Origin: Opitutales bacterium
GTDB taxonomy: Bacteria > Verrucomicrobiota > Verrucomicrobiia > Opitutales > UBA953
Assembly: GCA_044361555.1 (NCBI GenBank)
Contig: JBIKIO010000001.1
Location: 8,393-72,392, forward strand
Reading direction: 5' to 3'
Length of the DNA stretch: 64,000 nucleotides
This document shows, one piece after another, positions 1 to 64,000 of this stretch. The notes below the pieces were generated by a model that had not been told where the DNA came from, made no database searches, and saw nothing but the letters and a program-made list of their open reading frames with translations. How positions within the stretch are numbered: the first letter of the stretch is position 1; each line of letters starts with the position of its first letter. The translations under genes and the position numbers were made by a program.

Positions 1-3000
1 AGCCATCCCGAAGGGTTGCCCGATGAAGGCGCATGTCGGACGAACAAGTCGCCGCCAGCCGTCTTGATGGTAAGGACCCGGTCGGACGCTAGCTGATTGA
101 ATCTGATGACATCAAGCCCGACATAACTAACCACGGCCGGACCGCGATCTCGCTCGCGCAATGAGACGCGCATTTCGAAATCTCCCTCCTTATTGGATAA
201 GAATTCCGTTTTCGTGCCGGAGAGCACGCCTGCAGGACGATGGCAAGGTTCACACGTCACCAACATGCGCCTACCGGTGTCATAGGCGAGGTTTTCGGAT
301 TCTCCAAAGTCGACTAACGTGCGCAGGTCCTTGTCAGAGACGGCGAAACGAGCATCGCCCCTAGCCGAACCGTCGACCCTGCCCTGACCGCTCCCCCAAC
401 GGACGGCATCCAGGACGCTCGACGAGGCGACGAGCACGAGCCTGTCATCATTCACGAACATGAGGTTCTGCTCGTAGCCATCAAAACCGATGACGGTATC
501 CACGTAAGGCACCCCCTGTGGATCCAAGACTGATTCCATCCCCTTAAGGACGTCGAATTTTCCATCCTTCCAGACGACCTTCCAAGCTCCGCAATCCCGA
601 TTAAGGACCGGCAGGGAGTCCTCGGGCAGATTGAGCTTCGGCCTGAACACCCGTCCGTCTGCCACGTTAGTGAATGATCCAGATGTCAGATTCCTGATAC
701 CATAGGCGTCCTCCAAAGCCACGACGTCATCCGATAAGGAGACTGCCGTGAAGTCCACGGACGGATACACTCCCAGTTTCATGGGAATGCCCCCTAGGTT
801 GAAGCGGAATAGACCGGCACCTGGACGAACGAGGGAAAGACCACCCTCTACCGGATAGGCTTCCTGCTTATCCGTCACGCTTCCGTCAGAAAGCGACGAC
901 AACTGAAGCACGCGGCTCGCATCAGAGGACTGCAGGACGACCTCCTGGTGAGAACCATCAGCCCAGCGGATTCGCGAACGGTCGGCGGCCTCGATGAAAC
1001 GACCAGCCAAAAGCTCCCCAGCGGCACCGTAAAGGGAAACCCAAGCCCCCCCGCACGACTGCAAGATGAGATCGCCTCCAGCGAGGCGCACCGCAGCTAA
1101 AGGCTCACCTTGAGGCGTCGTCCATCCGTCCAACTGCTCCCACTTGTGCAGAGGAAGGAACACGCCAGGACGGACTTCTATCCGATTTTCTGGAACAAGG
1201 CTGCAACTGAACTTACCACTAACGAAATCTCCGGTGGCGGGATCTACCGGGCGCATTTCCTCCGCTAAGAAGGATGTCTGCCCTAGGAAGACATCACCCA
1301 CGAAAGAGTCCTCAGGGAGCTCATAAAGAGACAGGATGTTCGCTAAAGAGGAGTGTTCGCCCGAAGGCATCACCATGACGCCCTTAAGCGACGAGTAAGT
1401 AGAGAAGGAAAATGTCTTGGCTCTTACGCTCCTTAGGCAGATACGCGCAGGATCATCGATGTCGAAAAGCTTTCCATTCGCATAGCTGCCTATCTGGGCG
1501 AACTTCCGAGTACCGCCAGAAGTCGTCATGCCAAGCACAAGCCCTTCCGAGGCGGACCATGCCACGGAAACCTTGCCTTCCTTTATCCACCATTCCGACT
1601 TGATCACAGGGCCGACAAGACGTGTTGCCGCTGGCGCATCAAGCGTGAGTTCAGGCTTACCTGCATCCTCAGGAACCTTGAGATACAACTGGGACAGAAG
1701 AGATGACTTGCCTGCCTCGAAAAAGATGGCACCGCCGGATACCTTGGGATTCGAAAACTCCCCTAGGTGAGGAAGCCGGGCGCCCTTCTCGACGTACAGA
1801 GAGATCATCTGTTCAGGCGACGTTTTAACCTTAAGGGAATAAGCCTCGGTCTTGGAACGGACGAAGACCATCGAATTACCAAGCGCATCAGACCTGCGCA
1901 GCGTCTCAGCAGGCACGTGCCTGGGAGGTAACGTCGTCTCGTGACGTCGTGGGATCCCGCCCTCGGTGCCGACAGAATACCAAATCTGCTTGGTGCCTTC
2001 CGTCATGCGGGACTTGTAGGCGACCCGCCCGGAAGGCAAAGCCCGATAATCGTCGAACAAAGGCGAAGGCAGGTCGCAGGCTAAGGCGACAGGGTCGCTG
2101 CGGCAGGGAACCTCATCCCATCCTGATCCCGTCGAACTAGAAATCTTGCCACGTTCGAATGCCCAAGAGGCGCCCGCATCCTTGGGAATCTCACCGAATG
2201 AGCGCAAGGGCGACTCCCCCATCTTCGTGGCGGATACGGCACCGGACTTGAAACCTAGGCCATACCAGGTGGAGCCAGCCCTGACGAAGGCCTTCCCGTC
2301 GACCGAAAGAACCATGTCCGCTCGACCGGAGGTGACACCTAGTTCGACCTCCATGAGCGGACCTAAGCCGCCGGTGAGCCAATCCCTGGCGAACACTCTT
2401 CCCGTCTGGGCACTGATGCTGATCAGGAAGTGACGGCCGTCTTCTGAAAGCGTGGCGGCGGATTGATGATGGTCGGCCTCGATGCCTCCCCCGGACACGA
2501 ACGAGATAGGCTTGGCGATTCCGTCATGCCGTACCACCAAAGAACCTGATTGCCAATCAAAGGCATAGCCGCCCGACCGGATGGCCTTGATCAAGGGGTT
2601 TGCTTTGAATCCTCCATCCGGAGCCAGCTCGGCACGCAGCACCCTTCGCTCGCCTTCTGCCGGAACATGCAAGACAGCCTTCTCGGGATCTTTCGCTCGG
2701 TTGAACTGGAGCAGAAGCGAGTCGCCCGATCCGACCTTAAGGACTGGATCCGGTTCCGCATCGTCGATGATCCAACCATCCGGCGAAGCCGACAGCGGAT
2801 ATCTGGATGCCAGCATGAGCGTGAAACCATCAATAAATCGACGCGCCTTTAGGCGATCGATATCGACGGACAGCCTATCGGGAGACTCGGCGTACTGCCC
2901 TTCAGGAGGCGGGAGGGACGCGGGTATTCCGTCAGCATCAAGCAGGCGGCGCCGGCCAGCATCCTCCAAAGCCACAGACAAAACCCCGTCTCCGGAGGGC

Positions 3001-6000
3001 TTGAAATAGACGAAACGCGCGTCTTGACCCACCTTATCCAGATAAGTCCTCACTCCGGAAACAAGGTCCCTCTTCCACACGCCGCCCTGGTCGTCAATCT
3101 GCACGGCGACCGATGACCCGATAACAGCGAGATGCCTTACCAGGTCGGCTTCGGCAGGAACCTCCGCCGCCGTCCTCCTCCGCAGGAGGCGAATTCTCTG
3201 TCCTTTGAAATCCGCATAAACGTGATCTTGGAGGAAGGAAACTGATTCCTCGGGTAGAAGCTTCGTGAAATCGGGGTGAATCAAGGACATCTCCGCAACC
3301 TGCGGACAGTCCACCATGACCGGGACGACCTCTTCTGACACGCCATCAAATGCGACCTTCCTGACCATGATGACAAGCCGGCCGTTATCGATCCGCAAAG
3401 GAGTCCCGGCCGCTGGAACCTGACCCGAAGCATAACCGCTCTCATGCAGATACTCGCCCGCCACCTTGACCCATCCGCGTGGAGCCCGGTCGGGCTTCAA
3501 AGTTCGGCCAAGATAAGAATAATCATAGCCGGAAATTGCCATGGAAACTTCGCCTTCGTCTGAGATAACAATCCTCTGGATGAACGTCGCGGAATCGGTG
3601 ACGACGAAACCTTCCGGCCCTTCGTAGAAATCCAGATCGGAGCGCTTCGCCGGCAAAGGCAGGTCGAAATCATGCCGACGCCCCCTGCTCCTGACATGAA
3701 GGGTCGCCGACTTTGAGCCCGGAGAGGCAAAGAGCAAGGTGGCGTCCTGGCCTAACGAATAAGTCGACGCTTGTTCCGTGAAGACGACCATCCTCCGCGT
3801 CCATCCGTCGATCTCAGACCTGACACTCGTCGCTCCGGAACGAAGCCCCGACTTACCGGACGCATCAGACCTCACCTCGACCAAAGATCCGGAAAGTGAG
3901 ACGCCCATCGCCTGCCCTCTCTGGACAGAACCTGTCGGCAGACCGTCGGCGCCAAGGCCGACGGTATCTGCATTGCGCTCATCAACGAGATAAAGACGAC
4001 CGTCCCTTCCCTTCCGGATGGATGAAGCCGTGAAGGCGGAAGGCAGTTCAGGTTCGGACCATTCGCCTCGATCCAAGTCATAACGATACAGCTTTTCATG
4101 CTCGACATGAGCGAGGTTCCGGGCGCGCACGATGGTAGCGCCCGACGCAAGCAGCAGGTCCTTGCCGGGAGAGGTTCTTACGGAAAAATCAATGGGCACG
4201 TCAGACGACGTGGAAGCGCCTTTGATCCAAGTCCTGCCACCGGTTGCGGTAGGCTTGAAAACAGCCAGATACCCAGGCGAAACAGCCAGCTTGACGGGCC
4301 CGAGCTCCCGTAACGGCGAGGGCAAAGGCACGGTGCCCTCGCCCAGGAAATAGTGGTCATCGGCCTGGGCGGAGGCGGTGACGACGCCGCCTGAGCGCGG
4401 GAACAGCACATCAGCCTGCCCGAACTTAGTGAACTTGTCGGTGCCCAGATCTACGCTCACCAAGGAGCCATCGATATTCATCGCAAGCTTACCTTCGGCC
4501 TTGAGATGGAGGACTCCTGATATCACGCCTTTACGCGAACGCGACAACGAGGGTAGTTCGGTCTTTGAGAGGGAGATGCCACCGAGGGGACTGGCCCCCG
4601 AGACAAAACCGGCTTCAATCCATCGAAGCTGGCCCGCCATGATCACGGGTGAGATGGCGCGCTCGGAAATTACCTCCACATCGCCATGCGTCCTGGAGAC
4701 CCTGCCAAGCACGCGTCCATCCCGGATGAACGGAAGATCGCCAGGCGATTCAGTAGCATACATGAAATCGACGTCCTCACCGAAAGGACGCCCCATAGAC
4801 GTGCCATCCTCCGCCTTGATGAATCCTAGCATCGAATCGACTCCTGACGACGGGTCATAGAACGCGATGCCGGCTCCGGAAGAGCGAGAGAGCACCAGTA
4901 ATCCGGCGTCAAGGGGATGGACCCGTGCCCTCCCCCCGAGAGTCGTCCCTCCCCCGAAGACCTGCCCTTCGCTGCCATCATACGAGACAAGTTTGTTACC
5001 GCCGGCGATTTTGAAGACGGATGACGCCCCACCCGCCGGAACAAATACGGGGACGTCCAGGCCGTTGGTGATCCTGAAACTGGAATCCGGCTCCCTTGTG
5101 ACCAATGAAAACTCCAGCTTATCGGTCAGAGTATAACATCCGAGCCCACCCGCGGGAGCGACCTTACCAAGACTACCGACGGGACGGAACCAATCCGCGC
5201 TGCTCCAGGCGATACGGGTAAAGCCGGGGCGCTGATCCTGACCAGGCGCATCCGGGCGATGATGGATACCACCGTCGACCGAAAGAATGAGATGTCCCTC
5301 ATAGGAATAGGCGGCGACCACTTTCGCCTTCGAGGCAGGCGATTCGCCGCTCCTCGTATCACCGATGATCCTGGCCTGGAGCAATCCTCCGGAGGATCCC
5401 GCCATCCACATGTCACCGGAGTTTGAACTCATCACGGCCATCTCTCCGAGGGTATGAAGCCCGCTGAGACCTTTGCCCACCGGCGCGCTCGCGTCGAATA
5501 CTCCGGCCAGACGGGACTCACCCTTGATATCGGCGATCCCCACGAGACGAGAACCGACGTTGGCGATCACTCCGAACGACGGCCCGTCGATCGATACGAA
5601 CTGATCGTCTTCATCTAAAGTGAGGACCTTACCCCCGCCCATCGGCAGGAATGCGACCCCGGCCTCGCTTTCTTCGATCATGGCTACTCCGAGTCTGACA
5701 CCGTCCGGCTTCACCGGGGCGAATAACCTTCTCGTCGAGCCGTCTCCCAGGCTGAAGGTGAACAGTGCGTTGTTTTCGTTGGTGGCTACGTAGGCCTGTC
5801 CGGAGGCGGCACCGCTCGACAAGGCACCGACCTTGGCGAACTGGGCGGACTTATCTGAGCTGAGTGCGTAGAGATTATGCCGGTCATCAGCCCACCAAGC
5901 GATGCTGGAGGCGCCGGAAGCAGACCTGATTTCATCAGATAATATGCGGTAGCCTGCGAGGTCGCCAGGGACTCGCTCCATGAGCTTATCCCAAGTCCGG

Positions 6001-9000
6001 CTCATGGGGTCGTAAGACCAGAATGAATCCGAAGTCGGAAAAACGAACCCCCTGCCAGCGACCGGCACCACCGCGTCGGGACTAGGCAGGTCGCCCCTTG
6101 GGACGACCGCAGCAGGCTGCCAGAGCAAACGCTCCTGAGGGCCGGCCGAGGACGGAATGATCTGCGATATGCGGAGCACGTCTCCGTCATGCTTCTCCCC
6201 TCCGCGCTGCCGGATGACAGTACCGCCTTCGGCGACGTTGACGATGCTCGTCCACTGTCCCGGGAAGGACGACGTCCTCCAGACATCATCCTCAAGACCA
6301 CGGAAGACAAGGCTGTGAGTATCGTTGAGCGCGACGACGGAGCCGAAAGCAAGCCCGCCGTCCGGCCGATCAATCCGGGAACGTAGCAGGGAGTTGACGT
6401 AGATCCGGCCGCCGACACGTCCCGGCGCCTGCTGCACCCAGCTACTGTCCTGCCTCAGATGATTCTGCAGACGCCAGATCGAACCGAGACGAGGAGCATC
6501 TTCAGGCTGAGAATCCTCCTTGGGTTCCTGGAAATACAGCTCCGGCCCAGTAATCGTGTCGCTCAGGCCGATGGGTTTGGCGCCACCGGAAGGCATCACC
6601 GTCGAGACGGGGAGAATGGCTTTCGCAGGCGTGGATGATACGCCAAGCGAATCCAATGACATCTCGTAGACACCCAAATTTGATGACACCAGGAACTTCG
6701 ACGCATCGCCCGACTGGGAGACATCGCTGATCTTTAAACCCTTGGCTTTCGCCAAGATGTCAGAGGACATTTCTAGAGGCAGCAGCTCCCGGCCCGCGTT
6801 CACGAGACCGTGCCTGCCTTGATCATGCTTCAACCATCGGCCCGCAGAATCGAACTGATATGTAAGGCCACCTGCCTTGGAGACACCTACGACGTCCGCC
6901 AAGTTGAAATCGCTGGACAGGAAAGCGGAGGACTGCACGGGATCAGGCCACTCCGCTCGTATCGTATCGAGCGCAAGACCGACGAATTCACGGAGAGCGA
7001 TGAGGCGCACTTCGGATCTTTCCCCGTCGGCGCTGGCGAGCACTACCTGATGTGAGCCAACATGGATCGAACGAAGGCGCGAATCTGGTTTGGGTAGCTG
7101 CATCTGCCGGGCGGCAGCGGTGGCAGGATCCCGATGCGACAGCAGGTCAATCCTCCCGGCATATGGCACGATGAGATAACCCACTTCGTCCACGCAGAAG
7201 GCATGGATTTCCCCGAGATACCCCTCTTCGACGGAGGTGACTTCCAACCAAGGCATAGGAAGCTCCGCCTGCAGGGAATCCCTGGGTATGGTCCGGACGT
7301 ATATCTTACCGCCTTTCACCATCCAGAGGACGTCATTCAAGGCCGAGTCTGTCCTACGGCTGATGGCCAGAGCCTCCGCGGAGGCGAGTCCTCCGTTGTC
7401 CCTCGCGCCCGGAGGCGAACCAGCCTTGAGGACCCACTTATCATCCACTCCGAAGTGAACGGTGGAACGACTCGCATCCAGACACCAAAGGTGAGCGCCG
7501 TCATGGTAGATACTCGAAGGGGCAACTTGTGTATCCGGATCAAACGACTTGAAGGAAAAGCCACCTCCTGCACCACGGACGACTTCACTTACGACATTCT
7601 TTCCTTCCTTCTTATGAAGAATCCACGCACGACCGGCCACGCTCTTGCTTCCGCAGGCGCCGATGATCTCCGAAGGCGAATTAGCAACGGCGACCAGCAC
7701 TCTCCGCGCGGCATCATAATAAAGCAGACCACGTCTGAACACGAACAAGGCGTCCGAGCCGACGTTGATCATGGTGATGGGCGGCTCGGCGGTAAGCGCA
7801 GCATGGTCGACCGAGGACAGGCCGATGATCGGAGACCCCCTGCCCTCGCGGATGAAATCTAAACCCTTCGCACCGTATAGCCCTTCGGTGGCGGCCACGA
7901 AAGATCCGTCCGACAAAGCTACGACATCGGAGAGTTCATTGGATGAAAGCCCATCAGGCACCCCGATGCGCCGGACCGAGTAGTTCCTCACATCGATGGT
8001 CAGCAGTCCTTGCTGTGCCGTCGCTACGGCGAGCCCGGAACCATCCGAGGAAAGATCGAGGGATCTCGCGGCAGCATGGATGCGCTCGTCAGGCCCGAAT
8101 AGATCGTTGAACGGCTTCTTTAAGGAAAGCCAGAAAGGCGAACTTAGCAGCAGGAACAAGGCGGTCAGCGCGAGGACGAGCGAAGCAAAGGCGTTCGTCA
8201 CGCTGATCCTACCCACCCCAGGCTCGGCATCTTCCGAAAGAGCAACGGTCTGCAGCGACTTGAAGGCTTCCATTCCCTTGGCGAAGTTCTCCCACTGCAG
8301 CGGGGAGGCCTGCATGAGGTCAGCCCATGAGGTTTCGGGGTAATCCTTGGATTTGAATCCTGCCTGGGCCGAGGTCATCAGCAACCTCGCAACGACAGGC
8401 CCCTTCTGCGCCTCACTGAAACCACCAGATTGGAGCTGACGGCGAAAAGCCACGGTGAGGCAAAGGGCCAGTTGCATCGGACTCAGCCCGGATTTCTTCC
8501 ATTCGAGAGCGCCAGTTTTCTCTGACCCGTAGACGGAGGCGAACTCCAGCGGCAGATGCTCGGCCGCCAGCTGGGCGGTGAGCATGAAGGCGAATTGCGA
8601 CTTTCTGGATACGAAACCGGGCTTCCTGAAGCCAAGGACATGACGATCGAAGTCCGATCGCAGGTCCCGAAGTGAGATCTTTGCGTCGGGAGCATACCAA
8701 GAAACTGCGGCCTGCATCTCTTTGCCGCCGGCGGGGTCGTCCCTATGCACGACGAGCATGATGTCCTTGGCGTCGTCGAGAAGAGGCATCAGTACCTTTG
8801 CGCGTAGCGCGAGGACGGATGCCTCGGAAGCCGCCCCTCGGACACGGGACGAAAGCCGGAGGAAAGCCTTCAGGAGCACGGACCAGCGATTATAGAACTC
8901 CGCCGGCCAGCGCTCCGCGACGTCGCGTCCACCGATCTCGCTGTCCTTCGCGCCGGACATCCGCGATGCAAGGATGATACGATGCAAGGCGATCTCGTGC

Positions 9001-9692
9001 GTTAGCGCCGAGGCATAGCGCAGGAAGCCGGCTTCGGAGGGCTGAGCATCACAGTCTGCCCCGAGCCGTTCGGCGACGAATCGGAATTCGACTTCGATCG
9101 CCCGGCTACGTGTACGTCTCAAGCCGAGGATACGCTGGCATCGTTCCCTGACGGACAATATGAGCCTCGCACCGAGGACAGGCGGCGGGAGCTTGGCCCG
9201 AGCGGGGTCGACGTCCAGCATCCGCGCATAGGCGGATAAGAGATGCGTCCGGCCGGTCGGCGCGGCGGCGAGCGACCTGGCGATGGCGGTGATCACGAGG
9301 TCGGCGACGAAAGCGCGTCCGGCGAGGACCGACGCAAAGCATGCGAGCAGTGACAGGTAGGCGCGGTCATCCCGGATCGCCAGGTCACAGAAGGCCAAGA
9401 AGAAGAAGGCGAGCACGACCGCGCCCGATAAGCATATGAGATGGACCGCAGCCCAGAAAGGCGAACGAGCCCTGCTCGGATCGCACAAGAAAAGCGGGCC
9501 GACGATTGATACGACGCAGACGACGAACCAGTCATGCAGGACGATCGTCGCGAGGAATTCGCGGCACGAAGGGATGGACAAGAGCGCAAGCAGCCCGGCA
9601 AGGACCGAAAGCACGGAAAGCAGATAGATCCGAGGCATGACGATGCCCCGTCGTTTCATGAAAGCATCGAACTGGGTGAGATAATGGTTCAT
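1..9692 (-). CDS. Giant membrane-anchored protein, >3,230 aa; C-terminal end runs off the window (partial)
   Basis: Absent from the ORF track because no stop lies inside the window. A minus-strand ATG at 9692-9690 sits 2 nt after the TGA (9697-9695) of the upstream gene. Hand translation begins MNHYLTQFDAFMKRRGIVMPRIYLLSVLSVLAGLLALLSIP. I spot-checked this frame at 1-60, 2100-2160, 3480-3540, 5100-5160, 6780-6840, 8160-8220 and 8700-8760 and saw no stop. The track lists no minus ORF in this frame anywhere in 1-9692, and the other five frames are broken into pieces of <=242 aa. There are hydrophobic helices near the N-terminus (about 9400-9640) and another, AFASLVLALTALFLLLSSPFWLSL (about 8125-8195). 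After that comes a very long G/S/D/V-rich region that looks beta-rich. Confidence 0.75.
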   Translation of the reverse strand, partial: MNHYLTQFDAFMKRRGIVMPRIYLLSVLSVLAGLLALLSIPSCREFLATIVLHDWFVVCVVSIVGPLFLCDPSRARSPFWAAVHLICLSGAVVLAFFFLAFCDLAIRDDRAYLSLLACFASVLAGRAFVADLVITAIARSLAAAPTGRTHLLSAYARMLDVDPARAKLPPPVLGARLILSVRERCQRILGLRRTRSRAIEVEFRFVAERLGADCDAQPSEAGFLRYASALTHEIALHRIILASRMSGAKDSEIGGRDVAERWPAEFYNRWSVLLKAFLRLSSRVRGAASEASVLALRAKVLMPLLDDAKDIMLVVHRDDPAGGKEMQAAVSWYAPDAKISLRDLRSDFDRHVLGFRKPGFVSRKSQFAFMLTAQLAAEHLPLEFASVYGSEKTGALEWKKSGLSPMQLALCLTVAFRRQLQSGGFSEAQKGPVVARLLMTSAQAGFKSKDYPETSWADLMQASPLQWENFAKGMEAFKSLQTVALSEDAEPGVGRISVTNAFASLVLALTALFLLLSSPFWLSLKKPFNDLFGPDERIHAAARSLDLSSDGSGLAVATAQQGLLTIDVRNYSVRRIGVPDGLSSNELSDVVALSDGSFVAATEGLYGAKGLDFIREGRGSPIIGLSSVDHAALTAEPPITMINVGSDALFVFRRGLLYYDAARRVLVAVANSPSEIIGACGSKSVAGRAWILHKKEGKNVVSEVVRGAGGGFSFKSFDPDTQVAPSSIYHDGAHLWCLDASRSTVHFGVDDKWVLKAGSPPGARDNGGLASAEALAISRRTDSALNDVLWMVKGGKIYVRTIPRDSLQAELPMPWLEVTSVEEGYLGEIHAFCVDEVGYLIVPYAGRIDLLSHRDPATAAARQMQLPKPDSRLRSIHVGSHQVVLASADGERSEVRLIALREFVGLALDTIRAEWPDPVQSSAFLSSDFNLADVVGVSKAGGLTYQFDSAGRWLKHDQGRHGLVNAGRELLPLEMSSDILAKAKGLKISDVSQSGDASKFLVSSNLGVYEMSLDSLGVSSTPAKAILPVSTVMPSGGAKPIGLSDTITGPELYFQEPKEDSQPEDAPRLGSIWRLQNHLRQDSSWVQQAPGRVGGRIYVNSLLRSRIDRPDGGLAFGSVVALNDTHSLVFRGLEDDVWRTSSFPGQWTSIVNVAEGGTVIRQRGGEKHDGDVLRISQIIPSSAGPQERLLWQPAAVVPRGDLPSPDAVVPVAGRGFVFPTSDSFWSYDPMSRTWDKLMERVPGDLAGYRILSDEIRSASGASSIAWWADDRHNLYALSSDKSAQFAKVGALSSGAASGQAYVATNENNALFTFSLGDGSTRRLFAPVKPDGVRLGVAMIEESEAGVAFLPMGGGKVLTLDEDDQFVSIDGPSFGVIANVGSRLVGIADIKGESRLAGVFDASAPVGKGLSGLHTLGEMAVMSSNSGDMWMAGSSGGLLQARIIGDTRSGESPASKAKVVAAYSYEGHLILSVDGGIHHRPDAPGQDQRPGFTRIAWSSADWFRPVGSLGKVAPAGGLGCYTLTDKLEFSLVTREPDSSFRITNGLDVPVFVPAGGASSVFKIAGGNKLVSYDGSEGQVFGGGTTLGGRARVHPLDAGLLVLSRSSGAGIAFYDPSSGVDSMLGFIKAEDGTSMGRPFGEDVDFMYATESPGDLPFIRDGRVLGRVSRTHGDVEVISERAISPVIMAGQLRWIEAGFVSGASPLGGISLSKTELPSLSRSRKGVISGVLHLKAEGKLAMNIDGSLVSVDLGTDKFTKFGQADVLFPRSGGVVTASAQADDHYFLGEGTVPLPSPLRELGPVKLAVSPGYLAVFKPTATGGRTWIKGASTSSDVPIDFSVRTSPGKDLLLASGATIVRARNLAHVEHEKLYRYDLDRGEWSEPELPSAFTASSIRKGRDGRLYLVDERNADTVGLGADGLPTGSVQRGQAMGVSLSGSLVEVRSDASGKSGLRSGATSVRSEIDGWTRRMVVFTEQASTYSLGQDATLLFASPGSKSATLHVRSRGRRHDFDLPLPAKRSDLDFYEGPEGFVVTDSATFIQRIVISDEGEVSMAISGYDYSYLGRTLKPDRAPRGWVKVAGEYLHESGYASGQVPAAGTPLRIDNGRLVIMVRKVAFDGVSEEVVPVMVDCPQVAEMSLIHPDFTKLLPEESVSFLQDHVYADFKGQRIRLLRRRTAAEVPAEADLVRHLAVIGSSVAVQIDDQGGVWKRDLVSGVRTYLDKVGQDARFVYFKPSGDGVLSVALEDAGRRRLLDADGIPASLPPPEGQYAESPDRLSVDIDRLKARRFIDGFTLMLASRYPLSASPDGWIIDDAEPDPVLKVGSGDSLLLQFNRAKDPEKAVLHVPAEGERRVLRAELAPDGGFKANPLIKAIRSGGYAFDWQSGSLVVRHDGIAKPISFVSGGGIEADHHQSAATLSEDGRHFLISISAQTGRVFARDWLTGGLGPLMEVELGVTSGRADMVLSVDGKAFVRAGSTWYGLGFKSGAVSATKMGESPLRSFGEIPKDAGASWAFERGKISSSTGSGWDEVPCRSDPVALACDLPSPLFDDYRALPSGRVAYKSRMTEGTKQIWYSVGTEGGIPRRHETTLPPRHVPAETLRRSDALGNSMVFVRSKTEAYSLKVKTSPEQMISLYVEKGARLPHLGEFSNPKVSGGAIFFEAGKSSLLSQLYLKVPEDAGKPELTLDAPAATRLVGPVIKSEWWIKEGKVSVAWSASEGLVLGMTTSGGTRKFAQIGSYANGKLFDIDDPARICLRSVRAKTFSFSTYSSLKGVMVMPSGEHSSLANILSLYELPEDSFVGDVFLGQTSFLAEEMRPVDPATGDFVSGKFSCSLVPENRIEVRPGVFLPLHKWEQLDGWTTPQGEPLAAVRLAGGDLILQSCGGAWVSLYGAAGELLAGRFIEAADRSRIRWADGSHQEVVLQSSDASRVLQLSSLSDGSVTDKQEAYPVEGGLSLVRPGAGLFRFNLGGIPMKLGVYPSVDFTAVSLSDDVVALEDAYGIRNLTSGSFTNVADGRVFRPKLNLPEDSLPVLNRDCGAWKVVWKDGKFDVLKGMESVLDPQGVPYVDTVIGFDGYEQNLMFVNDDRLVLVASSSVLDAVRWGSGQGRVDGSARGDARFAVSDKDLRTLVDFGESENLAYDTGRRMLVTCEPCHRPAGVLSGTKTEFLSNKEGDFEMRVSLRERDRGPAVVSYVGLDVIRFNQLASDRVLTIKTAGGDLFVRHAPSSGNPSGW

Positions 9693-9694
9693 CT

Positions 9695-10120
9695 TCACTT
9701 CGTCCGTAAATAGGTGCCGGCCGGGCCTGCCTCCATCCGAAGCAGCACACGTCTGAGCGCGTCTCTCCGTACGGTCACCTCCCCGGCGGAGGAAAGGACG
9801 GCGGAGGCGGCTGGGGTGGAAGACAAGCGCGAGAGCATGTCACGCTGAAATCGTTCCAACTCAGCCAGCTGGACACAATGAGCCTCGAGCCTCGACACGA
9901 TCAGCTCGCAGTTCTCAGTGATCTGCTCACGGGTCGCGGTGTCGGCTTCATCAATCTGCGCGACATGGGACCACAACGTCTCCTTGTCATCGAGGAAGGC
10001 GAGCCGGAGCTCGGCAAGATGTTCAGACCTATCAGACAGCCTTGCCAGAGAGTTTTCAAGCAAGTCGACCGTATCGCGGGCCTTCTTGATGGCAGCAGCA
10101 AGACTGACCGGGAGAATCAT
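9695..10120 (-). CDS. Hypothetical helical protein, 141 aa
   Basis: ATG 10120-10118 overlaps the upstream stop (ATGA at 10117-10120). Its own TGA (9697-9695) lies 2 nt before the giant ORF start. E/L/R-rich and helical; no recognisable motif. Confidence 0.7.
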   Translation of the reverse strand: MILPVSLAAAIKKARDTVDLLENSLARLSDRSEHLAELRLAFLDDKETLWSHVAQIDEADTATREQITENCELIVSRLEAHCVQLAELERFQRDMLSRLSSTPAASAVLSSAGEVTVRRDALRRVLLRMEAGPAGTYLRTK

Positions 10121-12867
10121 AGCAGTTGCTTCAGCGAGTCGATCGCGGCGTTGATTTCATCGATCAGGGGGGATTCCATCGGGTTACGGCAGCGGAGGTA
10201 GGTGACCCTGGCCGCCGCAAGCCTGCGGGATGCTTCCGACTTGAACTGCCCCCAGGAACGAAGCTTCTCGGCCGCGATCGGATTGGCGCGCAGGAGATCT
10301 TCTCCCGCGAGAGCGTCCTCAAGCGAGTGGATTGCCCGCTCCAGGACCACCACGGCTGCCTCCGTGCCCTTGACCTTAGTCCTGAGGCCATCGATGGACT
10401 GCCCGTCGAGCAACGTATCGAGTTCGGATTCAAGCTTGGAGATTTCAGCATCTCCGTCGGTGAGAAGCCTCCTGGCTTCATTGACCTCGTCGATATCGGC
10501 CCTGATGGCCTTGGCCTCATCGAGGAGAGACCTAGCCAACTGACGGGGGTCGCCTGCTTTGATCATGTCGGCGAGCGCCTTCTCTTCCCTGGCCAAGGCG
10601 CGCGTGAGGTTATCTCGCTCCGCTTCAGCATTCCGCACGTTGACGCCTTCGGCTTTGATCGCCTCACGGCGTCGCGTGACTTCCGCGGCCTGCTCCGCGA
10701 CCAACTTCCTCTTGTCCGTTAGTCCGACGAGCGACCGCTCTAGGTTCAAAAGCTCACCCCGGACCTCCTGCTCATGGACGTCACACTGCGCATAAGCATG
10801 CTGGAGATTCAATGATTTGGTTTCCTTGGCATGCCTGAGGTCGGCAAGCGCCGCCATTTTGGCCGTCAAGGCATCGAAATACGCTACCCTTTCTGCGTCC
10901 AGGGAGATGGATTCGCCCAATCTCTCGATCTCCGCCTCCACCCGGGCGACCTCTCCTTCCAGACGTGACACGAGCTCGGCGGACTTGACGTGAGCTGCGG
11001 CGACCTCCGCCTCAGCCTGTCCGAGTTCTTGAATCCTCCTGACGAGGATGGCTTCCTGCGCCTTGACCCTGGCCAATTCGGCCTGTGCGTTGGAACTGAC
11101 GGTGCCATCAAGCATGCGGGCATAAGACTCGAAGAGCTGAATATGCTGCTGTAGTATTCTCTGCAGGCGCGACCAGTTAGCCGATTTTTCAGCTGAGCCG
11201 CGAATCGCTTCCCGGAAACCGGTTACGGTCTTTTCAAGATCATCCCTTGTCTGCTTGGCCTCGGCATGCAGAGGGGCCGCCATGTCGGTGGTTGACCTGA
11301 CCTCTTCTTCCATGGCCCGAAGGCTTTCATCGAGAGCCTTTGCGCGCTTCGAAAGTTCATCAAACATGCTCTGAGCATTCGCGTCATGAGCGGCCTTCTC
11401 CGCCTCGGCCGCCTGGGTCCAGGCTCCCTCAGCTTGGGCAGAAAAATCAAGATGCCTTTCTTTCTCATCCGCGATGAGTTCAGCCCTGACGACCGGTCCG
11501 AAGACGGCCACATGCTTGCGATACCCCTCGAATGATTTGAATTCAGGGATGATGACCGCTGAGACGCCGGAAAGCCCGTCGTCGCCCTGGGCGCAAGGAT
11601 CGACGAGAGCCCAGCCTGCCTGGTCCTGACCGGAGGCGTCGAAAAGGGCCGACTTGACGGCGCCGCCCCAACCGTCGTCATCAGGCATCTCCGGAACGAA
11701 TCGATAGCCCTGACGGACGGCCAAGCCACGACCTTCCAGTTGGGCCTCGATGATCCGGTAAGAACGTACATCGCGGAAAGATTCGAGTTCAGCGATGAAC
11801 TCAGAGCGGAAGGCGTAGATAGTGGCCCCGTAATCCGCCTCAGTCCAACGAGCGAAGGACAGGTTGCCCTGTCCTGATAACTCGGCTGCGTCCACGATCC
11901 TCGCCAAGGCTTTGAAGAAAAGCGGGGCCTTGTCGCTGATGACGTAAATCCTCCGGTCGTCCGCCAAGGCGCGGTCTTCCTTGGCCAGCCAGACCGGCAT
12001 GTCGACCGCTCCTTCGGCGAGGATGCCGGATGACGATTCTGGCAGAAGCGGCCTGTCCGGAGTATTGAGGCTGAGCTTGATGAACGAGCCGAGCCCGGAT
12101 TCGTCATCCCGGCTCCAACGGCACAGCGCCGTCTCAAGCGAACCATCATCGCCGCGGAAAGTAACCAAAGCCTTGTTCTCATCGGGATGCTCGCGGGCGA
12201 ATACCGGTACGAGGACGACGTCGTTTTCGGGCTCGAACATCCAACGGCAGGAGCTCCCCAGGTGCGTGAAGACCAGGCGGCGAGGATCATCTGACACGCG
12301 GATGACTTCGGCGCTGGGAAAGAGGGATTCAAGGGCTCCGCCTGGGAGACCCTCCTTGCCGAACTCGAGCATGACGCAGGTCATCGGACCCTTGCCGGCT
12401 GCCTCCATGGTGACGATGGCGGCGCGGGCGCCGTCGACGTGGGTGACTTCCTCCAGCAGCGACTCGAACCTACCTCTTCGGGATTCCAACATGAGGTGCC
12501 TCACCTCACCCCCTGCGCCGGGGGCCGGAGAGGCGATCCGATGAAGGGAATCACCTTCGCAGAAAGGAACATCCTCGAAGCCCAAAGGTAACGTCGACTT
12601 GGAGTCGGCTCCGAGCTCCTGAAGCAGATTGTCCCACATCGGGCCGGTCGCGTTGTCCAGACAAGCCTGGTCATTGACCACGAGGCAGTAGCCCTTGGAA
12701 TGGGGCCCACGACCACGGTGCATTTTGATTCCTCTCAGCACCCGCATGCGGTCTTCCAAGGCCAGACTGCGACCCTCGTTCCGGGCAAGCAGACGCTTGA
12801 CTAAGGCGAAGCAGGCTTTCTGCGAAAGACCAGGCCCGTTGTCCCCTTTGGAAGAAAAAGCTTTCAT
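10117..12867 (-). CDS. Uncharacterised 916-aa protein: globular N-terminal half plus long C-terminal coiled coil
   Basis: ATGA overlap with the upstream gene at 12864-12867. The N-terminal ~480 aa show no motif I recognise. The C-terminal ~430 aa are uninterrupted A/E/L/R/K-rich sequence, e.g. AEAEVAAAHVKSAELVSRLEGEVARVEAEIERLGE and RRREAIKAEGVNVRNAEAERDNLTRALAREEKALADM. Confidence 0.85.
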   Translation of the reverse strand: MKAFSSKGDNGPGLSQKACFALVKRLLARNEGRSLALEDRMRVLRGIKMHRGRGPHSKGYCLVVNDQACLDNATGPMWDNLLQELGADSKSTLPLGFEDVPFCEGDSLHRIASPAPGAGGEVRHLMLESRRGRFESLLEEVTHVDGARAAIVTMEAAGKGPMTCVMLEFGKEGLPGGALESLFPSAEVIRVSDDPRRLVFTHLGSSCRWMFEPENDVVLVPVFAREHPDENKALVTFRGDDGSLETALCRWSRDDESGLGSFIKLSLNTPDRPLLPESSSGILAEGAVDMPVWLAKEDRALADDRRIYVISDKAPLFFKALARIVDAAELSGQGNLSFARWTEADYGATIYAFRSEFIAELESFRDVRSYRIIEAQLEGRGLAVRQGYRFVPEMPDDDGWGGAVKSALFDASGQDQAGWALVDPCAQGDDGLSGVSAVIIPEFKSFEGYRKHVAVFGPVVRAELIADEKERHLDFSAQAEGAWTQAAEAEKAAHDANAQSMFDELSKRAKALDESLRAMEEEVRSTTDMAAPLHAEAKQTRDDLEKTVTGFREAIRGSAEKSANWSRLQRILQQHIQLFESYARMLDGTVSSNAQAELARVKAQEAILVRRIQELGQAEAEVAAAHVKSAELVSRLEGEVARVEAEIERLGESISLDAERVAYFDALTAKMAALADLRHAKETKSLNLQHAYAQCDVHEQEVRGELLNLERSLVGLTDKRKLVAEQAAEVTRRREAIKAEGVNVRNAEAERDNLTRALAREEKALADMIKAGDPRQLARSLLDEAKAIRADIDEVNEARRLLTDGDAEISKLESELDTLLDGQSIDGLRTKVKGTEAAVVVLERAIHSLEDALAGEDLLRANPIAAEKLRSWGQFKSEASRRLAAARVTYLRCRNPMESPLIDEINAAIDSLKQLL

Positions 12868-14354
12868 GCGGCTCCCTCCTGTCCGAACAAGGCCTTGACC
12901 ATATCGAAGCCGAGCGCCCCAGGCGCATCATGCTCGCTGACGATCGCTGACCTGACCTGATCGCTGGTGAAGCCGATGACGCGGGCGTTCAAGGTGCAGG
13001 CGCCCGGATCGGCCTGCACGTCGGCCCGGCAGACGTTCTCGCAGTCATCGGAACGCACGGGCGAGGGCTGGCCGAGACTGAGCAGCACCAGCATCGACGG
13101 CTCGGATTCCGGATGCGCGCTACCGCCTGTCTCTTTCAGACGTCGAAGCAGGACGCCCGAAAAGACCTGCGGGAAAGCCATCCAGAGGGCCTCGAAGCAG
13201 GAACGTGGGCTTCGTCTTGCCGCGGCGAGGAAATCCGGCGGCAACTTGCGCGCCATGCGGGCGGTACCGCCAAGGGAAAGGATGACCTTCACGTCGCAGT
13301 CGATAGGACTTTCTTCCATGGATTGGGCGAAATGGTGAAGGAAATAGACCATCGTCGCCCTGAAGAGATTGACCTGTGAGAACTCCCTGCCGTCGGAACC
13401 TACCGGAGGAACAGAACGCGCAAGCCGATCGTCATGCAGGGTCACCCTCACCTCCATCTTTCTGGACCTTTTGAAAGGGTCAGGCTGCGCATGGTATCTC
13501 TGGCTGATGTCGGATTCCACCACCTTGAGGGCAAACCTCAGCCTCAGCCTTTTCTTCAGCTCCTCGTCGACCCTTCCGCCTGCGTTGAGAAGCACGAGGT
13601 CGACGGGCGAGATTCGCGCCAGATTATCGGGAAGCGGACCGGGGGAACGTTCAAAGAAATCGCCCGCATCGCTGCGACGCTGCGAAGGATCCTTGTCCCC
13701 AGGACGGACGGAGACCGGAAGTTGGTTACGATCCCGATAAACCTCGAGTTCTTCGATGAGCGCGTCCAGCTGCTCATCGACGGGCGGGAGATCCTGGAAA
13801 AGAAAGATGTCGTTCATACGACTACGGAAGGAAGAGCTGAAAGGAATGACTTTCTCTCGTCCGGCATCGTCCGCCACGCATTGGTTCAGGTGATCCCAGA
13901 AAGGAGTCCAACGGGCCTTCTTGGCTGACTTGGGGGCCAGTGCTTTGAGCTCCTCGGCGACAAGCCGGTCCACCCCCGACATGACGCACTCCTCATACTG
14001 GGCTGAATTCCAATACTGATGGGCCGTGGACTTGAGATGCTGCGCGGTGGCCATGAGCAGCCCCTGGCCGTGATCAAGATCCCCGATACGTCCGGGAAGG
14101 GCGCGGCGTGCGACGGCCTCGAGCAGCTCCGTCCAACCCTCGCTTGAAGCGCGGCTCGAGTAACCGCCGGGAGTCAGCGCATTGATGGGCTTCGTCACCG
14201 CGACCAGGAGATCGAGCACCAGCAGTGGCGGCAGAAAAAGCCTCGCCGTCAGCAGCTTCTCGTAGAGCTCGGGGAAGGCGGCCACGACCACGCGAGAAGG
14301 CGCGGCCTTGCAATAGTTCCGGCCCAGGGTCTCGATGTCCCTCTGAAGGCTCAT
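12864..14354 (-). CDS. Uncharacterised 496-aa protein immediately downstream of the RavA/MoxR-like ATPase
   Basis: ATG at 14354-14352, 5 nt after the ATPase stop (14362-14360). It occupies the position a vWA partner (ViaA-like) has beside RavA/MoxR ATPases, but I see no DxSxS MIDAS motif. Confidence 0.8.
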   Translation of the reverse strand: MSLQRDIETLGRNYCKAAPSRVVVAAFPELYEKLLTARLFLPPLLVLDLLVAVTKPINALTPGGYSSRASSEGWTELLEAVARRALPGRIGDLDHGQGLLMATAQHLKSTAHQYWNSAQYEECVMSGVDRLVAEELKALAPKSAKKARWTPFWDHLNQCVADDAGREKVIPFSSSFRSRMNDIFLFQDLPPVDEQLDALIEELEVYRDRNQLPVSVRPGDKDPSQRRSDAGDFFERSPGPLPDNLARISPVDLVLLNAGGRVDEELKKRLRLRFALKVVESDISQRYHAQPDPFKRSRKMEVRVTLHDDRLARSVPPVGSDGREFSQVNLFRATMVYFLHHFAQSMEESPIDCDVKVILSLGGTARMARKLPPDFLAAARRSPRSCFEALWMAFPQVFSGVLLRRLKETGGSAHPESEPSMLVLLSLGQPSPVRSDDCENVCRADVQADPGACTLNARVIGFTSDQVRSAIVSEHDAPGALGFDMVKALFGQEGAA

Positions 14355-14359
14355 TCCGT

Positions 14360-15433
14360 TCAGTTGGCCAGGAAAGCCGAAACCTTTTCAGAAAGACCAC
14401 GTCGGCCCTGCCCCGAGCGAGCCACATGCCTGAAGACGAGGAGGTGTCCATCCGCACGCTTCGTATTGGAGGCGGCTTCATAAGGCTGCGTCGGATCCAT
14501 GCCGCGCACGAAATCGAGCGCGGCGGCGAAGAACCACAGCTGGGCCAGGGATCGGTCGGATAGCCGGGCGATGGCACGGCAGTCGTGGTACATGCCGATG
14601 AACTCACTCCATCGTTTGTCAGCGGCCTTGCCCGATGCGTCCCTGAGCATGGCATGAAGGATGGTGCGCCCGCAACGGAAGTGATTCGTCGTGATGACCG
14701 GCGAGGCCGTCTTGACCTTGCCCCGCCCCCACGTGCTCAGCAGTCGTTGACGGTCGCCGCTTACGGCTTTGTCGAGCAAAGGGAGTTCGAACTTTTCGGG
14801 ATTCGGTCTGTCCAGCAAAGGATCCACCCAGCACCGCACCGGGAAGCGGTCGAAGAAGGCCTGCATCTCCTCCTTGTCGGGCGGGTTGTTGGCGGCGCCG
14901 ACGACCGAGAGCAAAGGTACCGGCTTCAGACCCTCGCCGCTGTCATACCTCTTCTCGTTGATGATCGTGAGGAGCGTGTTCAGGATATGGCTTCCGCCAC
15001 GGAAGACCTCATCCAAGAAAGCCACCTCGGCGACGGGCATTTTGCCCTGGGTCACGCGACGCATCTTTCCTTCGACGAGACCGCCCAGGTCCATCGAACC
15101 AAAAAGCTCCTCAGGCATGGTATGGTTACTGATCAGGTAATCGAAGAACTTATCTCCACTGACCCCGGAGGCCTGCGCGACCGAACGGACGAGCAAGCTC
15201 TTCGCCGTACCGGGAGGCCCCATCAGGAGCACTGAAGTGCCCGAGAGAAGTCCAGCGGCGACGACGTCAATCTCCTCATCCCTTGAGACAAGCGTCCCCT
15301 TGACCGCCTTGGTCATGGACGAGATTTCGGACATCACCTTTGGCTTATGAGCCATCAGTTCGGGAGTTCGGGCTGGATCAGCCAGCAAAGCGGCCATCAT
15401 CGCCTCGAATTGATCGGGGGGTAAATCGAACAT
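14360..15433 (-). CDS. MoxR/RavA-class AAA+ ATPase
   Basis: Walker A VLLMGPPGTAKSLLVRS. Walker B and following helix VAFLDEVFRGGSHILNTLLTIINEKRY. Also VVGAANNPP and FFDRFPVRCWVD. The motif order closely follows what I recall of E. coli RavA (LLGPPGIAKS ... [23 protein letters not shown]). The track start 15472 is a TTG overlapping the upstream gene. The first ATG is 15433 (MFDLPPDQFEAMMAA). Confidence 0.9.
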   Translation of the reverse strand: MFDLPPDQFEAMMAALLADPARTPELMAHKPKVMSEISSMTKAVKGTLVSRDEEIDVVAAGLLSGTSVLLMGPPGTAKSLLVRSVAQASGVSGDKFFDYLISNHTMPEELFGSMDLGGLVEGKMRRVTQGKMPVAEVAFLDEVFRGGSHILNTLLTIINEKRYDSGEGLKPVPLLSVVGAANNPPDKEEMQAFFDRFPVRCWVDPLLDRPNPEKFELPLLDKAVSGDRQRLLSTWGRGKVKTASPVITTNHFRCGRTILHAMLRDASGKAADKRWSEFIGMYHDCRAIARLSDRSLAQLWFFAAALDFVRGMDPTQPYEAASNTKRADGHLLVFRHVARSGQGRRGLSEKVSAFLAN

Positions 15434-15464
15434 ACTGACAGTGTTATAGATAACCCTCAGGTGG

Positions 15465-16460
15465 CTATGCAATGGTGCGATTCAGGGTCGATTCCACCCA
15501 TCCGGCCTGTTCGTGAGCACAACCCGCCACGAGAGAGGAAAAATCCGCCAAAAACGCTTCTTTACGTTTGGGCTGAAGGTTTCGCCAGCCCACCCTCAAC
15601 CAGGTCGAGGCCAAGGCGCAGATCGCCAAAGGTACCCCGCCGGCTCCTTGAGCCGGAAGGCGGGCCTGACCTCCCGGAAGATAAGCCGAGATCAGAGGCG
15701 GCCACTCATCTGCCTTGTCCTTGCCGCCCGGTGAATTCCTGACGGCGGCCTGGAGCAGGCCATGGAAGGATTCGCATGAAAGCAAGTCCCTGCGCGTCCC
15801 CACGGAAGTCAGCGGCAACGATTTCGGGAGATTGCCCGACCTGAGGCCGGACAGCGCTTCGCTGAGCTCAACCAGTTCCGACTCAACATCTGTCAGCGCG
15901 ATTTTCTTTTGTTGGGCGAAAAGCGTCAGGTGACTCTTGGCAAAGGGTACGAGGCTCAGCAGCAAGGCGTCCGACAGAGTAGCGGCGGAAGCATGCTCAG
16001 CGACGACGAAGAGCACCGTGGGTGCGTCGAAGAGCGCATCCACGCTTCCGAGCGACGGACCACCCTTGCGGGAATGCTGCAGCGAAGCCTTGTAGAAGAG
16101 ATCGAGCCCAAGAGGGGTGACGTCGGGAAAATCGTTGGCACGACGAGGCATCCCGATGGAGACACCCAGACCGGAAGCGCCATCGATGACGCGGGAAGCA
16201 CGCAAAGAGGCGACCGATAAGAGGTCCGGCTTCAGGTAAAAACTGCTGGCCAGCCAATGGTTCGCGTCAGGTTGCCCTTTCTGGGTCGCCGTCTGCGAGC
16301 CATGGTCGATGCGGGCCAACGCCGCGATGACCGAACGGGGCAAAGCGTCATCGCTCTCTTCCCGGAAGGCGGCCACGATGGCATCCGTGATCACGGAGTG
16401 CTGAGCCAGCAGTTTACGCGACTTCAGCACGCGCTCCTCGATCGGACCGACGCGGCTCAT
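15465..16460 (-). CDS. Hypothetical protein, 331 aa
   Basis: An internal ATG at 16460-16458 forms an ATGA overlap with the stop of the upstream vWA gene (16459-16457). The longer track ORF (to 16637) would overlap that gene by 180 nt. No motif recognised. Confidence 0.7.
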   Translation of the reverse strand: MSRVGPIEERVLKSRKLLAQHSVITDAIVAAFREESDDALPRSVIAALARIDHGSQTATQKGQPDANHWLASSFYLKPDLLSVASLRASRVIDGASGLGVSIGMPRRANDFPDVTPLGLDLFYKASLQHSRKGGPSLGSVDALFDAPTVLFVVAEHASAATLSDALLLSLVPFAKSHLTLFAQQKKIALTDVESELVELSEALSGLRSGNLPKSLPLTSVGTRRDLLSCESFHGLLQAAVRNSPGGKDKADEWPPLISAYLPGGQARLPAQGAGGVPLAICALASTWLRVGWRNLQPKRKEAFLADFSSLVAGCAHEQAGWVESTLNRTIA

Positions 16461-17494
16461 CCCCTTCTCACGCGAAGCGATGTGGCGCCCGCACCTTTGC
16501 CCACGGCGAATTCGACCTCGCACTTGGGACATGCATGAATGAAGCCTTCCGGACCTTGCCTCACGCCTCCGGCGCAGGCGATCGTACCGCACTCGGGACC
16601 ACAGATGACATACTTGTCCACTCCGCAATAGGGACAAGCAGGGGGCGAAGAAACGATGGAGATATCGATGGCCTCGCCGACCCCGGCATCCTGGTCGGGC
16701 TCGATGTCGTCCGGCGAAAGGGCGTGGGAGCGATGAGCCTTGAAGGTCTCCTCCGACTCATCCCACTTGAAGTGCATGATGAAAGGGCGGCGCTTGGCTC
16801 CGCAGACGGCACGGAGATAGAAATCAGCGACGGCGCTGTCATCCGGAAGGTGCTTCGCATCGACCATGGTGACGCCGACCGGAAGACTTTCGAGCATGGC
16901 CCGCCCTCCCCTGTCATCCTGCGATCGGCTGGCCTCGGTGAGCGTCTCGCTCATCCAGAAGAAGAGACGATCAAGCACGCCCGCTTCCATCGACTCGGCC
17001 TTGAGCAGGATGTCTGATATCTTCGATAGCGAACGCAGGTCGGCGTCCTCGCCGCAGCCGACGACGTAGAAGTTGGCGACCAAGTCGCCGATGGTGTCCT
17101 TGTAGACCTTAAGCGACTTCTCGAAATCGTCCGTCGGTTTGCCGTCCGCAAGCAGGATGACGATCGGGCGCCAGTCTCCTCGCTGGACCCGGTCTCGACG
17201 GGACACCTCGTCCCGGATGCGAGCGGCAAGCAATTCCAGGGCCGCCCCCAAGGCGGTGCCGTTGCCAAGCCGCACTGAGGGCATCACCGCGTCGGGCAGT
17301 GCCGTCAGGGGCAGCAGCACCTTGGCGCGGCTGGAGAATCCGATGATCGAGATATGGACGGTCTCAAGCGCCTGAGGATTGACGCTGAGCCTGGAAAGGA
17401 TGCTCCCGATGCCACGCCGGGCGGCGGCCAGACCCTCTCCCACCATCGACTCGGAACAGTCGAGCAGGATGTAGACCGGGAGACGTCGGAGCAT
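16457..17494 (-). CDS. TerY-type vWA protein with C-terminal TerY-C-like zinc ribbon
   Basis: N-terminus MLRRLPVYILLDCSESMVGEGL (DxSxS MIDAS), then GNGTALG and ILLADGKPTDD. C-terminal Cys cluster: SPPACPYCGVDKYVICGPECGTIACAGG...HACPKCEVEF. Confidence 0.9.
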   Translation of the reverse strand: MLRRLPVYILLDCSESMVGEGLAAARRGIGSILSRLSVNPQALETVHISIIGFSSRAKVLLPLTALPDAVMPSVRLGNGTALGAALELLAARIRDEVSRRDRVQRGDWRPIVILLADGKPTDDFEKSLKVYKDTIGDLVANFYVVGCGEDADLRSLSKISDILLKAESMEAGVLDRLFFWMSETLTEASRSQDDRGGRAMLESLPVGVTMVDAKHLPDDSAVADFYLRAVCGAKRRPFIMHFKWDESEETFKAHRSHALSPDDIEPDQDAGVGEAIDISIVSSPPACPYCGVDKYVICGPECGTIACAGGVRQGPEGFIHACPKCEVEFAVGKGAGATSLRVRRG

Positions 17495-17499
17495 GTCAA

Positions 17500-19008
17500 T
17501 CAGGGAATGCGGATCAGGAGAATCCGACCGTCGGTATTCAACTGCAGCTGCATGTTGTTCACCACTTCCACTTTCTCCCCCAAGGGGATGGGCTTCTTGG
17601 CGCCGCGCTCGATCATCGTGTCGAAACCGATGTTCTCGAAAGCCCAGCCGGTCTGGGTGCGGATGAAACGGCCCTTGATGGGGCGACCGGCCGCGCTCAC
17701 GGACATGTTCTCGAAACCGATCTTACTCTCATGCCAGTTTCCAAGGACACGATCATGGACGACCGTAATGCTGGCGCCATCAGGCTCATACTTGCGAGCC
17801 TCTCCGGTACCTACGGGAGAATAGAAGGTACCCTGCGGATAGGAGTAGGAAGTAGTCCCGCAGAACGGGCACTGGTACTTTCCGAAATACGCGAAGGTCT
17901 TCTGCTGGCACTGCTTGTTGTTGCATGGCACCACCATCGCGAGCGTCTGTTCGATGCCCCGGATCCAATCCGTCGCCGATGGACGCTTGTTCGGATCATG
18001 CAGACCTTCGACAAATGCCCGGAGGAAGAGTTTAGCGAGAGGTTCACCACAGGCCGACATCGGTATCTTGTCGGTATCGCAATAGGGCAGGTAGTCGGCG
18101 TTGTCCTGGCTCTTCGCGTTGATGCGATTACGAGTATCCGTGGGATGTTCGACGAACAAGGCATCCGCGCCCATGAGCCTGACCTCATCGTTGCCTGCAT
18201 CCCCAGGATTCAAGGTTCCGGCGAGACGGCCGCGCAAAGGATGCCGATAGAGCAGGTATTGATAGATGAGCACCGCCAAGGCGTGAAGGTCGGTCTTCTG
18301 GCTCGGCTGCTCGCGTCCAGGACTCCCCAGCGGGATGTGCTGGGTCCGGTAGACCTCCGGCGCGATGAAGTCCGGCGTACCTACGACTTCGGGCGGGAAC
18401 ATCCCGACGACGACAAGCATGTCACAATCAATGACGCAGGCGGTTCCACCGACAGGATCAATGAGGACGTTGTTGTAAGATAAGTCCGAGTGAGCCACGC
18501 CCGCCTGATGCATCTTTGAGACCGCACGACACATCTCAAGGCAACAACGAAGATGATTCTCCCAGGTGCCAAGCTCATCGGGGTGCAAGAACTTACGGCG
18601 CAACTTCGAGGAGGCGAACCAGCGGCCTTTCTTCTCCTTGCCCTTGAGTTTCGGGCCGCCTGGCTTCGTGCCTACGCTGAAAAAATAATCCTTCTGATAA
18701 AGCGGTAGGATCACGAACTGCGTATCGTTACCCAGGCGCGGATGCCGTGCATCACCGGTCGTGAAGGGCAATCCCAGCACGCTGCCATAATAGTCCTCGT
18801 TGCCTCGAAGGATGGAGTCACGGTATACGCCGGTGATCTTCTTGAGTCGCAAGAGGTCGCGGGGCTTGAGCGGCGCCTTGAAAAAAGCGGCTACGTTTGC
18901 CTTGTCGTCACAGAACCAGACGTCCTTCATTCGTCCCGACTTCTCTTCAAGGTCGGTATTGATGGTATACTGGCGGCCATCGGCCGCCCTCAAGGTCATC
19001 TTAGGCAT
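17500..19008 (-). CDS. Ser/Thr protein kinase (TerY-P triad type) with zinc ribbon and C-terminal beta-rich domain
   Basis: Catalytic loop VAHSDLSYNNVLID, DFG-equivalent VIDCDMLVV, GTPDFIAPEV. After the kinase domain: CNNKQCQQKTFAYFGKYQCPFCG. ATG at 19008, 2 nt after the PP2C stop (TGACCATG). Confidence 0.9.
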   Translation of the reverse strand: MPKMTLRAADGRQYTINTDLEEKSGRMKDVWFCDDKANVAAFFKAPLKPRDLLRLKKITGVYRDSILRGNEDYYGSVLGLPFTTGDARHPRLGNDTQFVILPLYQKDYFFSVGTKPGGPKLKGKEKKGRWFASSKLRRKFLHPDELGTWENHLRCCLEMCRAVSKMHQAGVAHSDLSYNNVLIDPVGGTACVIDCDMLVVVGMFPPEVVGTPDFIAPEVYRTQHIPLGSPGREQPSQKTDLHALAVLIYQYLLYRHPLRGRLAGTLNPGDAGNDEVRLMGADALFVEHPTDTRNRINAKSQDNADYLPYCDTDKIPMSACGEPLAKLFLRAFVEGLHDPNKRPSATDWIRGIEQTLAMVVPCNNKQCQQKTFAYFGKYQCPFCGTTSYSYPQGTFYSPVGTGEARKYEPDGASITVVHDRVLGNWHESKIGFENMSVSAAGRPIKGRFIRTQTGWAFENIGFDTMIERGAKKPIPLGEKVEVVNNMQLQLNTDGRILLIRIP

Positions 19009-19010
19009 GG

Positions 19011-21209
19011 TCAGCTGAGTTTATGGAAAAGCACTGCGATGGTCCGGTCGTCGTGATGACCCTTCTGATAGGAATCTAGCCAGGCGCAAAGGCCGCCCCG
19101 CTCCTTGAAGGTCTCTACGCGCTCGGTATCATTCTCCGTGAAAGGCTCGCGCTCGACGATGGGTTTTAGTTCTTCAGCAAGAAGATCCCAGATTGCGGGT
19201 TTATCGTCCTCTCCGTGCGGGATCAGCGGGTCGCTGACTCCGTCGCTCATGAGCAACAAAGCGTAGTTCTCGGGAAGCTTCGTATGGACTAGCCTCTTTT
19301 CCGCGTCATTGGCTCCTTTATTAAGGATAAATAGCGTCTGTCCTGCGGATTGGCCGTGATCAGGAACGCACTTAAGTCCTGAGGCGCCTCCGGCGAGACC
19401 AAGTCCGATGGCGCCGTCTCCGGCGGAGTAAGTCAGCAAGACGTCCCCCTCAGGCGTCGGAAGAACCAACGCAGCCAGGAAGGTGGCGTACATCTCCTTG
19501 GCTAGGAAGTCGGGGCGTCGTTCCTTGATGCATTCCGACTCGAACTCGATCTGGGCACTGATGGTCTGCACCAGGGCGGCGAAACCATCTAAGGCCGCCT
19601 GACTTCGCCCCTTCAGGCATTCAGGATTAGCCAGCAGGTCCTCTCCCAGCTTGACGAGAGATCTGACTCCGAAGGAAGCGACGATGCGTGAACCTCGACG
19701 AGAAAGAGGCGCTGATCCTGCGCCGTCGGAGACGATGATCGCGACCGCCTTGCCTTCATGGAAAAAGCGGGCATCGGCATGATCTTCACGGAAACTTCCG
19801 CCCTTCACATGGCTGCGCCCCCTGATTGAAGCGTACGCTAGGTCGAACCCGGCGGACTTCTGCCGACGAGAGACACGGTGGGGCTTGGAAAAAAGATCGT
19901 CCGGTTTTGCGACCTCATAGGAATTAGAAGATGAGCGCACCGCTTCGGCCATCTTCGCTAGACTGGGAACCTCGTCGTCGGAAACAACGGCATCCTTGTC
20001 GGAGTCGGCTTCCTCGATCTGCTTCCAGAGTTGCTCGGCGTCCATATTGCAGGTAAGCAGCAGATCGATTTCATGCGTGAGGCTTTCGCAGCCCCGGCAG
20101 GCGAATATGACGCGTATCTTATTATCATTGCCTACGGTCGGAAGCCCTTTGATGCGCTGCGTCTCGAAGTCAGCCTCCAGGGAGCCCAGACCTTTGGCGT
20201 CTTTCCAGATGAGCCACTGAGCATCAAAAGATAGGATTGATTTAAGGTCATAATCAACCTCCTGCCCCTGCTTGGCATTCTCAAGACGAACGGGTGTAGG
20301 CATCTTGGACTTCCACTCGAAGAACTTTTCGGCGACGGTCGGGAATTCTGCCTGCAAGGTGACCTCCAAGGTCTCAGCCTTGATTTCATCGCGCAGTTCA
20401 GGGTCAGCCGTGATCGCCGGATCCGAAACCTCCAGGACAAACTTGACCTTCCGGTCCTTGAAGAAGGCGTAGGCGTCATTGAGTACCATGACCATCCCCT
20501 CGCGATCCCAGGCCAGATAGGAGCGAAGGGACCCCTCGCGCATCGTCACCTTGAGCGGGGTGGATTTGAATTTTTCCGAAAAATCGAGGGTACCGCCGCC
20601 GATGCTGAGGACGTAGGCAGCCGGAATAGCATTCCTGAACGCAGTGAACCTGACCTTGAATTCCTTTCGGGATTCTTCGACTCGGTCTCGGCGATCCTGC
20701 TCCTGCTTCTTGCGCTCTGCTTCGGCCTTTTTCTTCGTCTGTTCAGGAGTCTCGACACCGACCGCAGGAGCAGCAGGCGCGGACTCGGCGCTTCCGGACT
20801 TCTCCGGGGCGGCGACAGCCCCTTGACCACCCGCCTGGACCGCACATCCGGAATCAGGCACCTTATCAGAGCGTGTGCTTTTCATCATGAAATATAAAAA
20901 AGCCGCCGAGGCGGCGCAAGTGAACGAAGCCCAAAGCATACACACCGTTAACAAAACCCAATCCAAGCACAACTTAAGGAAAGGAACCAATAACCCGCTA
21001 CCGTCAGCGACGAGATCCTTCCCAGAAGGTAATGTTGCAGACTGATGCTCCAAGTAGCTCCAACGGTAGACACCATATGCCGCCACGAACGGCAAGCCCA
21101 ACACGATTATCCACCCCATCACTGAGGCGGCAACATGGAGTATGTAGCCTAACTTGAGCAGATCGGACAAGCCCCATCGATGCTCCTTACCGCCGATTGG
21201 CTCAGCCAT
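19011..21209 (-). CDS. Membrane-anchored PP2C-family protein phosphatase, 732 aa
   Basis: N-terminal hydrophobic helices (ILHVAASVMGWIIVLGLPFVAAYGVY; WVLLTVCMLWASFTCAASAAFLYFMM). A charged linker. C-terminal PP2C_2-like motifs SIRGRSHVKGGSFREDH, AIIVSDGAGSAPLSRRGSRI, LLLMSDGVSD. The ATG at 21209 directly abuts the upstream TAA (TAAATG). Confidence 0.9.
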   Translation of the reverse strand: MAEPIGGKEHRWGLSDLLKLGYILHVAASVMGWIIVLGLPFVAAYGVYRWSYLEHQSATLPSGKDLVADGSGLLVPFLKLCLDWVLLTVCMLWASFTCAASAAFLYFMMKSTRSDKVPDSGCAVQAGGQGAVAAPEKSGSAESAPAAPAVGVETPEQTKKKAEAERKKQEQDRRDRVEESRKEFKVRFTAFRNAIPAAYVLSIGGGTLDFSEKFKSTPLKVTMREGSLRSYLAWDREGMVMVLNDAYAFFKDRKVKFVLEVSDPAITADPELRDEIKAETLEVTLQAEFPTVAEKFFEWKSKMPTPVRLENAKQGQEVDYDLKSILSFDAQWLIWKDAKGLGSLEADFETQRIKGLPTVGNDNKIRVIFACRGCESLTHEIDLLLTCNMDAEQLWKQIEEADSDKDAVVSDDEVPSLAKMAEAVRSSSNSYEVAKPDDLFSKPHRVSRRQKSAGFDLAYASIRGRSHVKGGSFREDHADARFFHEGKAVAIIVSDGAGSAPLSRRGSRIVASFGVRSLVKLGEDLLANPECLKGRSQAALDGFAALVQTISAQIEFESECIKERRPDFLAKEMYATFLAALVLPTPEGDVLLTYSAGDGAIGLGLAGGASGLKCVPDHGQSAGQTLFILNKGANDAEKRLVHTKLPENYALLLMSDGVSDPLIPHGEDDKPAIWDLLAEELKPIVEREPFTENDTERVETFKERGGLCAWLDSYQKGHHDDRTIAVLFHKLS

Positions 21210-21938
21210 TTAGGTAAGCTGAGGAGGGGGCGGAGGCAGCGGAGGGTTTCCGGCGGAGGTCGGTCCAGGCGAAGGGGCACCAGGCGGCGGCGGCGGCGCG
21301 CCACCGGCCATATCATCCGGATTGGCACTCCCGGATACGGCCGCGATCGAGGCGGAGACCCACTTGAAGAAGGCCTGCATTTTCATCGGGTCAGCCGTGC
21401 TGACATGGACCAGATTGGTCACCGATTCGTCGGGGTATCCAGCGGGCGCATCGGAAGCATCAAGGAAACGGACTAGGTTGGATTCGTCGGCGCCATTGAC
21501 GGCGCACGCGACACGCACGCCCCAGCGGAGCTTCTTGAATTCACGGATACCGGCATCAAAGTCATCGGTCGGAACGCCGTCAGTCAGGAAGAACACCATC
21601 GGGCGCCAATCACCGGCGGTACTTCCGGTCTTGGGCACGAGGTCGGCCTTGCGGGTGCGCACGAGCAGCTCTAGCGCCTCCCCCATGGCCGTCGAACCGG
21701 CGGCATCCAGGACGGCAGGCACGTTGAAACTTTCCAAGGAAGTGAGCGGAACCTCGACCTTGGCGGAAGCGCCAAAAGAGATGAGGCAAAGGTGTGCCGT
21801 TTCGAGGGCCTGAGGGTCGGCGCGTAGGCCGTCGATGATGCTGCTCAGCTGGGTACGGACCTGGTTAATCGGATCACCGCTCATCGAACCAGAGGTATCG
21901 ACGAGGAAGTAGATAGGGAGACGGCGGGCGGAGCTCAT
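21210..21938 (-). CDS. TerY-type vWA protein with polyproline C-terminal tail
   Basis: MSSARRLPIYFLVDTSGSMSGDPI (MIDAS), AGSTAMG, FFLTDGVPTDD. The tail is GGAPPPPPGAPSPGPTSAGNPPLPPPPPQLT. Confidence 0.9.
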   Translation of the reverse strand: MSSARRLPIYFLVDTSGSMSGDPINQVRTQLSSIIDGLRADPQALETAHLCLISFGASAKVEVPLTSLESFNVPAVLDAAGSTAMGEALELLVRTRKADLVPKTGSTAGDWRPMVFFLTDGVPTDDFDAGIREFKKLRWGVRVACAVNGADESNLVRFLDASDAPAGYPDESVTNLVHVSTADPMKMQAFFKWVSASIAAVSGSANPDDMAGGAPPPPPGAPSPGPTSAGNPPLPPPPPQLT

Positions 21939-22024
21939 GGGGGTGTGCCTTTGGGATACCCCCTCCCCTCCCCCCCGTCAAGCGTCTGGATTTCTTGTGT
22001 TCTTATACGAACTTTATCGCAAAA

Positions 22025-22690
22025 CTATGCGCTATCGTCTGGCCGCAGGCCAGCCCGCGCGGAGGGGGCCGTCGGACCGAGCCCGCCCGGCAAGGAGGCA
22101 GAATTCCCCCCGGAGTCTTCATTCCCGAGAATCAGACTCAGCATGAGGCAGAACCTGGTGACCGCACCGGCTCCGGCATCCTGACCGAAAAGAGACAGAT
22201 GGGAAGACCTGCACTGCCGTTCGCCGACAAATCTCTCCAGTTGGCCTTCATCCGCACCGGACAAACCCCAAGCGACGCGCGCAGACCAGGACGCGGCGTC
22301 CACGCGACCGATGGCGGCATCGAAATCATCCGTAGCGACACCGTCCGAGACGAGGAGCGCCACGGGAGCAAGGCGACATAGGGAAGGCATCTCAGAAGGC
22401 CTGCTCCGCACTTCAAGCATGAGGTCGATCGCCGCCCCCGTCGCCGTCGAACCAGCAGTCTCAAGGTCCGCCGGGAACTCAATGTCATCGAGAGAGACGG
22501 GCGGAGCCAGAAGCCGCGCCTCGCCGCTGAAACCGACCAAGCAGACGTCCACCCTTCCGTGGATCAGGTCGTTCTTCGACATGGCATCCTTAAGCAGGCG
22601 GAGGTTTCCGAGCAAAGAAGTCATGGGCTCTCCCGCCATCGAGCCAGAAGTGTCGATGAGGATGAAAACTGTCAGTCGGCCCAGGGCCAT
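22025..22690 (-). CDS. Small vWA (TerY-like) protein, 221 aa
   Basis: An internal ATG at 22690-22688 lies 2 nt after the upstream stop (TGACCATGG). It gives MALGRLTVFILIDTSGSMAGEPM, then AGSTATG and LLVSDGVATDD. The longer track ORF (to 22828) would overlap the upstream gene. Confidence 0.85.
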   Translation of the reverse strand: MALGRLTVFILIDTSGSMAGEPMTSLLGNLRLLKDAMSKNDLIHGRVDVCLVGFSGEARLLAPPVSLDDIEFPADLETAGSTATGAAIDLMLEVRSRPSEMPSLCRLAPVALLVSDGVATDDFDAAIGRVDAASWSARVAWGLSGADEGQLERFVGERQCRSSHLSLFGQDAGAGAVTRFCLMLSLILGNEDSGGNSASLPGGLGPTAPSARAGLRPDDSA

Positions 22691-22692
22691 GG

Positions 22693-23232
22693 TCAGATCA
22701 GGCCAAGCCAATTCTCGACGTCCTGAGGAGTCACGCTGAAGACGTCTCCGGCCGGCCTGCGCCCACCCTTCGGCCAGTTCTCGAAATAGGCCAGCGACTC
22801 CCTGCATGAGGCATCCGCGCCGAGGCATATCCTGAGCGCCTTGGAAACCTGAGCGAAGGACCCGGCGACCTCGACGACGTCGTCGACGAAATGACCGTCA
22901 GAAAGCAGCACGATGAGGTCGGATTCCGTATCGCCGTTCTGCGCGATATCTTCCTCAAGAAGGCGCGTGGCCGCACCAAGGGAGGCTCCGCCGAAGGCCG
23001 CCAGCTCGTAGGCGTTCGGGAAGACCAAACTATCTATGTCCAGGTCCTTCGCCAGCCATTCAGCCGAAGTATCGAAGGCAACCAAACTAACCAGCACGTT
23101 TCCGTAAAGATGGCGGTTCGCCCTGAGGGTCGACAGGAGGCTCCACTCAACGAAAGCGCCTGCCTGTCCGGCTGGCGCGCCCGCCATGGAGGACGACCGG
23201 TCCAATAAGAGGGTGATTTTGCGTAGGCTCAT
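22693..23232 (-). CDS. Small vWA-like protein, 179 aa
   Basis: MSLRKITLLLDRSSSMAGAP (DxSxS), then LIVLLSDGHFVDD. ATGA overlap with the upstream gene at 23229-23232. Confidence 0.8.
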   Translation of the reverse strand: MSLRKITLLLDRSSSMAGAPAGQAGAFVEWSLLSTLRANRHLYGNVLVSLVAFDTSAEWLAKDLDIDSLVFPNAYELAAFGGASLGAATRLLEEDIAQNGDTESDLIVLLSDGHFVDDVVEVAGSFAQVSKALRICLGADASCRESLAYFENWPKGGRRPAGDVFSVTPQDVENWLGLI

Positions 23233-24746
23233 GGGCGCGGCGTCGTCAGGTATCCCGCGAGGATACGCACCTCGATGACCACCGTACCCAAGGTAAGCTT
23301 ATTGCCGTTCTTCAGGACATGGATGGTCTTAGACATGTGATTCGTGAGCACGGCCTTGCCGTCCTTGAGCTGGAAACTCGCGATCTCAGCGGGATACCCG
23401 CTCTTGATCGGCAAACGGACGGTAGCATCGCGAGAAGTCCCGATCATCACGAGACGGGACCCAAGGTTGACCGTCGTGGTCTCGTTTTTCGCCCAGTGTA
23501 CCACGAGGTAAGCCTCCCGGGCCACGGCTTCGGCGATTGTTACGGCCAGGGCGATGAACAAGCCCAGGAACGCGGCCCCCATCAGCCGCGAAGCCATGTC
23601 AGCGCCCGACATCGACACGAGCAGGAATCCTCCTACCGCGACTAAACCTCCCAAGGCGCCAAAGATCACGGACCTGATGACGTTCAGGTTCGGCATCGCC
23701 AGCGTGATCGTCAGACCTAGCCCGGCGCCCACGAAAGTCCAAGAGGCGATTCGCGGGAGTTCGCCGTAATCCTTCACCTCACCCAAGGCATAGGTATAGA
23801 GCGCCTGAGCGATGACACCGGCGGCGAAACCGAGCCCAAGGCTGATGGCCATCGTTCTCAGGACGGGCAAAGGCCGGAGTGAGCCACCTAGCAGAACTTG
23901 CTGGAAAGTCTCCACCGCCACGGCGATGCCGAAACAGACCAGGCCGACCCAAAGACCCGCCTGCAACGCGTCCGGCCAGAAATTCTTACGGACCAGGGCG
24001 ACATCGATCTTGGCCCCCGGCACTCCGGTACCTCTCAACACGGAACTGTCCGCCACGGCGACGGCCACCTCCTTGAAGAGATTAGCCAACCCTTCGGACT
24101 GTCGGCCATAGCGGTCCATGGTGAAGGCTTTCCCAGGAGCGGCGGACGAGAGAAAGGCGTAATCATCGGTCAGCGAAGCCAGCGTGACCACGTCAACCTC
24201 GTCGACCTTCGCGGCCTTCAGCTTGGCGACGACATCGTCGGTGGAGAAGATCTCATCATCAGGGATGTCGGTCGTCTCATCGGTGATCAGGATGACCACC
24301 TTACGGGCGTCACGATTGAAGGGCACCCCCGCCGCCACGGCCAGACCGGACAGCGAGCTATCTCCAGAAAAAGCCCTCCCACCTTTGACGAACAAAGGCT
24401 TCATCGCCTCGACGACCTTTCTGACATCAGAGGTCAGAGGATGCGTCACACGTGCGTCGCTGTCGAAAGTCACCAATCCGAAACGACCCTTGATCTTGCG
24501 CGCCTCGAGCTGACCGAGGAACTCGGTCAGACTGTTACGCACCCCTTCGAGCTCTCCCGACATGCTGCCGGAGATATCCAGGACGAAGACGAGGTCCACC
24601 GGCCGCTGATCCTCCGCGACGAGGATGGTCTCGGCACGCTTCTCCCCCACCCACCTCTCGGCGAACAAGGCAAGAAGGAGGCCGCCAAGGAGACCAGCTA
24701 CGCCGAGGACCAGCCATTTGGGAGAGCGCGCGAGCAGAGAACGCAT
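23229..24746 (-). CDS. Signal-anchor + vWA + polytopic TM core + C-terminal FHA-like domain (paralog 1)
   Basis: N-terminal helix WLVLGVAGLLGGLLLALF. vWA motifs VDLVFVLDISGSMSGE and VILITDETTD. Multiple hydrophobic helices follow. C-terminus: YLVVHWAKNETTTVNLGSRLVMIGTSRDATVRLPIKSGYPAEIASFQLKDGKAVLTNHMSKTIHVLKNGNKLTLGTVVIEVRI. Confidence 0.9.
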   Translation of the reverse strand: MRSLLARSPKWLVLGVAGLLGGLLLALFAERWVGEKRAETILVAEDQRPVDLVFVLDISGSMSGELEGVRNSLTEFLGQLEARKIKGRFGLVTFDSDARVTHPLTSDVRKVVEAMKPLFVKGGRAFSGDSSLSGLAVAAGVPFNRDARKVVILITDETTDIPDDEIFSTDDVVAKLKAAKVDEVDVVTLASLTDDYAFLSSAAPGKAFTMDRYGRQSEGLANLFKEVAVAVADSSVLRGTGVPGAKIDVALVRKNFWPDALQAGLWVGLVCFGIAVAVETFQQVLLGGSLRPLPVLRTMAISLGLGFAAGVIAQALYTYALGEVKDYGELPRIASWTFVGAGLGLTITLAMPNLNVIRSVIFGALGGLVAVGGFLLVSMSGADMASRLMGAAFLGLFIALAVTIAEAVAREAYLVVHWAKNETTTVNLGSRLVMIGTSRDATVRLPIKSGYPAEIASFQLKDGKAVLTNHMSKTIHVLKNGNKLTLGTVVIEVRILAGYLTTPRP

Positions 24747-24760
24747 GGTGGCGAAGGGAA

Positions 24761-26266
24761 TCAGTGGATGATCCGGACCTCGATGACGACCGTGCCGAGC
24801 GTCAGCTTGTTGCCGTCCTTAAGGACGTGGGTCGTGTGGGACATGTGGTTGATCAAAGTCGGCTTACCGCCCACGACCTTGAAGGTGGCGACGGCCCCGG
24901 GATAGCCGGTCTTGGGCGAGATCCGGACGGTCGACTCGACGCTGGTGCCGACGAGGACCGGCGCGCCGCCGATATTGACGGTGGATTTCTCGTTCTTCGC
25001 CCAATGCACGATAAGGTAGGCCTCCCGGGCGATCACCTCAGCCATCGCCACCGCGATGCCGACCGAGAAACCGATCAGCAAGGCGCCGACGACCCGGCCG
25101 CCGAAGTCGGAAAAGCGCATCCCACCGACGATGAGCATGAACGCCACGCAGCCGACGAAACCGCCGGCGGAAGCGCAGAGCAGCGCGTTCAGTTTCGAGA
25201 TATTGGGGATCACGAAGGTCATCGCGAAGCCGAGCCCGGCGCCGACCACGACCCATGAGATGATCTTACCCAAGGCATCGGGCGTGCCTAAGGCATCAAG
25301 GCCGAAGAACAAGGTCTGCCCAAGGACGCCGGAGGCGGCGCCGATCAGGGTCCCGAGCAGCATCGACTTGAGCAGACCGGGCACACGCAACGAACCCGTC
25401 AGCATGTACTTCTGACCAGCGACCAAGGAAAGTCCGACGCCGATCGAAACCATCGAAAGCCAGAGACCCACGGACATGACACCCTTGAGATAAGAGGTGA
25501 AGGAGTGGTCCTTCTGAGCATCCTCCGCGACGCTGCCCAACATGGAGGGGCTGACCACTTCCCGTGCGACCCCCTCGAAGATACGCGCAAGGCTGCTTTC
25601 GGTCCGCCCGGAGGCATCCAGGACGAAACGCTTCCCGGGGACCTGCTCCTTGAGGAAATCGAAGGTGTCGATGATCCCTGAAGAAGCGACGACATGGACG
25701 GATTCGATGCCGCCAGCGCGAAGTTCCGAGGCCAGGCCTGAAGCCGAAACAATCTGCCCATCCGGTTCGTGCCAGGTTTCATCGGTGATGAGGACGACGA
25801 CCCGGCGCGAAGCGGGGTCAAAAGCGAGACCGGCGGCGACCTTCAATCCGTCCAACGAACTCTCCCCGCTATTGTCGCCACCGCCCGAAGCCCGGAGCCT
25901 TGTCATGCCAGAAGAGAACACCATCGGATCCGATGTGAAAACTTGGATCACTTCAGTCCCCTGGTCATAGGTGAGATCACGGAAAGTCACCAAGGCGAAG
26001 CGCATCGGCACGCCGGAGGCCTTCGACTGTCGGGTGAATTCGACGATGCTCGACCTGACGCCGTTGATCTCCTTCTGCATGCTGCCGCTGACATCCAGCA
26101 CGAACACGAGATCCACCGGCGATTTATTGGGCTGAGCGGCGGCCACCGGCACAGATTCGGTCAAAGCTGCGGCCGGTTCGCCGAGCAGCGAAAATAAGAG
26201 CCCTCCCGTCATGCCGACGACGCCGAAGACCAGCCACTTGGGCGCACGATTGAGGAAGGAACGCAT
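24761..26266 (-). CDS. Signal-anchor + vWA + polytopic TM core + C-terminal FHA-like domain (paralog 2)
   Basis: Same architecture as 23229-24746. vWA motifs VDLVFVLDVSGSMQKE and VVLITDETWHE. C-terminus: YLIVHWAKNEKSTVNIGGAPVLVGTSVESTVRISPKTGYPGAVATFKVVGGKPTLINHMSHTTHVLKDGNKLTLGTVVIEVRI. Confidence 0.9.
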   Translation of the reverse strand: MRSFLNRAPKWLVFGVVGMTGGLLFSLLGEPAAALTESVPVAAAQPNKSPVDLVFVLDVSGSMQKEINGVRSSIVEFTRQSKASGVPMRFALVTFRDLTYDQGTEVIQVFTSDPMVFSSGMTRLRASGGGDNSGESSLDGLKVAAGLAFDPASRRVVVLITDETWHEPDGQIVSASGLASELRAGGIESVHVVASSGIIDTFDFLKEQVPGKRFVLDASGRTESSLARIFEGVAREVVSPSMLGSVAEDAQKDHSFTSYLKGVMSVGLWLSMVSIGVGLSLVAGQKYMLTGSLRVPGLLKSMLLGTLIGAASGVLGQTLFFGLDALGTPDALGKIISWVVVGAGLGFAMTFVIPNISKLNALLCASAGGFVGCVAFMLIVGGMRFSDFGGRVVGALLIGFSVGIAVAMAEVIAREAYLIVHWAKNEKSTVNIGGAPVLVGTSVESTVRISPKTGYPGAVATFKVVGGKPTLINHMSHTTHVLKDGNKLTLGTVVIEVRIIH

Positions 26267-26271
26267 AGTTT

Positions 26272-27198
26272 TCAGGAGAAGAGATGGATTTCGATCACCA
26301 CGCTGCCCAAGGTCAGTTTGTTGCCGTTGCGAAGGGCATGCGTCGAGCGAGACATATGGTTCACCATCGTGGCCTGGCCTCCCTGCAGGCTGAAGGTCGC
26401 CACGATCGGAGGATAACCAGCCGAAGAAGCCATGCGGATGGTCGATTCGCGCGAACTTCCGACGGTGACCGGCTTTTCGCCCAAGTTGACTCGGGTGAAC
26501 TCACCCGGGCCCCAGACGACGCGAAGGTAACCCTCCTTGGCCGTGGCCTCCGCCACCGCGACGGACAGGCCGATGAAAAGCCCTATGATACCAGTCCCCA
26601 CGAGACGGGCGCCCACATCCGCGAGACCTTCGCCACTGGCTGAACTGCTAGAATCCATGACTGCACGTATGACCGTGTTGACAAAGATAAAGCCAACGCC
26701 GCCGGCCACACCGCCAGCAAAACCAAAAAGAGCTGACCTCGTGCTTTTGAGATTCGGCACTACGAAGGACAACGTTAGGCCAAGCCCGCCACCGGCGAGA
26801 CCCCACGCAATCGCCCTAAGTGTTTCAACGAAAAACACTCCGGAAAGAGGCCCGATGGCGACCTGAAAAAGGCACTCAGCCAGAGCTCCGGAAAGAAAGC
26901 CCAGGAACACGCCTACAGCCAGAGGACGAAGCAGGTCGGCGAAGAAATTTTCTGAATCGGAACCAAGAAGAACGCGCTGGCAACTAAAGATCAAAAAAGC
27001 CACTCCGACAGACGGACAGCAGAACCAAACACCCGTATGAAACATCCGCACAAGCAAAGGGATGTTCCTGCGAGTGTCATCCGCTGCGGCAATAATGAGG
27101 TTAATCAGTTCATAGGCCGCATTGAATAAGCCCGCCCCCAGTAATCCTGCCAAGGCGAAGACCAACCATTTCGGATATGCGGAGAGCAGTTTGCGCAT
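26272..27198 (-). CDS. Polytopic TM core + C-terminal FHA-like domain, no ectodomain (paralog 3)
   Basis: 308 aa. Hydrophobic helices run through the first ~220 aa. C-terminus: YLRVVWGPGEFTRVNLGEKPVTVGSSRESTIRMASSAGYPPIVATFSLQGGQATMVNHMSRSTHALRNGNKLTLGSVVIEIHL. Confidence 0.85.
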   Translation of the reverse strand: MRKLLSAYPKWLVFALAGLLGAGLFNAAYELINLIIAAADDTRRNIPLLVRMFHTGVWFCCPSVGVAFLIFSCQRVLLGSDSENFFADLLRPLAVGVFLGFLSGALAECLFQVAIGPLSGVFFVETLRAIAWGLAGGGLGLTLSFVVPNLKSTRSALFGFAGGVAGGVGFIFVNTVIRAVMDSSSSASGEGLADVGARLVGTGIIGLFIGLSVAVAEATAKEGYLRVVWGPGEFTRVNLGEKPVTVGSSRESTIRMASSAGYPPIVATFSLQGGQATMVNHMSRSTHALRNGNKLTLGSVVIEIHLFS

Positions 27199-27205
27199 GG
27201 GTGTA

Positions 27206-28639
27206 TCAGGAGAAGAGCTTCACCTCGATGGTGACGGTTCCGAGCGGCAGCTTGTTGCCGTCCCGCAGCGGGTGCGTCGCACCGGTCATGTTATGGTACA
27301 TGGTCGCCTTACCGTCCCGCATGGTGAAGGTCGCGATCGTGGCGGGGAAGCCACTGGACTTGGGAATCCGGACCGTGGATTCAGAACCGGTACCGACGAT
27401 GACCGGGGTCGCGCCGAGATTGACGGTGGTGAACTCGCCAGGCCCCCAGATCACGCGGAGATACCCTTCCCGGGCCAGCGCCTCGACGACGGCGACGGAG
27501 AGCCCGACGGCGCCTCCGAGCACCAGACAGGCGATCAGTCGACCAAAGGTCAGCGAACCGACCAGTAGGAAGGACAGCACCAATCCAGCGAGAACGCCGC
27601 CGGCAAGTCCGCCCAAGATGGCCTTCACGCGATCAAGATTCGGGATGATCAATGAAAATGCGAAACCCAGCATCCCCCCGACGACGACCCAAGCGACGAC
27701 TTTGAGCATCTTATCCGCCAAGGCTCCGTTGCCACTCGAGAAGGCGGACAGCATGCCCTGCCCCACCAATCCGGCGAAGATGCCGGCGCACAAGCTCAGG
27801 AGCAGTACCTTTCCAAACTGTGCAGGAATCCAAGAATCTGCCCCTAGCATCCTGCGCTGGGCGACGGAAATCGCGAATGAGGTTCCTAGTGCAAGACATC
27901 CTAAGGTCAGGCCGACGGATGCCACGCCAAGCAGGAAGGCGGAAATGCTCGTCTTTCGGACGACCCCGGAGGCTCGCTGGTACTCGAATTCGCAGACGAC
28001 GACGCCGCTGGTCGTGCTGGATGACACGTTCGAGACCGTGGCTGACCTCCTGATGACCTGATCCCCGATCAGCACATCAAGCTTGAAGGGAATGTCGCGC
28101 AAGTTTGAGCGACGGGTGAATAGCTGCACCTTGAACAAATACTTGCCTTCAGGAGCCTGACCTGTGGGCCAGAAGATGTGCTCGACCGGATCGAGCCGCA
28201 GGGTCGCTCCGGCGTTCTGATCTACGTCGAGCTCGCCATGAGTCGGCGAGCGGCGTCGGCCGAAATAAATTTGAGCCCCTGTGGGGTCGATACAATGGAG
28301 GTCCAAGTCATCCAAGGTCTCCCAGCTCAAGGCCGTCCGGATATCCCCTGACATACTGGCGCCGGCCGCCGCCAACCTGCTTTGGACGGCGGAGTCGAAC
28401 AACAGCGAGGGCGACGAAGAGACCTCGGCATCATTCCGCCGATAGACGCCCGGCGAGACCTCCTCCACCAATGGGCCGGAGGCGGAGCTTGCAACCGACT
28501 TTGCGGCAAAAAACTCTCCGGCACCCCAGCCTAGCAAGGCGCCGGCCGAACCGAGCAGGAAGAACAGCAGAGGCTTGGGGAGTGAAAGCAGTCTCACGCC
28601 GCCAGAGATAATGGGACCACCTGAGGTGGCAAGCCACAA
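27206..28639 (-). CDS. Signal-anchor + DUF2135/YfaP-like beta domain (tentative) + polytopic TM core + C-terminal FHA-like domain (paralog 4)
   Basis: The start is uncertain: TTG at 28639 or GTG at 28597, with no ATG before the first TM helix. N-terminal module: LSWETLDDLDLHCIDPTGAQIYFGRRRSPTHGELDVDQNAGATLRLDPVEHIFWPTGQAPEGKYLFKVQLF. C-terminus: YLRVIWGPGEFTTVNLGATPVIVGTGSESTVRIPKSSGFPATIATFTMRDGKATMYHNMTGATHPLRDGNKLPLGTVTIEVKL. Confidence 0.85.
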   Translation of the reverse strand: MWLATSGGPIISGGVRLLSLPKPLLFFLLGSAGALLGWGAGEFFAAKSVASSASGPLVEEVSPGVYRRNDAEVSSSPSLLFDSAVQSRLAAAGASMSGDIRTALSWETLDDLDLHCIDPTGAQIYFGRRRSPTHGELDVDQNAGATLRLDPVEHIFWPTGQAPEGKYLFKVQLFTRRSNLRDIPFKLDVLIGDQVIRRSATVSNVSSSTTSGVVVCEFEYQRASGVVRKTSISAFLLGVASVGLTLGCLALGTSFAISVAQRRMLGADSWIPAQFGKVLLLSLCAGIFAGLVGQGMLSAFSSGNGALADKMLKVVAWVVVGGMLGFAFSLIIPNLDRVKAILGGLAGGVLAGLVLSFLLVGSLTFGRLIACLVLGGAVGLSVAVVEALAREGYLRVIWGPGEFTTVNLGATPVIVGTGSESTVRIPKSSGFPATIATFTMRDGKATMYHNMTGATHPLRDGNKLPLGTVTIEVKLFS

Positions 28640-28672
28640 GCAGGGATAGAAGAGGTGAACTAGAAACCTTCT

Positions 28673-29551
28673 TCAGACCGAAGAACCAAGCCAGGAAAGT
28701 AACCGTTCATGCTCCTCCATGTGCCGGCGACAATCGGCCATACGTTCACTCCGCCGCTCTCCCGCCGGATCATCCCGCAGCGCGATCAGCCTCTGCCGAA
28801 AGAAAGCATGCATGCGGCGGAGATGCGCGACTTTGGACGGTCCTTGTTCGAGGAAATCGACCTCAAGCTTGCGCTCGAGCAGCGAACGCTCGTGCTCGTC
28901 TGTCGACGAGGTGTCGTGAAGACCGAAGATTTCGGCGACCGCGAGGCGGTCGGCCAACGCGACGATGGCATCATGCACGGGAGAACCAGCCCGGGAGGCG
29001 GCGAAGGCTTGTCCGCAGAAATGGACGAGGTCGGCCATCTCGGCGTAATTCGCTTGGGATGCGAACTGACCAAGGACTCCGTCATAGGCCGCGTCGTCCT
29101 CAGGAATCAGGCGCAAGGCCTCACCCAAGGATTGCTCGGAATCGACTCCGCAGACGGCGCTGACGGCAAGCCAGCGCGCCTCGTACCATTCACGGAAAAG
29201 ACCCAGCGGGAAACCGGTGGGATTTCCGGAAGCGATGCGGCCTACGATCCGGGCGCACAACCCAAGCCGGACCACATAGCCACGAAGCGCGATCTCGTCG
29301 CACGAGGCCATATCTGGTGCTTCCTTGAGCTTCGGCGGACGAGGCGCACCCGGCCGGAAAGAAGGTGACACCATGGCGACGGGGTCGGCGGAGGTAACGG
29401 ACGCGGTGGGCGCGGCGGCCGAGGGTACGAAACCTAGGGCCTGCCAAGCCTTCGCCAAAAGCGGAGACCATAACTTCGCGGTTAAATAGAGTCCGGCGAT
29501 GATCAGGACATAGATCAGCACGAATACCTGGACTGCCTCGGAGACGTTCAT
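28673..29551 (-). CDS. Hypothetical membrane-anchored helical protein, 292 aa
   Basis: ATG at 29551. N-terminal helix VQVFVLIYVLIIAGLYLTAKLW, a short Pro-rich linker, then a helical region with no recognised motif. Confidence 0.7.
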   Translation of the reverse strand: MNVSEAVQVFVLIYVLIIAGLYLTAKLWSPLLAKAWQALGFVPSAAAPTASVTSADPVAMVSPSFRPGAPRPPKLKEAPDMASCDEIALRGYVVRLGLCARIVGRIASGNPTGFPLGLFREWYEARWLAVSAVCGVDSEQSLGEALRLIPEDDAAYDGVLGQFASQANYAEMADLVHFCGQAFAASRAGSPVHDAIVALADRLAVAEIFGLHDTSSTDEHERSLLERKLEVDFLEQGPSKVAHLRRMHAFFRQRLIALRDDPAGERRSERMADCRRHMEEHERLLSWLGSSV

Positions 29552-29626
29552 CTGTAACTTTTTAATCCAAAGAAGATGAAGGCACCCGACAAGCGGACTT
29601 TATCTCAAATCTTACGAAAACCCTAA

Positions 29627-30607
29627 TCACTTTGAGTATGGCAACTGGCCAGCCTTCATGAGGTCATTTGACGCCCTGATGGCAAAATCATCGAAGCGCT
29701 CAGGTATCTTGTGGAAATTCAGGGAGCCGTAATGGAGCGTGTAGTCGTAATCATTCGTTGTCACCCATGCTCTCTTCTGGATGCCGCCACCAGACAACGA
29801 CACGTATTGCATCACCGTCAAACTAAGCTGCCCTGAAATTTGGTCTGTGTCCTTGGGGTCGGCGCATTTCAGCGAAGCAATCAGGATGGTACCGGCGAAT
29901 TCGCTGGTATCCGATTCAGTGATTACCTGAAATCCGTTCCTGCGAAGAACAGATTCCACCCTGGCACGGACGGTATCCACGCTTACCGCATCTTCGGCCA
30001 CTAGGGACCTAACTACCACCCTTACTTTCTTATCGAAGACAGGGATCATGGACGTCGCAGCCCAGCCGACTTCACGCTTGTTGGCATCATCCCTAGCTCG
30101 GGCAAAATCAATAGCCTCAATCTGAGCTGGACTTAGCATTGCAGGCACCTCCACCCTCTTCTCTAAGGTCCTTACCACCTCCACGGGTTTCTCGACGATA
30201 CGGTCCACCGGCCGGTCTACCATCACGACATTCGGGAAAAGATAGGTGATCAGCAGTCCGATGATCGCTCCCAGGGTGACGCCTCCGGCGATCCAGCCCC
30301 AGCCGGCGACGCTCGAGGAAGAGGCCGGCGACGAGGACGGCTGCGGCACAGGAGGCTGCGCACGACGACGAGCGGAGGCCAAGGGAACAGGCATGGCGGC
30401 GACGGGCGGGAAGGCTTTCGCCGCGGCGACCTCGCCTCTCAGCTGAGTCAGCGGAGCCCAGCCGGACATCCCTTGCGTCCAGCAGAGATCCGTCCAGAGG
30501 AACTCACCGGAGTCCAGCAGCTCGACGATGCGGTCGATATCGAACTCGCCCATGACATGTCCGTTACGCGAGACGCGATATACGATGCTTCGATCGGGAG
30601 GGTTCAT
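29627..30607 (-). CDS. GYF_2 (DUF4339) domain - Pro-rich linker - TM - C-terminal alpha/beta domain protein
   Basis: SIVYRVSRNGHVMGEFDIDRIVELLDSGEFLWTDLCWTQGMSGWAPLTQL fits the GYF_2 pattern. Then AFPPVAAMPVPLASARRRAQPPVPQP and the TM helix WGWIAGGVTLGAIIGLLITYLF. Paralog of 30631-31596. Confidence 0.85.
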   Translation of the reverse strand: MNPPDRSIVYRVSRNGHVMGEFDIDRIVELLDSGEFLWTDLCWTQGMSGWAPLTQLRGEVAAAKAFPPVAAMPVPLASARRRAQPPVPQPSSSPASSSSVAGWGWIAGGVTLGAIIGLLITYLFPNVVMVDRPVDRIVEKPVEVVRTLEKRVEVPAMLSPAQIEAIDFARARDDANKREVGWAATSMIPVFDKKVRVVVRSLVAEDAVSVDTVRARVESVLRRNGFQVITESDTSEFAGTILIASLKCADPKDTDQISGQLSLTVMQYVSLSGGGIQKRAWVTTNDYDYTLHYGSLNFHKIPERFDDFAIRASNDLMKAGQLPYSK

Positions 30608-30630
30608 GAAGTTGAAAGTAAGTGAGTCGG

Positions 30631-31596
30631 TCAGCGGGGCTGAGAAGATCGCTGCAACGCGGTCGAGACTTCGGCGGATAGCTCATCGGTGAGCAATGGA
30701 AGCAGCGATAGCGTGTCAGCGTTGTATCCCGTGAAATACTTGGAACGTCGCCACACCGGATAGTCCCCTCTTCGCCAGGTCCTGTCCTTGCCGGCATGGA
30801 TATTCTGGCTGAGGGTCATGCCAATGTGACCTGAAATGTCGTCCTGCGGCCCGAAAAGCTGGATTTCCAAGACCAGACTGGTCTCGCTGTCTTCGCCAGA
30901 CGCGGCGACCCGGAACCCCTTGGAAACGAGAAGTTGCTCCACCCTAGCCCTGACCTTCTCTTCCGGGACCCCGCCGTTCGCGACGCTCCCCGTCACCTTG
31001 ACGGCGATCCGGATCACTGAACCCGCGAAATGGGGGAAAATCATATCCTCGTCACTACGCGCCATGCGTGCGGCCTCGACGGCGGCACCGAGGCCGAGGC
31101 GACGGATATCATCCGCCGTGATGGCTGAACCTGCCGAAGTCGCGACCACCCTTTCGTAGGGGACATCGACGACCCGATTGACGATGACGGTTTTCTCCCG
31201 AGGGAACATGACGGTCCAGAGGTAACCGCTGACAAGTCCGATGATCACCGGAAGAATAAGTGCGGTCAAACCAGCCGATGGCGCGGACTGCGATTGGCTT
31301 CGTCCAGCCGTCTTGGTCGCCTGACGTTTACGCGGCGGAGGGGTCTTGATCTTGGGTCTTGGGGCGACCGGCTGCGGAGGATGTGCCTTCGAAGGCGGGA
31401 AAGCTCTGGCGGCTTCGACCTCCTTCTTAAGGGAAGCCAAGACATCCCAATCGGCCATCCCGTCGGTGTAGTACAGATCCGCCTCCGAGAACTCACCGCA
31501 AGCCAGCAGCTCGGCGATGCGATCGATCTCGAAATCGCCCATGACATGGCCGTTACATGATATGCTGTAACTTATGTTGCGGTCAGGAGGTTTCAT
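30631..31596 (-). CDS. GYF_2 domain - Pro-rich linker - TM - C-terminal domain protein; first gene of the minus-strand array
   Basis: The track start 31617 is a TTG. The ATG at 31596 gives MKPPDRNISYSISCNGHVMGDFEIDRIAELLACGEFSEADLYYTDGMADWDVLASL, which parallels the paralog's start MNPPDRSIVY. Then AFPPSKAHPPQPVAPRPKIKTPPPRKRQ and a TM helix. Confidence 0.85.
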   Translation of the reverse strand: MKPPDRNISYSISCNGHVMGDFEIDRIAELLACGEFSEADLYYTDGMADWDVLASLKKEVEAARAFPPSKAHPPQPVAPRPKIKTPPPRKRQATKTAGRSQSQSAPSAGLTALILPVIIGLVSGYLWTVMFPREKTVIVNRVVDVPYERVVATSAGSAITADDIRRLGLGAAVEAARMARSDEDMIFPHFAGSVIRIAVKVTGSVANGGVPEEKVRARVEQLLVSKGFRVAASGEDSETSLVLEIQLFGPQDDISGHIGMTLSQNIHAGKDRTWRRGDYPVWRRSKYFTGYNADTLSLLPLLTDELSAEVSTALQRSSQPR

Positions 31597-31707
31597 GCTC
31601 GGAGGACAGGCATCCAATCAAAGAAGTCCTTGCCCCTTGTCGAGAACAGCCACCCGGGCGGTCTCTTTTAGATTGCCTGTAAGCGAAGGAAGAAGGCATC
31701 TTCGGGC
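31597..31707. promoter_or_regulatory. Divergent intergenic region; probable promoter region for the minus-strand array and the plus-strand GYF gene
   Basis: This is the 111-nt gap between divergently oriented starts (31596 minus, 31708 plus). No convincing -35/-10 boxes were identified by eye. Confidence 0.3.
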
Positions 31708-32616
31708 ATGACCCTGCCCGTCGCAGAACCAAGATACGATGTGGCCCGAAAAGGGACGGCGCTTGGCTCCTTTAGGCTCCTTGAAATCGCCACCGAAATC
31801 GACTCAGGCAATCTACGCTGGACCGATGATTGCTGGACCGAAGGGATGGAATCCTGGGCCAAGCTAGGCGACATCAGGGACCTGCTCGAATCTATCGGCA
31901 CGTCCGGAAAGCCGGCGACCGGCATGAGCCGCCTTCCGCTTTACGTCGGTATCGCTGTCCTGAGCCTTTTTCTGGTCGGCGCCTCGGCCTATCTTCTGAT
32001 GTCCGCTGATTCGACGGAAGTAACTGCGGACACTCCCGCTGCTCCCTTAGCGAGCGCTACGTCGCCGGCGCGCGTCGCCCTGGACAAACCACTGCAAAGG
32101 AGCCTGAGCGAAGCTCAGGACAAGATCTCGATGCTAGTCTCGGCCTCCTTCCAGACGAACAAGAGCGTGACCGGGACGGCGACCTTCACCCACCGCTACT
32201 ACAAGGAAATCGGCAATCGCATCCCGCTCCGGGTCGACATCGACGCCGATGGCCGGTGTCACCTTCTGACCTTCTATCAGGGAAGGAACTGGATCTTCCA
32301 CCGACAGCTTCGGTTCGTCATCGGCCAGCAGACCCTGGAGACAGGCGTCATCGAACCCCACCTGCGCAGCCGTTCAATCGGAGAAGATAACACGGTCAGC
32401 GAATCATGCCGCTTCGTGGGCCCTGCTGACGCCAAGTTGGTCGGACGCCTTGCGGCCGCCGCCGACTCACCGATCGCCTTCCAAATGGTCGGCCTCAAGC
32501 CGCTCGAAGTACCTCTTTCCTACGAGACGAAAGTCGCGATCAGGGAGTCGCATGAACTCGCCGAGCTCCTGGCGCAACGCCGCAAACTCCTCGCCGACCT
32601 CGGAATCAGACCCTGA
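31708..32616 (+). CDS. GYF_2 domain - TM - C-terminal domain protein
   Basis: YDVARKGTALGSFRLLEIATEIDSGNLRWTDDCWTEGMESWAKLGDI. TM helix LPLYVGIAVLSLFLVGASAYLLM. GGAAGAAGG lies about 12 nt upstream of the ATG. Confidence 0.85.
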   Translation: MTLPVAEPRYDVARKGTALGSFRLLEIATEIDSGNLRWTDDCWTEGMESWAKLGDIRDLLESIGTSGKPATGMSRLPLYVGIAVLSLFLVGASAYLLMSADSTEVTADTPAAPLASATSPARVALDKPLQRSLSEAQDKISMLVSASFQTNKSVTGTATFTHRYYKEIGNRIPLRVDIDADGRCHLLTFYQGRNWIFHRQLRFVIGQQTLETGVIEPHLRSRSIGEDNTVSESCRFVGPADAKLVGRLAAAADSPIAFQMVGLKPLEVPLSYETKVAIRESHELAELLAQRRKLLADLGIRP

Positions 32617-32619
32617 AGC

Positions 32620-34347
32620 TCAGGGACGGCGTCCGCACTGGAGAGGAAATTCGCCGAACCGGGCCGAACCGGCGGATAAAAACATCAAGACGGGCGGTGA
32701 ACTCAGATCGTTCAGCTTGAAGCAGAGCGTGTAAGGAGCGACTTCGCGGCGTGACGTCTCATCGGTGAATGTGACGATACCCGATACGGAATAAAAACGG
32801 GTGATGCCGTCGTCCCAGCACTTACGCACCACGGACACGTCCTCTTCGGCTATTTCAATGACGCGCAATTTCTGCATCAGCAAGGTTCGGCTACGGTTGA
32901 AGACCTCAGGCTTGGAGAGAGGCCTCTCCTGGCTTGTCGCCGTATCGAAGGGTTTGGCGGAAGCCGGCGCCGCGCCGAGCGACCGCAGGGTGCGATACAA
33001 GGAGAGGTCGGCCAGCTGACGGAACATCATCGGCGGAATATTGCCTGTCTGGAAATGATCGAAAAGGACCTCAGGCGCGCCTTCCCAATCCGCGGCGATC
33101 TCGGTCTCGGCGAACATCCGGAGCCTTCTTCCGGCGTAGGGCTCCGTGGCGCCGGCACGAGCCGCCACCGCATAATAAGCCCAGGCCGTGGCCGGCGAAG
33201 CCGGATAGACCCTGCCGGCGTCGAAATGCATGCCCAACAGCAACAAGGCGTCGGCGTCTCGTTTGCCGGCGGCGATCTCGAAGAGCCGGAGGGCCTCTTC
33301 TTTGTCCGGCTTAGAGAAGCCAAAGCCGAAATAATAGGCGACAGCTCTCGCATAAGCCGCCCGGGCGTCGAGCACGGTATCGGCAGCGAGGGGGGCCTTG
33401 GCAGGGAAAGCGATCCGCACCGTATCAGGCATCAGGACTTTCTCGGCTAGCGCCTTGTCCCGGAGACCCTTGGCAATCAATGGCGCCAGAGCTCCGGCTT
33501 CGAGGACGTGCAGATGGCGGATCAGACCCGCCTCAGGTAAGGACGCTTCATTGGCCTCGTCCTTTAAACTGACGAAATCAGCCCCCGCTACTTGCACCGC
33601 TTCAGGCAATGCGAGGGCACGCAGGGCGAGGCCGAAAGCGCGATCATGAAATGAATTGGCGTCATCCAGATAAAGCTGCGCCAGCGGGGCCAGCGCGGCC
33701 TTCTCGCCTTGTATCGCGGCTTTGGTGAACCACTGCCGGGCACTTTCAAGGTTCTTAGGTACGTGTTTCCCGTCCATATAACCTGCTCCCACCTCCAATT
33801 GAGCGGCCGAGCTGCCATCGCCTGCGTCTCGAAGCCTGCCACGGAAAGCCATCACCCTGGGCGAATCCCACTTCTGAGGAAGCTCGCCGCTGTACACCAC
33901 CCGACGGCTCAAAGTCTCCGAGTATGTCGGGCGACCATTGCAGGCCTTGCACACCCAGTGCACTTGGTATCCGAGATTCGCCCCCTCGCGCCCCTCGAAA
34001 CGGACGCCACTTCCGACCCCGGAGCAGGTGGAGCACTTGCGCGTGACCACGAAGGTGACGGTGGGATTCTGCTTCGCTATGTAGTGGATCAGGGCGATCC
34101 GCGTGGCGTCGTTGTAAGGAAGGCGCTTGCCGGTGGACACGACGATTTCACCGTCTGCGGTATACTCAAGACCCTCGGCGAGCTGATTGAAAACCGCAGA
34201 GTACTCCCCCGCGGTTGCCGTCTTCAGATCAAGATCCTCCGCCTCCAAGGAGCACACCCTCGCCGACAAAAGCAAGAAGCCGGCAAGGAGGATGGAGTAT
34301 GCCCGGGAAAGAGCGCCTCGGCTTGGGGCATATCTGTGCTCGTGCAT
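32620..34347 (-). CDS. Secreted Sel1-repeat protein with CxxC zinc-knuckle module
   Basis: Signal-peptide-like N-terminus SILLAGFLLLSARVCSLEA. CSTCSGVGSG...WVCKACNGRP. Sel1-type repeat GKHVPKNLESARQWFTKAAIQGEKAALAPLAQLYLDD. Convergent with 31708-32616, with 3 nt between the stops. Confidence 0.85.
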   Translation of the reverse strand: MHEHRYAPSRGALSRAYSILLAGFLLLSARVCSLEAEDLDLKTATAGEYSAVFNQLAEGLEYTADGEIVVSTGKRLPYNDATRIALIHYIAKQNPTVTFVVTRKCSTCSGVGSGVRFEGREGANLGYQVHWVCKACNGRPTYSETLSRRVVYSGELPQKWDSPRVMAFRGRLRDAGDGSSAAQLEVGAGYMDGKHVPKNLESARQWFTKAAIQGEKAALAPLAQLYLDDANSFHDRAFGLALRALALPEAVQVAGADFVSLKDEANEASLPEAGLIRHLHVLEAGALAPLIAKGLRDKALAEKVLMPDTVRIAFPAKAPLAADTVLDARAAYARAVAYYFGFGFSKPDKEEALRLFEIAAGKRDADALLLLGMHFDAGRVYPASPATAWAYYAVAARAGATEPYAGRRLRMFAETEIAADWEGAPEVLFDHFQTGNIPPMMFRQLADLSLYRTLRSLGAAPASAKPFDTATSQERPLSKPEVFNRSRTLLMQKLRVIEIAEEDVSVVRKCWDDGITRFYSVSGIVTFTDETSRREVAPYTLCFKLNDLSSPPVLMFLSAGSARFGEFPLQCGRRP

Positions 34348-34431
34348 CTTCGCAGACTAAGATCGCCGGACGTCCCGCCACAAGCAACTAAACGGGGTTT
34401 GAGTTTCTTGATTAATATCATAGCAAATGGC

Positions 34432-35178
34432 ATGGACGACAAGATTCACGTGAGCCGCAACCGGGATTCCTTGGGAGTCTTCACCGAGGAGCAGTTGAAG
34501 ATGGCGCTCGGCAGGGGCAGCGTCTACGCCGGCGATTTTTGCTGGAAGGCGGGCATGAAGGAGTGGGTCACGATCAGCCAGGCCTACCCTCACCTCATTC
34601 CCGCGACCCCTTCGGCCCATCAATCCCACCCTCCCTTCCCCTCCGCCAGGACATCGCCGCAGCCGCCCGTCCACAACAGCCTGCCTCCGGCGCCCCTTTC
34701 GCCTACAGGCTCCTTGCAAAGCACGGTCGGACTGCCGACCGGGGGCGATCGGTTCTGCGCCTACCTGCTGGACAGCCTCTTCATGATGCTTCTCTGCTGC
34801 CTCTTCATGGTGCCGGCCGTCGTCTTCCTCGCGGTCATCTCCGAAGCCGGCAGCATGCGCTCGAGCGTCATGCGGTCCTACGTCCAACTGCTGACCTATG
34901 GATGCGGCTTCTTCGGCCCCTTGCTCTATTACGGAATCATGGGCAACACCTCGCAGAACGCCACCTGGGGTCAGCGCATCATGGGATTCAAGATGGTGGA
35001 CGCACGCACGGGAGCGGCTCCGGATAGTGGACTGGTCTGGAAGTGGGCCCTCTACCGCGGCCTCATCACCTCCTGCTGCGGATGCATCGGACTGCTCTTC
35101 TTCATACCGATCCTGAACGATGCCCGGAAACAATCCGCCTTCGACAGCTGGGCGGACATCCTGATGGTCAAACGATAA
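34432..35178 (+). CDS. GYF_2 - Pro-rich linker - RDD-family membrane domain protein
   Basis: The true start is taken as ATG 34432 (MDDKIHVSRNRDSLGVFTEEQLKMALGRGSVYAGDFCWKAGMKEWVTISQAYP). RDD-like GDRFCAYLLDSLFMMLL and GQRIMGFKMVD. The upstream 241 codons of track ORF 33709-35178 are antisense to the Sel1 gene. Confidence 0.85.
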   Translation: MDDKIHVSRNRDSLGVFTEEQLKMALGRGSVYAGDFCWKAGMKEWVTISQAYPHLIPATPSAHQSHPPFPSARTSPQPPVHNSLPPAPLSPTGSLQSTVGLPTGGDRFCAYLLDSLFMMLLCCLFMVPAVVFLAVISEAGSMRSSVMRSYVQLLTYGCGFFGPLLYYGIMGNTSQNATWGQRIMGFKMVDARTGAAPDSGLVWKWALYRGLITSCCGCIGLLFFIPILNDARKQSAFDSWADILMVKR

Positions 35179-35197
35179 GCCCGCGGCCGCCGCCCGA

Positions 35198-36094
35198 TCA
35201 AGGCGTCAGCGGGACGACATTAGGCCTGAAGAAAGGCCCCAACACCCATCGGATGAGATACCAGGCGGCGATAGGGACGAGGCTAAGCGAGAACCCGGCC
35301 ACCAAGGACATGTTGAGCAACCCCGCGGGCTGCACCCATCGGGGCAAGTCGAGGATAAGGTCAGCGTAGGCCGCGTGCTGGACGGACAGCCATTGGAGCG
35401 AGAGCAAGTAGGCGAAGCTGAAGGAAGCGACGACGCATGCCGGAGCCCAAAGGCATGCACGGTAGATCCTGTCGCGCAGCCTGACGCTTGTTGGAAATAC
35501 CAGCCAGGCGGCGATGAGCGGTAAGGTCAGGATCGCCCACGTCGCTCGGAAAAAACCGGTCAGCTCATGCCAGCTCGAGGGCGCGAAGTCTTCCGGCATG
35601 AGCGTCGGCTTGGCACTCGGAGGAGAGGCCGTGCGCCCATTATACTGCCATTCGACCGGAAGACCGGAGACGCTGACCATCTCATTCGAGTTCCAGGTCT
35701 GGATCAGTGTTTCGGCGTCTAATTTTCCCGGACCGTAGACTACCTTGGGGTCTTTGGGGGCGAACCGAGTCAGCACGGCCTCAAGCGAGGCCTTTTCATA
35801 AGAGTAGTTGTTGTAAGAACTGACCCGGTACGCGCTGGGCATCCCCACTAAGGCGTATTCTTTCCTTAGGAATGGCCTGTCTTCGTGCAGATTCCAGCAC
35901 ACCACCCCGGCCGCGACGAGGGATCCGATGAAAGCCAGCCGGAGGCATGCCTCGAAAGACTTGTTCAGAAACGCGAACATCCCGGCGCTGAACAGGGCAC
36001 TGAACAGGCGACCGATGGACCGGAACACCCAGCCGATACCACGGAAGAAAAAGAGGGTGAGGCGGACGAGGGGCACGCGGGACAATTGCTCCAA
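35198..36094 (-). CDS. Polytopic membrane protein, unknown function
   Basis: Several hydrophobic helices (LAFIGSLVAAGVVCW; ILTLPLIAAWLVF; WAPACVVASFSFAYLLSL; LLNMSLVAGFSLSLVPIAAWYLI). The start is uncertain: TTG at 36094, TTG at 36085 or GTG at 36076. Confidence 0.65.
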   Translation of the reverse strand: MEQLSRVPLVRLTLFFFRGIGWVFRSIGRLFSALFSAGMFAFLNKSFEACLRLAFIGSLVAAGVVCWNLHEDRPFLRKEYALVGMPSAYRVSSYNNYSYEKASLEAVLTRFAPKDPKVVYGPGKLDAETLIQTWNSNEMVSVSGLPVEWQYNGRTASPPSAKPTLMPEDFAPSSWHELTGFFRATWAILTLPLIAAWLVFPTSVRLRDRIYRACLWAPACVVASFSFAYLLSLQWLSVQHAAYADLILDLPRWVQPAGLLNMSLVAGFSLSLVPIAAWYLIRWVLGPFFRPNVVPLTP

Positions 36095-36183
36095 GGCCCA
36101 AACACTGTAAAGAATTAAGAAAACGGCCGGCCACGCGGACGGCTTATCATTGACCCGATCGCCTCCTCGGAGGAAAATTCAAC

Positions 36184-36843
36184 ATGAATTATCATGTCAG
36201 TCAAAGGGGCGTTAATATAGGTAAATATAGCGAGACGGACATTCTCAACAACCTATCCATCGGTACCTTCACTTACGCTGATCATTACTGGGCCGTAGGT
36301 ATGCCCGGGTGGATGCCGCTCTCACAGTTCAGGCCTGACTCCGCCGCCGGCGCAACCCGCCGACCGTCGTCTCAACAACCCGCTGCGCAGCCCGCCACGC
36401 ATGCGACCGGCGGCCGCCCATCGCATGCCACCGGCCACGCGCATGCCCCGTCCATAGCGACACCATCCTCGAACGCGCAGGTATTTGGTCTGCTGGGCGG
36501 CGGGCTTATGGCGCTGGGTGTATTCGGTCCGGCGGCCGAAATGGGCAAGTTGGAATTCTCCATCATTGCCAATGGAAACACCAAAGGAGTCATCCTGCTC
36601 GCGCTCGGGTGCGTCGGTGCCCTGCTTGCCATGGTTCGCCTGCACGTCTTCACGTGGATACCTGCGGTCGTCATCGCACTGGTCCTAGGGGACATGTGCC
36701 TCAAGCTTGTCGATGCGCCTTCCGCCACGCTGTTCGGCACCACGATCCGCCTCACGCCGGGATGGGGGCTCATAGTCATGCTCGCCGGCAACGCCTTATT
36801 GTTTTGCGCGGCATGGGTGGGGTCGAATGAAAAGAAACCCTGA
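36184..36843 (+). CDS. GYF_2 - Pro/Ala-rich linker - multi-TM protein
   Basis: MNYHVSQRGVNIGKYSETDILNNLSIGTFTYADHYWAVGMPGWMPLSQF. GGAGGA lies about 10 nt upstream of the ATG. The C-terminal half is hydrophobic helices. Confidence 0.85.
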   Translation: MNYHVSQRGVNIGKYSETDILNNLSIGTFTYADHYWAVGMPGWMPLSQFRPDSAAGATRRPSSQQPAAQPATHATGGRPSHATGHAHAPSIATPSSNAQVFGLLGGGLMALGVFGPAAEMGKLEFSIIANGNTKGVILLALGCVGALLAMVRLHVFTWIPAVVIALVLGDMCLKLVDAPSATLFGTTIRLTPGWGLIVMLAGNALLFCAAWVGSNEKKP

Positions 36844-36870
36844 CCGTCATTACATATACCAGTATCAGTC

Positions 36871-37644
36871 ATGAACCGAATCCGCCTTCCGCTCTTTGCT
36901 TCCTTCCTTTTCCTGGTCGGGTGCGTATCACCCTGGGAGAAGTTCTACTCCGGCGTCGAGACGCCTGCGGACTATGCCTACGGAGGCTCGACCCTCTGTC
37001 GTCGCGTGGATAACCCAGAGGAAGTAAAAGCATACCTGCGGGAAGGCTATCTGGTCTTCGGCGAATCCAGCTTCAACGCCGGCGGAGGCGTCTCCCTGGA
37101 CAACCTTCAGACCCAAGGGGAAAAGGTCGGGGCAGATATCGTGCTCTTCTGGGCCGGCAACGCCCAGACCAGCCAGAGCGCCATGGTGATCCCGCAGTTC
37201 AATCCTGGGACGCAGCAGACCACCTACGTCAACGGCTACGGCAGCGGCGGCTCGTTTTCGGGCACTGCCACGACCTATACCCCAGGAACCTACAGCACCC
37301 AGGTCGTACCGGTCACCGTCACCCGGATGGACTATTCGGCGATCTTCCTGCGCAGACGCATCACCAAGCCCGCCCTCGGCGTCAGTGTCCGCGAGATGAC
37401 GGCAACGGAAGCGTCGGCCCTCGGCACCAACTCGGCGGTGGCCATCGAACTCGTGATCCGGAACACGCCGGCATTCGAAGCCGACGTCATGGAGGGAGAC
37501 TTCCTGCTGGAGATCGACGGAACCAAAGTCCCCGACGTCCGCTCGTTTCTGGAGATCATCGCATCGAAACGCGGCCAGACCATCCGCGCGCTCATCTCGC
37601 ACCGAGGGACACGCCTTTACAAGATGATCAGGACCAATCCCTGA
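36871..37644 (+). CDS. Lipoprotein with C-terminal PDZ-like domain
   Basis: Lipobox-like LFASFLFLVGC. C-terminal LGVSVREMTATEASALGTNSAVAIELVIRNTPAFEADVMEGDFLLEIDGTKVPDVRSFLEII resembles a PDZ domain. Confidence 0.8.
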   Translation: MNRIRLPLFASFLFLVGCVSPWEKFYSGVETPADYAYGGSTLCRRVDNPEEVKAYLREGYLVFGESSFNAGGGVSLDNLQTQGEKVGADIVLFWAGNAQTSQSAMVIPQFNPGTQQTTYVNGYGSGGSFSGTATTYTPGTYSTQVVPVTVTRMDYSAIFLRRRITKPALGVSVREMTATEASALGTNSAVAIELVIRNTPAFEADVMEGDFLLEIDGTKVPDVRSFLEIIASKRGQTIRALISHRGTRLYKMIRTNP

Positions 37645-37650
37645 GCACGC

Positions 37651-38157
37651 TCAAGGACGGCTGAGAAGGTTCTGTCCGGTCGGCGAATTGGCCGGCACCA
37701 GACGGTCGCTCTTGCAGGCGCGGCAGACCTGACCGCGGGTCGTGAGACGCCAGATCGAATAGATGAGGCCGGGCACGCACATGAACAGCCAGAGGACGAC
37801 TTCGATCAGGAAGCTGCCCTTGGTATGGCTCTCGGTGCCCGTGCTGCCGCACTGAGCGCAGACCATCATATCCGCTGGATAGGTTCGGACCGGACGGTTG
37901 ACCGGCGGAGGGAGGGCCGAGCCGGCCGTCGGCGGCGGCGGAGCCACCTGGTTCCGCACGGCGGCTTTCGGCACATGCCGCATCCACTCTTCATGGGCGC
38001 TCACCCGGGCCCACGCCGCCATCCCCGCCGTCCAATAGTAGTCGGTCGGCAGGACCTGCCCCGTCGCCACCTTCGCGATCATCTCATTGCTGTCAAAGGT
38101 GCCGATGACCTGGCCGTTGCGAGATACCTGATACCTGCCCGGAGTAGTCATGGCCAT
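37651..38157 (-). CDS. GYF_2 - Pro-rich linker - zinc-ribbon-flanked TM protein
   Basis: RYQVSRNGQVIGTFDSNEMIAKVATGQVLPTDYYWTAGMAAWARVS. VAPPPPTAGSALPPPVNRP. CAQCGS...FLIEVVLWLFMCVPGLIYSIW...CRACKS. Confidence 0.85.
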   Translation of the reverse strand: MAMTTPGRYQVSRNGQVIGTFDSNEMIAKVATGQVLPTDYYWTAGMAAWARVSAHEEWMRHVPKAAVRNQVAPPPPTAGSALPPPVNRPVRTYPADMMVCAQCGSTGTESHTKGSFLIEVVLWLFMCVPGLIYSIWRLTTRGQVCRACKSDRLVPANSPTGQNLLSRP

Positions 38158-38277
38158 GGCGCTTTAATCTATGATTACATTGGGATATCAATATAAATAA
38201 CCCCATGGCAGCCGCTGGTCGAGGGTTGGCATGCAATTTACATTGATGGTGTCTGACGCTTACGCAGGCTCATCGAG

Positions 38278-39033
38278 ATGTCCGTCCTCTCCGTGTTCGA
38301 TGGCCCGGTTGTCTGGCTCCTGTTATGCTTCATCTGCCCGGCTGTGACGGTCTTGCTCATCCTCAAAAGCATACGAAAAGCTCCCCCGCAAAGCCCCGCC
38401 CTCCAGATGACCAACCCCCAGTCCGCTCAAGGTGGCACGATCGCCGACCATCAGGTTTCACGCAATGGTTCGATGCTCGCCACTCACAGCGAGGCCGACC
38501 TCCGCCGGCTGCTCGCATCGGGTCAATATCACCCCACGGATTTCTATTGGAAGCCTGGCATGGCCGCCTGGGCTCCGCTTTCATCGCTACCCGCTCCAGC
38601 GCCCGGAACAGCCGCCACCCCTTCAGCGAGCCAGCCCGGCCAACGGCTCGCCATCAGAGGCACCGTGATCAGCTTCAATATCCAGAGCGGTACAGGCCTG
38701 ATCAGCGGCTTGAACGGCATGCGCTACAACTTCGTCACTGCCAACTGGGGCTCGCCGACCGTGCCGCCCTCCACCGGACTGCAGGTGGAGTTCGAGGTCA
38801 ACGGCTCCCACGCCGAACATATCTTCCCGGCGAACGGACACTCCGGTGGCACGAGCTCGAGCGAATTCTACCGCAGTAGCGACAACGTCTTGGTCTCAGG
38901 AGTCTGCGCCGGCCTAGCTCATAAGTGGAATGCCGACCCCGTGCTCATCCGCATCGCCATGCTCTTCATCCCGCTCGGCTGGATCTTCTACCTCATCGGG
39001 AGCATGAGCTGGTCGGCCCGCCCGACGCGCTGA
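38278..39033 (+). CDS. TM - GYF_2 - cold-shock/OB-like - PspC-domain protein
   Basis: HQVSRNGSMLATHSEADLRRLLASGQYHPTDFYWKPGMAAWAPLSSL. GTVISFNIQSGTGLISGLNGMRYNFVTANW...LQVEFEVNGSHAEHIF is CSD-like. FYRSSDNVLVSGVCAGLAHKWNADPVLIRIAMLF matches the PspC signature. Confidence 0.85.
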   Translation: MSVLSVFDGPVVWLLLCFICPAVTVLLILKSIRKAPPQSPALQMTNPQSAQGGTIADHQVSRNGSMLATHSEADLRRLLASGQYHPTDFYWKPGMAAWAPLSSLPAPAPGTAATPSASQPGQRLAIRGTVISFNIQSGTGLISGLNGMRYNFVTANWGSPTVPPSTGLQVEFEVNGSHAEHIFPANGHSGGTSSSEFYRSSDNVLVSGVCAGLAHKWNADPVLIRIAMLFIPLGWIFYLIGSMSWSARPTR

Positions 39034-39064
39034 ACCTCGGAGCAGGCTAAAGAGACGGTAAACC

Positions 39065-39889
39065 ATGTTCGACCCGCTCATTGAAAGAGACCTAGCCGTC
39101 AGGCTAGGGGAAGAAGCCGTCGCCATCTCTCAGAATGGCGGCTACGCTGGCCCGTCTGGCCAGGTCGACATCTCCCTGCAGCTGGCGGAGTCTTTAAGGC
39201 TGACACGATACTACGGACCAGACCACGAGCATGCGCAAGCAAAGCCCGGGACTTTCCCTACTCGCTTCGAGGTCACCAATGAAACGACCCTCTCAGCCCA
39301 TCGTCGCCATCAGACCAAAGGCCATGTCGCGGTCTCCCTGAATTTCGCCTCGGCCACCCATCCCGGCGGCGGCTTCCTGCGCGGCGCACGGGCGCAAGAG
39401 GAGTATCTCTGCCGTTCCAGCGGCCTGTATCTGGCGATCAAGGACTGCCCGATGTACGCTTACCATCGGGCCCAAGGTGAGCATCTTTACACCGATGCCA
39501 TGATTTACTCGCCGGACGTTCCAGTCTTCCGTGACGATGAGCACGCGCTGCTGCCCTCCCCCTTCCAAGCTTCTTTCATCACCTCCGCCGCCCCTTTGGC
39601 CAGGCTGTTACGCGATGAAGACTTCGAACACCTGAATGAGGTGCTTTATGTCAGAATCATCAAGATTCTTTCGGTGGCTCAGCTCCATGGGCACGACTCT
39701 TTGGTCCTCGGAGCATGGGGATGCGGGGCCTTCGGAAATGACGGCCATCAGGTCGCCGGCCTCTTTCACCGGGCACTGAGCGCAGACTTCGCCGGCGCGT
39801 TCAAGGAGGTCACCTTCGCGATCGTGGACACGACGACCGAACGGCGCTTCATCGGGCCGTTCGCCAAGCGCTTTTCACCGGGCCCCTGA
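39065..39889 (+). CDS. TIGR02452 / microbial PARG-like macro-domain protein
   Basis: LNFASATHPGGGFLRGARAQEEYLCRSSGLY and LVLGAWGCGAFGND match the signature I recall for the DUF2263 / microbial-type PARG family. Confidence 0.8.
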   Translation: MFDPLIERDLAVRLGEEAVAISQNGGYAGPSGQVDISLQLAESLRLTRYYGPDHEHAQAKPGTFPTRFEVTNETTLSAHRRHQTKGHVAVSLNFASATHPGGGFLRGARAQEEYLCRSSGLYLAIKDCPMYAYHRAQGEHLYTDAMIYSPDVPVFRDDEHALLPSPFQASFITSAAPLARLLRDEDFEHLNEVLYVRIIKILSVAQLHGHDSLVLGAWGCGAFGNDGHQVAGLFHRALSADFAGAFKEVTFAIVDTTTERRFIGPFAKRFSPGP

Positions 39890-40945
39890 CGCGTCCCCGT
39901 CGCCAGCGGCCCGAGGGTTCGGGCCGAATTTGTTCGCCCCTTCTTGTCCCGGTGCGAAGAGAAGCCAGAGATTCAAGAAAGGCACCAGAACGAACCACCC
40001 GGAGAGACCGACATCATGGGCACGCTTGATCAGGCCGATCAGGAAAATCCAGAAGCCGATCGTAAGCAGGCCAAAAGCAAGGCCAGTGGATAGAATGCTG
40101 ATGAAAGCGGCGATCGCCATCAGTACGAAATTGAGAACGTAGTAGCCGAAGAGACCCCTCCTCGTAAGCCGACCATCCGTACTGAGATTTCCAAGATCAA
40201 CGGTGAATAAATTACCGGGCTTAAGCTCAGTAATCTGCGGTCGTGAAACATCCCCGCGTTCCGTCGCAGAAGGGGTATCATCGGCCACACTCCTTGCATT
40301 TTGGTTAACTTGGGAATCAAAGACCACAGGGGGCGGCGGTAAAGGATAAGCAGGCGCCGGAGCAGCACGCCAATCATTCGGCTGCGTAATCGCCTTATAA
40401 AGCACCTCTGCCCATGCGCGACCCGAGCCCCAATCAGGCCCAGGCTCGACGACGCCATCGGCAACGTCGATCAAATCGAATCCGCCGTCCGTCAGTCTGG
40501 CGCGAGATAGCGGCGAGACGGCGGCGCCGACAAAAGCCAGCCTGTAGCCGCATCTGCATCCATTGATGACCTCAAGACCCACGCTTAGATCGCCCTGCGG
40601 ATTAGCGCCCAAAAAAAGCACCAGTATCGGACGCCAATCACCTTTGGTGGTCGCGGTGGTCTTTCGTAGGTTAGCATTAACATCGGACTCGAAAAGAGAA
40701 AGGCCCCCTCTAAGGTCAGGAGCACCTGCCGCCACCTCAGCGGCGCCGACATTACCGATGGCCTCGATTTCAGTCAGCGGAACGGTCTGTTTCGCACTTC
40801 CAGCCAAGGAAATGAAGCTGAGCCATACTGTTTCCAATGCATAAGGATCAGACCTCAGCCCCTCGACCAAAGCCGGAAACCCTCGATGCGCATCCGCCGA
40901 GCCGTCGTGCAGGACATAGACAGGAAGCCGGCGCGATGAGTACAT
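39875..40945 (-). CDS. TerY-like vWA with degenerate MIDAS fused to a C-terminal DUF805 membrane domain
   Basis: The ATG at 40945 gives MYSSRRLPVYVLHDGSADAH. Compare MSSARRLPIYFLVDTSGSM at 21938: here DxSxS is replaced by HDGSADA. C-terminal GRLTRRGLFGYYVLNFVLMAIAAF...IKRAHDVGLSGWFVLVPFLNLWLLFAPG fits DUF805. The track start 40981 is a TTG. The 3' end overlaps 39065-39889 by 15 nt (convergent). Confidence 0.8.
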   Translation of the reverse strand: MYSSRRLPVYVLHDGSADAHRGFPALVEGLRSDPYALETVWLSFISLAGSAKQTVPLTEIEAIGNVGAAEVAAGAPDLRGGLSLFESDVNANLRKTTATTKGDWRPILVLFLGANPQGDLSVGLEVINGCRCGYRLAFVGAAVSPLSRARLTDGGFDLIDVADGVVEPGPDWGSGRAWAEVLYKAITQPNDWRAAPAPAYPLPPPPVVFDSQVNQNARSVADDTPSATERGDVSRPQITELKPGNLFTVDLGNLSTDGRLTRRGLFGYYVLNFVLMAIAAFISILSTGLAFGLLTIGFWIFLIGLIKRAHDVGLSGWFVLVPFLNLWLLFAPGQEGANKFGPNPRAAGDGDASGAR

Positions 40946-41185
40946 TATGTACAATAGCATACTCCTAGACTTACATGCCAACCTTAATCCCTCGTGGCAG
41001 CCTTACATCCGGCGTCCTATTGTCGCCCTTCGTTCGCAGGACCATCCAGCCCCTCCGTGGCCGCAGCTCATTCAGTCCTCAACAATCCGCGGGCTCCAGA
41101 GCCAGTCAGTGTTAGCCATCCATCAGTCCATCGGACCTTTCGTCTGAAGGCCTAGCCCACGTGTCAACTTGCCCACGTGCCCACT

Positions 41186-41218
41186 GCGCGAAATCAGCTT
41201 CGCTTGATGATTTCGCGC
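41186..41218. repeat. Perfect 11-bp inverted repeat spanning the SNF2 stop codon
   Basis: GCGCGAAATCA (41186-41196) and TGATTTCGCGC (41208-41218) are separated by 11 nt. The SNF2 stop (41196-41194) lies in one arm. No U-tract follows on the minus strand. Confidence 0.5.
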
Positions 41219-43362
41219 AACTCCGCCATCACCGCGCTCCCCGGATCGATGGCCATCCCGCTGGCATCCTTGACGGAACTCTGGTGCGCGTAGTCGGCGA
41301 AGATCTGCGACTTCTCAGCGACGAGCTTAACTAGCATTTCGTCGACGGTTCCTTTGGCGATGAGACGATGGGCGTTCACTTTGCGGGTCTGACCCATGCG
41401 CCGCACGCGGGCGATGGCCTGACGTTCGGTGGAAGGCTTGAACTGAGGCTCCATCAGGATGACGACCTGGGCGCATTGCAGGTTGATGCCGACTCCGCCG
41501 GCTTCGATCTGGAGTGCAAGGACGCCAAAACCTTCCAGCGTCCCGAAGCGATCAATAACGAGTTGCCGTTCCTCGGAGCTCACCCCGCCATGAATTTGCG
41601 CACAACCACCCACCATCGTACTCACGTCGTCGAGCACCTGCCGGAAATACGAGAACACCGCGACCTTACGTCCATCCTCCTGATATAACTCAAGCAGCTC
41701 CCTGAGCCGGTCGAACTTGGCCGACTGCAAGCCGCCCGCCCCGATGGTCGCAGCGAGCCGCTTATGCATGAGATTGTCCGCGCTGGCCCGGTAAGCTTCG
41801 ACATCCGCCGGCTCCAACGGGACGATCTCGTCGGTCTCGGTGATATCCGGCAGTTCGGTCAGGACGTCCGCCTGCGTGCGACGCAGGTAGACCGGCGCCA
41901 GTTTGGTCCGCACCTCAACCGGCGCAGGCCGCACTTGCTTGAGGAGCGTCGAGACTTCCGCGCCGAGTTCAGGCTGGACGGACGTGACGAGAGTCTGGAG
42001 CTCGCTGAGTCGGTTCTCCAGCGCGGTGCCGGACATGAATGCGACATGCTTGGCCAGGCTGGTCAGGCGCATGACGGCCTGAGTGCGTTGCGCCTGCTTG
42101 TTCTTGACCGAATGAGCCTCGTCGACCGCGAGCAGATCGACCTCGGTGATGCCGTCGACCAACCGGCTGAGGGTGGTATAGGTCGTGATCGCCACCCCGC
42201 CCTCCCGCCGCCACTGGTCCAGCTCGTCATCACGGTCGGAACCGTGGACGACGATGGCGCTGAGCTTCGTATGCTTCTTCACTTCGCGCTCCCAGTTGAT
42301 GAGCACGCTGTTCGGCGCGACCACGAAGAAATGCTTCTTCCCTTGGGCCGCGAGATGACACATCGCCGCCAGCACCTGCATGGTCTTACCCAAGCCCATG
42401 TCGTCGCCGAGCAGGACACGTTTCTGGCAGATGATGTATTGCGTCCCGAACTGCTGATAACGGCGCAAGGTGGCCGTGAGCAGGCGAAGGTCGACCTGGG
42501 TGGCCTCGACCGCGTCGGCGATCTCGGCCGGCAAGCCACCCCGCAGGTCCGGTCCGGCCAAAGCCCCCCTGGCGACCACGCGAGCAGGCAGGATACTCTC
42601 CAGCAACGCGATGAAACTGGCGGAGTTATCGCCATAGCGCCGCCACACCGCCTCTGGCGCGAACCCTAGGCGCTGGGCATAGTCAGCCAGACCACGGGCT
42701 TCCTCGGCCACCCAGCGTAGTTCCGCGGCCAGATTGCCATCCCGTCGGGCCAGCTCCTGATGGGCGTCGACAGAGAAGAGATGATCTCGGACCTTGGTCT
42801 GCGCCCGAAAGACACGCAGACGTTCGACGGCATCATCGAAACGGATCTGGGCCTCCCGAGGACGTGTCCCCAGGTCACGGACCAAGGTCTCATACTTCAC
42901 CAAGGCCACCAGCAAGCGGGTATCCGCCGGACGACGATGATCCGGATCAGGAAGCAGACGCACTCGTGCCCGGGCCGATTCCTCGAAAGTCCGGTAAGCC
43001 TGCATAGTGGCCGCGGCCGTCACCTCGCCGATGCCGCGATAACGTTGCACAGACAGCTCGGTCTGACCGGCCAACTGAGCTACCTTCCGGAAACCGGCCG
43101 ACTGCAAAGCTCCGACCGGTGCGCCGAAATCCTTAAGCTCGTCGATGTCCGTCGCCTTCATCTCGGCCAGGGCAGCTTCCGCCACGATAGCCTCCGCCGC
43201 CGCGATGACCTCCGCCTGGGCCGCCGGCAGCACCTGCTCGATCCGACGCAGTTCCCCGTAAGCCTTCAGCCTCTCCGCCTGAGCACGCCCCTGCCCCGCC
43301 CGGACCTTCATGGCCAAGCCTACCCCCGCCAGATAATCTGCAATGCCTTTGAACACTGCCAC
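41194..43362 (-). CDS. SNF2-family helicase/ATPase
   Basis: Motif I LLGDDMGLGKTMQVLA. Motif II LLAVDEAHSVKN. FMSGTALENRLSEL. Motifs V-VI LMEPQFKPSTERQAIARVRRMGQTRKVNAHRLI. The start is GTG at 43362 or ATG at 43311. Confidence 0.9.
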   Translation of the reverse strand: MAVFKGIADYLAGVGLAMKVRAGQGRAQAERLKAYGELRRIEQVLPAAQAEVIAAAEAIVAEAALAEMKATDIDELKDFGAPVGALQSAGFRKVAQLAGQTELSVQRYRGIGEVTAAATMQAYRTFEESARARVRLLPDPDHRRPADTRLLVALVKYETLVRDLGTRPREAQIRFDDAVERLRVFRAQTKVRDHLFSVDAHQELARRDGNLAAELRWVAEEARGLADYAQRLGFAPEAVWRRYGDNSASFIALLESILPARVVARGALAGPDLRGGLPAEIADAVEATQVDLRLLTATLRRYQQFGTQYIICQKRVLLGDDMGLGKTMQVLAAMCHLAAQGKKHFFVVAPNSVLINWEREVKKHTKLSAIVVHGSDRDDELDQWRREGGVAITTYTTLSRLVDGITEVDLLAVDEAHSVKNKQAQRTQAVMRLTSLAKHVAFMSGTALENRLSELQTLVTSVQPELGAEVSTLLKQVRPAPVEVRTKLAPVYLRRTQADVLTELPDITETDEIVPLEPADVEAYRASADNLMHKRLAATIGAGGLQSAKFDRLRELLELYQEDGRKVAVFSYFRQVLDDVSTMVGGCAQIHGGVSSEERQLVIDRFGTLEGFGVLALQIEAGGVGINLQCAQVVILMEPQFKPSTERQAIARVRRMGQTRKVNAHRLIAKGTVDEMLVKLVAEKSQIFADYAHQSSVKDASGMAIDPGSAVMAELREIIKRS

Positions 43363-43440
43363 CTACTCTGCCCACCCGCCAGCCTCCCGCCAGCGCTAAC
43401 CTTAAAGGTAGGGATGCGATGAAATCGCATCCGTTGTCTC

Positions 43441-43473
43441 TAGGTAGGGATGACCGGCCCGGTCATCCTTAGG
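43441..43473. repeat. REP-like palindrome GGTAGGGATGACCGG-C-CCGGTCATCC, overlapping the stop of the phosphoesterase gene
   Basis: Arms GGATGACCGG (43448-43457) and CCGGTCATCC (43459-43468). The same element recurs at 62437-62457 and, with one mismatch, at 63426-63446. Confidence 0.7.
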
Positions 43474-44197
43474 CGCCCAGATCCCTCAGCAACTTCGTCT
43501 CCACGACCGGATCATGCCGGAGATGCTTGATGGTCCGGATGACTTCTTGGACATCGTAGTCGGTCCTCCGCAAAGTCACCTCGCGCGCTGACTGATCATA
43601 GGTAGCCCAGGAGGCCCGTTTGTCGTCCCCGCGAGGCAGACCCACGCTACCGACGTTGATGACCGTCTTGCGGCCCGCCTCGGGGCGATAGACCCCTGAC
43701 TTAGGACATGGTACGGGGTCTTCACTTCCCTCCGTCCAGATTTCCGGAACATGGGTATGTCCGACGAAGCATAGCGGAGCCTTCTGAGCGGCGAAGTGAG
43801 CCTTCAGCGCCCGAGGAGTCAGCAGGTAGTCGAAGACCGCATCGGGATTCAGGGAAGCATGAGCCAGCTCGATACCCTCAAACTGTCCGGTTGGGCGCCA
43901 CTTTGCGATCAGCTCGCGGTCCGCATGGTTCATTTTCTTACGGGTCCATTCGATCGCACCCCTGGCCGCATCATTGAACCATTGCTCGCCCAAGGCACCG
44001 ATCACGCCCGCTTCGTGATTCCCCTGCAGGCAGACCTCGGCCTTGGCGATCATCCGTAGGCAGTCATTCGGAAACGGCCCGTAGCCGATCACATCGCCCA
44101 GCACCAGCATCCGCTTCACGCCCAACGTCTCCATCTCCGCGAACACCGCCTCCAGCGCTGGACGGTTACCGTGGATGTCGGAAAGAATGGCGAACAC
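43469..44197 (-). CDS. Calcineurin-like metallophosphoesterase (YfcE/MPP type)
   Basis: FAILSDIHGN, LVLGDVIGYGP, LQGNHE, FVGHTHVP. GTG start at 44197. Confidence 0.85.
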   Translation of the reverse strand: MFAILSDIHGNRPALEAVFAEMETLGVKRMLVLGDVIGYGPFPNDCLRMIAKAEVCLQGNHEAGVIGALGEQWFNDAARGAIEWTRKKMNHADRELIAKWRPTGQFEGIELAHASLNPDAVFDYLLTPRALKAHFAAQKAPLCFVGHTHVPEIWTEGSEDPVPCPKSGVYRPEAGRKTVINVGSVGLPRGDDKRASWATYDQSAREVTLRRTDYDVQEVIRTIKHLRHDPVVETKLLRDLGA

Positions 44198-44277
44198 GGC
44201 GTGCAGGATGCATCCCTCCCGTGAGGCGACTCAATCTTAATTGGCTCAGCCAAGTTTGTAATTTTATTGTAAAAACA

Positions 44278-44889
44278 ATGAAGACCTTTGACGGATGGCC
44301 GACGATGGCCGAGCGTCGGCGAATGAGTTCGGACAATAACAACTGCGGCTGCATCATCATCCTGGCCGTCATCATCGGCGTCGGTAGCATCATCAGCAGC
44401 TGCAACGATAAGCATTCCTCGGCGCCCAAGGTCAGCCAACCCTCGACCGGCTATGTCGAGCCTGCTCCGAGCAGACAAGCCACCTCAAGGCCTACCGTAC
44501 CGACCGTGGCCGAACCATTCGGCCAGCTGCAGAGCGGCGGAGTCGTCGGGGCCAGCGCGGCCTTGAAAATGACCAACAACATGAGCAAGCCGGCTTACGT
44601 CAAAGTCTACGATTCGAACCGTAACCTCAGGGCGACCATCTACCTCCGGGCTAGCGAAAGCTACGAACTTGGGGTGCATCCGGACAGCTACCTGATCAAG
44701 TATGTCACCGGCCCGAGCTCCGAATGGAGAGGTACGACCCACTACTTCGGCTCCAGCTCGACCTTTCATGCGGACAAGGAAGCCACCTACATCGGTACGA
44801 ACCAGAGGCTGAGCGTCACGTTTTTCACCAGGGTGACCCGAGGTGGCTACAGCGGCAGCACCACTAAGATCGACGAGGAAGATTTCTAA
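44278..44889 (+). CDS. Hypothetical membrane-anchored or lipoprotein
   Basis: ATG at 44278 (the track start 44221 is a GTG). Hydrophobic segment CGCIIILAVIIGVGSIISSC ending in Cys, then a Ser/Thr/Pro linker and a beta-looking domain. The start is uncertain because there are two further in-frame ATGs. Confidence 0.55.
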   Translation: MKTFDGWPTMAERRRMSSDNNNCGCIIILAVIIGVGSIISSCNDKHSSAPKVSQPSTGYVEPAPSRQATSRPTVPTVAEPFGQLQSGGVVGASAALKMTNNMSKPAYVKVYDSNRNLRATIYLRASESYELGVHPDSYLIKYVTGPSSEWRGTTHYFGSSSTFHADKEATYIGTNQRLSVTFFTRVTRGGYSGSTTKIDEEDF

Positions 44890-44906
44890 AAAAACAGGGG
44901 TACTTT

Positions 44907-46310
44907 TCAGACGCCCTTAGAAGGATATTCATCCAACCAAGAATTGCCGCCGGCTTCGTCCGCGAAGACGCCTTCCAGCTGGGCCTCGAAGGCCGCATCC
45001 AGGATACGTTTGAAATCCTTACCAGGCTTCAAACCGCGGGCGACCAAGTGTCGGCCCTGCAGGATCGGCTTCGGCACGCCCTTATCCAGGTTCATGCCCT
45101 GCGCCTTGGCCAGCAGCCAGACGCCATGCTCGGTGGTGTCGCCGACGACCAGCGGCGGGCGGCCCTGACGGTCGGCTAGGTCTACGCGCAGCAGGCGATC
45201 GATACGCCCTACCCTCAGGGCCAGACGACGGACGGCATTGTCGCCCGACTGGGCGCGGAACAGCGCCGACGGCTTATCGTGATTGGCGACGTGCGGGACG
45301 ATCTCCTCGATCAGAGCCTGCTCGCGGGTCAGGCGACCCAGGAACTGACGGGCGATCGGGACGCCGGCCTCCTCGTGACCCAGCGCCCGCCAACGGCCTT
45401 CGGACATGACCGTGGTGACAGCCTTCCCCATGTCATGGCACAGGACGGCCAAGCCGACGACCAGGTCTTCGCGCGGATCGCCGATGTGCTTCTTCGCGAA
45501 AGCGTCGAGGCAATGCAGGGTGTGCGTCCAGACGCAGCCTTCCGGATGCCAGATCGGGTCCTGCGGGACGTCGACGATGGCGGCCAGTTCCGGGAAGTAC
45601 TGCAGCCAGCCGCATTCCCGCAGGAAGTTCAGTCCCAGCGACGGCTTACGGCCCTTCAGGATCAGCTTCGTCCATTCCTCGTACAGGCGCTCGGCCGGCA
45701 GGTCCTTCGGATGCAACGTCGCGCAAAGGGCGACCGTCTCCGGGGCAACCGTGAACTCGAAACGGGCGGCGAACTGCATGGCGCGCAGGACACGCAGCGG
45801 ATCTTCGGCGAACTTTTCGGAGACATGGCGGATCACGCCGGCCTGCAAGTCGCGCTCGCCGTGGTAGAAATCCAGCAGCTCGCCGTTCTCATCATTCCAA
45901 CCGATGGCGTTGATCGTGAAGTCACGTCGCTCCGCGGCTTCCTTCGGGGTCAGCGTTGAATCGACGAAGACCTCGAAATCGCGATGCCCTGCCCCGATGC
46001 GATTCTCGCGACGCGGGACCGAAACATCGACCGGCAGATCTTTCAGCTTGATGACGCCGAAGGCGGCGCCGACCGAGATGATCTCGAATCGTACGGACAG
46101 CGCCGTCTGGATCTGGGCCACGCTCAGGCCGAAGACCTCGATATCGAAATCCTTGGAGCCGATGCCCAGGAGCGCGTCACGGACGCAGCCGCCCATGAAG
46201 AACGGACGGCCGCCGGCGGCACGCAGGAGCGCCAGGACCTCATTGACCGGAGACAGTTCGCCCTCGAACTTCAGCAGTCCGGGACGGAATTGAGAGGTGT
46301 GGGCGTTCAT
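44907..46310 (-). CDS. cca: CCA-adding tRNA nucleotidyltransferase with HD domain
   Basis: FFMGGCVRDALLGIGSKDFDIEV (nucleotidyltransferase head), RRDFTINAI, HD motif LAVLCHDMGK. Confidence 0.85.
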   Translation of the reverse strand: MNAHTSQFRPGLLKFEGELSPVNEVLALLRAAGGRPFFMGGCVRDALLGIGSKDFDIEVFGLSVAQIQTALSVRFEIISVGAAFGVIKLKDLPVDVSVPRRENRIGAGHRDFEVFVDSTLTPKEAAERRDFTINAIGWNDENGELLDFYHGERDLQAGVIRHVSEKFAEDPLRVLRAMQFAARFEFTVAPETVALCATLHPKDLPAERLYEEWTKLILKGRKPSLGLNFLRECGWLQYFPELAAIVDVPQDPIWHPEGCVWTHTLHCLDAFAKKHIGDPREDLVVGLAVLCHDMGKAVTTVMSEGRWRALGHEEAGVPIARQFLGRLTREQALIEEIVPHVANHDKPSALFRAQSGDNAVRRLALRVGRIDRLLRVDLADRQGRPPLVVGDTTEHGVWLLAKAQGMNLDKGVPKPILQGRHLVARGLKPGKDFKRILDAAFEAQLEGVFADEAGGNSWLDEYPSKGV

Positions 46311-46479
46311 GGGATTTTGCCGTTAATCGGCCTTAATGGGTCATTTTCAGATAGAAACGCCGACGAGACCCCGATGTCAACATAATGTTAACACTTGTAA
46401 GTATCTATTTAACAGCGCTCTTCTTTTTAAGCCGCCCAACCCCTTGCTCCTGGGTCACCCAATACCCATACCTACGGAA

Positions 46480-48369
46480 ATGTCCGCTCCCGCTCTGTCC
46501 AAATCCCTCTTCAAGCTGGGGCTGACGTGTCCGATCAAGCTGAAGTACGCGCTGGCTCAGCCCGCGTTGCCGCGCCAGGCGGACGGGAACGATTATATGC
46601 AGCAGCTAGCGCGGGGCGGCTACATGTTCGAAAAGCTGGTGAAGGTCTATCACCCCGGAGAAGACATGTTCGTCGCGAAGGAGAGCCATACCGAGGCCTC
46701 CGCGAGGACGCTAGCCAAGATCAAGGCTGGCGATTGCACCCTGCACGAGGCGACCTTCGCGGTCGGCAGCCTGATGGCGCGTTGCGACATGGTCCGCGTG
46801 ACGGGCGGCACCCTCGACCTGATCGAGATCAAGTCTGCCTCCGTCGACGCAGAATCCAAGTTACAGGCCGACCCGAAGGAACTCCTGAAGAAGAGCTGGG
46901 AGCCTTACGTCGTCGACTTGGCCTACCAGGTGCACGTCGCCCGACAGGCCCTGCAGGCCGCCGGCATCAACAAGACCATCCGGGCCTGGTTCTATCTTCC
47001 CAACAAACTGGGAGTCGCCTCCCCGGAGGAGGTCCGCGGGCTCTTTACCCTCACCGAGAATGGCCCAGGAGGACGCCCGACGGTCGAGTACAAGGGCAAG
47101 GCCCGTCCAGGCGACGAAACGTCCCTGATCGCCATCCTGGAGGCCACGGAAGCCGTCTCCCAGGCCTACCCCGGCGAGGAATCCATCGCCGAGGCGACCG
47201 AGCGCATGACGGGGTATGTCGCCAGCGGCCACTGGCCGAATCCGGAGATCGGCATGAAGTGCAAGGCCTGCGAGTTCAACGTCCCGGGGCAGACTTCGGG
47301 CTACGACCTCTGCTGGGGCACCCAAGCCCGCGCCGAACACCACCTCTTCACGCTATGGCATCTGGGCAGCATGGAATACCGCCAGCCGGGAACCGTCCGT
47401 CGCATCGTCGAACTGACCGCGCCGCGGGCACCGCGCATCACTGACCTACAGGACGAGGACGTCGCCGGCGATGGCGAACTCCAGCGTGGCTGGAAACGTC
47501 AGATCATGGCCGTACGCACCGGACGTCCGTTCATCTCACCCGAAATCGTGCGGGATGCGGCGACCCTCCTGCGCTGCAAGCCGGAGAATTATCCGTTGTT
47601 CTTCCTGGATTACGAAGGCACGCGCTGCGCCCTGCCCTCTGCGCAGGGAAGTCGTCCATATGGGCAGGTCGCCTTCCAGTGGAGCTGCCACGTCATCGAT
47701 AACCCCGGCGCTTCGCCTCGGCATGTCGAATGGCTCGATACCGAGAACGACAACCCCAACCTAGGCTTCCTCGAATCCCTGCGCAAGCTGCTCGGCGAGC
47801 AAGGTACCATCTACCATTGGGCCGAGTACGAAGTCGTCGTCACCCAAGAACTCGCGAATGAGCTCCGCGGCGACGAATCCAAGGCCGACCTCGTCTCATG
47901 GGCGGATCGTAATTGGGGTACGAACGCCAAAGCCAAGAAGCTCGCCGTCAAGAGCGAGCGTTGCCTCGACCTGCTCGAGATCTCACGCGGGCATTTCTAC
48001 GACCAGGACATGAAGGGGAGCCATTCGATCAAGAAAGTCCTCCCCGTCGTCTGGAAGAACCCGGCTATCCAAAAACTCTTCCCAAAGTACGCCGTCGACC
48101 AGCACGGCCAGCCCGTGAAGAGCCCTTACGATGCCCTCCCCGCCCTCACCTTACAGGATCCTGCCCTCGGCAGCCTCGATCTCTCCCAGCTCGACGACCT
48201 CGACGTCGTCAAGAACGGGCCAGGCGCCATGCGGGCCTACGAGCACATCCGCTATGGCCTCGCCGCCGGCGACCAAGCTGCCCGCAAGTCCATGCGCCGC
48301 CAACTCATGCGCTATTGCGAACTGGATACCGCGGCCATGGTGATGGTGTGGAAGTATTGGTTAGGCTGA
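46480..48369 (+). CDS. DUF2779-like protein (Cas4/PD-(D/E)xK-type nuclease-like N-terminus with Cys cluster)
   Basis: The ATG at 46480 gives MSAPALSKSLFKLGLTCPIKLKY, which resembles the N-terminal signature I recall for DUF2779. Cys cluster KCKACEFNVPGQTSGYDLCWG. The family assignment is from memory only. Confidence 0.7.
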   Translation: MSAPALSKSLFKLGLTCPIKLKYALAQPALPRQADGNDYMQQLARGGYMFEKLVKVYHPGEDMFVAKESHTEASARTLAKIKAGDCTLHEATFAVGSLMARCDMVRVTGGTLDLIEIKSASVDAESKLQADPKELLKKSWEPYVVDLAYQVHVARQALQAAGINKTIRAWFYLPNKLGVASPEEVRGLFTLTENGPGGRPTVEYKGKARPGDETSLIAILEATEAVSQAYPGEESIAEATERMTGYVASGHWPNPEIGMKCKACEFNVPGQTSGYDLCWGTQARAEHHLFTLWHLGSMEYRQPGTVRRIVELTAPRAPRITDLQDEDVAGDGELQRGWKRQIMAVRTGRPFISPEIVRDAATLLRCKPENYPLFFLDYEGTRCALPSAQGSRPYGQVAFQWSCHVIDNPGASPRHVEWLDTENDNPNLGFLESLRKLLGEQGTIYHWAEYEVVVTQELANELRGDESKADLVSWADRNWGTNAKAKKLAVKSERCLDLLEISRGHFYDQDMKGSHSIKKVLPVVWKNPAIQKLFPKYAVDQHGQPVKSPYDALPALTLQDPALGSLDLSQLDDLDVVKNGPGAMRAYEHIRYGLAAGDQAARKSMRRQLMRYCELDTAAMVMVWKYWLG

Positions 48370-48626
48370 CTTGACGTCTCCGGACTTGACGACCGCCACG
48401 CGGACGCGGGCACCTCCACGGCCGGACCGGACCATAAGGCCAAGCATGGTGCTTAGCCCCCGTGATCGCTCGAAGCTGCGGGTTTGCTTCGCCTGTCCCG
48501 CCGCCGGCTGGCCTGACGGACGTCGCCACGGAGGGGGCACCCCCTGCCTATCCTTAAATAATACAAATAAAACGAAAGTTGGCTTGAATCCTTCATTCCC
48601 CCGAACTGGGATATCGCACCCCCAAG

Positions 48627-49391
48627 ATGAGGAACTATCTGATTATCGTCGCATTGCTGGTCGTCGCTGCGCTCGCCTTCCTGGCCGGCCTGAAATACGC
48701 CGCAGCCGACGGCCAAGGCGGCGAAGTCAGATCGATGGCCCTCATGTTCGTCGCGCTGGGAGGCTGCCTGCTCGGCTACCTTAAGTACGCGGAGATCGAA
48801 GACCAGAACACCGAGCTCATCAAGGCCGGAGGAAACCGTTCGTCCCCATTGCTCCTCACCGAAATCGGCGCGGTCAAAGATGAGCTGCTACGTCTCGGCA
48901 ACCGGGCCTCGGAACCCGCCGCAGACGCGGCGACGCCGCCTGCGTCTGGTGATTTCAACGGCGCCATCGCGGCCTTGGCCAAAGACCTCGGCCTCCGGGA
49001 GAAGGAAACCCAGCGCCTGCACGAGGTTCTCATCCGTCGCGATCATCGCAACGTATTGGCAAGGCTCGCGACCATACGTGAGACCGCCGAGTTCACCCGC
49101 AAGATCAACGCCGCCGGGAAGATCGCCGACAAGGAGGCCCTCAGCCAGGTGATCATGGAGATCGAAGCCGCCCTCGACGACCTCGGGCTCGAGATCATGC
49201 ACGTCTCCGCGGGTACGCGCATCGCCGACCTGCCCAACGGCAGCTTCTCGATCCTCAGCGCCACGCAGGCGGAAGCCGGCGAACAACCGGGCACCGTCAA
49301 AGAGGCGGTCACCGAAGCGGTCTTCGTGCGTGATGCGGATGGCAAGCAAGTCTTCATCGCGCCCGCCAAGCTCAGGGCTTACAAACTCTGA
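48627..49391 (+). CDS. Two-TM-anchored GrpE-like protein (copy 1)
   Basis: N-terminal helices LIIVALLVVAALAFLAGL and MALMFVALGGCLLGYL. A helical stalk. C-terminus ALDDLGLEIMHVSAGTRIADLPNGSFSILSATQAEAGEQPGTVKEAVTEAVFVRDADGKQVFIAPAKLRAYKL resembles the GrpE C-terminal dimerisation/beta domain. Confidence 0.7.
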   Translation: MRNYLIIVALLVVAALAFLAGLKYAAADGQGGEVRSMALMFVALGGCLLGYLKYAEIEDQNTELIKAGGNRSSPLLLTEIGAVKDELLRLGNRASEPAADAATPPASGDFNGAIAALAKDLGLREKETQRLHEVLIRRDHRNVLARLATIRETAEFTRKINAAGKIADKEALSQVIMEIEAALDDLGLEIMHVSAGTRIADLPNGSFSILSATQAEAGEQPGTVKEAVTEAVFVRDADGKQVFIAPAKLRAYKL

Positions 49392-49393
49392 AA

Positions 49394-50077
49394 ATGACCC
49401 GCTGGCTTGCCTCCCTCCTCTTCGGTGCGATCGGCCTGGGCTTGTCAGGCCTGCTCGGTTCCGAACTCGGCCTAAGCTCCGGAATCTGGATCTCCCTGGG
49501 ACTCGTGCTCTGGTGGGCCGCCGGACTATTCTTCAACGACACGAATCAGTTCGCCGAAGATGTCAGCGAGCCGGCGACCATCTCCCCGCGACAGGCTGAC
49601 CCCCGCCCTGCGGACCCGACGGTGCCGGACGACCAGTCGCTGCAAGCCGCCGTCATCGAACTGACCAAGCAGCTGCGCGGCAAGGAGGCCCTGATCGACA
49701 ACCTGCAGGTCAAACTCACCGAACGAGAGTTCCGCCGTAGCCTTTCCCGCCTCGCCAGCGTCAACGAGACCCTGTCCTTCACGCTCAAGCTCCTCCAAGA
49801 CGGCAACCTCACCCATGCGGCCGCCGTCGAACAGCTCCGCCAGGAAATCGAGTCCGCCGTTGGCGACCTCGGACTGGAGCATCACTCGATCCAGGTCGGC
49901 GCCGCCGTCTCCACGCTTCCGGCCGGCTCCTTCGTGATCCTCCGCTCCGAGACCGCGCCGACGCCGGAACTCGCCGGCACCGTCAAGGAAGTCGTCAATT
50001 CAGGCCTGTACGCCAAGGACGAAGCCGGCCGACCCCATTTCATCTCACCCTCCAAAATCAACGTCTACAAACTCTGA
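49394..50077 (+). CDS. Two-TM-anchored GrpE-like protein (copy 2)
   Basis: Paralog of 48627-49391. AVGDLGLEHHSIQVGAAVSTLPAGSFVILRSETAPTPELAGTVKEVVNSGLYAKDEAGRPHFISPSKINVYKL. The start lies 2 nt after the upstream stop. Confidence 0.7.
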   Translation: MTRWLASLLFGAIGLGLSGLLGSELGLSSGIWISLGLVLWWAAGLFFNDTNQFAEDVSEPATISPRQADPRPADPTVPDDQSLQAAVIELTKQLRGKEALIDNLQVKLTEREFRRSLSRLASVNETLSFTLKLLQDGNLTHAAAVEQLRQEIESAVGDLGLEHHSIQVGAAVSTLPAGSFVILRSETAPTPELAGTVKEVVNSGLYAKDEAGRPHFISPSKINVYKL

Positions 50078-50079
50078 CC

Positions 50080-51618
50080 ATGGCTAACATCATCGGCATC
50101 GACCTCGGCACCTCGACCACCCTGCTCGCCCACCTGAGCAATTCCGGCGAGGCCATCATCTACAAGAACAAGGACAACGAACTCCTCACCCATTCGGCCG
50201 TCTGGTTCGAAGGCGAACGCTCCGTCATCGTCGGGACCGAAGCCAAGAAGATGTTCGGCGTCGCCAAGGCAGACGAGATCTTCATCGAATTCAAGCGGGA
50301 CATGGGCGACGCCACCGTGGTCCATAAGATCCACGGCAAGGATTGGCATCCGCGCGATTTCAGCGCGCTCGTCCTCCGTCAGATCCGGGAGCATTTCGAA
50401 GCCAACAACGGTCCGGTCGATGCCGTGATCATCACGATCCCCGCCAACTTCTCCGACGAAGCCCGCGTCAACACGATCAACGCCGCCAAGGAAGCCGGCT
50501 TCAACCTAGGCAACGACGCGCTGGTCAACGAACCCACCGCGGCGGCGATCTACTACGCCAGCACCTCCCCCTCGAAACTCAAAGGCAAATACCTGATCTA
50601 CGATTTCGGCGGGGGCACGTTCGACGCCACCATCCTCGACGTCGATGGCGATGACATCAAGGTGCTCACCAGCATGGGCGTCCAGCGCCTCGGCGGCAAG
50701 GATCTCGATGAGAAGCTCATCGGGCTCATCGGCCAGAAATACACGAAGCTCATCGGTGGCGAATTCAAGGGCAAGGAGACGATGAGCGAGATCCAGCTCA
50801 CGCGCTGGGAGGTGGAGCAGGCCAAGCTGACCCTCTCCTCCCGCGAACGCGTGTCGGTCGCCATGAAGACGCAGGACCGCGGTATCGTCCGGGCCGAGAT
50901 CACGCGTAACGAATTCAACGAAGCCATCTCCACGCTGATCACCCAGGCCGAGCTGGCCGTCGACACGGCGCTCGACAACGCCAAGCTTGAGGCCAAGGAC
51001 CTGGCCGGCGTCTTCCTCGCCGGGGGCTCCACCCTCGTCCCCGCCGTCGCTCAAAGCGTGGAACGGCACCTGGGCATCAAACCCATCAGCCGCGACCCCG
51101 TCGGTTCCGTCGCGCTCGGCGCCTGCATGTACGCCGCGATCCGCAACAAAGCCAAACTCTCCGGAGCCCAGACGGTCGCCGTCGGCGCCAAGAAGGTGCA
51201 GGACGTCACCCCGCACTTCTTCGGCACGACCTACCGCGACCGGGCCTCCGGCAAGCTCATGGTCGACACTATCATCGCCAAGGACCGCCCGCTGCCGTGC
51301 ACCGAAAGCAAGAGCTTCTCCCGCGGCGTGAACCAAGGCGACAGCATCAAGATCCAGATCACCCAGTCTGGAAGCGAACAGAGCGACCCGGATTTCGTGG
51401 ACATCATCTGGACCGACCACCTCAAGGAGCTCCCCATCGTGACCGATGATACCGAGATCAAAGTCAGCTACACCTATGACACGAACGGCATCATGCAGTG
51501 CACGATCCTCGACATCCTTTCCGGGAAATCACTCAGCGTGACCCTAGATAAGAAAGCCTCGACCAGCGCCAAGAAGCCGGCTGGCGGCGTCAACATCAAG
51601 GATTACACCCTCGAGTAA
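50080..51618 (+). CDS. Non-canonical short Hsp70 (512 aa, no helical lid)
   Basis: IIGIDLGTSTT, ALVNEPTAAAIYYA, YLIYDFGGGTFDATIL, VFLAGGSTLVPAV. The protein ends shortly after a beta-rich substrate-binding-like region. Canonical DnaK is about 640 aa. The start context is TGACCATGG. Confidence 0.92.
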   Translation: MANIIGIDLGTSTTLLAHLSNSGEAIIYKNKDNELLTHSAVWFEGERSVIVGTEAKKMFGVAKADEIFIEFKRDMGDATVVHKIHGKDWHPRDFSALVLRQIREHFEANNGPVDAVIITIPANFSDEARVNTINAAKEAGFNLGNDALVNEPTAAAIYYASTSPSKLKGKYLIYDFGGGTFDATILDVDGDDIKVLTSMGVQRLGGKDLDEKLIGLIGQKYTKLIGGEFKGKETMSEIQLTRWEVEQAKLTLSSRERVSVAMKTQDRGIVRAEITRNEFNEAISTLITQAELAVDTALDNAKLEAKDLAGVFLAGGSTLVPAVAQSVERHLGIKPISRDPVGSVALGACMYAAIRNKAKLSGAQTVAVGAKKVQDVTPHFFGTTYRDRASGKLMVDTIIAKDRPLPCTESKSFSRGVNQGDSIKIQITQSGSEQSDPDFVDIIWTDHLKELPIVTDDTEIKVSYTYDTNGIMQCTILDILSGKSLSVTLDKKASTSAKKPAGGVNIKDYTLE

Positions 51619-51624
51619 GCCGCC

Positions 51625-52839
51625 ATGGAATTCGTCTGCGGCTTCTTCATCCTCATGGGCATCATCGGAGCAATCAAAGGCCTGTTCGCGGGCGACAGCT
51701 CCTCCGCCAGTTCCTCCGCCTCTACCCCCTCCTCCGGCGGCGGCTACGGCGGCGGACGAAGCGGGTCGAACATGGGTCGGTTCGAGATCCGGGCGGCACA
51801 GGTCATGCGAGGCACCAAGAAGGACCTGCGGGCGATCGCCATCGAAGGGCGGGGGCTGCTTCCGGTCAGCCGGAGGATGGAGATCCAGTTCGTGACCTGG
51901 GCGGAGGACATCACCGACGACTCCTCCGGCGAGCCGATCTTCTGCAGTCTTTCCAATTTTCAGCATCACGAACACCCGACCTATCAGAACGTCCAGGACG
52001 CCGGCGACCTTGCGCCGAACCAAGGCTTCACCGATTGGGTCGAACTCGGCGTGGCGCCCCTCGACGCGCTCACCTTCCCCCGGAGCGGCGCACGCAACAT
52101 CCGCTTCTACTGCTACATGGCCGAGAAGACTTCGCCCAGCCTGCGCAAGAGCCTGCTCGGAGACAGCTGCAACCTACGGCTGACCGTCGATGAGACCGGC
52201 TACAAGGAATGGAAGGAAAAGCGCGTGGAAGCCCTCACCCTCTCCCTCCGGCTGGGTATCGCCATGGCGCACGCCGACGGCGAATTCGCCCGCAGCGAAG
52301 CCGCCGCCATCAAGCACTGGCTCAAAGAACGCGTCGAGCTGCTGGATGACGCGGAGCAGGCCTCCGCCAAGGCCAAGCTCAACGCCGCGATGGCGGCCGC
52401 CGTGGCGGAAGCCGGCGCCCGCACCCTCAACGTGTCCTCCGCCACGGCCACCCTCCGCGCGTCCCCGGTCCGTAACGCGCCTTATGACGCCTTGGAGCTC
52501 TGCACCATCATCATGGCCGCCGACGGGGTCATCGACCCCGCGGAGATGCGCCTGCTGCGCGAGATTGGCGATAAGATGGGCATCCCGGCGCAACAGATCC
52601 AAGGTCTGACCGACAAGCACACGCCCGAGGCCACCACCGCGGGCGATGACGGCGAGCTGAGCGACGAGCTGCTCGTCGGGCTCGACCCGAAACTGCCTCC
52701 CGCCGAAGCCAAGCGTAAGCTGCGCGAGATCTTCGCCCGCTACAATAGCATGCTGACGACCGAGCGCGACGCCTTCAAGCGCCAGCGCTACCAGGACTGC
52801 ATCGACGCGGTCGCCCGCCTCCGCAAGAAATATGGATGA
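51625..52839 (+). CDS. TM-anchored TerB-domain protein with J-like C-terminal tail lacking HPD (DjlA-like layout)
   Basis: N-terminal helix FVCGFFILMGIIGAIKGLF. TerB-type pairs LGIAMAHADGEFARSEAAAIKHWL and IIMAADGVIDPAEMRLLREIGDKMGI. Tail LVGLDPKLPPAEAKRKLREIFARYNSMLTTERDAFKRQRYQDCIDAVARLRKKYG. Confidence 0.85.
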   Translation: MEFVCGFFILMGIIGAIKGLFAGDSSSASSSASTPSSGGGYGGGRSGSNMGRFEIRAAQVMRGTKKDLRAIAIEGRGLLPVSRRMEIQFVTWAEDITDDSSGEPIFCSLSNFQHHEHPTYQNVQDAGDLAPNQGFTDWVELGVAPLDALTFPRSGARNIRFYCYMAEKTSPSLRKSLLGDSCNLRLTVDETGYKEWKEKRVEALTLSLRLGIAMAHADGEFARSEAAAIKHWLKERVELLDDAEQASAKAKLNAAMAAAVAEAGARTLNVSSATATLRASPVRNAPYDALELCTIIMAADGVIDPAEMRLLREIGDKMGIPAQQIQGLTDKHTPEATTAGDDGELSDELLVGLDPKLPPAEAKRKLREIFARYNSMLTTERDAFKRQRYQDCIDAVARLRKKYG

Positions 52840-53971
52840 CGCTGCCGCCATGGTGAAGCTCTGCCGCGAGCGCCTCACCCCTTGCCTGTTCCGCCTCCCG
52901 TCGACCAGCCTGAGCAAGGAACTCTCCGTCACGGCGACGCCGCGGGACGGCTCCTACTCCTCGCACATGCTGCGGGTGACCGCGGAACTCACCCCCACGA
53001 TGGAGGATGCGGTGCAGCTCGCCTGCCATAACCTCGGTTTCCCCCGGGAGATCCTGGACGTCTACGTGCGACCGAAGAACGAGAACAACGCCTTCAGCAG
53101 CCTGGACGGCGGCCGGGCCAAGCTCATCTTCAATTCCTATCTCGTCGAGATCTCGGACCGTGACGAGCTCGCCTACGTCGTCGGCCATGAACTCGGCCAT
53201 TACCTCTTCCCGGAGGCCAACGTCCGGCAGCTGACCCCCAACCTGGAAGGCTGCATGATCTCGCGTTACAGCGAGTTCACGATGGACCGTATCGGCCTGA
53301 TCGCCTGCCGTAGCGTCGACAAGATGGTCTCGGCCGAGCTCAAAAGCCTGAGCGGACTTTCCAGCAAGCACCTGCGCATGGACGCCACCGCCATCATCGC
53401 GCAGTGGCGGGAAGCCTCCAAGGCGGCCGATACCACCTCGATATGGCTCCGCTCGACCCACCCGCCCACGGGCATGCGCGCCAAGGCGCTCATTCAGTTC
53501 TACGGGTCGGACGCCTACCGCGCCGCCATCGGCCAGTCCGGCGGCGAACCCATCGACCAGGTCAACGCCTCGCTGGGGACCGAACTTGACCGCCTCCTCG
53601 ACAATCACGCCCATCAGCTGATCGCCGAAAAACTGAACAAGCTGAGCGGCTGGCTTTGCGCCTTTGTCGCCTCCCGCGGCATCAAGCTGCGCCTGTCGAA
53701 CCTTCGCCATGGCCTCTGCTCGGCCCCCGACGAGATCATCAAGCGCTGCCTGAGCATCGTCATCGAGGAGACCCCTGAGCCCGAGCGCGAGAAAGTCAGC
53801 AACGAAAAACTGCTGCTCGCCCTGCAGGAAGCCTGCGAACTGGCCCCGGGACATACCCGAGTCTACCTGCAGTCGGTGGCGGCCACGAGTGATGAGATCA
53901 AGCCGCTGCTGCAGCAACTTGACGGACTGAGCCGGCAGCAAGGCATCATGATCGTCCCCCCGGCCGCCTGA
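52832..53971 (+). CDS. Soluble M48-like zinc metalloprotease
   Basis: HExxH in YVVGHELGHYLF, and the downstream M48-type WLRSTHPPTGMRAKAL. No TM helix is evident. Alternative start at ATG 52850 (context GCCGCCATGG). The ATG at 52832 overlaps the upstream stop by 8 nt. Confidence 0.8.
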   Translation: MDDAAAMVKLCRERLTPCLFRLPSTSLSKELSVTATPRDGSYSSHMLRVTAELTPTMEDAVQLACHNLGFPREILDVYVRPKNENNAFSSLDGGRAKLIFNSYLVEISDRDELAYVVGHELGHYLFPEANVRQLTPNLEGCMISRYSEFTMDRIGLIACRSVDKMVSAELKSLSGLSSKHLRMDATAIIAQWREASKAADTTSIWLRSTHPPTGMRAKALIQFYGSDAYRAAIGQSGGEPIDQVNASLGTELDRLLDNHAHQLIAEKLNKLSGWLCAFVASRGIKLRLSNLRHGLCSAPDEIIKRCLSIVIEETPEPEREKVSNEKLLLALQEACELAPGHTRVYLQSVAATSDEIKPLLQQLDGLSRQQGIMIVPPAA

Positions 53972-53984
53972 GGCTCCGGACTTT

Positions 53985-55316
53985 TCAGAGATAGCGCTGC
54001 CTCAGCTTGGCGATGGCTTCGAGCTGGCGCGTGATCATGGCTCGGTCAGCGGCATCCTTCGGGTGGCGGGAATTCCACTTCATGAACTGATCCAGCAGAT
54101 GGCGGCGGATGCGGCGGGTATCCCAGCCGAGGTCCAAGCCCACGAGCTCCGCGTATTCCTGGTCACGCCCCGCTCCCTCCCCTTCGTTCGCCGCATCGAT
54201 ATGACGATGCAGTTCCTCCAGTCCGAGGCTCAGCTCACGACACAGGCCCTTGAGTTCGGCCATGACCTCGGCGGAAACGGCGCAATCGACCCTGCCGACC
54301 TCGACGCAAAGAGCCAGCGCCTCCTGCGGCATGCCGGCGACTTCATAGGCCAGGAGTTCGCGACAGACCACCCCGAGGTCGGACCTCGCCCCCCTGGCCA
54401 TAGTCGCCGCCGCTTCCAGCGAGGCCTGGGTCTGCGCGACCAATCGGGCGTCTTCGCCTTTCAACTGATCAAGGTGCCGGCGCATCCATGCCTGGGCGGC
54501 GGGCCCTGCCTGCAGCGGTTCACGTCGCACGCGCGCCGCGAACGCATAGCCCAGGCATACGACCAACCCCGCCGCGTTCTGACGGGCGTAACGTTGCTCG
54601 ACGTAACCCTTGCGGACAAGCGTGACCTCGAACTGGGTCGTCGCCGCCGCCAGCATACCTGCGCGCAGGCGCTCATCGATGACGGTAAGCCCCGCCAAGG
54701 CGGCAGGGACTGCCACGCAACTGAGTCTTAGCGTGCGCTGCCCGGATTTCGGAGCCCGGATATTAGCGAAAGGGATGATGCCGACCGAAGTCCAGCCGGA
54801 GTCAGGCCGGCCCGGCGACGACACCTTGCCGAGAGTGCTCCGGACGACGAACTGGCCAGTCTGGTCATCCTGATACCTCTCCATCGTGGCATAGACCGGC
54901 TGGGATGATCCGTCGCTCACGTCCTCCATCGTCACGACCAGGTCGACGATCGTCTCTCCCATCACCTCGATGCCGCCGCTCACGTCGATCCGGAAACCCG
55001 GCTGCTCCTCCCCGGTCTTCTTATCGCGCAATTGGCAGGCTTCGGCCTGCAGGCGGAAGGGCTTGCTCGAGATTGGCGCGAAGCGGACTCCGGGGAAAGC
55101 TTCGCGAAAAACCTGCTCGGCGCTCTTCGCCGAAGGGGGCTTTGCCTGGGAAGCGGACGAGGGTGGCGGACGATGGTTGGTCCGAGGAGGCGGCGGGGGC
55201 GGCGTATCCTTTCGCGGCGGTGGCGCCGCTTCCGCCTTATCCTTACGCCACAGGTACAGATAGACGCCACCTCCGGCGAGGACCATGGCGGCGGCGATGT
55301 AGACGTAGGCGTTCAT
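53985..55316 (-). CDS. TM-anchored, Pro-rich paralog of 51625-52839 with J-like tail carrying HPKD
   Basis: N-terminal helix YVYIAAAMVLAGGGVYLYLW, then EAAPPPRKDTPPPPPPRTNHRPPPSS. The middle domain aligns by eye with 51625-52839 (VTMEDVSDGSSQPVY vs VTWAEDITDDSSGEPIF; PKSGQRTLRL vs PRSGARNIRF). Tail YAELVGLDLGWDTRRIRRHLLDQFMKWNSRHPKDAADRAMITRQLEAIAKLRQRYL. Confidence 0.8.
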   Translation of the reverse strand: MNAYVYIAAAMVLAGGGVYLYLWRKDKAEAAPPPRKDTPPPPPPRTNHRPPPSSASQAKPPSAKSAEQVFREAFPGVRFAPISSKPFRLQAEACQLRDKKTGEEQPGFRIDVSGGIEVMGETIVDLVVTMEDVSDGSSQPVYATMERYQDDQTGQFVVRSTLGKVSSPGRPDSGWTSVGIIPFANIRAPKSGQRTLRLSCVAVPAALAGLTVIDERLRAGMLAAATTQFEVTLVRKGYVEQRYARQNAAGLVVCLGYAFAARVRREPLQAGPAAQAWMRRHLDQLKGEDARLVAQTQASLEAAATMARGARSDLGVVCRELLAYEVAGMPQEALALCVEVGRVDCAVSAEVMAELKGLCRELSLGLEELHRHIDAANEGEGAGRDQEYAELVGLDLGWDTRRIRRHLLDQFMKWNSRHPKDAADRAMITRQLEAIAKLRQRYL

Positions 55317-55381
55317 GCCGGGACGAAAGGCAGATGATGCTCCCTCAGGCCCACCCTACTGCCAATCTCATAAACTGGCGG

Positions 55382-55900
55382 CTATCCCTCCACCTGCCAC
55401 GCGGCCAGATCGGCGAACAAGACGGCGTGACGCGGATCGGCACAGGCCGGCTTGAACCATCGTTGCCGCGGAGCCGACGGCGACAGGTCGTCATACCAGG
55501 CGACGACCGCGGGCATCAAGGGGTGCGGCGCCCGCCAGAGCTCGATGCCCTTGTGGCCCTGGGTGACTTCGGCCCACGTCGCGAAAGCCTGCGTCTCTTC
55601 CCTGAGAAAATCCAGCAACAGACCGGACAGGTCATCCGGGCCGCCGAAACCGACGTCGTAATCGTAGAGGTAGGCGCCGGCGAGCTGCTTGGCGAAGGCG
55701 GCGACATCCGTGTTCTCCCGGCGAAAACCGGCCCGGAAAGAGTACCGGTCAGGCAAGGTGGCCAGCATCGTCTCACGGACGATTGCGAAGTAAGTCCAGG
55801 CCATCATGACGCGGAATTGGGCTTCTTGGTCGCCCCGTTGCATCGCCGCCGTGATGCGCCGGCGCGTCGAGAACTCTAGGTAAGCGGGATTGGGAGCCAT
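55382..55900 (-). CDS. Hypothetical protein, 172 aa
   Basis: An internal ATG at 55900 lies 2 nt after the stop of the small upstream ORF (TGACCATGG). The track ORF extends to 55972 with an alternative start. No motif recognised. Confidence 0.6.
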   Translation of the reverse strand: MAPNPAYLEFSTRRRITAAMQRGDQEAQFRVMMAWTYFAIVRETMLATLPDRYSFRAGFRRENTDVAAFAKQLAGAYLYDYDVGFGGPDDLSGLLLDFLREETQAFATWAEVTQGHKGIELWRAPHPLMPAVVAWYDDLSPSAPRQRWFKPACADPRHAVLFADLAAWQVEG

Positions 55901-55902
55901 GG

Positions 55903-56082
55903 TCAGAACAGCGCCTTGCAGCCCTTGATGACGAGGCCGAGGACGAACAGCACTCCCACGCCGACCAGGCATCCGCCGAGATAGTTACCCCAGCCGCCCG
56001 CCCGTTCCGCCTTGGCGTTGATCACGAAAAGGACGAAAGCGCCAGTCAACAGCATGCAGATCAATTGACCGGGGTCTTTCAT
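55903..56082 (-). CDS. Small two-TM membrane protein, 59 aa (below the ORF-track cutoff)
   Basis: Hand translation: MKDPGQLICMLLTGAFVLFVINAKAERAGGWGNYLGGCLVGVGVLFVLGLVIKGCKALF*. ATG at 56082-56080, TGA at 55905-55903, coupled to the next gene by TGACCATGG. Confidence 0.5.
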   Translation of the reverse strand: MKDPGQLICMLLTGAFVLFVINAKAERAGGWGNYLGGCLVGVGVLFVLGLVIKGCKALF

Positions 56083-56224
56083 GAATGAGGTGATAAGCGC
56101 GGCCGCGCGGGGGTCAACCTCGCCCGAACAGGCCGATGATTTTCACGAATTCTTTACAAAGGAAAGTAGTATACATTTGCGGCCGACCCGGACTTGCGAA
56201 GAATCCGCGACCTCCCCCACCCTG
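56083..56224. promoter_or_regulatory. Divergent intergenic region between the small-TM operon (minus) and Hsp70 module 2 (plus)
   Basis: A 142-nt gap containing a locally AT-rich stretch (gattttcacgaattctttacaaaggaaagtagtatacatttgc). No confident -35/-10 assignment. Confidence 0.3.
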
Positions 56225-56623
56225 ATGCGAGACTATAACGAATACTACGTCTTCCTGAACGCCACCCCCCAGAGCAGCCAGGCCGACATCGACCGGGCGT
56301 ACCAATCGGTGATCGGCGAAGCCCGGCGCCAAGGAGGGTTCATGCTGGACATCGTGGAAGAAGGCTACCGCTGCCTCTCGGATCCGACCACCCGCGCCCA
56401 ATATCATGCCGGCACCTACCGTCATGATATTCGCGTGAGCATGCTGCGCGAATCTCATGACCGCGAAGGCCGCACCGCCCAGTTCGACGCGTTTCCACGG
56501 CTCAAGAAGATCCAGTTCTACCAGTATATCTTCGACTCTGACGAAGTGAACGTGACCTTCGAGATGCTACCCAACGGGAAGTTCCGCAATACGAAGACCG
56601 GCGAGATCGTCGACCAACTCTGA
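56225..56623 (+). CDS. J-like domain protein lacking the HPD motif, 132 aa
   Basis: The ATG at 56225 gives MRDYNEYYVFLNATPQSSQADIDRAYQSVIGEARRQGGFMLDIVEEGYRCLSDPTTRAQYH. This follows the J-domain helix I-III pattern (YY.lLgv....s..eI..AY......HPD.....f..i.eAY.vLsD...R..Yd), with EARRQGG where HPD is expected. Confidence 0.6.
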   Translation: MRDYNEYYVFLNATPQSSQADIDRAYQSVIGEARRQGGFMLDIVEEGYRCLSDPTTRAQYHAGTYRHDIRVSMLRESHDREGRTAQFDAFPRLKKIQFYQYIFDSDEVNVTFEMLPNGKFRNTKTGEIVDQL

Positions 56624-56628
56624 CCGCC

Positions 56629-57087
56629 ATGGGTCTTTTCGACGCACTCTTCGGGCCTTCGGTCAAGGAACGGATGCTGCCCTATTTCCAAGGGCGTGGA
56701 AAACCGATGCATGAGCGGATCAGCCGCTGCGTCCGGGAGCTCTACCCCACCCTGGAGCTGAGTGACATCACTCCTTTCCATGAGGCCGGGAGCGAGCTGA
56801 CCGCTTCGGCCGACGGCTCGAACGAAGCACAGGCGATCTTCTCGGCCTGCGCCGCCCGGGCCGGCATGAAGGTCATCGCCATGACCATGCAGAAGGGCGC
56901 CGACCCTGACTGGCGCGTGATCATCAACAGCGAAAGCGTGGGTGTCTCCGCTCGGCCGTCCGATCTCCTGCAATTCGGCAAATACCGTAACGTCCGCACG
57001 CGCGTCCAGATCTGGATGTGCCTCCATGACGATGACACCCCGATGATGGACATTGTCACCGGCCCGGATTGGGAGAGACTTACCTGA
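56629..57087 (+). CDS. Hypothetical protein, 152 aa
   Basis: ATG in the context ACCGCCATGG, 5 nt after the upstream stop. Ordinary protein-like composition. No motif recognised. Confidence 0.6.
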   Translation: MGLFDALFGPSVKERMLPYFQGRGKPMHERISRCVRELYPTLELSDITPFHEAGSELTASADGSNEAQAIFSACAARAGMKVIAMTMQKGADPDWRVIINSESVGVSARPSDLLQFGKYRNVRTRVQIWMCLHDDDTPMMDIVTGPDWERLT

Positions 57088-57091
57088 CTCC

Positions 57092-57715
57092 ATGCGCGAC
57101 CCTGACTTCAATTACACCAAAGCCACGCTGAGCGAGCTCCAGACCCAGGCGGCCAAGCATGACGCCTATGCGATGAATGCGCTCGCCTGGCGTCTCGCGC
57201 ATGGCGAAGGCGTCGCCGTGGATGGCGCCGAATCCCGCCGGTGGTACGCCCGCTCGGCCGCCCTCGGCAACGCCGAGGGGCTTTACAACCTCGGGGTCTG
57301 CCATGTGAACGGCGACTTAGGAAAGATCGACCCTGTCGAAGCCTGTCGGCTTTGGCGATTGGCCGCGGCCAAGAACCACTACGCCGCGCTCGGTAATCTT
57401 GGGATTTCTTATTACTACGGGAACGGCGTACCCCAGGACTACGTGCAAGCCCGCGAATGGTTCCTCCGTTCGGCCAACACCGACGAACCTCGCGCCATGG
57501 GCATGATGGGGCAATTCTACCATCTCGCACGGGGCGTCCCCGAGGATAAGATCGAGGCGTTGGCGTGGTATCTTCTCGCCGCCGAAAAATCTGACGAGAC
57601 GGCCGTTCCGAGGACGAACCTCCTGAGGGAACTCACCGCGGCGCAGCAAGCCTCCGCCCGGACCCGCGCCGAAGTCCTGCGCCAGTCGATCAAGCATACG
57701 CCCTACCTCGACTGA
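57092..57715 (+). CDS. Sel1-repeat protein
   Basis: ATG at 57092, 4 nt after the upstream stop. Repeats such as AMNALAWRLAHGEGVAVDGAESRRWYARSAALGNAEGLYNLGVCHVNG. Confidence 0.85.
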   Translation: MRDPDFNYTKATLSELQTQAAKHDAYAMNALAWRLAHGEGVAVDGAESRRWYARSAALGNAEGLYNLGVCHVNGDLGKIDPVEACRLWRLAAAKNHYAALGNLGISYYYGNGVPQDYVQAREWFLRSANTDEPRAMGMMGQFYHLARGVPEDKIEALAWYLLAAEKSDETAVPRTNLLRELTAAQQASARTRAEVLRQSIKHTPYLD

Positions 57716-57723
57716 GCCTTCCC

Positions 57724-58416
57724 ATGGATTACTACTCCAAGATGGATGACAGCGCCGTCGAGGCCAAGGCCGCGGCCGGCGACCCTGTCGCCCAGACTCG
57801 GCTCGGCGTCCTCCATGCACGCGGCCAAGGCCGTCCGAAGGATTTCGCGCAGGCCCTCCATTGCTGGCAACTGGCGGCCGCCCAGGGGCACGCCGACGCG
57901 ATGTGCAATCTCGGCAACCTCTATGACCTGACCGACGATCACCCCCGTGATGACGTCGAAGCCGCCCGCTGGTATCGGGAGGCGGCCGAGCGCGGACATC
58001 TTAAGGCCCAGTTCAACCTAGGAATAAAATATTCCCACGGACAGGGGCTGGTTCGGGACATGGCCCAGGCCGCCCGCTGGTTCCGCGCCGCGGCGGACCA
58101 AGGCGACTCCATGGCGCAGTTCAACTTCGCGCTGCAATGCGTGCATGGGGAGGGCGTGCCGAAAGACGCCGGCCTCGCCGCCCGCTACCTCAAACTGGGC
58201 GCGGACCAAGGCGACGTCCAATGTCTGAACAGCTTGGCGATCCTCCATGCCACCGGCGACGGCGTCCCGCATGATCTCGTGCGGGCCTATGCGCTCTGGA
58301 CGGTCGCCATCCGCAACGGCGGCACCCAGTCGGAAGGCAACCTCCGCCACCTCACCACCACCATGACCCCGCGCCAGATCGAATTGGGCGAACAAGCCGC
58401 CGCGCAGATCCGCTGA
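57724..58416 (+). CDS. Sel1-repeat protein
   Basis: Repeats: AQTRLGVLHARGQGRPKDFAQALHCWQLAAAQGHADAMCNLGNLY; AARWYREAAERGHLKAQFNLGIKYSHGQG; and further units. Confidence 0.9.
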   Translation: MDYYSKMDDSAVEAKAAAGDPVAQTRLGVLHARGQGRPKDFAQALHCWQLAAAQGHADAMCNLGNLYDLTDDHPRDDVEAARWYREAAERGHLKAQFNLGIKYSHGQGLVRDMAQAARWFRAAADQGDSMAQFNFALQCVHGEGVPKDAGLAARYLKLGADQGDVQCLNSLAILHATGDGVPHDLVRAYALWTVAIRNGGTQSEGNLRHLTTTMTPRQIELGEQAAAQIR

Positions 58417-58420
58417 TCCT

Positions 58421-59002
58421 ATGACGCACCCGCTCATCGATCTCTTCGCTATGCCGACGCTTCCCATGGCGTTCTCGAGCGTGATCCGTAACCTCCCCGT
58501 CCCCTTCACCCGCAAACTCACCAAGCGACCCAAGAACGGCTGCCTGCTCGCCAACGATGAGTTCTACGTCGTATTCGAAACCTACCCGCTGGCCGTCAAG
58601 CAGATGACCCAGATGATCGGCGAGCAGCAGATCGACCCGATCCCCGTCGAGTACCTTTACGCCGCGTCCGTCTTCTATCGTAAATCGCGTAATCCGCACG
58701 GCCCTTCCTCCCGCCCGATCTACGTCTTCTGCCTAGAATACACCGAGTTCACCTGCGATATGAGATCCCGCGGACTCTGGGATACGCTGACCGGCAAGCC
58801 CAAGCATCCCGCCGAAGTCTTCTCCGCCGTCTTCTTCGCCGACGGGCGCACCAACCATGGCAAAGTGCCGAACGACTTCACGGATGCCTCGGCGCGCGAA
58901 TACCTCATGCTCGGCGTATGTGAGCGGCTAGGCCTGACGCGCGGCGACTTCCGGGAGATCGGCCCGCTGTCGCTCGGAGCCGACTGCCCCGAAGTCGCGT
59001 AA
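58421..59002 (+). CDS. Hypothetical protein; paralog of the C-terminal domain of 61278-62105
   Basis: Shared blocks, first from this gene then from 61278-62105: DEFYVVFE vs DDFYVIVE; SVFYRKSRNPHGPSSRPIYVFCLEYT vs SCFYRESRSPHPRARRHPIAIFTLEHS; GLWDTLTG vs GFFDRLLG. Confidence 0.7.
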   Translation: MTHPLIDLFAMPTLPMAFSSVIRNLPVPFTRKLTKRPKNGCLLANDEFYVVFETYPLAVKQMTQMIGEQQIDPIPVEYLYAASVFYRKSRNPHGPSSRPIYVFCLEYTEFTCDMRSRGLWDTLTGKPKHPAEVFSAVFFADGRTNHGKVPNDFTDASAREYLMLGVCERLGLTRGDFREIGPLSLGADCPEVA

Positions 59003-59012
59003 GACTCCGGAT

Positions 59013-60491
59013 ATGGCGAACGAGATCAATAAGCCGATTGGCACCCCGGTCCTGATCGGGATCGGGCTCGGTGTCCACGAAACCACCGTCGCCAGGCTCA
59101 ATGAAGCGGGTAAGCCTGAGCTTGTCCGGAATATCGACGGCGAAGAATCTACGCCCTCCGTCGTCCTGATCGACGATGGCGGCGCAGTTACGGTCGGTCG
59201 CGAAGCCAGTAAGTTCATCGGAACAGGCATGCCAGGGGTCTTCGCTGAATTCACGCGCGACCTGGGCAACCCCTCGGCCTGCGGCGGACTTAACCGCACG
59301 CCCACGCCGATGGCCCTGACCACACTACTCCTCCGGCAGGTCGTCCAAGGAGTCACGGAATCGTTCGGCCGGTTGACCGCGGTCACGATCGCCATACCCG
59401 CAGATGCGACTAGCCACTTCAGGGTAGCCGTGCATGCGGCCGCCCGTGAGGCGGGCCTTCCCGATGTCAAGTTGACCGACGAAACTACGGCCGCCGCGCT
59501 ACAACTGACTTCGCAGGAAGAGCTCCGCGGCAAATACCTCTGGTATCGAATGGCGAAAAGTACCTTCGACGCAGCCATCTTCGAGTCCACCGCCCGTACG
59601 GTCAGCATTCTGGCCAACTTCAGAATCCAACGGCTGGGTTCGAAAGATTTCGATCAAAAACTCCTGAACCTTATCCATCAGAAATACCTGCGGATGACGG
59701 GCGACACGAAAAGCGCCCAAGACTTTCAGGTAGATTGCAGCCTCACCCGGCTGGATCTCGAGAGCGCACGGGAAACCTTGAGCACAAGGTCGAGGACAGC
59801 CTTGCGGCTCGTCTCTGGAGACCATGGCCCGTTGAAGATCGAGCTCACCCAAGAGGACTTCGGCTCCGCTGTCCGCCCTCTTCTGGAACAAGCTGCGCTG
59901 GCTGTCGACATGGCACTGGATCAGGCCAATCTCAGACCTCAGGAGCTCACCGGCGTCTTCTATACCAGCGACGACGACCTCGGGCACGTCATCCAAACGC
60001 ACCTGGCCAGTCATACTGGTCAGCGCGCTCGTCCGACCGCGCCTCAGGTCGTCGCGCTTGGCGCCGCCTTAGTCTCGGCGAAAAAGGCGAATCCAGAAGA
60101 TCTTAACGCCCTGCAATCAATAAGCGCACAGTACCTGAAAATTACGGATATAGCGCCGCACTACCTAGGACTTATCGATCGTGATTGGCTGACAGGAACC
60201 TTACAGAACCGGATCATCATCAGGAAAGGCGAACCCATCCCTTGCGCCCGCCGCTTCGAGGTCCAAGCCGACGGCACCGGCTTCTTTCCAGCGATCGGAC
60301 TGACCCAATCCGGCTCCGAACAGACCGACCCCGATTTCGTCGCTATCATCGGGAATATTTCGTCCTCCCAGTTTCGGCCACATGCCAAAATCCTGCTCAC
60401 GATCGGCTACGACGTTAACGGCGTAGCCTATGCCAAACGGGAAAACATCGATGAGGGCGGCCACCAGGAAATCCGCGTCGGGCCAGGGTAG
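59013..60491 (+). CDS. Hsp70-fold paralog with eroded nucleotide-binding motifs (probable pseudo-ATPase)
   Basis: Collinear with 50080-51618, but the motifs differ, first from this gene then from 50080-51618: VLIGIGLGVHETT vs IIGIDLGTSTT; LTDETTAAALQL vs VNEPTAAAIYY; YLWYRMAKSTFDAAIF vs YLIYDFGGGTFDATIL; VFYTSDDDLGHVI vs VFLAGGSTLVPAV. The shared C-terminal block (I/L)TQSGSEQ(S/T)DPDFV confirms paralogy. Confidence 0.85.
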   Translation: MANEINKPIGTPVLIGIGLGVHETTVARLNEAGKPELVRNIDGEESTPSVVLIDDGGAVTVGREASKFIGTGMPGVFAEFTRDLGNPSACGGLNRTPTPMALTTLLLRQVVQGVTESFGRLTAVTIAIPADATSHFRVAVHAAAREAGLPDVKLTDETTAAALQLTSQEELRGKYLWYRMAKSTFDAAIFESTARTVSILANFRIQRLGSKDFDQKLLNLIHQKYLRMTGDTKSAQDFQVDCSLTRLDLESARETLSTRSRTALRLVSGDHGPLKIELTQEDFGSAVRPLLEQAALAVDMALDQANLRPQELTGVFYTSDDDLGHVIQTHLASHTGQRARPTAPQVVALGAALVSAKKANPEDLNALQSISAQYLKITDIAPHYLGLIDRDWLTGTLQNRIIIRKGEPIPCARRFEVQADGTGFFPAIGLTQSGSEQTDPDFVAIIGNISSSQFRPHAKILLTIGYDVNGVAYAKRENIDEGGHQEIRVGPG

Positions 60492-60648
60492 GCCCCTGAA
60501 AATCCTCCGCCACTCAGGTTCGCCCGCGGAGAAGCCGGCCGAGCCCGTTGAAATTGTAAAATAAGTTTAAAACATCGGATTAGCGCCACGGATAAAGAGT
60601 GGATGATCGACACTCCGGACGGGCCACTTAGCGTCTGCCCCCTTCCTC

Positions 60649-61170
60649 ATGGCATTGCGCATCAGCACAGTCATCAGCGTCGTCAGCTGGTTGTTCGAAA
60701 CGTGCAAGGAATTGTCAACGCCGCCGCCCCATCGCGCAGTCGCCTCCCCTACCCCGGTCTGGGACGAGGTCGAAATGCAGTCCAGTGGGCTGATCATCCG
60801 ACAGTGGCATGCGCAGGCCTTCGCCGCTCATCACTCCAAGCGCGGCCTGAGCGCAGCGCTCCGGAAAGAACTACGGCGACAAGCCGACCACCTGTCGAAG
60901 ACGCCATACGAGGACCGAGACACCGTCATGCGCTTGAGGCGACATCTTGACGCTGCGCTGAAGGTGTCGGCTGACGATGAAGCCACGATCAAGGCGGCCT
61001 TCCTGCACGTCTACCAATTCTTGCCTCATCTGAACAAAGAGTGGCTCCAGGATATCATCGACGACTGCCAGGTCTTGGCGCGCGTCCACCCCCCGACGAG
61101 GGCGTGCCACGCGCTGGTACGGCAGATGGCCAAGCACCTCGGCGTGAAGGTCCGCCGACTGCGCCGCTGA
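60649..61170 (+). CDS. Hypothetical helical protein (start uncertain: 60649 or 60775)
   Basis: Only ORF evidence and plausible composition. Competes with short antisense ORFs. No motif recognised. Confidence 0.4.
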   Translation: MALRISTVISVVSWLFETCKELSTPPPHRAVASPTPVWDEVEMQSSGLIIRQWHAQAFAAHHSKRGLSAALRKELRRQADHLSKTPYEDRDTVMRLRRHLDAALKVSADDEATIKAAFLHVYQFLPHLNKEWLQDIIDDCQVLARVHPPTRACHALVRQMAKHLGVKVRRLRR

Positions 61171-61277
61171 CAACTTTCAGCCATGCGTCTTGCACCCCTG
61201 ATCGAATTGCACGCCGAGTGGCACGATGGAGGGCAATTCGCCTAGGGCTAATTCACGCGACTCCCTGTCACAATCCT

Positions 61278-62105
61278 ATGCCCAACAAGCCAAAGCACTC
61301 ATCGTCCACCCGCCGGAAGCCCGCCGGAAGCAAAAGCCCGGGCAAGCATGACCTGACCAAGCCCCGCCAAGCCGGGAAGGCGCGAAGCGCGGGGTCTAAA
61401 TTCAGCCACCGTCCCTATAAGCCCCGGAAACCCACGCCCAAGAAGCCCCGCTCCGCGGAGGCGATCTTGCAGGAGGCACGTGCCACCCGGAAAGCCCTGA
61501 TCCGTAAGGCCAGCCGGCGCCCGAGCATTAAGGCCGTCTCCCGGCCTTCGCCGACCAGCGCCGCCCACCCCAAGAGTTCCGCTAGCCGGGTCTTCCCGCC
61601 GCTCTTGGAGGCCATCGGCAACCCTCCGGTCATCGCCAGCGGTCATGGGCAATACGACGCACGACCCGAGGTATGGGCCGCCGACGATTTCTACGTCATC
61701 GTCGAAGCCGAGCCGGCATGCGTCGGGGCCTTCGCCCGGGAGCTGATCGGTTTCCGCTACGTCATGTCGGCGAGCTGCTTCTACCGTGAAAGCCGCAGCC
61801 CGCACCCCCGGGCGCGCCGTCATCCGATCGCTATCTTCACCCTCGAACACTCGAAAGCGCTTCCCCATTCGGACCCAGGCTTCTTCGATCGCCTGTTGGG
61901 AGAGGAAGCCAAGCCGCTCAGCATGGTCGTCGGCGGGTTCGTCGCGGACGCTCGCCTCAGATTCGATAGCGTCAGTTACGACGAGGACTTCCCGCGCGGT
62001 AGACAGCGTCTGCTTGCCATGGCCCGAGAGCATGTCGGCATCAGACCCCATTTCGATTTCTACGGCTATCTCACCCAGGGAGAGATCCTCCCGGCCATGA
62101 GGTAA
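61278..62105 (+). CDS. Hypothetical protein: basic K/R/P-rich N-terminal region + domain paralogous to 58421-59002
   Basis: The ATG at 61278 gives MPNKPKHSSSTRRKPAGSKSPGKHDLTKPRQAGKARSAG.... The C-terminal domain shares the blocks listed under 58421-59002. The track ORF start 61041 overlaps the previous ORF. Confidence 0.65.
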   Translation: MPNKPKHSSSTRRKPAGSKSPGKHDLTKPRQAGKARSAGSKFSHRPYKPRKPTPKKPRSAEAILQEARATRKALIRKASRRPSIKAVSRPSPTSAAHPKSSASRVFPPLLEAIGNPPVIASGHGQYDARPEVWAADDFYVIVEAEPACVGAFARELIGFRYVMSASCFYRESRSPHPRARRHPIAIFTLEHSKALPHSDPGFFDRLLGEEAKPLSMVVGGFVADARLRFDSVSYDEDFPRGRQRLLAMAREHVGIRPHFDFYGYLTQGEILPAMR

Positions 62106-62296
62106 GCAGGCCAAGCCGAGTTGATCCGGTGATCGGTTGGCAAAAGAGACAAAGATGCCGTGCAAAGGTGCAAATCGGCTTAGGTCTGTGCAAAAGTGCA
62201 AAGGTGAGATGACCACGCCTCGGGTGGCAGGTGGCGAGCGTCCGTGTATCTAGGTAGGGGCAGCACCGCGTGCTGCCCTAGCTACCCCTCTGCATG

Positions 62297-62545
62297 CCCA
62301 ACCGCTAACCGCTATAACCTCGCGGCTCCACCGCGCTGGGTAGGGTCGGGACCGCGTCACGACATAGTTGTCTCTCTGTGTTCCCAACCGCCAACCGCTT
62401 ACCGCTAACCGCTCGCGGCATAGCCGCGGTTGGTAGGGATGACCGGCCCGGTCATCCTTGGTCGCGACACCGTCGCGCCCCTACCCAATGACCTAGGGGC
62501 TTTTCTGGCTTGAGGGTAGTCTGGCAAGAGACACATTAGATTATG
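62297..62545. repeat. Structured direct repeat, copy A (about 245 bp), 3' of a DUF3800 gene
   Basis: Aligns by eye with 63291-63535 over almost its whole length, with a few substitutions and one short indel. It contains AACCGCY heptamer runs, the hairpin CGCGGC-ATA-GCCGCG (62414-62428), the palindrome GGATGACCGG-C-CCGGTCATCC (62437-62457) and flanking GGTAGGG ... CCCTACC. Confidence 0.85.
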
Positions 62546-62617
62546 CAATGGGGTCTGGCATGAAAGGTAGCCTCACCATGGGCGGCTTTCCGCAAGGATA
62601 GTCCAGACCTCGCCCCT

Positions 62618-63187
62618 TTACCTGCACCACCAAAGATTCGCTTCTAGGTGGTGCAGGCCTTTGGGGACATTACGCCAGCCCTCACGCCATGCGTAGGCGT
62701 GGAAGCCGACAAGCATGTCAGCCATCTGTAACTGCGGACAGGCGTGGGACCGTTCCATGCGGACCTCCCTGGCACCTAAAGCGGCTCTTATCTCCGATGA
62801 GCGAAGGCGGTCCCGCTCGCCGTCGATGACGATCCTGACAGCCGGCTTATGAAAGCCGAAGGCATCGTAACAATGAAGCATCACCGCCACCTCGGGGCGA
62901 TACCCAGATGGCAATGGACCACGTTGCTTATCCCAGATCGCCACGCGGTGCGCGACAAGTAACCGCGCCATAGCTGTCAGGTAAGCCATTCTCACATCGG
63001 ATGGCATCTTCGACCACTTGAACTCGCCTGACCATCTGAGCCCGACGCGGGTCTTTTCCTGAGCCTCGGCAAGCCGAGCCGCGGTTTCTCCGTCAGCACA
63101 GTGCAGCATAGCTATGGCGAAGTAAGACGACGAACCTGATTTGGTCGACAGCCCCGGATCGCCGCTTTCGTCACAAAAAATCAACAT
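62618..63187 (-). CDS. DUF3800-family protein, 189 aa
   Basis: The ATG at 63187 gives MLIFCDESGDPGLSTKSGSSSYFAIAML (DUF3800-type start) and a later LQMADMLVG. The track start 63295 is a TTG inside the repeat. Confidence 0.7.
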   Translation of the reverse strand: MLIFCDESGDPGLSTKSGSSSYFAIAMLHCADGETAARLAEAQEKTRVGLRWSGEFKWSKMPSDVRMAYLTAMARLLVAHRVAIWDKQRGPLPSGYRPEVAVMLHCYDAFGFHKPAVRIVIDGERDRLRSSEIRAALGAREVRMERSHACPQLQMADMLVGFHAYAWREGWRNVPKGLHHLEANLWWCR

Positions 63188-63290
63188 ACACCATTGCCTT
63201 GATTGGAATCGGTTTCGGCAACCCGACCTCATTGGTGACTTAACTTCAGATGCAGCTGAGCGGTTAAACTGCCTATAGCCAAATCCCTCC

Positions 63291-63535
63291 CCCAACCGCT
63301 AACCGCCAACCGCTTCCACCTAACCTGGGTAGGGTCGGGACCGCGTCACGACATAGCTGCCTCTCTGTGCTCCCAACCGCCAACCGCTTACCGCCAACCG
63401 CTCGCGGCATAGCCGCGGTAGGTAGGGATGACCGGCTCGGTCATCCTCGGGCGCGCGGGCCGCACGCCCCTACCCTACGACATAGGGGTTTTTCCGGCTT
63501 GAGGGTAAATGGACATCAGACACTCTTTAGTTATC
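63291..63535. repeat. Structured direct repeat, copy B, 3' of the second DUF3800 gene
   Basis: See copy A. The offset between copies is 994 bp. Confidence 0.85.
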
Positions 63536-63614
63536 GGTCGAGAGGCCGATGAGAAAGGTCCCTCCTCGGTGACAAGAGCTCTCGGGAGCTCTTCCGTCAG
63601 GATAGCCGAGGAGG

Positions 63615-64000
63615 TCAACCTTCACCAATCACCGCGAGGTGGACGATGGGATTACCCAACGCTTCCATCGGCCTGATGTCTTGGCTCACGATCTGACGCC
63701 AGACCGCCCAAGTACAGTAATCTGCGATCTGCAGTTCGAGACTCGAAGCAGACGAGTGGAAGTGAACCGAACGATGTCCGGCGCCCTGACGGACGGCCTT
63801 CATGATGGCCTTACGAGAACGCTGCAAAGGCACGCGATCGGCGTAGACGGGACAATCGCCTGAGGCAGGCTGAGACAACGACAAGACCAACTTGAAGAGG
63901 TCGACGTAAACTTGAGATAAATCCTCAGGCGGCTTCGTGCAGGTCGACTTATCCAGGACGATGGCGAAGACTTGGGAGCCGGCACCCGTTGCCGCCAAAC
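63615..64000 (-). CDS. DUF3800-family protein, N-terminus beyond the window (partial)
   Basis: The C-terminal part has LQIADYCTWAVWR, which parallels LQMADMLVGFHAYAWR in the neighbouring gene. The track start at 63998 is a TTG, and the frame is open to the window edge. Confidence 0.55.
   Translation of the reverse strand, partial: LAATGAGSQVFAIVLDKSTCTKPPEDLSQVYVDLFKLVLSLSQPASGDCPVYADRVPLQRSRKAIMKAVRQGAGHRSVHFHSSASSLELQIADYCTWAVWRQIVSQDIRPMEALGNPIVHLAVIGEG

Follow-up and report, generated by a model that had tools for sequence, protein, structure and literature searches.

A degenerate but maintained Hsp70 paralog encoded beside an intact one in a bacterial Hsp70-TerB-M48 gene cluster

The DNA analyzed here (64,000 nucleotides, referred to as the window) carries two Hsp70 paralogs in adjoining operons (Table 1). 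One of them, HSP70deg, is always the last gene of a six-gene operon that also encodes a J-like protein, the conserved protein g152, two Sel1-repeat proteins, and g193. The other, HSP70a, is accompanied by a TerB-domain protein and an M48-family peptidase, and a further operon (g59-g172-g443) runs divergently. This gene order is repeated in loci L001, L016, L024, L025, L026, L004, L017, and L018, the more distant of which (L004, L017, and L018) lack g152, and both Hsp70 paralogs are always found together in one cluster. A promoter and terminator scan between positions 55300 and 61300 gave nothing informative.

TABLE 1 Genes of the two Hsp70 operons and of the divergent operon in the window
Feature	Positions	Strand	Length (aa)	Description
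g254	48627..49391	+		Membrane-anchored; first gene of the HSP70a operon
g227	49394..50077	+		N-terminal membrane segment, coiled coil, C-terminal domain; directly upstream of HSP70a
HSP70a	50080..51618	+	512	Lidless; nucleotide-binding residues all conserved
TerB-domain protein	51625..52839	+	404	Membrane-anchored; Pfam TerB 4.4e-11; downstream of HSP70a
M48-family zinc metallopeptidase	52832..53971	+	379	Pfam Peptidase_M48 1.2e-10; HELGH motif
g443	53985..55316	-		Full-length TerB-protein paralog with a membrane anchor; closes the divergent operon
g172	55382..55900	-	172	Conserved; no family match; divergent operon
g59	55903..56082	-		Small hydrophobic (membrane) protein; first gene of the divergent operon
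J-like protein	56225..56623	+	132 (by ortholog starts)	First gene of the HSP70deg operon
g152	56629..57087	+	152	Conserved; no family match
Sel1-repeat protein	57092..57715	+	207	Pfam Sel1 7.5e-27; conserved synteny
Sel1-repeat protein	57724..58416	+	230	Pfam Sel1 1e-37; conserved synteny
g193	58421..59002	+	193	Always 4-10 nt upstream of HSP70deg
HSP70deg	59013..60491	+	492	Intact ORF; lidless Hsp70 homolog (NBD and SBD-beta)

HSP70deg is 35% identical to HSP70a over 470 columns (BLASTP, E 4e-82) and matches solved DnaK structures with an E of 3e-22 (phmmer). Its score against the Pfam HSP70 profile (PF00012), 81.6 bits versus 219 for HSP70a, still lies above the cut-off of 20.6, and this match together with an actin-like, two-lobed NBD places it within the Hsp70 family. 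The AF2 model (pLDDT 87.7) has DnaK 4b9q as its top PDB match (TM 0.80), with an rmsd of 4 A to this ATP-state structure and a TM below 0.6 to ADP states; PDB 6sr6 (RAC core) was also among the fold matches. After the linker, residues ~376 to 488 form eight strands that align to the beta-sandwich of DnaK SBD-beta, and the protein stops at residue 492 right behind it, so that the helical lid (SBD-alpha) is absent, as it is in HSP70a. HSP70deg has kept the complete Hsp70 body, apart from the lid. AF2 tends to give Hsp70s in the docked state, and for this reason we take the docked model of HSP70deg as weakly indicative of a locked conformation. The C-terminal block TQSGSEQ(T/S)DPDFV, which the initial annotation had reported as common to the two paralogs, is indeed conserved in the BLASTP alignment.

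The same annotation had described four eroded nucleotide-binding motifs in HSP70deg with respect to HSP70a, and all four are as described: GIDLGTS to GIGLGVH (phosphate-1), NEPTAAA to DETTAAA, DFGGGTFD to RMAKSTFD (phosphate-2), and AGGSTLVP to TSDDDLGH (adenosine motif). The weakest of these changes is the second, where Glu171 is retained in HSP70deg and (N/S/T)EPTAAA persists in one of the ortholog clades. Formal alignments, to DnaK structures with phmmer and to E. coli DnaK with MAFFT, put the substitutions precisely on the catalytic columns. Since the motif changes occupy the DnaK motif columns in both alignments, the catalytic residues are not merely present at offset positions, a possibility that can thus be ruled out. 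Where DnaK has D8, T11, K70, E171, D194, G196-198, and G341-342, HSP70deg has G, V, T, E, R, AKS, and SD, respectively. Six of the seven scored ATP-site features are accordingly replaced, E171 alone being kept, and the losses are common to the ortholog clade, while intact paralogs retain all seven. One of them had gone unnoticed before: the catalytic Lys70 is T in HSP70deg and M or I in its orthologs; Thr11 is Val in all of them. The phosphate-2 motif varies by subclade (RMAKST, RLGQGS, RLDNGG, and HLNKAG). Across five intact orthologs, 36 of 38 columns of the nucleotide site do not vary, versus only 10 across eight degenerate ones, and the pattern of motif loss in HSP70deg is beyond chance. 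Judged by its residues, HSP70deg appears to be a catalytically dead Hsp70 paralog encoded by an expressed-type gene, in which the positions that would hold Mg-ATP and carry out hydrolysis have been replaced.

Orthologs of HSP70deg, which occur on many metagenome contigs, are full length (492 to 503 aa), share 89 to 40% identity with it, and are all degenerate. The reading frame in the window is free of frameshifts, as initially annotated, and no frameshift or stop was found in the orthologs from at least 10 distinct contigs (12 coding sequences extracted). The proposed dN/dS comparison gave values well below 1, indicative of purifying selection: 0.25 against the 89% ortholog (bootstrap 95% interval, 0.17 to 0.36), 0.17 to 0.28 in clades A and B (bootstrap intervals <0.4, with upper bounds of at most 0.36; second clade, 0.19 to 0.28), and 0.44 to 0.56 in the third clade, C (upper bound, 0.74). 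These results support the view of a maintained Hsp70-fold protein, not a pseudogene, with the non-catalytic part of that view being a prediction from the replaced residues. However, HSP70a has a dN/dS of only 0.07 to 0.10, so the constraint on HSP70deg is 3 to 5 times weaker, and no other gene of the cluster evolves as fast as HSP70deg (dN of 0.36 to 0.38 versus 0.03 to 0.20 in its neighbors), which has the highest dS as well. For these reasons, HSP70deg is maintained, yet its evolution is clearly relaxed or diversifying.

This constraint is unevenly distributed. In clades A and B, omega was lower in the SBD (0.11 to 0.18) than in the NBD (0.23 to 0.32), while in clade C the SBD was no better conserved than the NBD. 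Invariant columns make up 36% of the SBD versus 23% of the NBD outside the nucleotide site, and the 112 invariant columns common to the HSP70deg clade include an SBD loop motif, DWLTGxLxNRIIIxKGxPIP.

The distribution of HSP70deg is patchy and limited to metagenome contigs. A pattern scan of 185,579 species-representative genomes for orthologs returned a single Hsp70 of 23% identity, in Noviherbaspirillum. No orthologs were found by tblastn in PLSDB or INPHARED, where only two distant (29%) Hsp70 genes of cyanobacterial plasmids appeared, and neither g193 nor the M48 peptidase had a tblastn match in these plasmid and phage collections. Within the lidless Hsp70 family, the ATP site is fully intact, like that of HSP70a, in 130 of the 148 best-scoring further representatives, and the HSP70deg group is a small, deep one with 3 to 7 of the 7 scored catalytic features lost.

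Some of the neighbors of HSP70deg have lost signature residues too. The J-like protein aligns, through an N-terminal J-domain-like fold, to columns 5 to 67 of the 71 in the J-domain profile (hhalign probability, 94.4%; E 8.7e-8), and J domains accounted for 19 of the 23 matches in a PDB profile search, although its Pfam DnaJ score (20.2 bits) is under the gathering cut-off of 27.8. A J-domain protein combines a four-helix fold with a His-Pro-Asp loop joining helix II to helix III, and this loop normally triggers ATP hydrolysis by Hsp70. In the J-like protein, homology of the fold is supported, but the KYHPDK columns of the profile stand opposite a gap (hhalign), i.e., the HPD loop is deleted. 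Similarly, g443 is related to the TerB protein (25% identity over 327 aa; BLASTP E 3e-21), but both positions of its "ADG" motif are replaced (ARV and VDC), Pfam TerB did not match it, and it falls outside the TerB domain proper; we regard it as a putative pseudo-TerB protein. HSP70deg, the J-like protein without its HPD loop, and g443 with its TerB motifs replaced would thus be partners that degenerated in parallel.

The gene next to HSP70deg, g193, has an invariant motif in the alignment, FYRKSRNPHGPSxRPI..LE(Y/H), and a confident AF2 model (pLDDT 91.8). Its 66 homolog clusters carry neither a functional name nor, in this region, a Pfam domain, and Foldseek found no significant match for the model in PDB (best E, 0.26) or BFVD (best E, 0.07). 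Sequence identities of the two neighbors do not covary: L023 is 89% identical to the window in HSP70deg and only 65% in g193, while L010 and L016 are 54% identical in HSP70deg and 82% in g193, which argues against a tightly coevolving pair. No g193 precedes P0135, a related degenerate Hsp70, on the short contig that carries it.

In the operon of the intact paralog, g227 resembles GrpE in its layout by eye, a candidate identity that found no support in phmmer searches against PDB or in Pfam (E up to 10). The TerB protein gave a weak NCBIfam DjlA match (E 0.0025), and the C-terminal motif LxGLD...(Y/W)N that it shares with g443 aligned weakly to J-domain helices I and II (hhalign probability, 29%).

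As a whole, an apparently dead Hsp70 and a degenerate TerB paralog lie beside their intact versions, so that the cluster consists of an active and a degenerate module. Recombination has affected the two modules independently; between the window and L024, the dS of the right module is near 0, while that of the left operon is 0.10 to 0.19. The window also carries a bpMoxR/vWA/kinase/PP2C conflict system and a DrmD/DpdE-like helicase, and genes for AIPR, HNH, Z1/HATPase, and type I R-M proteins appear beside orthologous or related clusters. In PADLOC-DB v2 there was no match for HSP70deg, HSP70a, g193, the Sel1 proteins, the J-like protein, g152, g172, g443, the M48 peptidase, g227, or g254, and the sole match in the cluster was a marginal one of the TerB protein to PDC-S48 (E 0.0015). 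It is this neighborhood that suggests a defense role for the cluster, and the genomic setting more broadly suggests involvement in biological conflict or membrane stress. In the literature searched, the cluster is undescribed, and there were no bacterial Hsp70s with a dead ATP site besides CnuD of the CoCoNuT systems.

Given that the ATP-site residues are lost and the gene is nevertheless kept beside a working Hsp70, HSP70deg is most likely a non-enzymatic binding or scaffold subunit. The reading that we favor, with rather more confidence than doubt, is that of a nucleotide-independent subunit of this kind within an undescribed two-part chaperone system. Such a protein would have no ATP-driven clamp-and-release cycle. 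The invariant SBD loop and the tighter constraint on the SBD in subclades A and B indicate that this domain probably binds a single dedicated partner or ligand, and the NBD may serve as a fixed docking platform, in the docked, ATP-like arrangement predicted by AF2. HSP70deg would work with its operon partners, namely, the J-like protein without HPD, the Sel1 scaffolds, and g193, and these, together with the membrane protein g443, may make up a degenerate regulatory or sensor module. It would be coupled to the neighboring active module of HSP70a, the TerB protein, and the M48 peptidase, which would supply ATP-driven remodeling and proteolysis at the membrane.

We think it unlikely that HSP70deg is instead a co-chaperone similar to Hsp110 or Ssz1, forming a heterodimer with HSP70a through the NBDs and modulating the HSP70a cycle (by exchange or recruitment) with no client of its own. 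Hsp110 needs bound ATP for its exchange activity and Ssz1 binds ATP, but the site of HSP70deg is destroyed. In clades A and B it is the SBD rather than the NBD that is more constrained, and the independent recombination of the modules between the window and L024 would be unexpected for a tightly co-adapted heterodimer. Still, the two paralogs co-occur in every cluster, the NBD remains under purifying selection, with the omega values given above, and eukaryotes offer precedents in Hsp110 and Ssz1-zuotin-Ssb (PMC13580251).

A somewhat smaller chance is given here to an anti-phage function, in which HSP70deg and the J-like protein would mimic the DnaK and DnaJ of the host as a decoy or sensor, trap those phage proteins that hijack or inhibit them, and thereby trigger the active Hsp70-TerB-M48 module at the membrane. 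The position of the cluster in a defense or conflict island, its patchy presence on metagenome contigs only, the fast evolution of HSP70deg (top dS and dN), and its allele shuffling with g193 would all fit. However, no component matches a validated defense system, there is no effector with a recognized toxic activity apart from the M48 peptidase, and a membrane-stress chaperone role for TerB and M48 fits equally well. We are just as doubtful about a wider version, a two-tier Hsp70-based immune or stress system. Here the degenerate module (HSP70deg, the motif-less TerB paralog, the HPD-less J-like protein, the Sel1 scaffolds, and g193) would act as bait or sensor and switch on the active module once something binds to it, such as a phage protein targeting DnaK or DnaJ.

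Some actin-fold proteins bind nucleotide through divergent motifs, and HSP70deg might still depend on ATP or another ligand held by non-canonical residues, with slow cycling like that of HscC-type Hsp70s; we consider this improbable. Across the HSP70deg clade, R71, T14, and D201 are preserved (the last as E in clade B), and E171 is preserved in HSP70deg and clade B. The substitutions are also patterned, with the D194 position always Arg or His and positions 341 to 343 always Ser or Cys plus two acidic residues, which could define a new ligand site. Nevertheless, the Mg/phosphate ligands D8 and D194, the catalytic K70, T11, and the phosphate and adenosine glycine loops are lost together, as are K270/S274 in some of the clade. 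In addition, the J-like protein that goes with HSP70deg is missing the hydrolysis-stimulating HPD loop, and there is no candidate exchange factor in the HSP70deg operon, g227 adjoining HSP70a. Finally, a decaying pseudogene, that is, a post-duplication Hsp70 copy drifting with an open frame that is only a matter of time, would explain the subclade-specific catalytic motifs (as expected of unconstrained sites), a dN above that of all other cluster genes, and an omega 3 to 5 times that of HSP70a, but it is scarcely credible and effectively refuted by dN/dS (with bounds <0.75 even in clade C) and by ORFs intact in all lineages down to 40% identity, as well as opposed by the clade-wide invariant columns, the conserved synteny and translational coupling, and the confident AF2 fold.

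Hsp70s are textbook ATP-driven chaperones, and the Hsp70 paralogs that stand off the cycle are mostly known in eukaryotes (Ssz1/HSPA14) and retain ATP binding. HSP70deg is a bacterial Hsp70 in which essentially the whole ATP site is lost, yet which is kept by selection beside an intact version. This pairing of active and apparently dead forms offers a clean system for those functions of the Hsp70 body that require no nucleotide, such as binding, scaffolding, or sensing. It also points to an undescribed Hsp70-TerB-M48 cluster that uncultured, Verrucomicrobiota-like freshwater bacteria carry in conflict islands, and to g193 as a conserved partner with a confident predicted structure unmatched in PDB or BFVD. 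Should the bait or sensor reading be true, pseudo-chaperones would be a new class of bacterial pathogen sensors.

Several known systems share part of this arrangement. DjlA resembles the cluster in joining a TerB-type domain with an Hsp70 partnership at the inner membrane, and it has a canonical J domain with HPD. Ssz1 retains its nucleotide-binding motifs and binds ATP, and zuotin has a functional HPD. In contrast, HSP70deg is devoid of the nucleotide motifs, so that the intact pocket of the Ssz1 type is missing, and its J-like partner has no HPD. There is also no link to the ribosome, the context being that of a bacterial membrane or conflict island. The likeness lies in a non-cycling Hsp70 paralog beside a J-type protein and a canonical Hsp70: in the eukaryotic RAC, Ssz1/HSPA14 is a non-cycling paralog with a truncated substrate-binding region that plays a structural part in stable partnership with a J-type protein and supports a canonical Hsp70 (PMC13580251).

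Among prokaryotes, CnuD of the type III CoCoNuT systems (related to McrBC) comprises Hsp70-like NBD/SBD proteins with degenerate Walker A-like motifs, for which ATP hydrolysis is predicted to be very poor at best and binding of ATP/ADP is still predicted; McrB-type GTPases, DUF2357, HEAT repeats, and HEPN RNases accompany them by linkage or fusion (PMC11090510). HSP70deg is likewise a prokaryotic Hsp70 homolog with degenerate motifs in a defense-locus setting. However, it is partnered by an intact Hsp70 paralog, by TerB, M48, Sel1, and J-like proteins, and by g193, and no CnuB (NxD-type McrB GTPase), CnuC (DUF2357), HEAT, or HEPN was found in the cluster (Pfam) or in the ortholog loci.

The MoxR-vWA system of the window belongs to a class treated in the same paper as the GAP1-N2 GTPase-centric conflict systems (Kaur et al. 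2020; PMC7159879). Those systems, mainly of Actinobacteria and Firmicutes, contain Hsp70-GrpE-DnaJ/TPR sets in which Hsp70 is the conformational switch and sometimes a second, truncated Hsp70 paralog without the peptide-binding domain, with J-domain/TPR-type partners (PMC7159879). Here the situation is reversed, since HSP70deg keeps the peptide-binding domain and has lost the ATP site, and the cluster has no GTPase, tubulin, or FNIII. Lastly, the lidless "DnaK derivates" (many in Myxococcus) and HscC/HscA, of ~500 aa with a short or absent lid and unknown or specialized clients (PMC13580251), share size and missing lid with HSP70deg, but the loss of the ATP site sets the HSP70deg group apart. 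HSP70deg would be, in sum, a variant of the non-cycling Hsp70s such as Ssz1 and the CoCoNuT protein CnuD.

The product of HSP70deg, the degenerate lidless Hsp70 homolog (492 codons), aligns with that of its intact paralog HSP70a (512 codons) at 35% identity over 470 columns (E = 4e-82), and both pass the Pfam HSP70 cutoff (81.6 and 219.3 bits, respectively). The nucleotide site was examined in three alignments: phmmer to solved DnaK structures, MAFFT with E. coli DnaK, and a family alignment of 18 sequences. In all three, the four motif changes listed in the initial annotation were reproduced exactly on canonical motif columns, and the formal alignment proposed there placed the substitutions on the catalytic columns of DnaK. 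In DnaK numbering, D8 is replaced by G, T11 by V, T12 by H, K70 by T, D194 by R, G196-G198 by AKS, and G341-G342 by SD. The ATP-site residues have thus been lost, with E171 the only one retained of seven scored features (D8, T11, K70, E171, D194, G196-198, and G341-342). Replacement of the catalytic lysine K70 was absent from the earlier list, while the change from NEPTAAA to DETTAAA is present but the least meaningful of the four, because one ortholog clade retains (N/S/T)EPTAAA. The C-terminal TQSGSEQxDPDFV block is, as described, common to both paralogs in the pairwise alignment.

All HSP70deg orthologs are degenerate at the same positions, with replacement residues that differ by subclade: RMAKST, RLGQGS, RLDNGG, or HLNKAG at phosphate-2; TSDDD, TCEDG, or VCEEV in the adenosine loop; and T, M, or I at position 70. 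Constant replacements are Val at 11, Arg or His at 194, and Ser or Cys followed by two acidic residues at 341 to 343. Invariant nucleotide-site columns number 36 of 38 in the intact orthologs (n = 5) versus 10 of 38 in the degenerate ones (n = 8).

Protein searches retrieved HSP70deg orthologs at 99, 89, 57 to 54, and 40 to 37% identity (P0001 to P0008), and every ortholog gene recovered on metagenome contigs is an open frame of 492 to 503 codons. Pairwise dN/dS (Nei-Gojobori, with codon-bootstrap 95% intervals) was 0.25 (0.17 to 0.36) between HSP70deg and the 89% ortholog, 0.19 to 0.28 in a second subclade, and 0.44 to 0.56 (upper bound, 0.74) in a third, versus 0.07 to 0.10 for HSP70a in the same genomes. 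Therefore, HSP70deg is kept by selection, although its active paralog is held 3 to 5 times more tightly. The SBD side is the more constrained in the first two subclades (omega of 0.11 to 0.18 for linker plus SBD versus 0.23 to 0.32 for the NBD). HSP70deg is also the fastest-evolving gene of the cluster (dN 0.38 and dS 1.8 against locus L001, versus dN 0.03 to 0.20 and dS 0.3 to 1.2 for its neighbors). The suggestion that this is a maintained gene, free of frameshifts and not a pseudogene, is borne out by its intact frame, the open orthologs, and the dN/dS test it had called for, which found purifying selection weaker than on HSP70a.

The Hsp70 fold is retained in the AlphaFold2 model built from the family alignment (pLDDT 87.7, pTM 0.85), which predicts a complete two-lobed NBD, a linker, and an eight-stranded beta-sandwich, after which it ends, with no predicted lid. 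Its closest Foldseek match was ATP-state, domain-docked DnaK (4b9q; TM 0.80, rmsd 4.0 Å), ADP-state undocked structures gave TM values of <0.6, and the docking residues R151, D393, and D479 are among those retained. The docked model hints at a locked conformation, though only weakly, because AF2 tends to yield the docked state.

The same ca. 12-kb layout was found in the window and at loci L001, L016, and L024 to L026; in the variant loci L004, L017, and L018, g152 is missing, and L004 is further reduced, without J-like, Sel1, or g172 genes. The left operon (plus strand) encodes, in order, g254 (membrane), g227 (membrane/coiled-coil), HSP70a, a TerB-domain membrane protein, and an M48 peptidase. 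The right module consists of two divergent operons, one on the minus strand with g59 (a small membrane protein), g172, and g443, and one on the plus strand, with intergenic gaps of 4 to 10 nt, encoding the J-like protein, g152, two Sel1-repeat proteins, g193, and HSP70deg. The partners of HSP70deg are fixed and have degenerated in parallel. The TerB protein has a full-length paralog in g443 (25% identity across 327 residues, E = 3e-21), which carries ARV and VDC in place of the two “ADG” motifs, and a Pfam scan no longer recognized its TerB domain. In the J-like protein, the first gene product of its operon, the N terminus matches the J-domain profile (hhalign 94.4%, E = 8.7e-8, columns 5 to 67 of 71) with the His-Pro-Asp loop deleted in the alignment; in Hsp70 systems this loop triggers ATP hydrolysis. 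HPD-less J-like proteins also occur in related clusters. The cluster therefore combines an active pair (Hsp70 and TerB protein), a degenerate pair (dead Hsp70 and pseudo-TerB), and an HPD-less J-like protein. The TerB protein and g443 share a C-terminal “LxGLD...(Y/W)N(S/A)...AIAKLR” motif, of which the L007 TerB protein has two copies; by eye it resembles J-domain helices I-II, with an hhalign probability of only 29%.

The g193 family comprises at least 66 sequence clusters, with no functional name and no Pfam domain for the g193 region (one match carries PF00572, unrelated). Its invariant motif, FYRKSRNPHGPSxRPI...LE (family alignment A3), resembles an active site and is a candidate for one. 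The AF2 model of g193 (pLDDT 91.8) had no significant fold match in PDB or BFVD. The paralog g275, ca. 0.8 kb downstream of HSP70deg, has a long basic Lys/Pro-rich N-terminal extension and recurs in L016, L029, and L021.

Features of the window
Feature	Position	Strand	Remarks
Large ORFs flanking the MoxR-vWA genes	10117-12867, 12864-14354		No family match
bpMoxR AAA+ ATPase, two vWA proteins, protein kinase, PP2C phosphatase	14360-26266	-	bpMoxR: PF20030, 4e-50
Sel1-repeat protein	32620-34347	-	574 aa; upstream of cluster
DUF805 membrane protein	39875-40981	-	Upstream of cluster
SNF2 helicase, DrmD/DpdE-like	41194-43362	-	PADLOC: DrmD (DISARM) 403 bits, DpdE 357 bits
cca and DUF2779 genes	44907-48369		CCA-adding enzyme (HD domain); weak Cas4-like matches
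Cluster	48627-60491		Mosaic
HSP70a	50080-51618	+	Intact Hsp70
TerB protein	51625-52839	+	Membrane protein
M48	52832-53971	+	HExxH peptidase
g443	53985-55316	-	Pseudo-TerB
J-like protein	56225-56623	+	132 aa
g193	58421-59002	+	
HSP70deg	59013-60491	+	Degenerate Hsp70
g275	61278-62105		g193 paralog
DUF3800 protein	62618-63295	-	Weak match to PADLOC candidate PDC-M04A, E = 3e-7

Left and right halves of the cluster are inherited separately: between the window and L024, the right module is near-identical (dS near 0), versus a dS of 0.10 to 0.19 in the left operon. Alleles are also shuffled inside the right module, with identities to the window proteins of 89% for HSP70deg versus 65% for g193 in L023, and of 54% and 82%, respectively, in L010 and L016. 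The sequence mosaic indicates that recombination inside the cluster is frequent.

The profile of the degenerate clade was run with HMMER exhaustively against 1.84 billion representative proteins and gave 1,041 relatives at E <1e-30. The best 150 of these were two clade representatives and 148 others, which were scored for the seven features: 130 of the 148 were fully intact lidless Hsp70s of ca. 500 aa, and 15 lacked at least three features, three of them owing to N-terminal truncation of the sequence. The genuinely degenerate relatives, including P0135, P0136, P0137, P0139, P0143, P0146, P0147, and P0175, rank near the top of the match list. In a rough neighbor-joining tree, where long-branch attraction is possible, heavily degenerate relatives cluster with the clade of the window protein, forms with partial degeneration (among them the third L007 Hsp70) fall close by, and the intact paralogs make up a separate clade. 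Of the three Hsp70 paralogs encoded by L007/L008 (ENA GROS21-1 scaffolds, 210-11485), two are intact and one is degenerate in phosphate-1 only; M48, a TerB-like protein, and a 1,086-aa SF1 (AAA_11/AAA_12) helicase are encoded with them, and the cluster resembles an intermediate step in degeneration. In L021/L022 (6861-11500), an Hsp70 degenerate in five of the seven features (IVNLGETTLD, IMGEACRIP, and K70 to L) lies downstream of two g193-like genes and one g275-like gene. The neighbors of one g193 homolog are a type I R-M system and a set of Hsp70, TerB, M48, and helicase genes.

Every HSP70deg ortholog stems from the assembly of a metagenome or a sequencing run; a pattern-based scan of one genome for each of 185,579 species found none (sole match, 23% identity), nor did searches of PLSDB plasmids and INPHARED phages. 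The adjacent cca gene is 57 to 62% identical to its closest taxon-labeled relatives (Opitutales, Puniceicoccales, and other Verrucomicrobia MAGs). In L029/L030, the cca-DUF2779 site is occupied by J-like, Sel1, and g193-like genes, with no Hsp70 within 20.5 kb; this different cargo includes two J-like membrane proteins without HPD, a repeat protein of 842 aa, and a g275-like gene. The site resembles a hotspot for variable islands. The cca-DUF2779 pair flanks the window cluster, and in L001, L010, and L016 the cca gene is found on the opposite side. Further upstream, the bpMoxR and associated genes resemble the MoxR-vWA ternary conflict systems that Kaur et al. 2020 (PMC7159879) defined. The SNF2 helicase and the DUF3800 protein likewise count among the conflict-type genes of the window. 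Orthologous and related clusters neighbor AIPR, HNH, Z1/HATPase_c_3, and type I R-M genes, and DUF805 and GYF_2 proteins recur near L004 and L029.

With the ATP-site residues lost, the frames open, and purifying selection, the initial reading of HSP70deg as a maintained, noncatalytic Hsp70-fold protein holds and is very likely correct. Our overall explanation, which we consider reasonably probable, is that it no longer cycles and serves, independently of nucleotide, as a binding or scaffold subunit. The SBD, with a clade-invariant loop (DWLTGxLxNRIIIxKGxPIP) absent from HSP70a, probably holds a dedicated partner; the NBD would offer a surface on which the HPD-less J-like protein, the Sel1 scaffolds, or the membrane-bound pseudo-TerB could dock; and the active Hsp70-TerB-M48 module would carry out energy-dependent remodeling and proteolysis. 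This specific scaffold or adaptor role is tentative. Among the alternatives, an Hsp110/Ssz1-like co-chaperone of HSP70a is rather unlikely; a decoy or sensor in antiphage defense is quite unlikely; and residual noncanonical nucleotide use is very unlikely. A pseudogene, with every recovered ortholog open and dN/dS below 1, can practically be dismissed.

The literature search found no description of this cluster in searchable papers, and lidless bacterial “DnaK derivates” are recognized but uncharacterized (PMC13580251). We regard it as a coherent system, so far undescribed and amenable to experiment, defined jointly by full ATP-site loss under selection, mirrored J-like/TerB degeneration, the unmatched g193 fold, and the conflict-island setting. 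The idea of a noncycling Hsp70 has precedents: Ssz1/HSPA14 of the eukaryotic ribosome-associated complex is a noncycling Hsp70 paralog (PMC13580251), and CoCoNuT CnuD is Hsp70-like, with degenerate Walker A-like motifs, and is predicted to hydrolyze ATP very poorly at best (PMC11090510). However, the pocket merely slowed in these two is lost altogether in HSP70deg, which has neither the ribosome and zuotin of Ssz1 nor the McrB, DUF2357, HEAT, and HEPN partners of CnuD and, unlike both, occurs alongside an intact paralog together with degenerate versions of the proteins that partner it.
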